Source of the DNA: Octopus bimaculoides
Taxonomy: Eukaryota
Direction of reading: 5' to 3'
Assembly: GCF_001194135.2 (NCBI RefSeq)
Contig: NC_068997.1
Span: 12,395,109-12,459,108 of the forward strand
DNA length: 64,000 nucleotides
The position numbers were made by a program, and so were the translations under genes. Under the pieces are notes generated by a model. It was not told the origin of the DNA. It saw only the letters and a list, made by a program, of their open reading frames with translations, and searched no databases. Positions 1 to 64,000 of the stretch are shown one piece after another. Positions within the stretch are counted from its first letter, which is position 1, and each line of letters starts with the position of its first letter.

Positions 1-503
1 GGATTTGAACTCAGAAAGTAGATGAAAGAGGCTTAATACTGCAAAGATATCCAATCTAATGCTCTGCTAGTTCTGTCAATTCATATGTTTTTTTTTTCTT
101 CTAATAATCATCCAATCATGGACAGTAGTGTTCTGCTCTTTGTTACTGTAATCTTACTCCAGGAAGTTTCTTTTTATGTACAAATGTTCAAATCAAATAT
201 CAAACACATTGATCTCAGCAGTTTTGAAGAACCATTAAAGGTTACAGGCACTATTTTTTCCTTGAATAATAATAATAATAATAATAATGATTTAAAATTT
301 TTCTGCAAGAAGCAGCCAGTTTGGGGGAGGGAATGTGTCGATTACATCGACCCAGTGTTCAACTGGTACTCAATTTATCGACCCCGAAAGGATGAAAGGC
401 AAAGTCGAGCTCGGCAGAATTTGAACTCAGAATATGGCAGCTGACAAAATACTGCTAAGCATTTTGCCCAATGTGCTAACAATTCTGCCAGCTCGCTGCC
501 TTA

Positions 504-504
<1 letters not shown>

Positions 505-543
<39 letters not shown>

Positions 544-570
544 GTAGTAGTAGTAGTAGTAGTAGTAGGA

Positions 571-608
<38 letters not shown>
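505..608. repeat. Compound (AAT)n(AGT)n(AAT)n microsatellite
   Basis: Directly visible; explains the poly-Leu ORF 476-682. Confidence 0.95.
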
Positions 609-609
<1 letters not shown>

Positions 610-1162
610 GCTTGAAATTTTGGTACAAGACCAGCAATTTTAAGGGAAGGTGTAAGCCAATTACATCAATCCCAATATTCAACTGGTATTTATTTTATCG
701 ATATAAACCCACAAAATAATAATAATAATAAAAATAAAAAAAGAATTTTTAAATATATCCAGCAATACAGAATACTTGCAGTTAGATCATTTCGTTATTT
801 CACATTAACAACTCATCAAATGAATGAAACTGGCTGTTTTTCCATTCACAGTGTTGTCATCCTCACGTGGCTGAGCTGTTTATTTACTTTTGTAGATGCT
901 GGTATTGGGTTGTTTTTTGAGGCATTTGTCAGTATCTTGATAGACACACCTTTTCTGTCTGCTAAGCATTCAGTTGTGAACCAGGAGAGGTATATGTAGA
1001 ATGATGCAAGCAGTGTTATGTTATTGAACTCAGAGAGGTTTAGAGATGAATATCTGTAACGGTCAAGTTTGAACCAGTCAGCAGTTTAACCTCACAGTTA
1101 ATATGCTGCAGCATTCTGATCAAAAAATGGAAAACAAATTCTGAAACAGTGAAAAAAAAGTC

Positions 1163-4100
1163 TCATATACCATCCTGAAATGATATTTCTTCTATGTCTT
1201 CATCATCCCAGATTTCTCCTGGACTCGGAATCGTTACCGGTATTCTATGAGGTATAAGTGGAGGTCGTGGCAGACTCTGAGCGTCTTTTATGTCATCGCC
1301 ATCACCAAGCAGCGTATTATGAACATCTGACTCTACAGACGCATCAACATATTGGCTTTCATTGTATAAAGCATTGTCAGAAACAACAGGATCAATCCCT
1401 CTGTATTGGCTGAAACGAACAGATTTGGACCCAATCAGATCAGTGGGTTGCATAAAACTCTGTTGTGAAGGCAACAGGTAACCAGCAGTTGTGATAGGAG
1501 CCTTTGGTTGAAATGACCCATTCTGCAACAAATTTGGTACCACAGGAGTTTGGTCTTGTTGGATTTCCAATCCTAATTCTGCCGTAGCATCTTCATCAGG
1601 GGTCAACCCAACAAAGATCACTCGAGAATTTGTTTTGCTTTTATCACTAGAATATATATGCGATTGTCTAGAAGAAGATTGCTGAGGTAAAACTGTTTTA
1701 GCCATTTTATTGGAATTGTCAGGCTTCACGTTTGTTGAGGCTGCTGCAGCATAATCAGAAGATGTCTCGAAAGTGGCTTGACCAATTTCTGAACTGGACA
1801 ATGCCCATTCTCCGGGACTTCTTTGACCCTCTGCATTAGCATCAGTATTGCCTGGGATCATTTCAGGACTGTGAGGTGGATTCAAAGGGGTCTTCCTCAT
1901 CTTCAAAATGAGTTGTAAGAGTGGATCTTTCTCAGGTGGAACTCGCTGCTGGAGAACAAATTCTCCATCGCTGTAAGTGATATCAGCTGTGTCATCACGA
2001 GTTAACTCGTTTGAGTCCTTCAATGTGCTGGGGTTGCTGACATCAGCAAGAATACGTTTGTAGACACCATCACTGACCATATACAGCGCTGCTTGTCCTT
2101 CACTCTGACTCAGCAGCCACTGGCCATCAGAGAGACTCTCAAGTGCAGTATTGCTACTACTGCTCCCTGATGACAGTGACTCACTGCTCACCTTGTCAGA
2201 TAAAGGTGAAGAATCAGTTGCAACCTCATTGTCTGTTCCAAGAATTTCTTCTACATCGTTGTCATTGTCAGCATCAAATTTAGGCGCCAAATTTAGTCCT
2301 TCAAGTGAAGCAACTGTGAAATTTTCTCCAAGCTCTTTTACTTGTTCGTCAGTAATTTTCTCAGGGGAATCAGGGTTCTCAGGTGAGAAGAGAGATCTGC
2401 TGGGGCCTTTTCCTGCCCCAGAAGTTTGGAAGTGAGCAATAGAAGATGGAGGTGGGGTTGTTGTGTGTGAAGATGAAAATTGCAATGACGATGTTGTTTG
2501 TGATGTTGTTGATGTTGTTCTGTGAGGCTTCGGAGGTTGTAGTAGTAATTGTGATGCTGGTTGTTGTGGTGGTGGAGGTGATGGTGATGACTGTGATGGT
2601 AGAAACTGCGTCGGTGATTGCGATGGAGGAAATTGTGACGGTAATGATGGCGTTATAAATTGATCTTTCTCTTCGGTGTTTGTTTCGTTCAAAGATTTCG
2701 AAGTTATTTCGACCAATTTAACGTGTCTAACAGGAGACCGGACACGAGTGTCTGGCGGAATATAGATAGATTCCATTTTGTCAATCCGCAATTTAGCAAG
2801 AGTTGCTTCCCTTCTTCTCCTTTGTACCTCTTCGACACGTTCTGCCTCAGACTGCCGTCTTGTAATACTACCCAAAACGTTTACGGCATCTTGTGCCACG
2901 ACACTTATACAGCGTTGCATTGCTGGTGCATTTGTGTCTTGTAATTTACTTGTTGATGGTTGCATTACAAAACTACTGAACGGTTGTACAGGGCTTTTTG
3001 AACTTTGCATTGAGACTGCATTTGTATCTTGCACTGCACCATCATCAGAGTGGGTTATTACAGAAATGTTAATAGGCTGCACTATATTTCCAGTTGAGTC
3101 TTTTGCTGCGTCTTTGTTAGAATCTTTGGCAAAATTTGGATGATAACTTTTCATTGGAACTTCATCTGGATTTTCACCAGTTGTAGTTTCTTGTACATCA
3201 GTTTTCTCTCCTTGTTCTACAGAATTTTTATTTAAATTTAATAAATTGATTTCATTAGCGGAGTAGCTTGCAGCTTCATTTATTAATAAGTTGCTACCAT
3301 CTTCATTTATCATGGTTTCAGACTCCTGAGGAATGGCAGTGTCTACAAGAACTGATTCTTTGATAGAAGTAGGCTGCAGAGGCTGAGAAATAACTGCACT
3401 TCCAGGCGTTTTATCAGTAAAATGTGAATTTTTATCTTCCAAAACTAACTCGTTTAATAATAAACTTGTTTGACAAACTGCATCTTGTTTCAATGAGGAA
3501 AATTCGTTTGGCTTTGTTTGACAAATTTCACCTTTTTCAAATTGATTAGATGAAGTTGGTTTGGGAGATTTGTCTGAAGTCGGTATGCTTAAAGCATAGT
3601 CATTTGCTAAGATTGTGCCAACTTTATCAGCAAGAATTTCCTCAATCAGTTGGGATAGTATCAAAGAATCCTCAGAGACTGAAGCTTTTATTTTAGGGAT
3701 ACATTCTTTGTCACCATTATTTTCTGCTGAAAAGCTCTTCTTCAAATAAGCAACTGCAGAATTAGGTGTTACTTGGTCGCTGGAGATTATCTGTGACAAA
3801 ATTTCTTGTTCCACTAACTGAATAATTTCATTTAGATCTTCTTCTTGTTGAATTGATTCAGCATCAATAGGCATTCTTTGAGATGTTGCTAATGTAGCTG
3901 CTATTTTATGGTTTTTAGTTAATATTAGTTCTGATGTTAAGCCAGTTAATAATTCTAACTGCTGTGGCAACACCCGACTGCTGTTATTATTATCAGCTAA
4001 TGATTCACTGGCTTCTTTGGTTTTAGACTCGACAACAACTACCTCAACATCATTTTCTGCTTCAACAATATCAGAACCATCACTGAATCTCTCACAGGGT

Positions 4101-7100
4101 ATCTCCTCTTCATTATCAGTGCTTTCAGCAATCGTAACCGATTTCTCAAAAGATGTATTCAGAACATTTTTATCTTGACTGTCTGTAGTAAACTTCACAT
4201 TCTTTACAGCCTTGTCTTTGGTCATTTCTCCAACAATATCGACAGATGGTAAGTCCTGCTTACTCAATACGGTTTTCTTTGCAGGTTTTGCTTCATTTAC
4301 AAAAGGAACAGTACAGAGGACAACATTTTCAGCAGGAACAACTTTAGGCTGGTCCTGGGGAGCAACAACTACAGAACTACCAGGCCTCACTGTAACGGCA
4401 TGAGTTAATCCAGAGTCCATTCTAGGCTCTCTTAAGGATACAGCCATATAACCTAAATGGCCTGGTACCAAACTTGAATTCTGTAAATAGTTAGAATTAT
4501 TACTAGGTTTGCTAGCAAAGAAATATTTTTGGTCATCAGCCACGATTCCAGTACCTTTCTCAACAGTTTTCTTTACTTCTTCCACTGTTTGAACTTTGGT
4601 AGATTTCTTTTGTATTCCTTTAACATCCACCATAGCTTTTGGTTGGGTTACTTTTGTCTGTGGTTTATTTCTGATGTGTAAGTAAGGCTCTCGAACAGTA
4701 GTTCTTTTATTTTGGTAAGTCGCTTTACCAAATACTTGCGTAAGATATTCTTGATCTTGGTACATGACATTTATGGCTTTACTTGAACTTTGTGGGGCTT
4801 TTTCTTTTGTTTTAACAATAACTTTTGGTTGTTTCTGTCTGGAACCACTTAAATCTTCAGAGTCTTTTTTCTTCGTTAATTTATTCACTTTGGTAGCAGG
4901 ATTTGAGCAAGAAAGTTTTTTGGAAGTGGCTTCTTCCATTGAGAGTTCTTTCTGAATATCTATCTGCATTTTGGCAATACATTGGTCAACTTTTCGTTTC
5001 ATTTGATAAGTTTGAGATGCAGGGCTGTTTTCATAAAGATTATCCACAATATTATAAACAGCATCCTTCTTGTAATCTCGTTCTAAATTCTTTAAGTTTT
5101 CTTCCAGAAACATCCGACTAGTCTGAGCACGTAAAAGAATTTCTTGCCCAGCAACAAGTTCAGCTGAAGGAGTAATTGGTTTTAGGTCAGCATAAATTTT
5201 ATCTGATGTGAAAAGTTGAGTCTTGAGAGGTGAGTCTAGAAGATATTTCTCGAGTGGAGCTACTGACTGTAAAGAAGTAAACCATTTCTTAGAATTACTA
5301 TTTTGATTTTCAATTCTATTAAACTCCTTTTCATCGTGCTGTAAATCGGGAGAAGAAGAAATAACATAACTAGTGTTCAGAATTGCTGGTGCAGGAGGAG
5401 ACTGTTTCTTAGGAATGCGTTTAGCTTTGGAAGTTTCTCGGACTGCATACGGTTCCTTAGAATAAGGATTAGAGGAAAAAGTTTTAAGGTAAGAGTATTT
5501 CAAAGGGAGCTCTTTAGCAGATTGTTTCTCAGTTACAGATGTTGGTTTCTGTATATTTCTGTTAATTTCTTTAATAACAAGTTTTTCTTCTTCTACATTC
5601 GATTGATATTTCTTGTTTCTATTGGATCTAGAATTCTGGAATTTGGATGTGGAATTCACCGAACTCACAGTTTTGTTTGGTTTCGAAGTAGATTTGCTTT
5701 CCTTGCCATTCACAATGTTTGTCTTTACATTCGATGCCTTATGGGCTGTGCTGAGAGGATTATTTGAATTTACTTTTGGTTTTATGCAAGGAGCAGATGT
5801 ATCTTTAGAATGACTTCTCGATGCACTTTTTGATGACGACTTTTCAATATGATGTTCCTTTTTGGGATTTTTAGCATGTTTATCTTCGGGAGCTACAGAA
5901 AGGGGTTTAGGGAAACTTCTTACATCTTTATCTGTATTAATAGACAAATCTAGTGATTCTAAAGAATCAGGTTCTTTAGACTTTTCAATATCATTTTTTG
6001 AATGTTGCACATTTTGAGATCTGTAATGTAATGGTTCCGTTTTCTCTTCATCCTCATTAATTTTTTGTTGAATATTGTCGGGAACCTGACCAAACATGTT
6101 CTCAAAACTTTTTGCGACATTTAGAAAGTTGGCTTGCATACCAAACATCTGCTGTTGTAAAAGTTCTAAAGAATTCATCCGATCCTTTGTTACTTGGCTA
6201 AGTTGATTCTCCAACTTCTGGAGCTTTCCTTCCTTCTCCATTTCATGTTTCTGTAGAAATATTTGTTGTTCTAAAGAATTCATCTTATCCAATAGAGTCA
6301 TCAACTGAACCTCTAATCTGTTATGTGATGCCAATAAAGGATGAGCTGAAAACGCAGCGGCAGTGGCCGCAGCAACAGTGCTGAGTGTTTTTTGCACTGA
6401 AGCAGTTCCACGACAAGGACAGCAGTCTTCTTGCTCTGGTTTCTTATCTAGATTTGTGCTTTCTTTCTGTCTGACAGCAGAAATTTCATCTTCTCTAACT
6501 GATTTATCTTCCAATTGCTCTACAGCTGCTTCGTCTTCAACAGGGGACGTTTTACCAGCAGAAATATCATTTGGTAAATCCAAATTAATTACTTCTAAAT
6601 CTAACGCATTTGCAAATACTTTTTCAGGAATTTGGTTTTGAGGATCAACGGTGTTTTCCTCTTCTGTATTATAGCAACATTCAGGTTCCACTTCCTCAGT
6701 AAAATGGTTATCAAGCTGATCCAAATTCAAAGCAGGAAGCATTTCCTCTTCAAAATTATGTTGCAATTGTAGCTCAAAACTTTCAGGCTCTTTTGTAATA
6801 ACGGTAATTATTTCAGGTTGTTTGTGTTGCACTGATGGAACAGATATTTCTGGATTATTAACTGAATGGAAGTTTTCTTTGAACACAGAGATATTCTCTA
6901 AACTACCAAGATCAGCAGGCTTTGGGAAAGACGGCGAAATCCGTTTCGAAACTGATTTTCTGAGTGGACTGTGTTTTTCAACAATAACATGCTTTCTCAT
7001 ACCATTACACAGAGAATGACACGAAACTTTACTAGTCGATGTATATGGAACTTTGGTTAAACTTCTGCTAACCTGTGTTATAACTGATTGAGTACCAAGT

Positions 7101-7351
7101 CTTGCAAAAGCTGATTTTGTAGAACGGGACGATGCTGAACTAAGGTCGAAGTTACATCCATTATCATTGCTCAGGAACAAATGTTGTTCCGTACCTTTAT
7201 GGGAATGTCCTTTCGATTTTGGATTCTTTTTGCCAGTTAGTGCCTGAGGTGCATTTTTTGAAGTTTTTTTATTACCATGAGAAGTTCTACCACGAGATTC
7301 TCTAACCACTTGAATGGCTAGCTGACCATGATCAGTTTTAATAGATGGCAT
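1163..7351 (-). CDS. KIAA0586: TALPID3/KIAA0586-like centrosomal/ciliogenesis protein, 2062 aa, single uninterrupted ORF
   Basis: 6189-nt ORF. [23 protein letters not shown] resembles vertebrate [63 protein letters not shown] resembles [39 protein letters not shown]; C-terminal [12 protein letters not shown]-type motifs. Comparison is from recalled human sequence. Confidence 0.85.
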   Translation of the reverse strand: [2062 protein letters not shown]

Positions 7352-9627
7352 CTTGTAAAATTAAGATAGTAATAACAATCTTTTCAAATATATTACTTTT
7401 GTTAATAGGTTTCGGCCATGCTGGAGTGAATACATAAGTCGTATAGAATTATAAAAGAATATGTTTCAAATATTATGTGGAACCCGAATATTTTATTGAT
7501 ACTTTGAATGTTGATGTTTCTTGACGCAGCATAAGTTGTGCATCAAGGATTTCGGCAAAAGGCCGGGGGATTTTCGAAACACAATGGATTTTAGATTAAA
7601 ATGAGTTCCATGCCTACGCTGTGTCAAGGGTTATAAACGAAGAATAAATGAAAAGAAATGATTAAAACCTGTGTTCGAACGAATCCGAGCATCGCAGTTT
7701 CGTAGACGCAATACAGCGCTAGTTAAGATGTAAACATTAACTTTCCACTTATTTGTTTTGTTGTCGTTGGATTCGGTACAAAACGAACAGATTAAAGAAA
7801 AGACGAGATTTAAATCAACTAAATCGCCTCTTCAGTATATTGCTAATAACTTTATTTTAATGGACCGGCAGAAGGATTTGTCCAGAATTACGGAAATATG
7901 AATGTTCCATATTCGTGTGAAAAAAAAAAAACAAAGTTTTCTTCGTATCTTAGGAAGTAAAGAAGAAAAAGACAAAAGGCGGAAATAATTTGGTTTTCAA
8001 GCCTGGAATTATCGAAGAGGCGTTGTTGCCATGAATATTTATACATAAACAAACTTAAAGAATCCAATTCTCGATGAATAACAGAATTTAAGTTCCTGTT
8101 AATTTTTGTTTTTCGTTTTTTTTTAATGCTTTACGGAATATCTTGTTTTCGTTCGTTTTGCTTTTTATAAGAAATTAATAAATTATCAAACATACCATAG
8201 CGATCAATCATTATCCAAAATGTTCAGATAACTGAAATAGGGTGAACTGGAGAGGGTTACAAGTAGTGTAATAGAGCGATGGCATTGTTCTTGGTGTGGT
8301 GGTGTTGATGGTAACGAAGAAAGTTTGGAGACATTTGTAAGAAATAAACCAGGCGTCCTAATTAAAAAAAAAAAGTATCCAAATTTCAAGATTTTTGTTG
8401 AATTACAATAGAGATAGTGGCTGGAAAATAAGCAGTACGATAGAGTTGTTGGAAAATAAATAGATCTATCTATTATTTTGAAAATATATCATGCATGTCT
8501 GCTTGCGATCGTTCTTAAGAAAACCAAAATTCACGTAGCAACCATTGTCTTATTTACTCCCACAACTCGTTACTAGATTCGTGATGGGAACAAAGAAGGG
8601 ATATGTTTTAACTTGTTCAATAGGTGGTGTGCTCGCACTAGTTGATATCATTACTATTAACAATACTATTAATGCTTGTGGAACTGCTGTAGCTAAGGTC
8701 TCTACTTAAATAACAGTAATAGTAGTAGCAGTGGTATTAATAGTATTAGTAGTTGCGGTAACAAACAACAAACTGTTGTGGTTAGTAACCAACAGACTTA
8801 CCTCCATTCCAAGCGCTCCTTTATACACATAAACCAGTTTCTACCCGGCTTTACAAACACAAATTTAGAAATTATCGAATTTTGCCTGCATTGTTTTGTA
8901 ATGTCATGTAATTTATTTGCTCTTGTGGCTTCAGAGCAACAAACATTTTTAAAAGATTCAAGTTAGAGTACATGTCAATATTTTTCAAGTGCATCAGCGG
9001 GCCTTAATTCAACAATTATATTATATCTTATCATAATTATATTAAATTATATTATTATTTATTATTACAATATTATATTATATTTATTATATGATACGAT
9101 ATTTATCTTATTATATTATATTATATTATATTATATTTAAAAACAATTGCTATTTTCCCCTCTAGAATAATAAGCAATAACTATCTATAACATTCTTAAG
9201 AAAACTTTTTTTTATGTTAATTACAGTTAAGTTTCCGTCTTTATTAATACTGAAAGACTATATAAAACGAGAGACAACAAAACGTACAATAAATATCGCT
9301 TACAACCTTGAAAAATAAGTTTATTTGTTTTTTTAAACTTGGTTCGTAAATAATAAGTGGTCATAGCAACGGTCAGTTTCGAAGGTGCAATAATTCTGTC
9401 TATCTATCGGGTTGCGGCCATGCTGTGGCACCGTTTTGTAGGGTTTTTTTTTTTCAGTCGACCGAATTGATTCTAGTACACATTTTTTTAAAGCCTGGTA
9501 CTTATTCTATCGGTCACTTATGCCGAACCGTTAAGTTACGTGGATGTAAGCAAATCAGTGTCGATGATAGGAGGACAAATACAAAGAGCCATACAAAGAC
9601 ATAGATACACACACACAGGCAGATAGA

Positions 9628-9659
<32 letters not shown>

Positions 9660-9667
9660 TAGGTTAG

Positions 9668-9897
9668 AAGGCGACGAGCTGGCAGAAACGTTAGCACGCC
9701 CGGCGAAATGCTTATTTAATCTGCCGTTACGTTCTGAGTTCAAATTCCGCCGAGGTCGACTTTGCCTTTCATCCTTTCGGGGTCGATAAATTAAGTACCA
9801 GTTACGCACTGGGTTCGATCTAATCGACTTAATCCCTTTGTCTGTCCTTGTTTGTCCCCTCTATGTTTAGCCCCTTGTGGGCAATAAAGAAATAAGA
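9668..9897 (+). mobile_element. tRNA-derived SINE, family A
   Basis: ggcgacgagctggcagaaacgttagc..gagttcaaattccgccgaggtcgactttgcctttcatcctttcggggtcgataaattaagtaccag. Other copies at ~300-500 (-), ~15080-15260 (-), ~16512-16690, ~29803-29990, 48665-48893 (-). Confidence 0.85.
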
Positions 9898-10845
9898 TAG
9901 ATTAGAAAACACATGCTTATGCAGTTCCCATATAATCGAATCTATACCATGTAACGTGTATTTATAGGAAATTTCATTTAAAGTATCCATTTTTCGAGGA
10001 AACAAAATCAAGCGGGAGTAATACTTGAGTAATTATGGCTTATAACTTTTGCTGCCGGCGCAAACGATGAGCAGTTTCCACGGATTAAATCAGATTTAGC
10101 GTTTCATGAATGCTTTTAATCGATGCTAGAATCCTTAGCCCGCAACAATTAAAAGAATTATATATGTAGGAGGCGGGAGATCGCACCTGCAATCCCTAAA
10201 CGCTTTGAAATAATTTGTTACTTGACCAAAATACATTTGTACTTGTTTTGCCAAGCAGGAACTCATAGTCAAATCGTTTCAAATACCGTAACGGATGGAT
10301 TACACAGATATAAAGGTGAAACAGCGACCAACAACGCCTGAAGGTCATTTCATATGTCTTTTATATAGTTTGAACGTTCTACGGATGAAACAAAAAAAAT
10401 ACACTCAAGGAGAAACAAGGGAGGCAACATTATATTGTTGTTGCCTCCCTTCTTTTCCTTTCCCATTTTTCCAAACCATTGTTTGCATTTTGTCTTTTAG
10501 GATTGGAAAAACGGACAGGGTGGTGTCAAACCTGTGCAACCTGATCACTTCTGCCAGTTAAACTCCCGACTCATGCGTTCACGTCGCGACACTGATTCTG
10601 CGAAATTGAGTTGGATGTGAGTAATCGCTTTTTGAGAGACTGTATTTGAATACTTGCCTTTTTTTCAAGTAATTTTTTTAATAAACTTTCCATTAATTTT
10701 AAAGACTTTTCATTTTTCTTAAATGTGGTGATTCGAGAATAGACCCGAATGAAATCGGGTCAAAAAGCTAGTGTTTCATAATTGTAAAGCAGGAACTAAA
10801 AATAAAACATTTTCATTTCGTTGTTGTAATTCTGTTGCTACATAC

Positions 10846-11398
10846 GGGATCTTTTTTTAAAACGGGGGCCACATTTTTCATTAACGAAACACTTTGAAAC
10901 TTGGAACACTGGTAGAATGTGTCATATAAAACATCTTTTTCTCTTAGTCTTCTTTAAAAAAAAGAAATCCCTAAGTTATTCCATGTTAAAGTTGTATTTC
11001 TGTAATTTCAACCAATCACTGACGTCCATTCAGCCGATATACATTAAGTGCCGACTACATAAACAAACGATTCTGAAACAATTCTATCGGTGATAGGGTT
11101 AAGGTTAGGGTTAGGGTAAAACAGCAAATTTAAAAAGAAAAAAGCAAATAAAACGAAGAAAAGAAAAAGAAAATGAAAAAAGCAAATAAAACGAAGCTAT
11201 GGCTTAATCAGCCAAAGGAGTAAATATAAACAACTGAATACTTGTCAGTGATTGGTTGAAATCATCGAAATAAGACAATTTTTTACATGAAATAAATTCG
11301 AATACAAAAATATTTTTCTGTTCTATAACACAAAATAGATAAGTATACGAAGTTTGAAAGTCTTTCGGTACCAAAAACACTACGTAAAACATTAATGA
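10846..11398. mobile_element. Foldback element with telomeric-repeat core, copy 1 (right TIR truncated; inverted relative to the 24-kb copy)
   Basis: Starts GGGATCTTTTTTTAAAACGGGGGCCAC; both arms match 24136-24673; core gatagggttaaggttagggttagggt. Confidence 0.85.
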
Positions 11399-11842
11399 TG
11401 AATTGCTCTAAATATTTAAATAAATTCTTCATGAATTAATCTAAATATTTAAATAATAGTTTGTTTTTTTTGTGTTTTATTTTCTTTTTTTAATTATACT
11501 TTCAAGTTACTTTAAATTGGGTTCTCAAGTTCGAAAGACATTTACGCTTTCTGAGTTCGATTAAAACATTTCAAATGATAGACTGAACACCCACCATGTG
11601 ACCCTATCCGCTAGAATTAGCCACAAAATCTGTCTAAAATTACATCCTACCATCAAGGAAAAGACAGTAGATAATATAGTTCTACATACAACTACAAAGA
11701 CGACCTAGTAGCAGTCGGGATATCTTTAATTATAGGCCAGCTCTATCAGAGTGGATCTGGAGTGAAACAGGTAAACGATGTCACCATCACCTAATTGCTG
11801 GATGCCTTGTCATCATCACCTGATTGTTGAATGCCTTTAGAA

Positions 11843-12077
11843 CAGCGGTCCCGACCTTTTTCACATCACGGACCCGGGGGATCATGCGCATAACAAAACA
11901 CAATAAAGTATATAATATATAATTTAATTATAACAAATATAATACATATAAATGCAAAAACACACTGCAAACTACAGTAGTCAGTAAAATAATGATAAAA
12001 TTTAAATATCTATTCTTTCTGTGCGACCCAGTACTGGTCTGTGATAGGGTAGTAGAAAAAGCTTTGAGGCACCGCTT
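11843..12077. mobile_element. Degenerate hAT/Charlie-type MITE
   Basis: CAGCGGTCCCGACCTTTTT..GGACC left end; right end GGTCTGTG..AAAAAGCTTTGAGGCACCGCT; no TSD recognised. Confidence 0.4.
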
Positions 12078-13113
12078 TTCATTAAATTTAAAAAACGGAA
12101 CTGCTCCTTGGACCAGCTCCACAAACCTGTAAACATATATGGAACAGAGGTACATTTCTTCCACCTGAGACCATCCTGTTTTTAAAATGTTTATAGGACA
12201 TGTCAAATGTCCTCCCTCTCTGTTTATTTTTGCTTTTGTAAAATTATACGGTATGATTTGAGGAAGATTTTTATTGTTGAAGGTCAAACGACCGTGGAAT
12301 GAATCCCTTGTTGGCTCGAATTTGTTTGTGTTTTCTTGGGACGCTTCAAATACTCTCAGGGACGAAATATATAACAGAGTGGAGTGCGAAAGGGGAACAT
12401 AGTAGACAAGTTCGTTGAATTTCAGACTTATTCGTCTTAAACATGGAGGGATGCATTAGGTAATTTCTCTAACTAAAAGCAAAAATAGCATGCTCGATGA
12501 GAAGAGGTTGCAACCTTCCATTTCTCATACACGGGGAACATTATTATTGGTTTCTACGACCTTCTCACAGTGCAGCCGATTCTGAGACAGAAAAGTGCAT
12601 TCGGTGCTACCATTTAAGTACCTGGTCGATCCTGTAGTTATTGAGTCCGGAAGGGTGAATAATAAACTTGACCTTGGCGGCATTTGAATTCAAAGTACAC
12701 AGAATCGGAACAATTACTGCAAGGCCGATGCTCTAACGATTCAGCCAATCGACCACCTTACTGCATAATGTAGACCTTGTCTTAGGTGTCCCTAAAAAGC
12801 AGGATCATTGCGGCTGAAATACTTTTGTTTATAGTAAAAATAGGAGACGAGGAAAGGTCATGTTTTGATGAGGAATGTTTAGCTAAAGCAACTGAATGTG
12901 GTTTTTCGGGAACTGATCTCTAACCAGGAGTGAAAAATAATAATAAATATAAAATACAAGTGACTAACTTTATGTTGAAATTATTTTCATTTATGTTTTT
13001 GATTTTTAACATCGTTACAAGACCACATGTTAGGAGGTGAAAATCGATCTTACTATTTATCAACACTCAAAAGTATAAAAAGCGACGTTGACATACACAG
13101 GATTCAAAGGTAC

Positions 13114-13430
13114 GGATCTTTTTTAAAACGGGGGCCACATTTTTCATTAACGAAACACTTTGAAACTTGGAACACTGGTAGAATGTGTCATATAAAACAT
13201 CTTTTTCTCTTAGTCTTCTTAAAAAAAAAAGAAATCCATAAATTATTCCATGTTAAAGTTGTCGTATTTCTGTAATTTCAACCAATCACTGACGTCCATT
13301 CAGCCGATATAGATTAAGCGCCGACTACATAAACAAACGATTCTGAAACAATTAACCCTAACCCTAACCCTATCCCTAACCCGCGTGTGCAAATGAATAC
13401 GCGTTTAGGGTTAGGGTTAAGGTTAGGATC
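13114..13430. mobile_element. Same foldback family, copy 2: one arm plus an extended (CCCTAA)n-spacer-(TTAGGG)n core
   Basis: Near identity to 10847-11080, then taaccctaaccctaaccctatccctaaccc-gcgtgtgcaaatgaatacgcgt-ttagggttagggttaaggttagg. Confidence 0.85.
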
Positions 13431-16400
13431 GACCACTCACGACTAGCTAGCGCGGACGCGCGACTGCGCGTTCGGGTCCGCGCTGCTTTAGTAGTACCGA
13501 TTCAAATTCAGAACGTAAAGAACAAACCGTNNNNNNNNNNNNNNNNNNNNNNNNNNNNNNNNNNNNNNNNNNNNNNNNNNNNNNNNNNNNNNNNNNNNNN
13601 NNNNNNNNNNNNNNNNNNNNNNNNNNNNNNNNNNNNNNNNNNNNNNNNNNNNNNNNNNNNNNNNNNNNNNNNNNNNNNNNNNNNNNNNNNNNNNNNNNNN
13701 NNNNNNNNNNNNNNNNNNNNNNNNNNNNNNNNNNNNNNNNNNNNNNNNNNNNNNNNNNNNNNNNNNNNNNNNNNNNNNNNNNNNNNNNNNNNNNNNNNNN
13801 NNNNNNNNNNNNNNNNNNNNNNNNNNNNNNNNNNNNNNNNNNNNNNNNNNNNNNNNNNNNNNNNNNNNNNNNNNNNNNNNNNNNNNNNNNNCTAACCCTA
13901 ACCCTATCCCTAACCCTAACCCTAACCCTGTCCCTAACCCTAACCCTAACCCTATCCCTAACCCGCGTGTGCAAATGAATACGCGTTTAGGGTTAGGGTT
14001 AAGGTTAGGATCGACCACTCACGACTAGCTAGCGCGGACGCGCGACTGCGCGTTCGGGTCCGCGCTGCTTTAGTAGTACCGATTCAAATTCAGAACGTAA
14101 AGAACAAACCGTTAACTAAATGCCTCAAGGCATTTTTTTGTCCGATATTCCAACGATTATGTCAACCTCCGCGCTTTGTATTGTATTTTAATGAGAATAT
14201 TATGTTATATAAATGAAGTATACTGAAATAGAACTCAGACTAATAACACACTCATCCACCCACACCTAAAACTGCTTTTAATAACATTACTACTTAATGT
14301 TGGTTATTAAGTATCACATCGTGTTTTTAAGAATAATTCATCTAATACACCGATGATATTCAGGAATCCTGTGCAAGAGGAACAAATTTTCCTTAGCACC
14401 GTTAGAAATCAGAGAGAATTGCCGAAACTAAAAAAAGTTATTTAATCACGTGTTAGGTTGTATCACAGCTTTCTCCTCTAGACAGTGTTGTTGTGTCAGG
14501 GAAAGGTTATATTGATGTTACTAAAGAACTTTGACTAAGAGTCTACGTGAACAGCTACAGAGGAGAAAACTCACTACAAATCTGACCTTAACATTTACAA
14601 GACAGAGAACGGTGTTTTTCTATGTAATGTCCCACAATTATGTTTGGCCCATAAGTATCACCAATTCGTTGATTAAATTTTTGCTTTTTGTTTTAGCTTT
14701 GAGATTTGAATTTAAATACGATTCGAAATAAAATAAATATCTACATATACATTGGAAATAGGTATATAGTAACACAAAAAAATATGCACTATTGTCTAAC
14801 ACAAAAATATCTCTGTTCCCGCTGTGGGTAGGTATGCTTTACAGGTAGGGAGGAGGAGGAGCAGTACTTTTGCATACCTTTCTAGACTAATAAGCTAAGA
14901 GAGAGAGTGAGACGGTGGAGAGACAAAGAAAAAGAGAGAGGGGAGTCTTGCTTCAGATTCATTTTTGTTATCTTCGGCTTCTACGCTCCTTCAAGCGAGC
15001 TGGTGTGATGTGACCTTTGTATTTCATTAATCTAGGTAAAGGGAGTTGGAGCCATGATTAATATACAGTAGCTGATTATAGATTTAAAATTTCAGCACAA
15101 AGCCAGCAATTTGTGCTCAACTGGTACTTATTTTATCGACCCCGAAAGGATGAAAGGCGAAGTCGACCTCGGCGGAATTTGAGCTCAAAACTTAAAGACT
15201 GGCGAAATGCCGCTAAGCTTTTTTGCCCAGCGTACTAAGGATTCTGTCAGCTCGCTGCTTTTACAGTAACTGATTATAAACAATTTATCGTTCCTGTAAA
15301 AATAGGCTTTGTACTTTAAGCGTCCTTAAACGTAACATATTTCCAACACGCGTGTATAAATAGTCGCTCTGTTTAACCCTCACACCCTATACTATGTCTT
15401 GGATAAGAAAAGGGTACATTAAATTATGAAACGAGACCAGCATAATGATGACTACATTGGTCAGTTCGATCAAGATTAATTTAAAACTAAACAGTACTAG
15501 GAGTTCTAGTGAAGTTTACGAGTGAACCTATCTATTTATAAGACGAAACGGTCATAGAACGTCTTTAATTTATAGTTTTGCTTGATCTGAGCTGACCTGA
15601 CCTTGGAGCTATAACGTTATCAATGACTCATATTGCACGGTTAACAATTGCATGTCATGTGCGGCGTCGTCCTCGACTTGACATATATGTAGTCTCGCCT
15701 GCTGACCTACAGAACCAAACAATATTATTAGCAACATTAGCTGCTAATAAAAAAATAAATGTAAGTTCCTGATCTGGATTTGTTTTGGAGATGATTTAAA
15801 TACGAGACCGTGTGATGCAGCTAAAATAATTTTCATCGCAGTGGAAAATATAATTATAAACATCAAGTCACACATACAAACAAACTTACCTACACACACT
15901 ATCTCTCTACTCTGGCTTTATTATAGTTTATAACAATTTCCTACATAGACCCGAGATTAGAAATGTCTTTAGTAATTTTTATCGGACTGTATTTTACAGG
16001 TTTAAACGTGTTTTAGTTTTAGATACATTCCTAACGCTTTTTAAGTCATGGTACTTTAGGGACGTTTTTGTCCCAACATTCCATTGCCTGTCACCTAAAA
16101 ACCTCACTTCGCCCTTTCACGTTTTTGTTGATTCAACGGAGGCGTGATTTATCCATTTATTCCGTTCTAATACTTGGACTGACACTTTATTTTATCGAAC
16201 CAGAAATATGAGATGAAAAGCAAAGTTGACATTGGTGGAAAACGATCTCAGAACGCGAAGAGCCGGAACAATTACAGCAAAGTTTGTCATCCGATGCATT
16301 CACGGATTCTCTCCCATTTCTGATATCTCAACGCCGCATATTCTGGTGGATGGGTTTAGTCTTAAGTTTATATATTTGTTTTGCAAGATTCTTATTGTGA

Positions 16401-17817
16401 AATCGTGTGTTGAAACATTGTTTATACTTGGGGACGACCATCCCCAGGTTTAGTCTTAATTTCCATTACAATTCTATTCATGTCAGCGGTTTATACCATT
16501 TAGTATAAGTAAGGCGGCGAGCTGGCAGAATCGTTAGCGCGGTCGGCAAAAATGCTTAACGACATTTCTCTTTACGTTCTGAGTTCAAATTCCGCCGAGG
16601 TCGACTTTACCTTTTATCCTTTCAGGGTCGATTAAATATGTACCATTTAAGCTGTAGAGTCGCCTAGTTCTCTCTGCTCCGAAATTTCAGATCTGATACC
16701 TATAATACAAAAGACTATTAAGAACCAGTGTTTCATTAACAGATCGTTGATATTTGTATGCTAAAAATTCTGTTGCTCTCGACCGATCAAACCTGCGAGC
16801 AAAGATATTTTAAGTGGGACCATCCTGTCTCTTAACCAAGCACAGTGCTCCAACGTGTCCTCTAAATGATTTCAGAGATATGACTGCTATTTCTAACAGA
16901 TCAGAAACCACATCGATGTTCCCTTACTGTCTCGTGGCTAATGTTATATAATATAGTAGCAGTTGTCGATTAACCCACACAACGAGTATTTCTTCTCTCC
17001 ATCTGTCTACGTCATCCAACTCTTTTTCCCTCCGTCTGTCTATCTCTATGGTGATAGCAGCTACTGCCGCTAGGTTGCACATGTATCCATACGTGTGATA
17101 CGGGTGAAGAACGGGTATGTATGGTGGAGTCAGCCGTTCACGAAGTCACGTACTTTGTAGCATGAAAATTCATAATCCCGTGACTTCGGTACACACACAT
17201 CCTTCTCTCTTACTCTCTCTCTCGCTATTTTTATAATGAGAAAACACACAAATACTCGCTGCAACAGGAACAAACGAACGGCTGTTCTTGTTAGAGAGAT
17301 GTCAACATCAAGTTATTTTTAATAAAGCTACAAACAAACCAGCGTGGGAAAATATACGCGGTCACTGCATGTGCTAAAAACAGCAGCCGTATCTTTGCCT
17401 TCTGTTCTTAATTATTCTCACAAATGGTAATTGCCAACACAGAACCCTTTCTTGCCGATAGCTGGGTTTGTTAAAAATAGCAGTCAAATCCCATCCCCGC
17501 AAAGGAAGGACACATTGTACAGTGTTGTCAGTCATGGAGTGCATTGTCTTAATAAAATATGGGATGGGCACCGGTGAAATTCCTTTGATTAGGGTTAAAC
17601 AGAAGAACGAAAAATTAAAAAAAAAGCTTTAGCACATGGTTACACGTTTAGGTAGTTTTGTTTAGCCCTAGGTCAACCGTGACTGAACAGACCTCTGTTC
17701 AAGAGTATTTTAGCCATACTCATCCCGTTTTTCTTTCTTTTTGTATATATGCAAAAGGGCCTCAGGGCAACATTATCCAACGTGTTTCAAGACAGCAGAT
17801 CGAGCAATCATGTAGAT

Positions 17818-18003
17818 CAGGGGTGTCCAAGTACAGGATTATATAGAAAGAATTTTTTTTCCCCTATTTAATGAGCATCGCAGTTTGGAAGGTGCTTTTA
17901 CATTATATATGTAATAATTAAAATATATATTATGCATTTTATTGTGTTATATTATGCACATGATCATCCGGTTCGCAGTGCAATAATAGGTTGTGGACGG
18001 CTG
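17818..18003. mobile_element. hAT-type MITE
   Basis: CAGGGGTGTCCAA ... TTGTGGACGGCTG ends; 8-bp flanks ATGTAGAT/ATGTAAAG (6/8). Confidence 0.55.
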
Positions 18004-19789
18004 ATGTAAAGATTCCTTCGTTGGCACGTGGAGGAAGTACAATTTAAAGCAAGTGTAATAATGCTGCATCAAAGAAAATTTTATTAGAAATATAGAAAAA
18101 TATAATTACATTTATGGTGAAAATGTATTTATTAAATGTTCAAGTAAGAAATATAAATATGTTTAGCCAATATCTTAATGACGTGCTTTTGTGTTTTTTA
18201 ATGTAAAAAATCTGAAGTGTGTGCATGAAGGCCGTACTTAACGGCTTTTTAAGGCGGCAGATTCTCTATTGTTGGTGCTGCAGATTGGGTCAACATCCGA
18301 CACTTGTTTTATGAAAGTCTGGGAGGTAAAATACTGAAGCCAAGACCAGTAGCAGCAGTAAAACATGCAACATACAATAATACTATTAAGTTTTTGGTTC
18401 GTGATTACACAAATAGATGGCGAAAGTTCGAGGGGTTTCGGTGACATGTAATGGACGTTCGTCGAGGTGTGGGTGCGAAATCCCACTGCAATACCATCAT
18501 TATCGTCGTCGTCGTTTAACGTCTATTTTTCCAGGTTCGTATGGGTCGGACAGATTTTCTATGGCCTACCCTTCTTGTCGCCAACCCTCATTTGTTTCCA
18601 AGTTTATATATATATCGTCAGTGGATCGTATATCCGAAAAAGAAGCACATTCTCAAAGTTAGAACAGTAATGTATTCACATTGTCACACGTTTCGGCAGT
18701 TGTTGTTCAGCCCTGGGTCAACCGTAATTGAAAAAACTTTTTGTTCAAGGGTATTTTAGCCACGATCATCCCGTTTTTCTTTCTTTTTGTATCTATGTAT
18801 CAAACTCTTGAAGAGAGTTTATATGCCTTCGAACATTAGAGTCTGATAAGTCGTCCATAAAGCGCTTAGCTTTATGGATGCGAAACCATTAATCATTCTA
18901 AGACCGGGAATAGATTTAACTTCATGTAAATATACAAAGACGATACCTTCTAACAAAGACGGTACCCACACAAGTAATCTCCAGGAGTGCCTTCGGATTT
19001 AACTATCCCCTGGTTGCTTAGATACTTCAGACTACCCCTGAAATATTGAAACAATCTTATCATATATATATATATATAGGGAAAAACCTACTTTTTCCTG
19101 TCTTCTGTCAAGCGCTTATATGTCTCTTTATTAGACTATTTACTTTAGTCATTGCACGGTGCTCACTTATAAGCTTTAAGCTTATAAAATACTATTATAT
19201 GTATATATATATATATATGATATATCAAGTACAGGACATCACCTACATATATATATGACGGGTTTCTTTCTTCTAAATCCACTCACAAGACTTTAGTCAA
19301 TGCGGGACTATTGAAGAAGAAACTTTCCCAAGGTGCTATTCAGTGGCACTAAGCCCAAAGATAAGATAAGGGATTAAAGTCTTTCATTGTCTTCCTATTT
19401 GCTAAACTCACACAGCCCGGATTTTCTACATCTGAAGAATTCTTATATTAGACTGGAATCTGAGAGCATAGATAGCCTGAAGATCAGGATGAGTGCAGCA
19501 TTGGAAATACCCTATCTTTCTACCCTCCCAGAGCCTCATGTATATATATATATATACTAGTTTATTTTGTCTTCGTCTTCGCGCTATATGAACATTTATT
19601 GTGGTTTAGAGTCAAGATTTGACTGCTATTTTTCAGCGTGGCGGTATCTCTTAGATACCCTATATTATAATTTTAAATAATTGTTACCGTTGAGGTTTTT
19701 ATTCCCATGCTGGCCACTTGATAAAATCAATATTTTAAATATCGATCTTATCCTTATTTATATAAATACAAATATATATATACATACAT

Positions 19790-20135
19790 ACATAAGTGGC
19801 TGTGTGGTAGTAGCTTGCTTACCAACCACATAATTCTGGGTTCAGTCCCACTGCGTGGCACCTTGGGCAAGTGTCTTCTGCTATAGTCTCGGACCGACCA
19901 AAGCCTTGTGAGTGGATTTGGTAGACGGAAACTGAAAGAAGCCCGTCGTGTGTATATATATATATATATATGAATGTGTGTGTTTGTCCACCCAACATCG
20001 CTTGACAACCAATGCTGGTGTGTTTACGTCCTCGTAACTTAGTGGTTCGGCAAAAGCGATCAATAGAATAAGTACTAGGCTAACAAACAATAAGTCCTGG
20101 GGTCGATTTGTTCAACTAAGGGTGGTGCTCCAGTC
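19790..20135 (+). mobile_element. tRNA-derived SINE, family B (internal (TA)n)
   Basis: gggttcagtcccactgcgtggcaccttgggcaagtg..gtggatttggtagacggaaactgaaagaagcc..(TA)n..aataagtcctggggtcgat. Relatives at ~9410-9600, ~38820-39010, ~40860-41040, ~47590-47935 (all minus). Confidence 0.8.
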
Positions 20136-21526
20136 ATACATATATATATTTATATACACATACATACATATATATAGATATATTTATATACATCTCGAAA
20201 TGGGTAGTGAATGTAGACAGCCGACAACTGATTCAAGGTCAGTCTTTGTATTACCTGTCCTTTTTTTTCTCGTTATTTGCGTATTTAATGTTGGTGACGT
20301 TCTGAACATATCGTTTTACGTCCGCTTTCTATGCTGGCATGGGTTGGACGGTTTGACTGAGGACTGGTGAGCCAATCTGATCTGGCAAAGTTTCTACAGC
20401 TGGATGCCCTTCCTAACGCAATATATATATATGTATATACATGTGCATTATTTTTAATTATTATATATAAACATTATTAATTATAAGGAATATTATGGAG
20501 TTGCCCAGCATTATATTTAATTCTTTTACTATATATACTTCTTTACATAGACCTACACATGTTTCAGCTGCACCGATTAATAACTGTTGCAATCGCAACC
20601 CCACTATGTGTGTGTGTTTGTTTGTTTATGTCTAGTAATTTAATGGTTTGGAGAAGGAGATAGATAGAATAAGTTCTGGATTTCTAAAAGAAGGCAAGTA
20701 CTGAGTTTGATTGGTTGACTGGTCCTTTCGTGGTGGTGTCTCAGCATGGCTGCAGTCCAATGATTGAAACAAGTAAACAATAATGAATGTAATGAGTGAC
20801 TGAATTAATAAAATTCTTGAGAAACTGTTTTGTGGCTTTAGCTACATTGCGAAGTTTGACTGCTTTAAATGTACATGGCTTAGTGGTTAAAGCTTTCAGC
20901 TCACAATACTGATGTCATGGGTTCAATCCCTAGGCCAGTTGTTGCATTGTGTCTTTGAGCAAAGCACTTCATTTCGCATTGCATCAGTCCACTCAGCTGT
21001 AAAGAAAGTACCAGTGCAGCCCTCTCTACCTTTGGTGGTTATGTTCAAGATGTTATTTGGGTCAAGGATGCTGGAGACAGAGAGGATATCCATGTCTGCT
21101 CAGGTACCTAAAACAACTAACAAGGATATGGTACATGCTACTAAACCATACTTGCTCACAAGTGAAGACTAGCTGTAATGAACTAAGCTCAAATTCCACC
21201 TTGCTGATCTCTATCAACACCAGGGTAATGCGAGTCTAAGTTCTAGTCTAACCCTTTAGCCCTTAAATTATTCTGTCGAATGTAAAGATTATTTATTCAC
21301 ATTGTTTTCTATTAATCATGTGTTATCTTGTAAGAGATGAGATTTCAATGATGTGATTGTTTATTTTCTGAATGGCATTGTAGAGTAGATGTAAAAGGCA
21401 CAAAAACAATTTTTTCTGAATGTACATTGCTGAAATCTAGCTGCATCTTTTATGCCATCAAATATGGTAAAAAAATAAAGAACCCTTTTCCAAATATATT
21501 CTAAAATGTTAAATATTTCTTCCATC

Positions 21527-22100
21527 ACATGCCAGTGGGAAAAATTAGTAGTAGTTGATAGCTTCCGTTACCTAGGTGATCAAGTCAGAAGCTGGGGTGG
21601 ATGCACTGAGAGAATAGCTGCTAGAATAAGAATAGGCTGGGCAAAGTTCAGGGAGCTCCTACTTCTGCTGGTAACAAAGGACCCCTCGCTCAGAGTGGAA
21701 AGCAGACTGTATGATTCCTGTGTGTGAACACCCATGCTACACAGCAGTGAAACATGGACTGTGACTACTGAGGATATGCATGGGCTTGTAAGAAATGAAG
21801 CTAGTAATGCTTTGCTGGATGTGCAAGGTCAGTGTGCATGCGTCGAGAGAGTAAGGTTGGGCATAAGAAGCATCAGATGTGGTGTGCAAGAGAGACGACT
21901 GTGCTGTTATGGTCATGTGATGCATATGGATGAGAACAGTTGTGTGAAGTGTCGCACTCTAATGGTGAAGGGAACCTGTTGAAGAGGTAGACCCAGGAAG
22001 ACATGAAACAAGGTGGTGAAGCTTGATCTTCAAATGTTGGCCTTCGTGGAGGCAATGACAAGTGACCAACACCTTTGGCAATATGCCATGCTTGAGAAGA
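21527..22100 (+). mobile_element. 5'-truncated, degenerate RTE-clade LINE 3' end
   Basis: EKLVVVDSFRYLGDQV..RIRIGWAKFRELL..MLHSSETW..RRLCCYGHVMHM..RGRPRKT, the post-RT C-terminal region of RTE elements, with stops and frameshifts. Confidence 0.85.
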
Positions 22101-24135
22101 ACCAATGGATTAAGAAATACTGCGTGTTAAAAATTATGACTGCTTTGTTAGGAGTCCAGGTCTGGGAGGATTAAAAAAAAAAAAAAAAAAAAGGGTAGGA
22201 GACATTTTGGTGGTTTATTTGGCATTGCTGACTTAACTGCTATCAGGCATTTTAAAGTTCCTCTCATTGTTTATGTAAGAGTGTATGTTGTGTTCAACTA
22301 ATAAATTACAATCTTTCATTCTGTTGTGAGTATTTGTTTGCAAGCATGCGTGTTGGCCCCCCGGTGCAAAAACAGGCTGTATGTATCAAATGTCTCATCC
22401 TGGTATTAAAAGGTTTTGACAAAAAGGAACAAAACAAGGGCCCCATTGGACCCTAAAACATCACTTCTAAACTTGAAATAACCTGCACTGCATAGATGTG
22501 TGGTTAAGGAGCTTGCCTCCTTATATGGTTTCAGGTTCAGTCCTACTGCATGCCACCTTGGACTATCTTCTACAGCCTCAGGGTTACCAAAGCTTTTAGA
22601 GTAAATTTGCTCAACAGGAACATGTTTGTCTCTTTGTCTTGACATCATGCAACTGTTGTAAATAAGTGTCACCCTCATACAAGCGATGTCATTAGTTTCT
22701 AATCCTCCATTAAAACATTTCTGGTCATGAGGAAAATTTGCTTGAAAAGGTGATGAAAATGGTATCTGGTTGCAGAAAATCTGCCTCAATGAATATCTTG
22801 ACCCACACAAACATGGAAAATCCTCATCCTTGTTTAATGTCTATTTTCCATGCTGGCAAGACAGTACTGCACCAGGCCGCAGTTGTATGTTTGGTGTGGT
22901 TTCTGCAATTGGATGCCCTTCCAGAAACCAACAACTTTTATGAAGTGTATTGGGTTGCTTTTACATGGTGTTGGCACATGAAAATGGATGTTAAAATATT
23001 TACAATGATAAAAATGTAAGGCCTACTTCCGTATGATGCTGGTGTTGTATATTTATCTCCGACAGTGATGTTAAAACTGGAGATTCTCTCCCACTGTAAA
23101 AATCCTAAACATCTGAACTATCAAATTTAAATTCTTTAGCATTCATATTTATTCCCAATGCTTTGAATTAATCAAGCATTATCTCAGTTTCAAGATTTTG
23201 ATATGATTGCTCATATTTAGAATGACATAGGACAGAATGATGGGCCAGATCTGGCCTGTGAACACAAAACAGAATATCTGGATTGGATAGAGTTGCTTTA
23301 AAGGCTAATGGAGTAACATTACCACAAGTGTCATGCAACATCCTGTTCAAGAATTACTTTAGAAGCAGAAAACTTCTATAATAACATAACCTTAGATTTA
23401 AAAGAAAATGGATACTATATTTTAAATGTTCCTAAATCCCAGGACAACATGCTCTATAAAGACAGGATAGAATAAAAAACATGGAATATATGAAACTGGC
23501 TAACAAGTAAATTAAGGAGCTTCAACATGTTAAACTGCTAGAAATAGCAGCCAATTTCCTTAAGCCATGTGGTTGGTAAGCAAGCTACTTATCACACAGC
23601 CACTTCTGCACCTATAATTTGTTTGCAAGAATGAGGTGCGCTTGTATTTTTTTCTATATATTGGTCCCACATTAATGGATGCGAGTCTGGGAATGCGAAT
23701 AAAAAAATACAGCCTTCCAGCACAGCCATGGAAATCTAAGATATAGTCAGTGCATTCTGGATGGATTGGTGCACTTTTTTTGCAGAATCTTCGACTGATC
23801 AATCTGTGATGGGCATAAAATGGTTCATTACTGAACATACTGTGTTATCTTGGGTTGGTAATAAAATGAGGTTACATGTATAACAAAAACCAGCCAACCA
23901 TATGACATGCAAGTAATGAGGCACCCTACCCTTTTGTGACCATATTTCTAATAGGAATAACCTGCAAGCAAGCTTTAGTGAAATAAATTTGAAGTAAGTT
24001 TACCCAACAAAATTCATTCGAAGTATTGTTGATTTGTCAGTTGAATTCAGGTACAATTTCTCTCAACATGAACAATAAAATGAGGTACAGATATTCTCGG
24101 ATATACACTGTTGTAAGATGTTAAAAGACAAAGAT

Positions 24136-24673
24136 GGGATCTTTTTTAAAACGGGGGCCACATTTTTCATTAATGCTTTACGTAGTGTTTTTGGTACCGA
24201 AAGACTTTCAAACTTCGTATACTTATCTATTTTGTGTTATAGAACAGAAAAATATTTTTGTATTCGAATTTATTTCATGTAAAAAATTGTCTTATTTCGA
24301 TAATTTCAACCAATCACTGACGTCCATTCAGCTGATATACATTAAGTGCCGACTACATAAACAAACGATTCTTCGTTTTATTTGCTTTTTTCATTTTAAA
24401 TTTGCTTTAACCCTAACCTTAGGGTTAGGGTTAATTGTTTCAGAATCGTTTGTTTATGTAGTCGGCGCTTAATGTATATCGGCTGAATGGATGTCAGTGA
24501 TTGGTTGAAATTACAGAAATACGACAACTTTAACATGGAATAATTTATGGATTTCTTTTTTTTTAAAGAAGACTAAGAGAAAAAGATGTTTTATATGACA
24601 CATTCTACCAGTGTTCCAAGTTTCAAAGTGTTTCGTTAATGAAAAATGTGGCCCCCGTTTTGAAAAAGATCCC
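24136..24673. mobile_element. Same foldback family, complete copy 3 (538 bp)
   Basis: ~38-bp TIRs (GGGATCTTTTTTAAAACGGGGGCCACATTTTTCATTAA), inner ~70-bp inverted repeats, central ttaaccctaaccttagggttagggttaa, flanking AAAGAT direct repeats (24130-24135, 24674-24679). Confidence 0.92.
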
Positions 24674-25248
24674 AAAGATGTCCCAGTCTCATCTGAAGAA
24701 AGAAGAGTTTTTATGTACAACTTCCTACAAGTTACCCACAAGTTGTGGTCCCCAACTATCGCCTGTCTCAGAGGCCCTGATCCCACAACATAGAAATATA
24801 GCGATGCATGATTCAAAGGAAATTTGGTTGATATTTCTAGCAATTTAAAGCTACAATGGTGACTCCATTGTAGGTTCGTTCCTTTTAAAACTATATCAAT
24901 GTTTAGAGCTCAATCTCATGATACTCGTCTACAGAAATGAGTCTTATGGTATTTGGTTCTCAAAAGAATCCCATATGATATTGATAACTTGGATAAAGAA
25001 AAATTGACACCCGTCTACCGTAACTTTCATACAATGAACAGAAATAAGGCAGGAAGAATAAGAAACAGAAATCTTAAAATAGAAAACAGTTATAGGAATT
25101 TCACTGTACTACTCAAACTATATCTTCGGAGGTTAATAATTTTATCTCAAACTAATCTAAAGTGTGTTGTCTTTCAATAAAATTCAGCAATTTACATACA
25201 AAATGAGCAGCATTTCTGATTGTCTTATGGCTAAATTAATACAACTGA

Positions 25249-25348
25249 CGTTGGACAGTTCAGTTTCCTGTTCCAATATGAAGTCTGGAAACAAGCCTGT
25301 TGGACAGTTCGGTTTCCTGTTCCAATATGAAGTCTGAAAACAAGCCTA
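25249..25348. repeat. ~49-bp tandem duplication
   Basis: gttggacagttc(a/g)gtttcctgttccaatatgaagtctg(g/a)aaacaagcct twice. Confidence 0.9.
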
Positions 25349-26168
25349 TGTGCAAAACCAATAAATACTACAAACTAATCAACAGAGAAGTGAATGGTAG
25401 TACCAGGTAGACAGACAAATCCAACAAGGCACCCTCTATGTCATCAATTGACTTGATAGAAATTGCCAACTAATTGTATCAGTGTATTATTGTTTAGTGT
25501 AGTCTGACGTAATAGTAAATAGAATCCTAAATACATTTCAGAAAAAAAGCTGGGATAATTGAAGCTGAAACACAACCATACATCTGCCGAATCAGTTAAA
25601 CAACAAGCTGGAAAAAGTTAAACTGGAAAATCCAGTTACTGTGTTGAAACCTGGTGAGAAATGTATAATCTAACAAGTAAACTGCCCAGATTTCTATTGT
25701 TTTTTAATATAGACAAAGTTTTGGAAGAGTTTCTAATTCTAGAATTCGAACTGCTAGAAATGACAGCAATATCTTGAAATTGAACACAAATGTCTTATAT
25801 GAGTTACCCAGACAAAATTCTAATTGCAATTCCATCTGCTTTGAACATGCTGACTTTTTGCATAAGCCTCAAGCCAGTTCTGATCAAAAGCAATCCTAAG
25901 TTATGCAGGTCAACAACTAAGCAGGATGCAGTTTCAGTCACATCATGCATTGGCATATAGCTTGGGCTGAAATTCATCCCAAACCTTCCTGCAGATAACT
26001 GAAACTGAAATGTTATTCCAACAGCAACAGAAAGCAAATTGATAGCCAAAGCAGTGGACAAGAGAGTAGTAAGACTAGAAGACATAAGAAATTTAGCAAG
26101 AAGCAGTGTAGGAAGCCTGTCAATGACCAGTGTCCTCTCAAAAAGAAAGCAGGTTACAAAAAAGTTTT

Positions 26169-26337
26169 TTAACCCTTTCGTTACCAACCCAGTTAAATCT
26201 GGTTCTGTAGTACAAATGTCTTGGTATGTTCCTAACATAAGATGAATAAGTTATTTTACTAAATTCTTTGTTATATTTAAAATAATTGAAAGAAACAGAG
26301 TACTACCTCAAAATAAAAATGGTATCGAAAGGGTTAA
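26169..26337. mobile_element. TTAA-flanked (piggyBac-like) MITE
   Basis: TTAA-CCCTTTCGTTACCA ... TGGTATCGAAAGGG-TTAA. Confidence 0.75.
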
Positions 26338-27149
26338 AGGGTAAAAGACTTTCCTAATATACAAGCATTTGGAATTGCATTGTGATTGTCTACGTAATTA
26401 GTTTAATTAGCCACTGTTGAGTGGCAAAAGACAAAAATGTTTTAGAAGAATAAAACCGATAAATTAATAAAGGCATAATGCAGTTGGTGAATGACCTAAT
26501 AGCTCAGTCTCTACAGTTGTTGGAGTTGTTAGCTATAGCAGCCGAATGTTCTCCCCAAATAACAGCCTGTTGTTTAAAAAAGGGAAAAATGTCCTGGATT
26601 CTAAGCTTTCAGAACTTAAGGTCACTTGGAAAGCAGCACAGCCCAAGCTGATAAATCAAGAAGAACAAGTTTTCCACTGCCTATGAACCATATTGGAGGA
26701 AAAATGGTTAAGTGGCAAGCAGCCATAACTAATAGTAAAGATGCATGTGGCAGAGTCATAAAATTTGCAAGTCATCAGGAAAGAAGTGAACACTGCTTGA
26801 TAAAAGAGTTCTCTCTATGCAAAAAGCAAGCTTTAAAGCATGTTAAATGTGATGCTGTCTGGCAAATGAATGTGGGGAATTTACAGCAAAGAAGAAGAAG
26901 AAGTTGAGCATCTATTCCTGTATATCAACTAAAGATAAAACAGTATGCATAAATATCAAGATAGAGGAATACATGGAAGAGCAGATAAAGAGGGAGAAAA
27001 GTTATAGAGTTGATAATGTTGGGTATCAGAAACAGAACATCCCAGGAGCACAAAGAATGGTAAATTATTGAAGCACTCTAATTAGGATCAAACAGAAAAA
27101 TTAAATCTGAATAACTAATGAATGTTTTGATATTCTACCAGAAACTTAT

Positions 27150-27964
27150 TTAACTCTTTAGTATTTAAACCAGCCAAAATATTCTATTTGCTTTATGTTC
27201 AAACTGGCCAAATACATCTCTCATCCCTAACCTTGCATCATTCTAAAAGTAGAGCATTCCCATAATTGAAATCTCAAGATAATACATTGTTAATTCAAAA
27301 TGTCAATAAATAAGCATCACGTTTGACAAAGAAATCTGAATGCTAAAGGGTTGAAGTTTCTTAATTCTGTAATTAACACAAAAAGTAACCTTTAATGTTT
27401 TAGCATTTAAACTGACCAAATCCAGCCAAAATATTCTGCTTGTTCTATGCTCAAACTGACCAGATTTAGCTTCTAACATCTACCTACAATGTCATTTTGA
27501 AAAGCAATCACATCACTGAAATATTGAAGCAATGAGATAATGCAGGACTAATTCAAAGCAACATGAACAAATAAGAATTACATAAAAATCTGAATGCTAA
27601 GAGGTTATCTATTTCAAAACTGAATTGAGATATTTTAAAGGGATCACCATAATCTTATCTAAGACCCTTTTTGAAGTCATGTTCTAAACAGAAAAGTCAA
27701 TAGCGAAAGTTATTTCATCAAATTCTAAATATTTTCAAAATTTAACCTTCGGCATTTAAACCAGCCATATCCAGCCCAAATATTGTGTTTTATGTTCAAA
27801 CTGACTACTTCTGGCCTCTCACACCTACCCTACAATGTCATTATAAAACTAAACAGCTACAACCTTGAAACCTCAAAGTTATAAGATAATGCATGGTAGA
27901 TTCTAAACAATGTGAATGAATAAGCATTATATTTGATGGAATAGCCTGAATGTGAAAGGGTTAA
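27150..27964. mobile_element. Three same-orientation copies of a ~210-bp TTAA/CCCTTTAGCATT-type MITE
   Basis: Copies at ~27150-27355, ~27386-27608 and 27742-27964, each ...catttaaac...tgaatgctaaagggttaa-like. Relatives at ~21249, ~23127, ~48149 and 48934-49122. Confidence 0.75.
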
Positions 27965-28405
27965 ATACTGAGGAATAAATTTCTTTAAAAATATGGTCAC
28001 AAAAGGATTAAAAAACAGTAGTTAGTATTCTGCAAAGAACATAATACAGACAATCAGAGAAACTGAAACAGATTCCATCTAGGTCTCTTAGCTTCTCAAA
28101 AATAAAACAAAAAGAAAACTAAGATGAAAGTTAAACATTTTATTATTTCAAAAATGTTAACCATTTCTACTAAATTAGAATGACTGCTCTTCACTAACTG
28201 TCAACGTGATTTTATGTAGTGAAATATGCCGCCAAGATGAAAGTCGCGCCATCACTTACTCTTTTCACTGTGAATTACTCCACTCCAAGGCACTAGTGCC
28301 GAAGAGGTTCACTTTGGTGAGTTTTATTGTTTCGGTTTTTTTTTTTTAATACATTTTCTTCTTACAAACTGCAATCATGCTCTGAATTAAAGATTTAACT
28401 GAAGG

Positions 28406-28569
28406 TTAAAATGCAAAAAGAATAAGGAAAGCCATCATCAAACAAAAGAGACCCATGGCTTCTGACAGAGCAAATCCCAAAATGGCATATGAAAACAGCT
28501 GTTGTTTCAGAGATGGATTTCTGGCATAACCAATTACTAAGTTTCCGAATACACTTCCAATACCAGCAC
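28406..28569 (-). CDS. ATP5MC: ATP synthase F0 subunit c, last coding exon ([53 protein letters not shown])
   Basis: Near-invariant subunit c sequence; acceptor ttcattgtag, phase 1; TAA at 28408-28406. Confidence 0.98.
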
Positions 28570-28812
28570 CTACAATGAAAAAAGGGGTTTTTCTTTTAAA
28601 TTAATCTAACAGTATAAACAATTTAAATCCCTAATAGTCAACCCCCTAGAAAGTTTACAGGGAAAATTCTTAACACCCATATCTACATAATGTTTGGAGT
28701 TCATATACACCTCATGAAAAAAGCCCGATGAAAACAGACTAATTTTTGGCTATCTAATTAAAATGAGTTTAAAGAGATGGGGACTAGATAGATGGTAATT
28801 TAATTCACTGAC

Positions 28813-28909
28813 CTGAACCTGCAGCACCGACTGTAGCTGCTCCAGCACCAATGTATTTTGCTGCCTGATCAATATCGTTTCGTACAGAGCTGGTCTGGAA
28901 AAATCGTAC
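28813..28909 (-). CDS. ATP5MC: ATP synthase subunit c exon (VRFFQTSSVRN-DIDQAAKYIGAGAATVGAAGSG), includes mature N-terminus
   Basis: Classic RxFQTS presequence cleavage region then DID.AAK.IGAGAATVG; caacag acceptor, gtcagt donor; 97 nt, phase 0 to 1. Confidence 0.97.
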
Positions 28910-29042
28910 CTGTTGCAGTAGAAAAATTATCAAATATGTAGCATGAGCTAGAAGGTGAGATAATGATAAACTTATGCTAAAAAAATGAGCAAAGAATAAG
29001 ACAAAAAAAAAAACAAAAAGAGAAGAGTAAAGCATGACAAAC

Positions 29043-29132
29043 CTGGTTCTGGATTAGGGAAAGCATTTGTGATTGTGAAATAGAAAAGCTAGTGCAGCTA
29101 GCCAATGGCACAAGAGACTGAGACTGTGAGTT
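29043..29132 (-). CDS. ATP5MC: ATP synthase subunit c presequence exon (NSQSQSLVPLASCTSFSISQSQMLSLIQNQ)
   Basis: tttttcag acceptor, gtttgt donor, 90 nt, phase 0/0, open, Ser/Gln-rich with no acidic residues. Confidence 0.8.
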
Positions 29133-29189
29133 CTGAAAAATTAAACAAAAAAATTTGTAATGATTCAGATTGAGAAAATGCATCAAGCC

Positions 29190-29500
29190 AAGTAAAATTG
29201 CTGTCATCCATACATACAGGCTTGTCCTTTACAGGTGCCAGTACCATGTACCATCACTGGCATCCATACTTACAGACCTGTCCTCTACAGGTGCCAGTAC
29301 CATGTACTATCACTGGCATCCATACATACAGGCCTGTCCTCTACAGGTGCCAGTACCATGTACTATCACTGGCATCCATACATACAGGCCTGTCCTGTAC
29401 AGGTGCCAGTACCATGTAAAATTGCTGTCATCCATACATACAGGCCTGTCCTCTACAGGTGCCAGCATCATGTAAAATTGCTGTCATCCATATATACAGG
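29190..29500. repeat. 56-bp-unit minisatellite (~5.5 copies) in an ATP5MC intron
   Basis: tgtcc restarts at 29223, 29279, 29335, 29391, 29447. Confidence 0.95.
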
Positions 29501-30240
29501 TGTCAGCGCCATGTAGAATGCATTCACACCAGTGCTGTGTAAATGCAGCCAGCACACACTAAAGTGGTTGTGAGGAAGGAACCATGCCACTACAGACAAT
29601 TTGGAGTCTGAATGGCAACTGTCAAGCCGTGCAACCGATGCCAGCATGGAAAACATGTTAAACAATGATGAATACATTGCTAAAATCTATGTGATGTACA
29701 ACTTAACATTTACTGAATTAATATCTACACTTAAGACCAACAGGCTATTTGATCAGAGTATGTTAAAGTATAAAGGTTTAGGTCAAGTCCAAGGGTGATG
29801 AAAGGCGGCGAGCTGCCAGAAACACTTAGTAGTACTTCGTCTGTCTTTACGTCTCGAGTTCAAATTCCGATGAGGTCGATTTTGCCTTTTGGGAGGTCAA
29901 TAAATTCAGTACCAGTTGCATACTGGGGTTGATTTAATTGACTGGCCCCTTTCACCAAAATTTCGGGCTTTGTGTCAAGAGTAGAAAATACAAGGGAGAT
30001 GAACAGATTTAATTTTGATTTCTAACTCAATTTGCGCTTTGACCTCAAGTGTGTAAACATCAAATATGAATGGGGGTGGGTGGTGAAATCTATTCATAAC
30101 ATTGACAAAGGTGCATTAGACCACTTGTAAAGAACCATCTTCTCTAAGATATTCCTGGGCACTGTAACATTGGTTATTCAAAATCAAATTTTAGTGGGTA
30201 ACAAAAAACTCGCCAAAACAAAAGTTTTAATAAAGCTTAC

Positions 30241-30300
30241 CTCTTGCATTGGTATCACAGTGGAACCTAGAGGTCTCAGAGCCGACCTGCTGCTGGTAAG
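30241..30300 (-). CDS. ATP5MC: ATP synthase subunit c presequence exon (LTSSRSALRPLGSTVIPMQE)
   Basis: ttttcctatattctag acceptor, gtaagc donor, 60 nt, phase 0/0; resembles the LRPL stretch of subunit c presequences. Confidence 0.88.
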
Positions 30301-33147
30301 CTAGAATATAGGAAAAGAATGGAATCAAAAGATGATGAATAAAAATTCAAAAAGAGTATCCAAGTACAATTTAAAATAGATGGGGTAAAAAAAAAAAAAT
30401 CATGTCAATGCTAGTAGCAACAAGCTATCACCTTGAAAAATAGAAACCCACTAGAAACAGCAGCCTCCCCACCTTATCAGCTTTTTTAAAAAGTGGGAAT
30501 GAATTTACTTCGACGTTCCATACTTCATGATAAAAGAAAAGGATATATTTTCTTTGTTTTAAATATTCCTTGATTTCAAACAACGGAAATTACGATTCTG
30601 AAAGTTAATTTTAAATTTATTCCCAAAGCATTGTATCTTTTTCTTTCTAATGAGGTAATGGGGCCTTAGGAGGCAGCTAGTCCAAAATTCCGAATGAAGT
30701 ACGACAGTAGAGGTTATCCTGACCGAGTACTTGTGCGACCGTAAAAACTCGAAGATATTCGAAAACTACCATTTAACAAGTGGTCATCACGTTATGTAAT
30801 GTCTGATCAATAATTGTCAGATTCATTTTCAGTCATGTCGCTAAATGATCTAAATGATTATTACCGCTTAAATAAATTTAAAAAATAAAATAATTTATTT
30901 ACTAATTTAAAAAAAACTATCCGACCAACATAGCTTTGGGTTTTTTTTTTTTTTTAATCAATGAGAAAAACCATTTAAAAATTCTAGTAAGACTAGACTT
31001 AAAAATTCTTTGTCCATATTCGTTTACTGTTAGTTGTAATTCTGGCAGATATACCAAATTATAAAAATACATCAAACAACGCAATGCGGCATGAAATTAG
31101 TCAAGATGAAGCGAATAGTGTGACTTTTGTCGAAATGATTAACAGATAAAAAAAAAAATAATAATAATAATCTCAAAGTAAACTTGAGACAAGATATCTT
31201 AAGCAATTTAGTTTCTAGGACATTTCAATGACACAGGTGAAACTGTTAATTAAGACAAGTTGTTCGAGGTGAAATTAAGGAAAAAAGGGCATTTTTAGGT
31301 GTGACCTTAAGTGACCTTCGTAAACAACGAACGGTTTTGTTGACTGCATAGGAAAAAGGAAAACTAAGTAAATAGCTAAGGTTTCTTATTGAACACATGA
31401 CTGGTTAGGGTCAAATTTGGGACAAATACAGAAAGAAAAAAAACGAGGGAGAGAGAGTGATAGAGAAGTACAGAATGATAGAGAGATATACAAAAGATGC
31501 AGACAGAACGTAAGACAATGGAGGGTCACGAAATCAATAAAAATGTCTAAACCCCATCACTGTAGGACAAACCTATAAGCAAAGTTATGGTAACCGGAAC
31601 CCTTTTATTTTCTCAATGGTACTTGGGGGTTACATTATCCAGTGTATCTTTCACTTGCAATTTAACTGCTATTTCTAGCAGATGAACCCACCATATTTAA
31701 GACAGTTACTGCATCGCCCAAGATTAAAGCTTAGCCTCAGGCAAATTCTAAATCAAGCCAACCTGGCCGAAAGCATTGCCAGCCATCCGTGAACATCACG
31801 TCTTTTAAAAGGGTGTTGGTGGTGTAGAACTACATTATGCAATTTGCCCTCCCCCCCACACATTTTAAGACGGTACTGCGACCACGTAGAGGCTACCTTG
31901 AAGGGAGGTTACTCTAGATTTGTGGCTAAATTATTATGGAGAGTAGGGAGGTGACCTCAGTGGAAAACCACTAAATGAAATTCATTAGGAGTTATGGAGA
32001 CATCAAGCATTTACATACACAGGAGATATACATTGGAGACATTATATAATATGTAATATATAAAGGAATCTCATGTATATTCCCGATCTCCCATTGATAA
32101 AACGGTTATATAGTCATATTACGTTACACTGCTGAGAAAATAAAATCGAAATATATTCAGCTTTCACGTAAGCATATGAAAAGCACATTTGGAAGGAAAG
32201 TGGGAGGTAAAAGGAAAATGAATTATGTGGCATTCATGACTTTCTGAAGGGCATTTGAAAATTAACAGCATGTAATGGTAGTTTTGATTATAATTACAAA
32301 GGGTTGTAAGGTGCATGACTTCCTCAAGGGCGTTAGATAAGCGAGATTAAACGAAAAGCCAACGGAGAGAGAGAAACGAAACCGTGTCACGATCTAGTCG
32401 AGACCAAAATGCTGCAGAGTACTGCCTACTACATCAACTTAACAGCTAAGATCTCTGCAGAAGAAAATAAGATGTTGGGACATATATGCCCCTCTCAAGG
32501 ACAACAGATTTTGAAAGAGTAGAGTTTTCCGATTAGGAATCGAAACTGGAATCACAGGATCAGATAACTAGGCACTAAAAATGCACTTGCTACGGTTCAT
32601 TTGGGGGAAATGCTAGTTGAAAAACATTTTTTATGAATCTCAGAGATTTATATAAAGGGCAAAGCGAACTGATTAAACTGAATTAAATCAGGCGATAGGA
32701 CATCGATTACAAAGGAAAATACAGAACAAAAACGTCGATCTTTTAAATATATTTCTAGATAATCCTATTTGAGCAGTAAATAAGTATATAACAAAATACT
32801 ACACGCGACAGACTTAAAACAGGATGAAAGTAGAACAGCGGAAAAATAGGGTGTGTGATTTGAATTAGGTGAATATTAAAGAGACAGGTATCTGAAATAA
32901 ATGACTGGTGTGAAGAGGTAAGGATAAAGCAATGAAGGTAAAATCATATGAGCAAAAACAATTTGCCCTTGAGAGGGAAGGAATAAAATATTGGTTACTA
33001 GAATGGAGGGGAAAATGTATTTATAGGACCAATAGAATATAAATTTGACCTTCAAACAAGTGAAATTTTCAATTGGCATGCATTAATAATTGAGGAAAAT
33101 GATTAATGAATTTTTGAATTTAACGAAGTAAAATGTAAATTACGAAC

Positions 33148-33192
33148 CATGCAGCGAGTAGCCGAGGGGATGTATCTGGTGCAGGCGTACAT
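33148..33192 (-). CDS. ATP5MC: ATP synthase subunit c first coding exon (MYACTRYIPSATRCM); exon starts in the UTR at 33225
   Basis: MYAC start typical of subunit c presequences; acceptor ttttcttcag before 33225, donor gttcgt. The five exons total 456 nt, giving a 76-aa presequence plus the expected 75-aa mature protein. Confidence 0.88.
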
Positions 33193-33416
33193 ATTTCTCA
33201 ACAGTGAGTTTTACCCAAGGTAAACCTGAAGAAAATAGAAAAAGAAAGAAAAAAATGCCGGCTGAAGGTTAGTTGGAGGATAAAGAACAGGGGGGAAAAT
33301 CCGAAGAAACTGTAATAAAAGATAGTAACTGTTAATTTTTTTTCTTAAACAACTGAATGTTGAATGCAAAAGCTTTTCTAAAATCCAAGTAAGAAATAAT
33401 GATGGCAAAAATTTAC

Positions 33417-33500
33417 CAGTTAATAAGATGGATTGATCAGGGTAGCTTAACCGCAGAGACGACTCGACAGACTGATTGATCAAGTCAAGAGGGAGAGACC
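33417..33500 (-). other. ATP5MC: Probable non-coding first exon of ATP5MC (5' end approximate)
   Basis: Donor ctg|gtaaat at 33417/33416 upstream of the acceptor at 33226; CpG-containing, starts near a pyrimidine tract. Confidence 0.5.
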
Positions 33501-33765
33501 AACTCACGCATGCGTAAGGCAGCTATTTCAATTCGTTTCGAGATTAGGCCTAGTTTGAGAATATTTTTTTTTTACTATCAATATTTATTATTAAAGTTGA
33601 CAGATTTGTCTATGAAATTGAATGCATAATGTATATATTTAGCTAAAATTAAAAACAATATTGTTATTTTATATTTCATGACGGAAATTCACGAATGAAT
33701 TCCGTCAACCACATGCGTAGCGGCCTGCGTGCATATGGCTACCTTGAGTCTGTAGAAGTTGGCAA
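33500..33765. promoter_or_regulatory. Bidirectional promoter between ATP5MC (-) and JAZF1 (+)
   Basis: Divergent starts; NRF1-like palindrome ACGCATGCGT at 33506-33515, further GCATGCG-like sequence near 33710-33735, and AAATGGCGG (YY1-like) over the JAZF1 ATG. Confidence 0.65.
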
Positions 33766-33865
33766 ATGGCGGTGTTTCTCATTAATAACTGTCAATTTCA
33801 AGGATGCGGACTGCGATTTACGACATTAACAGAACTCATACAACATATAGAAGACACTCATTTAG
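33766..33865 (+). CDS. JAZF1: JAZF1 exon 1 (MAVFLINNCQFQGCGLRFTTLTELIQHIEDTHL), first C2H2 finger
   Basis: Matches JAZF1 N-terminus C-x4-C..L..LI.HIED.H; donor G|gtagg, phase 1. Confidence 0.93.
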
Positions 33866-35004
33866 GTAGGTTCTTCTGCTGCTCTTACTTCTGTATCATT
33901 TCCTCGGTAATAACCAATTGAAGTGAGGCCCCGGCCCGACTTACGCTCAGATCCATCACTCCTTGCTTGAATCACTTCGATTGAAAACAAGTTTGTTTAC
34001 ATTCACATTTCTATTGGAAATACTTGTACATCGTCTTTCTTTCAACGCTCTTTGGCATGACATGCATTGTGCATTTACACTGAGGAATATTTAATATTAT
34101 TGCACGGATGATTGGCGGAGCGCAGCGGACAGATAACGGTGGTGGGGTTAGCTCCCGGCGAACCGAGTCTGCGACCCGGTTTCGTTTCCTGGTTGTAAAG
34201 CTGTTGTTATTTCCAACAATGATGTTAATTACAAACACACGAACCTCACACGATCTATTTTCTCTTATATACCCACGAATCTGAACGATTTAAGGTTGTG
34301 TATATAGAAATGATCGTCTTTACACGATCATGTCCGCGAATTGTCAACGCGACTGCTGTCTTGCAACCAGTTCTCCGCCTTGTTTGCTTGTTATGAAGGT
34401 GTGGTGTCTGATAGCTTTTGCCGGTATTGAACACAGCTGGTCACATCTATCTATCCATCCATCCATCCACCCATAAGTCTGTCTGTCTATCTATCTATCT
34501 ATCTATCTATCTGCGTATGTACGTATATATGTGTGTATGTACTTATGCACGTAAGCACGTATGTATGAATGTATCTATCTATCTATCTATCTATCTGTCT
34601 GTCTGTCTATCCATCTATCCATCGATCTATCTCTTGTACGTCTATGCATCTACACATAAGTCACACACACATGCGTACATCATAAACTTACCTACATGTA
34701 TACATACATACTGAAATACGCCCTAACAGCTGCATGCCATCCATGTCATATCACAAAAATGGCTCGACTGTCATGTTATCCAGCTCGTCTATGCAGTGTA
34801 ATGTTATCATATATCCAAATTTATTAATTATATCTGCTCTGTCCGCACCACCACTACCGCCTTCTCTGATTATCTCTACGCACGTACACACACGCATGTG
34901 TATGTGTGCATAGATATATGCATCGTATATATATATCCAAAGAGTGTGTGTGTGTGTGTATCAGCAAATAAGTGTGCATGCACATGTTAATGGGCGATTG
35001 TGTT

Positions 35005-35047
<43 letters not shown>

Positions 35048-35871
35048 NNNNNNNNNNNNNNNNNNNNNNNNNNNNNNNNNNNNNNNNNNNNNNNNNNNNN
35101 NNNNNNNNNNNNNNNNNNNNNNNNNNNNNNNNNNNNNNNNNNNNNNNNNNNNNNNNNNNNNNNNNNNNNNNNNNNNNNNNNNNNNNNNNNNNNNNNNNNN
35201 NNNNNNNNNNNNNNNNNNNNNNNNNNNNNNNNNNNNNNNNNNNNNNNNNNNNNNNNNNNNNNNNNNNNNNNNNNNNNNNNNNNNNNNNNNNNNNNNNNNN
35301 NNNNNNNNNNNNNNNNNNNNNNNNNNNNNNNNNNNNNNNNNNNNNNNNNNNNNNNNNNNNNNNNNNNNNNNNNNNNNNNNNNNNNNNNNNNNNNNNNNNN
35401 NNNNNNNNNNNNNNNNNNNNNNNNNNNNNNNNNNNNNNNNNNNNNNNNNNNNNNNNNNNNNNNNNNNNNNNNNNNNNNNNNNNNNNNNNNNNNNNNNNNN
35501 NNNNNNNNNNNNNNNNNNNNNNNNNNNNNNNNNNNNNNNNNNNNNNNNNNNNNNNNNNNNNNNNNNNNNNNNNNNNNNNNNNNNNNNNNNNNNNNNNNNN
35601 NNNNNNNNNNNNNNNNNNNNNNNNNNNNNNNNNNNNNNNNNNNNNNNNNNNNNNNNNNNNNNNNNNNNNNNNNNNNNNNNNNNNNNNNNNNNNNNNNNNN
35701 NNNNNNNNNNNNNNNNNNNNNNNNNNNNNNNNNNNNNNNNNNNNNNNNNNNNNNNNNNNNNNNNNNNNNNNNNNNNNNNNNNNNNNNNNNNNNNNNNNNN
35801 NNNNNNNNNNNNNNNNNNNNNNNNNNNNNNNNNNNNNNNNNNNNNNNNNNNNNNNNNNNNNNNNNNNNNNN

Positions 35872-35940
<69 letters not shown>

Positions 35941-36533
35941 ACATCTATATATGTAGGAAGGTGTGTATTTCTGTATTTGTGTCATGGAAACTTAGCTTAT
36001 TGAGTGAATGAGAAGTTTATCGTGTCCCAGGTTCGACCTCACTGTGTGTATATGTGTGTGTGTGTATGCATGTGTGACATTTCGGGCCACTAACTTTTAC
36101 TGTCAGCTCAGGTCTTTCAGCCGAAATTGGGTTGACTGAAACTTTGTGGAAGCTTGTAGCGTGGATCGTACCTTTAAATTCAAGCTTCTCGCCCTGCTTG
36201 TCACGTTATTGATGATGGTGACTCCACCCGAGAATTTTTCATTGGCAGCACTTGAAGTGAATGTTAATCCACATGCACGTTAATTTAGAGAGTGTGGGGG
36301 GGGGGGAGAATTAAAATTGTAAAACTGCCAGAGGATCTATCATCATTGTATATGTCTGTGTGACAGTTTCATCGTAGAAGAATCATTTTCAGCCATTTAA
36401 AAACATTTAAAATTCGTCGCATTCATTTCCCGGTTGTTGCCTGTTAGACAATGTCTTATGTAAGTTCGTCTGCAATACTATTCCATTTAATAAAGATGTA
36501 TGTGTAAATATAGTGTCAAGTACGAGTGCTTCA

Positions 36534-36569
<36 letters not shown>

Positions 36570-36879
36570 CATAGGTCCCTATATAGATATATATACACAC
36601 TCACACACACATATGCACATTTATAAACATATATACAATACAATGCTTCACCAAAACCACTTTTTTATACATACACACACACACACACACACACACCAAG
36701 TGCGGCCCCAGGAATTTTTTGAAGGGAAGGCACCAAGTCAGAAGGGAATGCAATTCTAGGAGAAAAGAGCATAATAACATTATTTAGAAGGGCGCACTTC
36801 TTTTCTTGGGCATGCGCTCCTTAGGCCCCCTCCTTGGGTCCGCCCCTGCACACACATGGAAGAAGCTGGAATATAAAAA

Positions 36880-38290
36880 GTGCCAGTTAGATATCTCAGC
36901 TGCATAGTTGGTTTAAACGTTGTCCCAAAAACCATTTCCTCAAAGTGTTCCATCTGTGTTGGCCATCACTGGGGAACAACAGCAACCCTTCTTCTTGTTG
37001 ATGTAGGTCACACCCCTTTTGGAAGTATGTTCCATGACCTTTGGTAATTTGTTGTGCTTAGGAAGACTTGACAAGCCAAGTGAAATTGTAGTTTTTGGCC
37101 AGTGCCAATGACACAAAACAGCTTCTGTGCCGGCGACGCGTAAAAGCACCCATGCCAGCGACGCGTAAAAATACCTGTGCCGTCGACACGTAAAAGCACA
37201 AATGCTGGTGATGCGTAAAAGCATTTGTGCCGGCGATGTATGAAAGCACCCATGCCGGTGACATGTAGAAGCACCCGTGCCGGTGATGCGTAAAAGCATT
37301 TGTGCCGGCGATGTGTGAAAGCACCCATGCCGGTGACATGTAGAAGCACCCGTGCCGGTGATGCGTAAAAACATCCGGCAGCTAACTCAGCAACAGAGTG
37401 ATGCACTGCCTTTGTATGGTCTTCCAGAAATTCTCAAAGCCAGTCTCTCATTAACACCTTTCGTCAGTTGTCAATGTTCAGTGTATCATTCACTAAATAG
37501 GTTCTTTGCAGATGTTATCAACCCACTAATAGATAAATATCAGTCCTATCAAAATATTTCAACATGACTAATAGACATAATTAAATATAGTCTTATTCAT
37601 TCCAGCGAGATAGTGAGTTTGGATGTGGTGAGCCTATTTACCAAGAATCTCACAGATGAGGCTCTATCGGTAGTTGGAGATATCATGAAATTGAATTCTT
37701 CAATTGGAGAATGTACCAGTGATCCAAAAGATAGCTTGATGGAGATGTTAACATTCAGTGCACAAGCAACATCATCATCATCACCGTTTAATGTCTGCTT
37801 TCATACTGGCATGAGTTAGACAGCGCTTGATGGGAACTGGTAAGCTGGAGAGTTGCACCAGGTTCCAATCTGAATTTGGCTTGGTTTCTACAGTTGGATG
37901 CCCTTCCTAACGCCAACCACTCTGAGAGTGTAGTGTATGCCTTTTACATGTCACCGACACGGGTGCTTTTACGCATCACTGGCATGGGTGCCTTCTTATC
38001 TTGCAGTAGCTACCATCTCCTACTAAGCTTACCAGTTTTCCTTAGTATTCCAGTTTATCAGTACCAAATGCCATTTTTCTGCCTGCTGTAGTATCATTAT
38101 ACTGGTACCATTCTGCAAAGTTCTAATAACCATTCTTTTCCATCTTGTGATGATCAGTTCTGAAAGCCTTGCTTTTCTTCAGTGCTTCTCTCACTTTCCA
38201 TCTGATCTCATCAGACAGACCAGTAGTAAATAGACCTCTTCTAATACAGTTGTTGAAAGCATGGCTTGTGAATGGCTGTAGAAACCATGC
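36880..38290 (-). mobile_element. Degenerate Penelope-like retroelement RT region, interrupted by an RTE tail and internally inverted
   Basis: Minus 38290-38000: DEIRWKVREALKKSK..DKLEY*GKLVSLVGDGSY. Plus 37372-37770: LYGLPEILK..SLDVVSLFT..EMLTF. Minus 37035-36880: TYFQ..QQEEG..PVMAN..EHFEEM..KPTMQLRY. Confidence 0.8.
37130..37372. repeat. ~23-bp-unit minisatellite (gccggtgacatgtagaagcacccgt-like) within an RTE tail
   Basis: About ten visible units. Confidence 0.9.
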
Positions 38291-39036
38291 TGAAGCAGAT
38301 ACTGGAGCACAAAACAGTCCTTGGGTCACTCAGATACTGTCAGACCATCCCAGTCCATGTGAGCATGGAAAAAGCGGATGTTAAATGATGGTGGTGGTGA
38401 TGATGATGATGATGATATATAAATGTGTGTATATTGACATTGTTGTATAAATTTGATTGCAGAAGATCTGTGAAGGTTAGAAGAAAGGAAATGTATTAGA
38501 CATGTACTCATAAGTAGCCTAAAGAGGCGCCCTGAGAGAACAGTTGGGTATCAAAAGGATTGATTGATGTATGCAAGAGAGACAACTGCAATGGTTTTAG
38601 CCACGTGATGTGAATGAAGGTGGATGTTGAAGGGGGGGGGGACGATTTTGGTCCTAACAATGAAGTAAACCCTGGTAGAAGAAGACCAAGCAAAACAGGA
38701 GAAGCAACATGGTGAAATCTCAGGATGCTGGCGTTGTCAGATGAGATGGATAACTCAGGATGAAGAATAGCAGCATGAAAAACCCAACTATTCTATGTTA
38801 ACACCTTTTATCTTTTACTTATTTCAGTCATTAGACAGCGGCCATGCTGGGGCACCACTTGAAGAATTTTTAGTTGAATGAATTGACCCCTAGGACTTTC
38901 TTTCTTTAAGCCTAGTACTTATTTTACCAGTGCTTTTTTTTTTTTTGGCTAAACTGCAAAGTTACAGGGATGTAAACACACCAACACCTGTTGTCAAGTG
39001 ATGGTTTGAGACAATCATACACACATAGATATATAA

Positions 39037-39073
<37 letters not shown>

Positions 39074-39823
39074 ATGTTCAGGTGCAATAAAGACTGTAAA
39101 CAAACAGGAAACAACTTCTATCCCATTCCAGGGTGAAAAACTAGAGGTAGTCGATAGCTTCCGCTANNNNNNNNNNNNNNNNNNNNNNNNNNNNNNNNNN
39201 NNNNNNNNNNNNNNNNNNNNNNNNNNNNNNNNNNNNNNNNNNNNNNNNNNNNNNNNNNNNNNNNNNNNNNNNNNNNNNNNNNNNNNNNNNNNNNNNNNNN
39301 NNNNNNNNNNNNNNNNNNNNNNNNNNNNNNNNNNNNNNNNNNNNNNNNNNNNNNNNNNNNNNNNNNNNNNNNNNNNNNNNNNNNNNNNNNNNNNNNNNNN
39401 NNNNNNNNNNNNNNNNNNNNNNNNNNNNNNNNNNNNNNNNNNNNNNNNNNNNNNNNNNNNNNNNNNNNNNNNNNNNNNNNNNNNNNNNNNNNNNNNNNNN
39501 NNNNNNNNNNNNNNNNNNNNNNNNNNNNNNNNNNNNNNNNNNNNNNNNNNNNNNNNNNNNNNNNNNNNNNNNNNNNNNNNNNNNNNNNNNNNNNNNNNNN
39601 NNNNNNNNNNNNNNNNNNNNNNNNNNNNNNNNNNNNNNNNNNNNNNNNNNNNNNNNNNNNNNNNNNNNNNNNNNNNNNNNNNNNNNNNNNNNNNNNNNNN
39701 NNNNNNNNNNNNNNNNNNNNNNNNNNNNNNNNNNNNNNNNNNNNNNNNNNNNNNNNNNNNNNNNNNNNNNNNNNNNNNNNNNNNNNNNNNNNNNNNNNNN
39801 NNNNNNNNNNNNNNNNNNNNNNN

Positions 39824-40465
39824 GGCACATAAAAGACACCATTTCGAGCGTGGCCGTTTTTGTGCGGGTGACACGTAAAAGCACCCACTACACTCTCTGA
39901 GTGGTTGGCGTTAGGAAGGGCATCCAGCTGTAGAAACTCTGCCAAATTAGATTGGAGCCTGGTGTTGCCATCCGGTTTCACCAGTCCTCAGTCAAATCGT
40001 CCAACCCATGCTAGCATGGAAAGCGGACGTTAAACGATGATGATAATGATAATGCCCACTCATTGACTAGCATGCTGGTGGCATGTAAAAAGCACCATCT
40101 GAACGTGGTTGATGCCAGTTACTCCTGACTGGCTCCCATACCGGTGGTGCATAAAAAGCGCCATTCGAACATGGTTGATGTCAGTACCCCCTGAGTGGCT
40201 CCTGTGCCAGTGGCATGTAAAGAGCACAACCAAGGTGTGGTCGATGCCAGTGCCGTTTGATTGGCTCCCATGTCGGTGGCACATAAAAAGCACCCACTAC
40301 ACGCTCAGAGTGGTTGGCATGAGGAAAGGCATCCAGCTGTAGAAATCTTGCCAGATCAGATTGGAGCCTGGTGCAACCTCCTGGCTTGCCAGTCCTCAGT
40401 CAAACCATCCAACCCATGCTAGCACGGAAAGCAGACATTAAATGATGATGATGATGATGATGATG
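39824..40465 (+). mobile_element. Two adjacent RTE-tail/SINE family-C copies with (GAT)n tails
   Basis: ggcacgtaaaaagcacc repeats, ggttggcgttaggaagggcatccagctgtagaaa core, catgctagcatggaaagcggacgttaaa(gat)n. Others at ~41130-41360 (-), 41825-42152, ~44000-44150 (-), 46540-47350, 49475-50000, 50923-51235 (-). Confidence 0.85.
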
Positions 40466-41071
40466 ATGGGCTTCTTTGAGTTTCCAGATCCACTCACAAG
40501 GCTTTGACTGGCCTGATACAATAGTAGAAGACACTTGCCCAAAGTGCCATGCTGCATCTTTGGAAAACAAATATTAAATTGCTACTATTGATGATGATGA
40601 TGATGATGATGATGGCCATCAAATGCACAAATTAAAAATTTTCGTGTAACTAAACTGAAACGGGAAAAGAAAAAAAGAAAAGATTAATTGCCTAATCAGT
40701 ATTTACCATTTATCAAATGTCTAATTAAGTGTAATTACATCAGGTTAATTAATTGCAGCAGTTCAGTCAAGCGCAGTCTAATTTAAAACATCATAAAGTA
40801 CCATTTAAGATGAAGGCATAAATTGACTGTAAACACCAATCTGTTATCTCGTCTATCTCTTACTTGGTTCAGTCCTCTGACTGTGGCCATGCTGGGGCAC
40901 CATTTTGGAAGGTTTAGTCAGACAAATTGACCCCAGCAGTTACTTTTCTAGTCTGGTACTTATTCTGTTGGTCGCTTTTGCCCAAACTGCTAAGTTATAG
41001 GGACATAAACAAACTAACACTGATTATTTAGTGGTGGTGGTGGTGGGGAGAAATGCAAACATACCATGCAA

Positions 41072-41136
<65 letters not shown>

Positions 41137-43645
41137 TCATCATCATTTAACGTCTGCTTTCCATTCTGGCATGGGTTGGACATCATCATCATCATCATCA
41201 TCGTTTAACGTCCGCTTTCCATTCTGGCATGGGTTAGACAGTATGACTGAAAACTGGTAAGCCAGGGAGCTGCACCATGTTCCGATCTGATTTGGCAAGG
41301 TTTCTGTGGCTGGATACTCTTCCTAATGCCAACCACTCTGAGACTGTAGTGGATGTTTTTTACGTATGTAAATATACACACACACATACATGTATGTGTG
41401 TCTGTCTATCTATCTATCTGTCTATTTATATATAAAAAGCCACATCAGATGCCATGATGGAACTAAGGTGTAGGTACAGGAGGTGGTCAGATTCTTCATA
41501 AGGAATAGACAACTACCATATATATAAATGCACACACACACCCACATACAGTTTCCATCTATATATATACATAACATTGTATGTATGTATGTCTATACCT
41601 ATGCATATTTGTATGTATGTATGTATATTTATGCATAAATATACATAACAACAGATGGTTTGAGGTTCACTACAGCTGTTTCAGACATGTTATCTTGTGC
41701 CTACAGTGGACCGTACACATTGGTAGTGCACAAGTGCGCTATTCCCCACTCTACCTTGGTGCCTTTATTATTCAAATACCTTGATTCTCTCAGATCCTGA
41801 AAATTTTATGATATAAGTATATATATTGGTGGCACGTAAAAAGCACCATTGGAGCATGGTCGATGCCAGTGCCGCCTGATTGGCTCCTGTGCTCGTGGCA
41901 CGTAAAAAGCACCATTCGAGCGTGGTTGATGCCAGTGCCACCTGACTGGCCCCCATGCTGTTAGCATGTAAAAAGTGCCCACTACACTCTTGGGGTGGTT
42001 GGCATTAGGAAGGGCATCCAGCTGTAGAAACCTTGCCAGATCAGATTGGAGCCTGGTGCAGCCTCCTGGCTTGCCAGTCCTCAGTTAAACTGTCCAACCC
42101 ATGCCAGCATGGAAAGTGGGTGTTAAACGATGATGATGATGATGATGACGATGAGAAAAGGAGAGAGAGCGACAGAGGTGTTCTTTCATCAAAGTTTAAG
42201 CCCTCTCTTGTTCACAATGCTGAAATGTTCCACAGTTTGAATTCTTTCACATTTTGCATCTATTTTCATCTTTCTCTGGCAAACTACTGAAATGAAATAG
42301 CGACTGGAAGGTACTAAAGGGATGAGCAACAGGTTTTGAGCTCATACAACTTTTTAATATCAGTTCATTTTATCAGGCTTGAAACGTGTAGCCTCAATGG
42401 TAGCTATATTTTACTGCATCTCTTGAATTATTAAGTTGTGGTGGTCATATAATACGCTATCTATGCAGTTGCTATTTATACTCTTATAACATTTATGAAA
42501 CTGATAACTGTTGAAAATGGCCTTTGCTCCTCATCAGGCATCTCGTTTCTGAATGTCAGAGTGCCAAAAATGCCATTGAACTAACAACCCTTATTTCACA
42601 ACTAAGGGCCATTTGGTGGCTGTTGGGGTTAGGGGTATTTTTTAGAGTGTTAATCTATTAAAGTGGTTATTTTTTTTTTATATTGTCTGTAAAGGAGGGC
42701 TATGTAGTTAACCTGATCTCAAGCCGAGTTTTGTGTCCAATGAAGGAGACGACGTTGACATGGGTGCCAGTCGTCTAATTTAGTTCGATTTCGATATACA
42801 TATATATATATATATTTAAAAAAATAACATCGACCACTAATGTGGACAATTAATGCGCTAGAAATAGATCACATCTTGTGTCTATTAAGACCTAAAAAGT
42901 TCTCAACATGAAATATAGCAGCATACCAAAAACGTGAGCGGGCAAGACATTTAAAATCACCTAAAAAAATCATTATTAAACAGGAACCAGGTTTCGGATT
43001 TAACAAATTCTTACCATTTGTCTATTCCTCATCAGCCTGATTTGTAATGTAACAGCAATTATCAGAATTGTATACATAGTTGCCCACCGCCATGGGTGCG
43101 CGTGCATATGGTTCTGCTAATTACAGCTTAATGGTAAAATTCAAAAGTCTTCGTTTTGGCTCGCTAATTTCAGGAATATATCCGCAGAAATATATATGTG
43201 CTTCTAAATTAAGTTAATTTTTTNNNNNNNNNNNNNNNNNNNNNNNNNNNNNNNNNNNNNNNNNNNNNNNNNNNNNNNNNNNNNNNNNNNNNNNNNNNNN
43301 NNNNNNNNNNNNNNNNNNNNNNNNNNNNNNNNNNNNNNNNNNNNNNNNNNNNNNNNNNNNNNNNNNNNNNNNNNNNNNNNNNNNNNNNNNNNNNNNNNNN
43401 NNNNNNNNNNNNNNNNNNNNNNNNNNNNNNNNNNNNNNNNNNNNNNNNNNNNNNNNNNNNNNNNNNNNNNNNNNNNNNNNNNNNNNNNNNNNNNNNNNNN
43501 NNNNNNNNNNNNNNNNNNNNNNNNNNNNNNNNNNNNNNNNNNNNNNNNNNNNNNNNNNNNNNNNNNNNNNNNNNNNNNNNNNNNNNNNNNNNNNNNNNNN
43601 NNNNNNNNNNNNNNNNNNNNNNNNNNNNNNNNNNNNNNNNNNNNN

Positions 43646-43660
43646 AAGTCAAATTTTAAG
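43646..43660 (+). CDS. JAZF1: JAZF1 exon 2, visible 3' end only (..SQIL-R); 5' part hidden in gap 43224-43645
   Basis: A AGT CAA ATT TTA AG|gtaagt matches the LSY(I)xR end of this JAZF1 segment; phase 2 joins exon 3 as AGA; the gap begins right after a poly-T tract. Confidence 0.8.
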
Positions 43661-44424
43661 GTAAGTCTTGAATTGAATTCACACACTTACACACACACAC
43701 ACAGACACACACACACACCAAATTTACTTGTCTATAATTTGATGCTATTTTAACTGGAAAACTTATGGTGTGACTTACGCAGGGCAAAGCTAAAATTGTA
43801 AAGGGAAAATATTTTGTACCAAGATTTATCACTAAATTAGGGATGCACTTCATACATGAATAAATACAGTGTGTGTGTGTGTGTGTGTGTGAGGTGGGGC
43901 TGAAAAGTTCCTGGCTTTAATGGTATCTATGATAGCCTCAGGGCGACCAAAGCCTTGTGAGTGGATTTGGTAGATGGAAACTGAAAGAAGTCCTTGATAC
44001 ACATCATCATCATCATCTTCAAATAACGTCTGTCTTCCGTGCTGGCATGGGTTGGACAGTTTCACAAGAGCTGGCCAGGTGGAAGACTACACCAGGCTAC
44101 TGTGTCTGTTTTGGCATGATTTTTACAGTTGGATGCCCTTCCTAACACCAAACAACCTGTGTGTCCTTGTGTCTATGTTTGTCCCTGCATCACTGCTTGA
44201 CATCTGTTGTTGGTGTGTTTACATCCTCTTAGTGGTTTGGCAAAAGAGTCCAACAGGATAAGTACTAGGCTTAAAAAAGAAAAATAGGTCCTGGGGTCGA
44301 TTAGTTCAACTGAAAAACCTTTGAGGCAGTGCTCCAGCATGGCTGCAGTCATTTTGACTGAAACTAATAAAAGAATGAAAGAATATATATATTCTAATCC
44401 TTATTTTGTAACTTTTGTTTGCAG

Positions 44425-44516
44425 AATATCAGCAGATGCTGCTAAAAGGGCACAAGCTGAGTTGATCCGAAAGCGGTCCCGCGCTCAATCCCCCGTGTGT
44501 TCTCCTTCAAATAATG
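44425..44516 (+). CDS. JAZF1: JAZF1 exon 3 (ISADAAKRAQAELIRKRSRAQSPVCSPSNN)
   Basis: tttgtttgcag acceptor, gtaagt donor; aligns with vertebrate FMTDAARREQESLKKK; phases 2/1. Confidence 0.9.
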
Positions 44517-44627
44517 GTAAGTGATTATCAACCAGATATAATACACCCAATAGACAAACTGGTGCTGTAAGCAATCTGTTTACATTCAGATAATGAAATA
44601 TCATGGTTATATCCTGTCTACATATAC

Positions 44628-45190
44628 CAGGGGTCAGCAAGCCGTAGTAAATTATCCCAAGTGGGGTAAAACTGAAATTCTTGAGGGTAATGAGGACTTA
44701 TTAGATATAAGTAAAATTATACAAAAAAACCTGTTCTTTGTTTCGACAAAAATTTAAATTTTGGCATGAGGAGGCACCTAAAATGGTGCTGCTTTTTACA
44801 ACAACCTACCTTTGCAAACAAGGATTTTCCACTCTAATGAACATAAAAACAAAGCAGAGTAATCGATTGGACCCCATAGACTGTATCCAAATTCTTTTGG
44901 CATCAGAATGTCCCAATTTTGATGTAATTGTAACAAAAACGAAACATCATTTCTCCAAAACCTGAAGCTTTTTGAAAAATCCTTTTGTTTGATAATGAGG
45001 ATCTTAATTTATTTTATCACATTTGTTTTATGCTTTTTATTTATAATTGTATTCTCTGTATAAATAGATTCAATAAAGCTTTTGAATTCAAAGAATCTAT
45101 GATTTTCTTCCTTTCAAATCAAATAGGTAAAGTTGACATAAATAAGTATATTTTGGAGTAATTGGTTAAAAAAACTTCCACAACTCCCTG
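44628..45190 (+). mobile_element. Non-autonomous hAT (Buster/Charlie-like) element retaining the transposase C-terminus
   Basis: CAGGGG...CCCTG ends; TSD ACATATAC/ACATATGC (7/8, central TA); LLFTTTYLCKQGFSTLMNIKTKQSNRLD resembles the hAT dimerisation-domain motif F.TTYLCE.GFS.L..IKTK.RNRL. Confidence 0.88.
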
Positions 45191-46368
45191 ACATATGCAA
45201 TATTTTCCAGACAAAAATTTACAACCAAAACCGGTAGACCATCTTATACAGCAAGACAACTTCGGAGGACCAAAACTTCCATGTGAAACGCAGCAGGGTT
45301 TGGGAAAATAGTAACAATGTTTGAATGTTTACACTATATAATACATCGACATGTATAATAGAAAAAATTTACATGATGCAAAGTCAGGGGACAAGTTTGA
45401 AGTGAAAGTAACAAGTTTAAACATTTCTCGGAGTGCAACTTGTATCCAACTTATTCCAGGTTGGTTTGATTAGAATAGAATCCAACATTCAGAATTGGAA
45501 TAACTAGAATGGCATATCCCTATTCATGAGAGTAATGGTGTGATTCTGTTTTCGTTTTGCAAGATTCCTGGTGTACAATTGTGTGTTGAAACAGTTAACA
45601 ACATGATTGTAATAATACCTCAGACTAAAAGACTGGAGTTTTAAGAATGCATTCTAATCTTTGTTCTAGAGTGAGAGATAGAATCTCAAACCCATGACTT
45701 GAGTTAGATACTTAGTATATTGTGAGTCAAGAAAGGTTTTATTAAAATTCCACCTTTAATCAAAATGCAAAAAAAAAAAAAATGCAAAACACCACATTGA
45801 TGTATACTTGTTAAGGCAGGTAATCAAATATTCCCCACTCAAAACAAGGTAACTAGAATAGCAGCACTTTTTAAAAACTAAGTAAGTACAAACCATGGAC
45901 AGATAAGATTTTTGTATTTGTTTTCCAACAGTCAGATTGAAACCTTGAGCAACAGATACAGCCAGAAATTTCCTAATGACTGGTATAAATGGACAATAGT
46001 CACAAGAGTGGGAATGGTATTAAGACATCAGCTGGCACATATTTAAGAATGTAATTTGAGGTATACTTTCTGAACAGATAAAAAGAAAACAAAAAAAAAG
46101 ACATGGTCAAACCTGACGTCTGCTCTGTCAAGAATGACTTGGAGCTTAACAACAACAACAACAGGCTTCACTCACAGCTATATTGAATTCACAGTCAGAA
46201 TGACATCCAGCTACAGAAACAATTTGCTCATGCAATTTGCCAGTATCAAAATTTCAATAACAAACAATAATGTATTCTGTTTTATGAGAAATGGATGTAA
46301 AATAAGTGAAACATTTCTGTAACTTTAATCAAATTTTCAGAACTCTTGTTCTTTTTATTCTTTCACAG

Positions 46369-46467
46369 AAGTCAACCATTCCAAAACTGCTCTTGTGTTG
46401 AACGTTGAACAGTCTAGCATGCAGTCATCGCCAACTACTACTTATACGCGAAGTAACTCTACGACAG
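46369..46467 (+). CDS. JAZF1: JAZF1 exon 4 (EVNHSKTALVLNVEQSSMQSSPTTTYTRSNSTT)
   Basis: ttctttcacag acceptor, gttggt donor, phase 1/1, open; ends like vertebrate RSSTPT-G. Confidence 0.85.
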
Positions 46468-46983
46468 GTTGGTAACAGGCCATGTTCTGTTTGTTTAATT
46501 TGCTACATAAAGTTTTTATATTCATATTTTTTTTTACTTTGCATGATCTTCAAACGTTGAGCCTCAAGTATGCAGTGGCCAGTGACTGAGACTTTTGCCG
46601 ATATGCTGTGCTTGCGAAGACCTGTCAAGCCAAGTGACACTATAGTTGTGGCCAATGCCAGTGTCATGTGACAAACATCCATGCCAGTGGCACGTAAAAA
46701 GCACCCTTTGGACATTGGGCCTCACGGAGACAATACTAAGTGACCGAGACCTTTGGCAATATGTTGTGCTTGAGAAGACTCATCCAGCCAAATGAAATCA
46801 TAGTTGTAGTCAATGTTGGTGTCACATAGCTGGCACCCATGCTGATGGTGTGTAAGAGGCACCCATTACACTCTCTGGAGTGGTTGGCATTAGGAAGGGC
46901 ATCCAGCCATAGAAACTATGCCAAATCAGATTGGAACCTGGTGCAACTCTCCAGTTTACCAATTTCAGTCAAACCATCTAACC

Positions 46984-47288
46984 CAGCGTTTCTCAACAGG
47001 GGATTCCACAAAAGGTTCCTAGGGGTTCCTCAAGAAAGAGTGAGATAAGCTAATGCTAATTTCATGATTATAATATTACTATACATGCATAACATATTGG
47101 TTATTCTAATATAGACATCATCCTAACTAACCTATTATATTATAACCATTGGGGATATATTATATATATGTATATATGTATTTGTGATTCATCATGTGAA
47201 CTACAATGGAAAAATATGAGAAAGATATATAATTTTTTTTGCAGGGGTTCCTTGAGATGTAATTTATCTTAAGGGTTGAGAGACATTG
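46984..47288. mobile_element. hAT-type MITE inserted into an RTE-tail/SINE copy
   Basis: CAGCGTTTCTCAAC ... GTTGAGAGACATTG TIRs split the host at ..gtccaacccatg..; flanks ATCTAACC and GGCCAATC are each 2 mismatches from GTCCAACC. Confidence 0.7.
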
Positions 47289-48046
47289 GGCCAATCCATG
47301 CCAGCATGGAAAGCAGATACTAAATGATGATGATGATGATGATGATGATTCATGAGATACTGGAGCAAGAATCTTCTGCTACCATAGCATCATGGCCTCA
47401 TGAGGGGAAACGGGGAGACAGGAACTCTGTGGAATCTTCTTAGTTGGTCTATATTCTAGTGCGTCTAAGAGCAGTAACTCAGCAGAATTCACCGTAATTA
47501 GGCTATAGTTCATTGAACAGTTGGCTCCATTGATTGAACTACTGGAGCACACGTCAAAAACTGATGTTTGATCCATCGTATTATTTTATTTATTTATTTA
47601 TTTTACATGTTTCAGTCATTCGACTGTTGCCATGCTGGGGCACCACCTTGAAGTTGTTTGAAGTGAAACAAATTGATCTCAGTCGTGCATATTGTATTGG
47701 CCTTTTTTGATGAACCAATAGCCTATGAGAACGTAAATAAACCAACACCGGTTGCTTTGTTGGGTGACAAACACACACATATATACAATGGGCTTCCACA
47801 CAGTTTCCATCTACCAAATTCTCTCACAAGGCATTGGTTGGCCCTGAGATATAATAGAAGACTTGCCCAAGGTGCTGTGCAGTGGTGTTGAACCAGAAAC
47901 CATGTAGTTGCAAAGCAAAGTTCTGTACCTATCAGCCATGCCTATGCTTGTATTAACCTTCCTTTTATTGAAGTCAATATATTTTATTGAAGTTGTTGCT
48001 GTTGTTGTCGTTGTTATAGCACTGTTTTTGTTATGTTGTTTTTCAG

Positions 48047-48140
48047 GAAGTGAATTTGATGAAGAAGAAGTAAGTGAAAATGAAGACAGTGATGATTCTT
48101 GGACCAATCAGGAAGAGTTCTCGTCTGATCTAATTTTAAG
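48047..48140 (+). CDS. JAZF1: JAZF1 exon 5 (GSEFDEEEVSENEDSDDSWTNQEEFSSDLIL-S)
   Basis: Matches GSEYDEEEVDYEESDSDESWTT..SSEAILS; canonical splice sites, phases 1/2. Confidence 0.95.
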
Positions 48141-48933
48141 GTTAGTTAAAATTCTGTTCTCTAACCCGATAGCATTGTAATTATCCTGTCAAATGTCATG
48201 TCTATTTAGTCACATTGTTTCCAATTAATCACGCTTTATCTCATAGCTTTGAGATTTTTGAGGATGTAATTGTCTATTTTTAGATTGGCATTGTAGGATA
48301 AGTGTGGGAGGCTGGATACGACTTGACAGGGCCAAGAAAACTCAAAATCACGTGATCTAGTGGTCTTGGTGGTGGTGATTTATCTGCCCACTAGTGATGT
48401 AAACAAGAATGCATTTTGCACCAAAAGCTAATAGGAGAGTATCTCTCGTGGTATTTATTGCAGTATAGTTTGTTCCAACAGAACATCCATGTTTAAGTGA
48501 GGATAAATATTACTTCTCGGTAGTAATACCGCCTCTGTCGCCAATAAATATACTTTAACAAGCACTCTGTAAAGTGGTTGGTGTTAAGAATGGTATCCAG
48601 TCATAGAAACCATTCCAAAGCAGGCGGAGGCTTGTGCAGTCTTTTGACTTGCCAACTCTTATTTCTTTGTTGCTCATAACGGGCTAAACATAGAGGGGAC
48701 AAATAAGGACAGACAAAGGGATTAAGTCGATTACATCAACCCCTGTGCGTAACTGGTACTTAATTTATTGACCCTGAAACGATGAAAGGCAAAGTCGACC
48801 GCGGTGGAATTTGAACTCAGAACATAATGGCAGATGAAATACCGCTAAGCATTTCGCCTGGCATGCTAACGTTTCTGCCAGCCCACCGCCTTCTTGTCAA
48901 CTCTTGTCAAACCAACCCAAGGGGGATGGACTT

Positions 48934-49122
48934 TAGCTCTTTAACATTCAGATTAGTTTGTTAAAATATAATGCTTATTTATTCACATTGTTTTGAAATT
49001 CATCATAGACTGTCTTGCAGCTTTTAAGATTTTGATGATGTGTTTGTTTACTGGTCAGTTTCAACAGAAAACAAGTAGAATATCTGGGCCAGATATGGTC
49101 AGTTTGAATGCTAAAGGGTTAA
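48934..49122. mobile_element. TTAA/CCCTTTAGCATT-type MITE just upstream of JAZF1 exon 6
   Basis: ttagctctttaacattcag ... tgaatgctaaagggttaa, homologous to the 27-kb copies in opposite orientation. Confidence 0.65.
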
Positions 49123-49212
49123 ACAAGAACGAGGCAATACAGGTTGTTTAAATCCATACCAGTGTATTTTACTGGTTGATCTTTTTTTTGGTTTTTTTTT
49201 TTTCCTTCACAG

Positions 49213-49341
49213 CATGAAGAACATGAAAGAAGTGGATGGAGATAAACCATTTAGATGTCCTGTACCAGGTTGTAAAAAACGGTATAAGAATATCAATGGA
49301 ATCAAGTATCATGCACGACATGGTCACCGCAAGGACGCACG
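49213..49341 (+). CDS. JAZF1: JAZF1 exon 6, second zinc finger (MKNMKEVDGDKPFRCPVPGCKKRYKNINGIKYHARHGHRKDAR)
   Basis: Near identity to KPFACPVPGCKKRYKNVNGIKYHAKNGHR; cag acceptor, gtatgg donor. Confidence 0.97.
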
Positions 49342-51387
49342 GTATGGAACAAACGAACAAACTAGCTTTTCATTCTTTACAACAGATTTTGCTTGTGGCT
49401 TGATTTTTGTTTCCTTATTTCACTCGCTGTGTATAAAGTTAAAATATAAAAATGTTGCATAATAAAAAAAAAGGTTTGGCCTCATGGAAGCGACAACAAG
49501 TGACTGAGATCTTTGGCGATATGCTATGATTGAAGAAGCCTCATCAGGCCAAGCGAAACCGTAGCCATGGTCATTGCCAGTATCCTGTAAATGGCACCCG
49601 TGAAATTGTAATTTTGGCTGTTGCCGGTGTCATGTAAATGGCACCCATGCTGGTGGCACGTAAAATGCCCCCATTACACTCTAGGAGTGGTTGGTGTTAG
49701 GAAGGGCATCCAGCTGTAGAAACCATGCCAAACCAAACTGGAACCTGGTGCAGCTTTCCGGCTTACCACTTCCAGACTGGATGCTCTTCCTAACTCCAAC
49801 CCTTCCAAGAGCATAATGGGTGTTAGTTATGTGACACTGGCATTGGCCACAACTATGGTTTCACTTGGCTTGACTGGCCTTTTTAAGCATGGTATATCGC
49901 CAAAGGTCTTGATCACTTATTATTGCATCTGTGAGGCCTAAAGTTCGAAGGGTGCTTTTAATGTGCCACTGGCACAGGTACCAGTTATGTGACACTGGCA
50001 TGTCTTGTATGTATGTCTGCATGTCTGTCTATCTGTATGTGTCTGCATGTCTGTCTGTGTGTATGTGGCTTAGTGGTTAGGGTATTTGACTCACGGTTGT
50101 AAGATCATGGGTTCAATTCCTTGAGCAAGAGGCTTTATTTCACATTGCTCCAGACCACTCAGCTGACAAAACCGAGTTGTACCTGTATTTCAAGGGAGCC
50201 AGCCTTCTCACATCCTGTGTCACACTGAATCTCCCTGAGAACTACATTAAGGGTATGCATGTCTGTAGAGTACTCAGCCACTTGCACATTAATTTCGTGG
50301 GCAGGCTGTTGTGTTGATTAAATCAACTGGAACCCTCATTATTGTCATAACTGATGGGGGCCAGTTAGTTAAGTTGTGTGTGTGTGTGTGTATTTGCAGC
50401 ATAATCAAATGGTTAAGGGGTTTGCTCTGATGCCACAACATGATATTTCGTACAAGTGTCTTTTGTCATGATGTTGGATCGACCCAACCTTTGTGAATGA
50501 AAAATAAGTTGATGGATATTGTGCAGAAGCCTGTTGGATGGATTGTATTTCAAAGATCTGACCTTGTCACCCACTATTCTACTCATTCAGCCTGAGAATT
50601 GTGTTAAGGTTACGTGTGTCTGTGGAATATTCAACCATTTATGTACAAATTCAAAGCACAGCGAGTGCAATGGTTTGATGAACAACTGAATGCTAATTAT
50701 TGAAACCAACAGAGATCAATCTGCATGTGTGTGTGTGTGTGTGTGTACAGTTATGTATGTACATGTGTATATGTATGTATGTTTGAATACAAATTTATAT
50801 TTATGGATGTATATGTATGTATATCTGTGTGTATATGTATGTATATTTTTGTATGAATGTTTATGTATGTATGGATGGACGTATATGCATACGCATTTGT
50901 GTATGAATGTGTATGTGTGAATCATCATCATCATTTAACATCCGCTTTCCATGCTAGCATGGGTTCGACGATTTGACTGGGGACTGGCGAAGCAGATGGC
51001 TACACCAGACTCCAATCTGATCTGGCAAAGTTTCTACAGCTGGATGCCTTTCCTAACGCCAACCACTCCGAGAGTGTAGTGAGTGCTTTTTATGTGCCAC
51101 CGGCACGAGAGCCAGTCCGGCGTTACTGGCAACGGCCACTCTCAAATGGTGTTTTTTATGTGCCACCTGCACAGGAGTCAGCCAATATTTTGTTCACATG
51201 CCATCGGCACAAGTGGCAGTTAGGCGAAGCTGATATGTCTGTCTCTACCTGTCTATTTATCTATCTTTATCTCTCTACCTATCTTTATCTTTCTACCTAT
51301 ATATGTATATATGTATGTACATATGTATATTAGCTGTAGCCAATAAAAATGAAAAGCATGTTGATGCATATTTTTTGGCATTTTCAG

Positions 51388-51898
51388 AGTAAGGAAAGGT
51401 TACCGGTGTCATTGTGGAAAAAGCTACAAAACTCCTCAAGGTTTACGCAGTCACAACATTAACCACCATCCTGCGTTTGACATTCTCTCTTTATCACAAC
51501 AGAACTGCACACCACAACAAGTGCAATCCTTACAACTGCCAACACAACAACAACCACCACAACAACAACCACAACAGCAGCAGCAGCAGCCACCAGTGCG
51601 ACCAACACATTTGACGGTGTCGCCAGCCAAGCCCTCTGCTGCGCAACTGACTTGCACAACTTCGACGGCTGCCGTCAGTACGCCTTCGATTACGCCAACA
51701 AATCTCACATCAGTTAGCCCGTCATTAGCTGCTGCCCTTTCGCAGACAATGCTAACACCATCCCAGCTGATGGCTCAGCTGCCGTCCGGCATTCCCTCAA
51801 TGTCAGTTCCGTCAGCTAATTCTGCTCCGTCTGTTGGTCATGTTCAGTTGATTAGCCAACCGGCTGCGCTCGTCACTACTGCAGCATATGAGAAGTGA
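51388..51898 (+). CDS. JAZF1: JAZF1 last exon: third finger (VRKGYRCHCGKSYKTPQGLRSHNINHHP) plus Q/P- and S/T-rich tail
   Basis: Matches VRKPFKCRCGKSYKTAQGLRHHTINFHP; ttttcag acceptor; in frame with ORF 51521-51898, ending TGA. Confidence 0.95.
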
Positions 51899-52499
51899 AA
51901 CTTGAAAAACTTGCAAAAAAAAAAACACAAAAAAAAAAGTAAGAAACACAATATTTTTTTTGTGCTTGTTGAATATTTAAATTCAACAGCAAAAACCAAA
52001 AAAAATCTCACTCTCTCCCACCCACCCCAACACCCATATTATATACAAAAAAGAAAAAAAAATTAATNNNNNNNNNNNNNNNNNNNNNNNNNNNNNNNNN
52101 NNNNNNNNNNNNNNNNNNNNNNNNNNNNNNNNNNNNNNNNNNNNNNNNNNNNNNNNNNNNNNNNNNNNNNNNNNNNNNNNNNNNNNNNNNNNNNNNNNNN
52201 NNNNNNNNNNNNNNNNNNNNNNNNNNNNNNNNNNNNNNNNNNNNNNNNNNNNNNNNNNNNNNNNNNNNNNNNNNNNNNNNNNNNNNNNNNNNNNNNNNNN
52301 NNNNNNNNNNNNNNNNNNNNNNNNNNNNNNNNNNNNNNNNNNNNNNNNNNNNNNNNNNNNNNNNNNNNNNNNNNNNNNNNNNNNNNNNNNNNNNNNNNNN
52401 NNNNNNNNNNNNNNNNNNNNNNNNNNNNNNNNNNNNNNNNNNNNNNNNNNNNNNNNNNNNNNNNNNNNNNNNNNNNNNNNNNNNNNNNNNNNNNNNNNN

Positions 52500-53967
52500 T
52501 TTAGATGTGTTTTTACCATGATCCACCAAAACACCTTCACCACTACCACCACCACTTTCACAACTGCCATCACTTTCACCACCACCACCACCACCACCAC
52601 CACCACCACTGACACAATTTCTTCATTCTATCTTTTGTCACACACATACACATTGTATATCATCATCATCACCTTTATTTTCTACTCTACTCACTCTCAT
52701 CTTCATATACAGTCATTCAACATCCATCACTCTCCAAACAATTTCATTTTTTGTTGTTGTTGTTGTTGATATGTATATTGCCATGGCAACTATTACCACT
52801 ACCACTGCCACCCCACCTCCACCACCACCACCACTACCAAATTCTTCACTGTTTCTAACTCCTGCCCTTCATTCAGATACATTGATCACTACTATTTTTT
52901 GCCCTCCAATTTTACACTGTCTCCCACCTGTAATTATTATTATTATTATTATTAATATTATCTCACTGCTACCACCACCACCATCATCGTCATCACCATC
53001 CTTATCACTAAAGAAGAAAAATATAGACAAACAAAAAAAAAATACAAAACAAAGCATCATCTCATCAACGAAGAAATATTTCTGGTACCATAGTAACACC
53101 ACCATCACCACCACCACCACCACCACCAACTTTGTTTTCTGTGGTTTCCAAAAGAAATATTAGTGAGTAACCTGACTGATATATATATTTGCACATATAT
53201 GACAAAAGATTTTCTTAAACGTTATTAACTATTTAAAAAAAAAAATATTTAGAAAAAACAGACTGACATGAACCTTTTGGAACATAGGTTTTGTATTGTG
53301 TGTAAGCACTGTCTGTCATTGTTCAGCTTTTTCAGATGTGTGTGCTTAAGGGTAACAAAAGTGCTTAAACTCAGTACACAAACTTCATTTCAAAAGTTTC
53401 ATGTTATTCAGTTTTTCTAGGACTTTAAAAAATTTTTTTTTTAAAGATAGTTAATAACATTTAAGAAAATTTTCCTTCGTACATTGTGACTGTCAAATAT
53501 TTTTTGCAAAAACTTTGAAATATACAAACATACATACATACATACACACACATATATATATATATATTGGGATTCCATAGCTGCTATCTCTGAAGAGTAC
53601 AGAGTTGCATAATCATGCTGTTACCTACCTAACACTGTTGAACCCCTAGTGCAAGACTGATTGGTAAGATGGCTGTAATGGATATATATTACTGTGCACT
53701 TTGATTAATATATATATATATATATATATGTATATGTATGTATGTATCTAAGGGCTTGATGATACAAACAGGAACATAGAACTCTACACATCATTATAAA
53801 TAATTATGTTTATTATATTTAATTGGCATAAGTTACAGGATTCTGTCAGTTAAGACTGAGAACCTTGAGCATTGGCACTAATTGATAACTGCGCCAGTGT
53901 ACAAAACTCTTGACCCTTGATTCACTCTTTAACTCCTTCCAATTATATATAATATGCATTATATGTA

Positions 53968-54002
<35 letters not shown>

Positions 54003-54508
54003 CACACACACACAGACTAGTGGATAGAAAAATGGATACCCCATACATATACACATGCATATATTTCACATACAGTTGTTTTGTTGTTCACAGAAAAAAG
54101 CAAAAAAACCAACAAAAATGGCGTCTCAATAATTTTTTTTTTTTGCTGTTATCATAACCACATTCCTCTCATTTGTTGTCTTGTGTTTTATGACATGTCT
54201 TATATTAAGACATGTCTTACATTGAGATAATTACACAAAGTTGAGGTGTTTTTGCTTCTTTTTTTTTTCAACATTTGTAGTTGTTTTTTTTTTCTTCTTT
54301 ATTTGGAATCAAAATCTTTTTTTTTTTGTGTGTGTTTTAACATTATTATTTGATTTTAATAATTTTTATGCAATTTTTTTTTTTTTTGCATGGCACACAC
54401 ACACACACACACTCACTATATGTGTGTGTATGTGTGTGTGTGTGTACGTACGTGTATTTATAACTGAATTTCAAATATGGAATTCTCATTGAGATTACGT
54501 GGCTGTGC

Positions 54509-54544
<36 letters not shown>

Positions 54545-54852
54545 AGTCCGGCAGAAAGTGTTCCAAAACTAAATGGTGGGGACAGTTCCTCCACCTCCTT
54601 TCACAAGTCTGTGTGTGTGTGTGTATATATATATATGTACACACACACACATATCCACCCTACTTCCCTCCTCCCTCCATCACATGTGGCCCATTGTTTT
54701 TGCAATATTGTAGTTTTTGTGTATATTAGTTAATTCTTGTCAAAGCTGAACAGCATATGCAATGTGTGTGTGTGTGCACACACACACGTACACATACTTA
54801 CACAAATGTGTATGTATGTGCATTTGCTTATTGTGAATAATAGTTTTTCTTG

Positions 54853-54884
<32 letters not shown>

Positions 54885-55000
54885 CATTATTATAATCTGA
54901 AAGAAATGATCTCTGTCTGTCACTTGTTTTTTTTTTTCTTTCTTTTGCATTGTTTTCTTTCCCTTCCCCCCCTCATCCATCCATCCATCCATTCATTCCT
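52500..55000. repeat. Microsatellite-dense tract ((CAC)n, (TA)n, (TG)n, (ATT)n, poly-T/A), likely JAZF1 3' UTR
   Basis: Follows the JAZF1 stop; repeats visible; UTR status is inferred. Confidence 0.6.
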
Positions 55001-56759
55001 CTTCCGCTTTTCTTCTCCCACAAACCCAATCAGATAATCACCCTGTAAGTGTTCAGTCTCTCCCAGTGAGCATCGCTTCCCCGCCAAAAAAAAAAACACA
55101 TTGCTGCTTTGAGCTAAGCTTAAAGACAGTTAGTCATGAGTCGGGTGGTAAGATGAAGCGTAGACTTGCAAAGGTCCCGATTTCAGCCAGGGCATCGGGT
55201 GGGTCTGGTTCCCAATGTGTCTGTCACAGTCGGTGGAAATAAAGAAACGAAATTCACTTGGTGCCAAGAGTCCTCTTTAGTTCTTCCTTGTTGCTCTCAT
55301 TCTCCACATCTACCATCATAAGTACTAATGACTGTTACATTTGTTATCAACTCTACCACCATCGCCACCACAACCATTTCCACCAACACCACCATCACCA
55401 TGCCATTGTCACTGCCACCATTGATTTATTTGGTAAGGTGTTAGGATTTCGAATGTCTCATTGATCCACTGAACATTTGCATTTTTATATATTTATCATT
55501 TGAAAGAAAGTCGTTGGGTTTTGAAGAGAAAGTTCATACACACTCTATGGTTGATGATAGTTGTGAGTGATAGTGCTGGCGTTGGTAGAGTTGGTGGTGC
55601 TTGTTTTTTTGGTTGTCTAACTAGAGAAATAGCTGATATGGTACTATGTGTCCAGATTACAGTAGATTGAAGAACTAACTGTGATCCCTCAATCTATTGC
55701 TTGTGGTATTCTGTGCCAGTACTTAGCAAAGGACCATACTATATAACTAGCTGAATATACAGTATGGCAGTTTTGGCATTTTGATTTTGTTTGTTCTGGG
55801 GTTGTTTTTTTCCTTTGCCTAGTAATATGTTTATAAGTTCTGCTAGTAGCCATTGAAGCATGACAATTTCTGCTCCGTTTCTTTGATCTCTGGTGCTGTG
55901 TCTACAGCATTGTGTTTAGGGCTATTGATGTTGCTGCTGTTGTTTTTTTGTGTTTTTTTTATGTGTATGTAATTAATTTATGTGTTGGTCTTGGGCTGAT
56001 TGGGGCTGTAGTAGTTTTCTTATGATACATGTTATACTAGTGCTGTAGGGTACTGTAAAGGTGTTTGGTTGTTTGAGGTCAGGAACTGTACAAAGACTGG
56101 AGCTTTTTGCAGCTAGACATTGTTGTTGCTCACATAAAGTAGTCACATTTGGATGAATGGCATACTTCAGGATAAGCTGCTGCCTGTTGCTGTATATAAT
56201 GTTGGGCAAGAAGTTTGTGTGAGAGAGACAGAGTGAAACATGGTATGGATGGTGAAAGGAGACAGAGAGGCTCGTAAAACCTCGATTTAAATGACTGTTG
56301 TATTGCCACCTGAACTTGAGGAAAGTCAGGTCCAAAATGTAAATATCTCTTAAACCTCAAGAGGTTTCCAGTCTGTTGTAACATTCCTTGATGATCTCTA
56401 AATGTATATCAAACACTTATGTGAACTTGGCAATGTAGAATTTGTTTGTGTACAGTTCAAATAGTGTACTGAATACTTGGTCATTTAGCTTCTTCTACCT
56501 GCTTTAGTAGAGGTAATTGACGGAAGAAAAGGCTCAGTGTAACAATGGGGTAGATCATTGTATGATTTACTCTGACTTATAAACTGGTATCAGTTGATGG
56601 ACTACATTTGTACTTCAGGGGTTTTCAATCAATAATATTGGCCCCAATACTTAATTCAGATTGGTGCTGATTTTATATTTCATTTTACTGATTGGTTAAA
56701 ATTACCATTTTGACACAAACCCAGTTTTTTTTTTTATAGCCACTAGTGTTGTTTCACAC

Positions 56760-56808
<49 letters not shown>

Positions 56809-57956
56809 GAGGAGAGTTCCTATCTCATGATGGTAGTGGTTTACTACTAAAAAAGGAGCCCAATATTAAAAGCAAAGTATTGTATTTTTCCACATTCTTA
56901 TGCCATGGCCATTGTATTTCAACACACTGTGCATTAACTGAACTTCGTCATATAAGACATATTTCTTTGACAGAACTTAGTAACTAGTCTGCTAAAGCAC
57001 CATGGCCATGTTGGGAGAACAGTTTTTGTCTGCCAAATTCCACTCACAAAGTACTAATCAATCTGCGATTGTTGTAAAAGACCCTTGTTCAATGTGCTGT
57101 ATGGTGGGAATGAACCTAAAACCACGTGGTTGTGAAATCTATTGTTTGAACTCGCAGACATGCCTGCATTGCATGTCACAGGTGGTCTATTAGTCAGACT
57201 AATATAGATCCGATCATGGTCTAAGAGATTTAGAGACAGTTGATGCACGAGGAGGTAACCTGTTGGTAGTAATGTTTATTTGGGTCTTGTAGAAGATGGT
57301 CAGCTGCAAAGAACCGAAATATTTCTTTGGCTCTGAGAGAACAAGAGAAGCATTATGATTAATGAGAGACATGTGTAAGATGTTAGATCGTTAAGTGAAA
57401 ATGAGGAAATTGTGTGAGTAATGGTAGACTTGCCCTCACACATCCTTCTTTGTTTGCTAAGAGAATGTGACACTGACCAATCTTATGTACCGATCATTTG
57501 TGTACTTGATGGCTGGATATTCTTTTTCTAAGATCAAGAGATGTTGGGAGGAATTCTGAAATGACCACACTTGTGCTTCACTGTTGTTTGAGAGTCATGT
57601 TGCATAACACAGGAAATATTGTTGCGGAATACAGGGGTTCACATTATATACTCCCAAAGGATTATATTCTGTACTTTTTTTGTAGCATAGGGTTGAAAGG
57701 GTAAGGTAATGATCCCTTTCTGGGTCTCCATCTAGTTGTAAGAAGTTATCCTCAGAAGAGACACCTTTCAATGCTTGCAACAAACTGGACATTGCTAAAG
57801 GCAGCCATGGGCTTGTGGTGTTGGTGTTAAACTGGGTGATGGTTTAAGACTACCACTTAACATCTGTTGGTCGTAGTAAAAGATTCAGACAGAAAGCACA
57901 GTACAACTTGACATTGTGAGGGAATTTGTTGACTAGAGACGGATAATCTGCATACA

Positions 57957-58015
<59 letters not shown>

Positions 58016-61000
58016 AACATCTATAATACATCTATTATCAAATGATGAATAGGCACATTTTCCATGATTCCCATTTCTTATGTTGGGAGAACATCTGCTG
58101 ACAAGTCGCAGAAAGAGATTGGGAGTCTTTGAGTATGCTGATGTTAGTGGAAGTGGAAGTGGAAAATAGAGGATAGTGATGATGATGATGATGATGTTGT
58201 TTAGCCCTGGGTAAATCATGAAACAGTAGATGAACCGATGGTCAAAGGTATTCCAGTCTTGACCATTCCGCTTTGATATATTCAAGATTGTGGAGTTGCA
58301 CTGGTGATCGTAAGATTGTGGTTTCGATTCCTAAACTGGGTGATGGCATTGTGTCCTTGAGCAAAACACTTCATTTCACATTGCTCCAGTTCACTCAGCT
58401 AGCCAAGTGAATAATCCTGTGATGGATTAGCAACCTGTCCAGTGGGGGAATATGTATGTCATAGTCAGGGAAACTTGCTTTATGAGCCTTTGGCTTAGGA
58501 GGGACCTTTGATCCTTTTTTTTTTTTTATATTGAGGACAACTTTTATATAATGTACCCCCCTTTTTTTAAAGATGACATTTAAAAAAAAAAAAAAGACTT
58601 TTGGAGGAGGTGCCTTCCCAGGCCTTCCAAGACTTGGGTGAATGATATGTTAATGTTCTGTTCAAACTGTTGCATGATGTCACTTGCTGGAGAGACATTT
58701 TGCAGGGAGAGAATTGCCAAAGAAAGATTGGGGATAGGAGTTAGTACAGGGCTAAGGATATGTTGGGTATGGCATAAGGTTATAAGAGGAGAAGTGATGA
58801 AGATGAATGAAGTGGAAGTTGTACCGCAATACCAGCTATGTCTGAAGAACAAAAGACATTATATATAATAGTGGTAGAAAAGGCAGAGAGAGAGAGAGGA
58901 GACTGTATTTCTGGAGTGTCAGAGGCTGAAATATGTCTGAGTGGTTTCATGCCAATCAGTTGAGTGACTTTGTTCTGAGGCAAATTTGATGATGATGATG
59001 ATGATAAGGATAAAGAACTTGGGGATAATATAATGAAGTTATTGTACAGTTCATATCGTGTGTCTATAGCTGGCGCTTTGATTTTTCTGTTTTTTTCTTT
59101 TTCTTTCTTTTTTTTGTTGTTGCAATTTTTATATTTTAAATCTGTGATGGGTAAATGAGCAGTTTCAGATGTTGTTTAGCCTGCAGATCATCCTCAATTG
59201 AACAGACCACTAATAAAAAGCATTCCAGCCATGACCATCTGTCTTAATATCCAATACAGGATAATGTAGTTCTAANNNNNNNNNNNNNNNNNTTTGGCTG
59301 CTATTTCTAGCTGATGAAGCTACCACTTGGAGGTTCCCTCATTTTGGTATTTTGCTTCCTGGAGTTAAATCTCAATAGGAGAGATGTATGTGTAGGGGTG
59401 GGTCACCCTTTTTTTTTTCCTTTTTGTTCTGTCCAACCCATGGACAATGGACAAATGATGAAGAATATGATGTTTCTCAGAAATTGAAGTGTGTTAAAGT
59501 ACCAGTTATACACTGCACGAAAATATCGAATCAAGTATCCTGCCTTCAATGCCTTTCTTTCTTTCTTTCTCTTTTTTTTTTTTTTTTTTTTTACAAATTT
59601 AACCCTCCCCCAACAACCCCCCATCTAATACAATGAAATTCTTATATTTTTCACTTTGCAAAACAACAATAACCAAGGTTCGATATGGAACCATTTTCTT
59701 GGAGGTTGACCGGCTAGATGTTCATATTCTACTCCATGCATTGTATTAAATTTTGTGCCTGAGAATCAGACACTCAAATCTTTACATGCTTAATGAGTTC
59801 ACACTTCATTTTCACTGAGGTCAGCTTTGCCTTCCATCCTTTCTGGATCGATGAAATAAGCACCAGTCTGTCACTGAGGTCGATACAATCGACTTCCGAA
59901 ATTTTCTGGCCTTGTACCGAAATTTGAAACCATTATATCAGTTTGCAAGTAGAACCATTAGCACACCAGACAGAAAATGCTTAACGGCATTCATTCTGGG
60001 CTTTTATATTCTGAGAACAATTTCCACCAAAGTCGACTTAGCTTTTCTATGCTTTCGGTGTTGATAAAATAAATACATACCAGTCGAGTACTGGAATCGA
60101 TGTAATTAGCTAACCCCCGCCCACCACCCCTCACCATCCCTATCCCCGAAATTTCAGGCCTTGTGATTGTGTTTGGAAGAATTTTTTTTTTTTAAATTAG
60201 TACACCTAGTAGTTTTTATTTCTTTCTTGCCCTCCTATTATCACCGGCCCCTCCTCAAACAGGGGGGGGGGGGGGGGGAGAAAGAAAATACAAAAATACA
60301 AAATACATTTCAAATGTCCTCCCATCACATGCTTTTTTTTTTTTTTTTTTTTTTTCCAATCCAACCTGTATTTCTGCTTTGTTTCTGTATTTGGTTTGCA
60401 AGATTCTTGATGTGAAACAAATCTTGTTGTGTCTTGTTGGGAAGATCGTAGCGCCACTGTTGTTAATAATAACAGACAATTGACTGACAAAAACGAAGTG
60501 ATATTGAACCAGTGCATGTGTTATTATTAGTGTGATGACCTTCCCAAGACACAACAAGATGTATTTGTACTTCTTTCATCCTATGTCTTTCATCTGTCTC
60601 ATCTTTGTATTTGCCTTTCACTTCTGTTTTTGCATCCCACCCCTATCCTCTACCTCCTTCCGCTCTTTGTACCTTCTACCTCTCCTTCTTGTCTTTTGCC
60701 TTTATGTCTTTCTTCTCACTGCTTCTTCCTGTCTCTTACCCACTGTATGACATCTACTTCCTGTGTCCTGCATTTACAACCATGTCCTACCTCTCTCCTT
60801 TGCATCCAGTCTCCTGTCACCAAATTTCCCCCCTCCCCTCCTCTCTCTTTCTCCCCGTTCCTCCATCTATTTCTTTCACTCCTGCTTCTGTTCTCTGTCT
60901 CCCACTACTACTGTTGTCTTCCACTCCTGTTCCCCCCCCCCCGTGACTTTTGATTCCCATCTCCTTCCTCTGTCTCTTTCCTCCTCCTCAATTAATATTC

Positions 61001-61290
61001 TAAGGTTGTACACATCATCCGCTGTCTTTGGAAACGGTAAATAATGCAGGTTTGAAAAAGGAAAAAAAAGGGCTTCATATTTATGACTGTTGATGTTTTT
61101 TTTTTTTTTTTNNNNNNNNNNNNNNNNNNNNNNNNNNNNNNNNNNNNNNNNNNNNNNNNNNNNNNNNNNNNNNNNNNNNNNNNNNNNNNNNNNNNNNNNN
61201 NNNNNNNNNNNNNNNNNNNNNNNNNNNNNNNNNNNNNNNNNNNNNNNNNNNNNNNNNNNNNNNNNNNNNNNNNNNNNNNNNNNNNNNNNN

Positions 61291-61330
<40 letters not shown>

Positions 61331-62232
61331 CAAGGCATAAAGGTGTTTCCTCTGCAGTGCTATATATTATAAATTCATTCTCTTCTCCTTCCTGCAATAG
61401 AATGTTTTTTTTTTCTGTATCTGGAGATATTTTGATGATTCTTTAAATTACCTCTCTATCAATTGGTGCTATAAATTACGAGTCGTTAAGCTCAATTCAT
61501 TCAGTTATTGGCATCTCATCTAAGAGAAACTGCGCCAGTTTTTATACGAGAGAGAAAGAGAAAAAATGAGCATAATCGGTTTGAATTAACTCCAGTTTAT
61601 TATCATTATTGTTGTGCTAATTTTTTTTTCCATCTCCACTCATGCCTGATAGGGAAGGAAAACTAAAGTGGACTGACCCCATAACGCTGTGATATGAACT
61701 CAGAACCTAGGGTTTTAAATAGCTGTTTTTGTTTTGTTGTTGTTGTGTGGTCCCAAGTTAGCTTTGACTGACCAATGTCCCATGTCCTGCAATTTCATTG
61801 TTCCAGATATCCATGCTTCTGCCTAGTTGAGGACCATACTGCACACTCTCTGACGTGCAGTGACTTATAGCATGGCAGGCACCGTGTTCTGTTCTCCCCG
61901 TTGTTCCAGATTTATTTCTGTACGCTTCTTGTTGTTTTTCTTTTTTCCTTTGTTATTGTTTAAATCCCACATCTATCCTGATTTAGCAGAACTATGTTCA
62001 AAGGCAATTCCAGCAATGACTAACCGATTGTGTTTTTTTTAGGAGTACAAAGGACCGATTACGTTATCCAACATAATCTTCTTTTTCTTAAAATGGGAAT
62101 GTGTAAATTGAGGAAGATTTAGCTGCTGTTGTCTTGTAGCCAATCAAATGACCATGTTAAAACTCCCTCAGTGTATGTTACATGTATGGAGGATGCACAA
62201 TAACATTATTATTGTTATTATTATTATTATTA

Positions 62233-63480
62233 TGACGGCGAGCTGGCAGAATTGCTAGCATGCTAGATGAAATGCTTTACGTTCTGAGTTCAAAATCTGC
62301 CAAGGTCAACTTTGCCGTTCATCCTTTTGGGGTCGATAAATTAAGTACCAGTGAAACACTGGGTTCGATGTGAAATCGATTAGTCCCCTTCCCAGAAATT
62401 TCAGGCCTTGTACCTACAGCAGAAAGGATTATTATAATTATAAAGCTTGATATATTAAGTACCAGTGGTCAATAAACTAAATACCAGTAAAATACTGGAG
62501 TCAATGTAATCAACTAGTCCCCTTCCCCAAATATTTCAGGCCTTGTGTTTTTTAGTAGAAAGGGTTATTATTATAAAGTTGGGAGTTAGCAGAATTGTTA
62601 GCATGCTAGGTTGAAGTGCTTAGCGGAATTTTGTCCATCTCTATGCTCTGAGTTCAAATTCCACTGAGGTCGACTATGCCTGTCATCTTTGCAGCATCAA
62701 TAAATTAAGTACCAGTGAAACACTGGGGTCAGTGTAATTGACTAGTCAAAGTTTTGTAGAAAGGATTATGGTTATTATTGTTTAGGTGGCGAGTTGGCTG
62801 AATGCTTAGCAGCATTTTGTTCATCTCTATGCTCTGAGTTCAAATTCCACTGAGGTCGACTTGGCCTTTCGGGGTTGATAAGATAAGTACCAGTTTAGCA
62901 TGGGATTCATATAATCGACCAGCCTCTTCTCCCAAAATTTCAGGCCTTGTGCCAGTAGTAGAAAGGGTTATAATTATTATTTGTCTGTATTGGATCTTTC
63001 TACTACTGTTAAAATCATCTAAACAGCAGGATGCTTCGGGTCCAAGAATTGTTGTTTCTGAAAGACTGAAAATAGTAGTTTCTAATTTAGGCACAAGGCC
63101 AGCAATTTTGAGAATAGTTTGCTGATTAGATCAGCCCCAGTATTCAACTGGTCGACTTTGCTTTTGTCCTTTCAGGGTTGAGAAATTAAGTACCAGTCAA
63201 GTACTGGGGTCGATATAATTGACTGTCCCCCTTCCCCACAAATTTCAGGCCTTGTGCCTATAGTAGAAAGGATTATTATTATTAAGGTGGCAAGTGCTAG
63301 ACAAAACACCTAGCACCACATCTCCTGGCCTTATGCTCTGAGTTCAAATGCCACCAAGGTTGACTTTACCTTCCATCCTTTTGGAAGTTGATGTAAAAAG
63401 TACCAGGTGTGCACTGGGGTTAATGGAATCGACTTAACCCACCCCTAAAATTTCAGACCCTTGTGCCTATGACAGAAAAG
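62233..63480 (+). mobile_element. Cluster of about six family-A SINE copies, mostly head-to-tail
   Basis: Repeated ctgagttcaaat..gtcgact..aagtaccag..tttcaggccttgt..agaaaggattatt units; short minus-strand piece near 63090-63150. Confidence 0.85.
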
Positions 63481-63481
63481 T

Positions 63482-63513
<32 letters not shown>

Positions 63514-64000
63514 ATCAGTGTGGAGGTATGTTCTAGTGGGTAGGGTGTTTCACTCATGAGATTGTGATTTCAATCCCTAGGCCGGGTGGTGCATTGTATT
63601 CTTGAGTAAACCACTTCGTCTCACCTTGCTCTGTGATCATTTGGACACCTGTAGATGAAACTGTAACATTTTCATGTCATTATTTTGCCCAGTAAAATTT
63701 ATTTCAGCTGGTTGCGAATCCTTGTTGAACAGTTTCTATTTCAGAGATTCTTTTCTCCTAGATGGATGGTCTTCGTTATGAATGGTGAGCGCCATCTCCC
63801 CTTGGCTGTATTGGATGGCCGTTGACACTCGCCCTAGTTTTACTCTGCCCTTTGATGGGCCTCGTTTTTCATCCCTCAGCGTCTCCAGAAGTCACCTCCT
63901 CACCAAATGTGTATCATACCGGTGGGATACTATTAAAATAAGGATAAAAATCTTGACTTAAGAGGATTCATATGTATGTATATTTTCTAGTGTGCTAGAA

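What the first reader, a model, noticed from the sequence alone, without database searches (positions are those of the whole stretch)
1163..7351. TALPID3-like gene with its whole 2062-aa ORF in one exon: possible retrogene or wholesale intron loss
Seen: no intron in 6.2 kb of coding sequence, while both neighbouring genes are conventionally spliced. Known: vertebrate KIAA0586/TALPID3 has about 30 exons. Inference: an old retrocopy that replaced or supplements the spliced parent, or mass cDNA-mediated intron loss. The frame is intact across all recognisable conserved blocks, so it is probably functional. No poly(A) tail or TSD is recognisable, so any retroposition is old.
Basis: partly seen in the sequence, partly recalled or inferred. 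Interest (0 to 1): 0.7.

Follow-up and report, generated by a model that had tools for sequence, protein, structure and literature searches.

The report
Intronless TALPID3 gene in octopus and cuttlefish
Octopus and cuttlefish encode the cilium-building protein TALPID3 in one uninterrupted exon, whereas other animals split it into about 26 exons, so the gene was most likely re-made from its own mRNA in an early cephalopod ancestor; this is a new example of a known process.

Summary
Window 1163-7351 (-) is one 2062-codon ORF in Octopus bimaculoides (chance about 1e-57). It matches only Pfam TALPID3 (E=1.8e-35), and its best non-cephalopod relatives are annotated TALPID3.

The intronless state is not specific to this octopus. 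O. sinensis has the same structure, and the cuttlefish Acanthosepion pharaonis genome carries an uninterrupted 1840-codon orthologue.

Outside cephalopods the gene is intron-rich:
- Scallop: at least 21 coding exons.
- Lymnaea: 25.
- Annelid Owenia: 27.
- Crinoid Antedon: 26.
- Mytilus: gene range of 170 kb.

Twenty-five intron positions are shared by at least two of these species. Nineteen are shared between the echinoderm and a protostome. All lie inside the unbroken coleoid ORFs, so the introns are ancestral and were all lost before octopus and cuttlefish split.

The ancestral gene also hosts a nested IRF2BP gene in one homologous intron and is linked to TIMM9. Neither gene is present in the octopus or cuttlefish flanks I could read.

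dN/dS is 0.36 (octopus pair) and 0.28 (cuttlefish pair). No second cephalopod copy was found.

Best reading: an old retrogene that replaced its parent (about 0.6). In-situ cDNA-mediated intron loss is not excluded. This is a new member of a known kind, of moderate interest.

The parts
1163..7351 (-). Complete single-exon CDS of the TALPID3/KIAA0586 orthologue (2062 aa plus stop at 1163-1165)
   Evidence: ORF listing. Pfam TALPID3 E=1.8e-35. Identical to the annotated 2062-aa product of O. bimaculoides GCA_001194135.2, chromosome CM046617.1. Colinear with the cuttlefish orthologue to the C-terminus.
7361..7363 (-). In-frame TAA three codons upstream of the start ATG. The sequence ttaattttacaag|ATG just before the start also resembles a splice acceptor, so a non-coding 5' exon is possible but unproven.
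   Evidence: Sequence read; stop-free stretch 1166-7360. No RNA data could be obtained.
3722..6547 (-). Region matched by the Pfam TALPID3 profile (aa 269-1210)
   Evidence: profile positions 26-875 of 1261.
4970..5149 (-). Counterpart (aa 735-794) of the coiled-coil segment that is essential for centrosomal localisation and function in vertebrates
   Evidence: BLASTP alignment to horse TALPID3 residues 513-572. The essential coiled coil is at human residues 531-571 according to PMC4641851.
4232..4768 (-). Most conserved core (aa 862-1040; motifs '[13 protein letters not shown]..PYLH', 'REPRMDSGL', 'LPSVDI'). In other animals four or five ancestral introns interrupt it.
   Evidence: Alignments A1 and A2. 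Intron map (positions near aa 854, 912, 959, 1032).
1178..2185 (-). Conserved C-terminal block (aa 1723-2058), shared with the cuttlefish protein up to the terminal acidic 'EEISF' motif
   Evidence: 32% identity over 350 aa, E=8e-33. One search shows the cuttlefish stop context.
879..884 (-). First AATAAA downstream of the stop codon; a tentative polyadenylation signal giving a 3' UTR of about 280 nt
   Evidence: Read from the sequence only. No transcript data.

Best explanation
The ORF is the functional, and apparently the only, TALPID3/KIAA0586 orthologue of Octopus bimaculoides. TALPID3 is a distal-centriole protein needed for ciliogenesis. Its single-exon structure is shared with cuttlefish, so it dates from before the octopus-cuttlefish split. 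The most likely origin is retrogene replacement (an 'orphan retrogene'). A full-length spliced TALPID3 mRNA was reverse-transcribed and inserted at a new locus in a cephalopod ancestor. The copy acquired a promoter and took over the function, and the intron-rich parent was then lost. That parent would have carried a nested IRF2BP gene in one intron and sat next to TIMM9. Shown here: the ORF, its orthology, complete absence of at least 25 ancestral introns, the shared state in two coleoid superorders, purifying selection, absence of IRF2BP and TIMM9 from the available flanks, and no second copy in protein databases. Inferred: the RNA intermediate, the relocation, and the loss of the parent.
For: The ORF is intact and matches Pfam TALPID3. 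The window is O. bimaculoides chromosome CM046617.1. O. sinensis has the same uninterrupted structure apart from one frameshift. The A. pharaonis genome has a 1840-codon ORF, L004:6734-12253, matching the 1824-aa cuttlefish protein in one HSP. Outgroups are intron-rich: scallop at least 21 exons over 39 kb, Lymnaea 25 over 23 kb, Owenia 27 over 60 kb, Antedon 26 over 64 kb, and a Mytilus gene range of 169.5 kb. Twenty-five intron positions are shared by at least two outgroups, 19 of them between the echinoderm and a protostome, and all lie inside the coleoid ORFs. IRF2BP is nested in the homologous intron (octopus aa about 629) in Antedon and Owenia, and is also nested in Mytilus. TIMM9 lies head-to-head with TALPID3 in Antedon, and Timm9-Talpid3/Irf2bpl linkage is reported in vertebrates (PMC4236578). 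None of these partners occurs in 56.6 kb upstream or 11 kb downstream of the octopus gene, or in the cuttlefish flanks. An in-situ wipe-out of all introns would have deleted the nested IRF2BP. dN/dS is 0.36 for the octopus pair and 0.28 for the cuttlefish pair, and below 0.65 in every sub-window. Only two cephalopod clusters (octopods, decapodiforms) appear among all TALPID3 relatives in 1.84 billion representatives. The coleoid proteins evolve faster: 25-30% identity to other molluscs, against 35-48% among non-cephalopods.
Against: No poly(A) remnant or target-site duplication is visible; both would be expected to have decayed after more than 250 million years. Relocation is not proven. TIMM9 adjacency is already absent in Owenia, which keeps its introns. 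Cephalopod genomes are known to be heavily rearranged. I could not fetch the octopus IRF2BP or TIMM9 loci. A full-length retrocopy of 6-7 kb is unusually long for LINE-mediated retroposition. No Nautilus data and no RNA-seq could be obtained. Absence of a parent copy rests on protein and transcript collections, not on a whole-genome tBLASTn.
Confidence: 0.6

Rival explanations
1. In-situ wholesale intron loss. A full-length cDNA recombined with the ancestral locus (gene conversion or double-strand-break repair) and erased all CDS introns at once. The gene never moved, and later rearrangements separated it from TIMM9.
For: The end product would be the same: every CDS intron missing. TIMM9 linkage is also lost in Owenia without any intron loss, so missing neighbours are weak evidence for a move. 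No retroposition hallmarks are present.
Against: It would have deleted the nested IRF2BP gene together with its host intron. Documented RT-mediated intron loss in animals is usually partial and biased towards the 3' end, not 25 or more introns across 6 kb. No ancestral neighbour is seen within 56 kb upstream.
Confidence: 0.27
2. Gradual, one-by-one loss of each intron in the cephalopod lineage.
For: Only the long time available on the cephalopod stem. No direct evidence from any call.
Against: All of at least 25 ancestral positions are empty in both coleoid lineages, with no straggler. Neighbouring octopus genes keep their introns. Bivalves, gastropods, an annelid and a crinoid retained nearly all positions over a longer time.
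Confidence: 0.06
3. Artefact: cDNA contamination or mis-assembly produced an intronless copy in the assembly.
For: None found.
Against: The same structure, embedded in non-coding flanks, occurs in independent assemblies: O. bimaculoides, O. sinensis and A. pharaonis, plus 7.7-7.8 kb Logan contigs from at least three further cuttlefish runs that are colinear with the genome.
Confidence: 0.01
4. TALPID3 was ancestrally intron-poor, and introns were gained in the other lineages.
For: None.
Against: Nineteen intron positions coincide between an echinoderm and protostomes, including positions shared by all four mapped species (octopus aa 704, 775, 800, 854, 1032, 1179, 1207).
Confidence: 0.01

Closest known systems
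TALPID3 / KIAA0586 (Pfam PF15324), the distal-centriole ciliogenesis protein mutated in the talpid3 chicken and in Joubert syndrome 23
   Same: The Pfam match is well above threshold. Colinear blocks include the counterpart of the essential coiled coil and the 'YGK..Y....R.T...PYL' core. The best non-cephalopod relatives are annotated TALPID3. Function as described in PMC3897186 and PMC4641851.
   Different: The CDS has no intron, against 26-27 coding exons in Antedon and Owenia and a multi-exon gene in vertebrates. The protein is longer (2062 aa) and much more diverged than those of other molluscs. The gene is detached from TIMM9 and IRF2BP.
'Orphan' retrogenes / retrogene replacement (for example human orphan retrogenes, PMC3548309; amphioxus SYCP1, PMC5803294)
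   Same: A single-copy, intronless, selectively constrained gene whose orthologues elsewhere are multi-exonic, with no surviving parent.
   Different: The CDS is very long (6.2 kb) for a retrogene. The event is old enough that poly(A) and target-site duplications are gone. Relocation is inferred from missing ancestral neighbours rather than shown directly.
Reverse-transcriptase-mediated intron loss by homologous recombination with cDNA
   Same: RNA-templated removal of introns with precise exon junctions and an intact reading frame.
   Different: That mechanism typically removes a few adjacent introns, mostly at the 3' end, and leaves the gene in place. Here every CDS intron is gone, along with the nested gene in one of them, and the ancestral neighbours are not nearby.

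Membership tests
TALPID3/KIAA0586 protein family | Match to Pfam PF15324 above the gathering score | tested here: met
   122.6 bits against a cutoff of 27, E=1.8e-35, aa 269-1210.
TALPID3/KIAA0586 protein family | Reciprocal similarity: the best relatives outside the clade are TALPID3 and nothing else | tested here: met
   All 63 hits in 1.84 billion representatives align to the same core. Every named hit that has a functional name is TALPID3/KIAA0586 (Ptychodera, Mizuhopecten, Mytilus, Acipenser, mammals); the rest are labelled uncharacterised.
TALPID3/KIAA0586 protein family | Conserved coiled coil required for centrosomal localisation (human residues 531-571) | tested here: met
   Octopus aa 735-794 aligns with horse 513-572 ('LEENL...AVY...LY'). 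Region defined in PMC4641851. This shows sequence conservation only.
TALPID3/KIAA0586 protein family | Localisation to distal centrioles and requirement for ciliogenesis | not testable with these tools
   Needs cell biology or knock-outs.
Retrogene (processed retrocopy) | Lacks all introns of the parental gene, with exact exon-exon junctions | tested here: met
   All 25 shared ancestral intron positions fall inside uninterrupted octopus and cuttlefish ORFs.
Retrogene (processed retrocopy) | Lies at a locus different from the parent (ancestral synteny lost) | tested here: inconclusive
   No TIMM9 or IRF2BP in 56.6 kb upstream or 11 kb downstream in octopus, nor in the cuttlefish flanks. The new neighbours are ATP synthase c and a JAZF1-like gene. 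However, TIMM9 linkage is not universal, and the octopus IRF2BP and TIMM9 loci could not be fetched.
Retrogene (processed retrocopy) | 3' poly(A) tract and flanking target-site duplications | tested here: not met
   None seen in the 1.1 kb downstream. SINE insertions and (ATT)n microsatellites occupy the 3' flank. Decay is expected for an event older than the coleoid split, so this lowers membership certainty only slightly.
Orphan retrogene / retrogene replacement | No surviving intron-containing parent in the same genome | tested here: inconclusive
   There is one octopod and one decapodiform cluster among all relatives, and no second O. sinensis, O. bimaculoides or O. vulgaris protein. A whole-genome tBLASTn was not possible.
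Orphan retrogene / retrogene replacement | Functional: open frame kept and purifying selection | tested here: met
   dN/dS is 0.36 (O. bimaculoides vs O. sinensis) and 0.28 (two cuttlefish). The ORF has stayed open in both lineages since their split.
Orphan retrogene / retrogene replacement | Transcribed | not testable with these tools
The Logan cuttlefish contigs could be either RNA or DNA.
In-situ RT-mediated intron loss | Gene stays in its ancestral neighbourhood, and loss is usually partial | tested here: not met
   The ancestral partners are absent from the reachable flanks, and the loss is total, including the intron that hosts IRF2BP. The range examined was limited.

The most novel reading that the evidence does not exclude
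TALPID3 could be one visible case of a wave of retrogene replacements of long, essential, intron-rich genes in the coleoid stem lineage, tied to the burst of retroelement activity and genome reorganisation in that lineage. If so, a 'ghost' parental locus should still be recognisable in coleoids, with IRF2BP, perhaps next to TIMM9, surrounded by decayed TALPID3 exons.
Probability: 0.12. Interest if true: 0.65.

Novelty: new member of a known kind. Interest (0 to 1): 0.4.

Why it matters
This is a clean and unusually large (6.2-kb CDS) example of an essential centriole and cilium gene that lost all of its 25 or more ancient introns in one lineage and still stayed functional. It provides a rare genomic character uniting octopods and decapodiforms, which could be scored in Nautilus to date the event. 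It also exposes a bilaterian micro-synteny, with IRF2BP nested in a specific TALPID3 intron and TIMM9 alongside, against which the coleoid state can be tested. In practice, the single exon makes the cephalopod gene easy to clone and to edit. It does not reveal a new mechanism.

Tried and rejected
Transcription, the TSS and a possible 5'-UTR intron therefore remain untested.
- Two profile searches with the search for homologous proteins returned almost nothing useful. The whole-protein alignment A1 was swamped by low-complexity words. The core alignment A2 returned only short anonymous fragments.
- Look-ups of non-longest isoforms (Mytilus X2 and the Mizuhopecten GenBank model) found nothing. 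The longest isoforms worked.
- DNA for the Mytilus gene was not delivered because its range exceeds 100 kb.
- Comparing octopus and cuttlefish flanks by tblastx and blastn gave no shared element, so common insertion-site flanks could not be shown.
- Longer cuttlefish Logan contigs (7.7-7.8 kb) are fully colinear with the A. pharaonis genome and end in simple repeats. They may be genomic, so they say nothing about UTR splicing.
- Pfam found nothing in the LINE-like ORF pieces at 21.5-22.0 kb, and gave only a borderline hit for the JAZF1-like finger.
- Micro-synteny among lophotrochozoan outgroups is only partly conserved. Owenia has AP-sigma and POLR1C-like genes upstream, and Lymnaea has an ATG8-family gene downstream.
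- The scallop '121-aa upstream gene' is a tandem-repeat artefact.
- No Nautilus sequence could be identified among the hits.
- Literature searches found no report of intronless cephalopod TALPID3.
Full report
**Observation.** The window carries a single ATG-to-stop ORF of 2062 codons at 1163..7351 on the minus strand. An in-frame TAA lies three codons upstream of the ATG. No other non-repetitive stop-free stretch in the 64 kb exceeds 177 codons. With the window's composition (P(stop)=0.067), a 2065-codon open stretch has a chance probability of about 1e-57. The exact protein is on record as a product of Octopus bimaculoides assembly GCA_001194135.2, chromosome CM046617.1, near 12.39 Mb, with no other called gene within 10 kb.

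**Identity.** Pfam gives one family, TALPID3 (PF15324), E=1.8e-35, covering aa 269-1210. There is no PDB relative by sequence.
- BLASTP against horse TALPID3 aligns octopus aa 266-413 with horse 157-295, and aa 735-1253 with horse 513-1051.
- The second block includes the counterpart of the coiled coil that is essential for centrosomal localisation and function in vertebrates (human residues 531-571; PMC4641851).
- A full HMMER scan of 1.84 billion representative proteins with aa 260-1260 found 63 relatives. Those with a functional name are TALPID3/KIAA0586 from a hemichordate, bivalves, fishes and mammals. The crinoid, annelid, chiton, nemertean and two gastropod hits are labelled uncharacterised or hypothetical.
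TALPID3 forms a ring at the distal end of centrioles and is required for ciliary vesicle formation and cilium assembly (PMC3897186, listed). I infer the same function here from orthology; it is not shown.

**Is the single exon real, and how widespread is it?**
- O. sinensis has the orthologue (90% identity) in one open frame apart from one frameshift near codons 41-63. That frameshift explains its shorter 1946-aa annotation.
- O. vulgaris has a 2067-aa protein in the same cluster.
- The closest non-octopod relative (P0003, 1824 aa, 37% identity) belongs to a cluster named TALPID3 of the cuttlefish Acanthosepion (Sepia) pharaonis.
- In the A. pharaonis genome (L004) the whole 1824-aa protein aligns in one tblastn HSP in one frame. 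L004:6734-12253 is an uninterrupted 1840-codon ORF. The deposited annotation there is truncated to 751 aa.
- Logan contigs of 6.6-7.8 kb from four cuttlefish runs are colinear with that genomic locus over their full length.
- The intronless CDS is therefore present in independent assemblies of both coleoid superorders. This excludes an assembly or cDNA artefact and places the origin before the octopus-cuttlefish split, roughly 250-300 million years ago from my own knowledge.

**Outgroups.** I mapped each annotated protein back onto its genomic locus by exact-match chaining.

| Species | Coding exons | Gene span |
|---|---|---|
| Scallop Mizuhopecten yessoensis | at least 21 (model incomplete at the 5' end) | 39 kb |
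| Pond snail Lymnaea stagnalis | 25 (partial) | 23 kb |
| Annelid Owenia fusiformis | 27 | 60 kb |
| Crinoid Antedon mediterranea | 26 | 64 kb |
| Mussel Mytilus trossulus | not mapped (no DNA delivered) | 169.5 kb |

Sources for the loci are.
- Projected onto a 12-sequence alignment, the introns form 49 positional clusters.
- Twenty-five clusters are shared by at least two of the four mapped species. Nineteen are shared by the echinoderm and at least one protostome.
- Seven are shared by all four species, at octopus aa 704, 775, 800, 854, 1032, 1179 and 1207.
- All lie inside the uninterrupted octopus and cuttlefish ORFs. The introns are therefore ancestral to Bilateria, and every one of them is missing in coleoids.

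**Ancestral neighbourhood.** The outgroup loci showed a conserved arrangement that bears on the mechanism.
- In Antedon, a TIMM9-like gene (Pfam zf-Tim10_DDP, E=4e-19) lies head-to-head 1.4 kb upstream of TALPID3. An intronless IRF2BP gene sits inside the 41-kb intron after aa 480.
- In Owenia, an IRF2BP gene sits inside the 37-kb intron after aa 698. That intron falls in the same alignment column as the Antedon one, at octopus aa about 629.
- Mytilus also has IRF2BP nested in TALPID3.
- In vertebrates, Talpid3 and Irf2bpl lie between Timm9 and Dact1 (PMC4236578).
- The ancestral block was therefore TIMM9 | TALPID3 [IRF2BP].
- No TIMM9 or IRF2BP sequence is detectable by tblastn (E up to 1) or motif scan in the octopus window (56.6 kb upstream, 1.1 kb downstream), the further 10 kb downstream (L003), the O. 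sinensis locus, or the cuttlefish flanks.
- The nearest recognisable octopus genes are an ATP synthase subunit c gene (two exons, Pfam ATP-synt_C E=4.8e-11) and a JAZF1-like zinc-finger gene. Both are spliced.

**Function and selection.** Nei-Gojobori dN/dS is 0.36 between O. bimaculoides and O. sinensis (dS 0.12). It is 0.28 between two cuttlefish. It ranges from 0.13 to 0.64 in sub-windows. This indicates purifying selection of the moderate strength expected for a largely disordered scaffold protein. Over 655 ungapped columns the coleoid proteins are only 25-30% identical to other molluscs. Bivalves and gastropods are 35-41% identical to an annelid and 36-39% to a hemichordate. The coleoid lineage therefore accelerated, which fits relaxed or adaptive evolution after a change of locus but does not prove it.

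**Mechanism.**
- Simultaneous, precise removal of 25 or more introns over 6 kb points to an RNA intermediate.
- Retroposition to a new locus followed by loss of the parent ('orphan retrogene', PMC3548309; 'retrogene replacement', PMC5803294) explains three things together: the total loss, the absence of the nested IRF2BP and of TIMM9, and the single copy.
- In-situ conversion by a full-length cDNA gives the same CDS. However, it would have deleted IRF2BP with its host intron, and it would be atypically complete.
- I weight retroposition about 0.6, in-situ conversion about 0.27, and gradual loss about 0.06. Artefact and ancestral intron poverty are effectively excluded.
- Against retroposition: there is no poly(A) tract or target-site duplication, which is expected at this age. 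Relocation is not directly shown. TIMM9 linkage is already missing in Owenia.

**Not resolved.**
- Whether a non-coding 5' exon exists. The sequence just before the ATG, ttaattttacaag|ATG, looks like a splice acceptor.
- Whether the gene is transcribed.
- Whether Nautilus has introns.
- Where IRF2BP and TIMM9 lie in octopus.

**Verdict.** The gene is the sole TALPID3 orthologue, intronless since before the coleoid radiation, and most likely a retrogene that replaced its parent. It is a new member of a known kind. It is notable for its CDS length, its age and the essential nature of the gene, but it is not mechanistically new.

Noticed in passing
L011:21526-23436 (Antedon), L007:18879-20510 (Owenia), and the Mytilus locus: An intronless IRF2BP gene is nested, on the same strand, in a TALPID3 intron in a crinoid, an annelid and a mussel. 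The host intron is homologous in Antedon and Owenia. With the vertebrate Talpid3-Irf2bpl linkage, this looks like an ancient bilaterian host-and-nested gene pair.
   Followed up: partly
L011:3158-3645 (minus strand): A TIMM9-like gene lies head-to-head 1.4 kb from TALPID3 in Antedon, the same partner as reported in vertebrates. This suggests a very old, probably bidirectional-promoter pair.
   Followed up: partly
L001:9651-9818 versus 9770 onward (O. sinensis): The O. sinensis orthologue changes frame near codons 41-63 relative to O. bimaculoides, which explains its shorter 1946-aa RefSeq model. It is either an assembly indel or a real N-terminal difference.
   Followed up: no
L004:6734-12253 (A. 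pharaonis): The deposited cuttlefish annotation calls only the last 751 aa, although a 1840-codon open frame covering the whole protein is intact in the genome.
   Followed up: yes
window 300-500, with further copies at 9675-9837, 15113-15258, 16513-16648, 29856-29942, 48717-48890 and 62282-63433: A SINE-like repeat of about 170-200 bp occurs at least 10 times in the window (75-88% identity). The copies just downstream of the TALPID3 stop are flanked by long (ATT)n/(ACT)n microsatellites.
   Followed up: partly
window 13531-13891, 35048-35871, 39167-39823, 43224-43645, 52068-52499, 59276-59292, 61112-61290: These are assembly gaps (runs of N). They generate the spurious multi-frame 'ORFs' listed at these places.
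   Followed up: yes
window 28409-28600 and about 28808-28880 (minus strand): These are two exons of an ATP synthase F0 subunit c gene (Pfam ATP-synt_C E=4.8e-11 for the last exon), separated by an intron of about 200 nt.
   Followed up: partly
window 49115-49459 and 51365-51895 (plus strand): These are exons of a JAZF1/Sfp1-type C2H2 zinc-finger gene ('KPFRCPVPGCKKRYKNINGIKYH', 'YRCHCGKSYKTPQGLRSHNINHHP'), followed by a Q/P/T-rich tail. Pfam support is only borderline (zf-C2H2_aberr, 26.6 bits against a cutoff of 27), so the name is tentative and rests partly on memory.
   Followed up: partly
window 21479-21979 (plus strand): Two adjacent open pieces resemble the C-terminal part of a LINE reverse transcriptase ORF ('...GWAKFRELL...', '...TPMLHSSETW...'). 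There is no Pfam hit, so the call is by eye only.
   Followed up: partly
window 7352-7370 (minus strand): The sequence immediately upstream of the start codon, ttaattttacaag|ATG, resembles a 3' splice acceptor. This hints at a non-coding first exon and a recruited promoter further upstream.
   Followed up: no
L005:8079-8444 (scallop): The annotated 121-aa 'gene' upstream of scallop TALPID3 is a translated tandem repeat (IQYNHH)n and almost certainly not a gene.
   Followed up: yes
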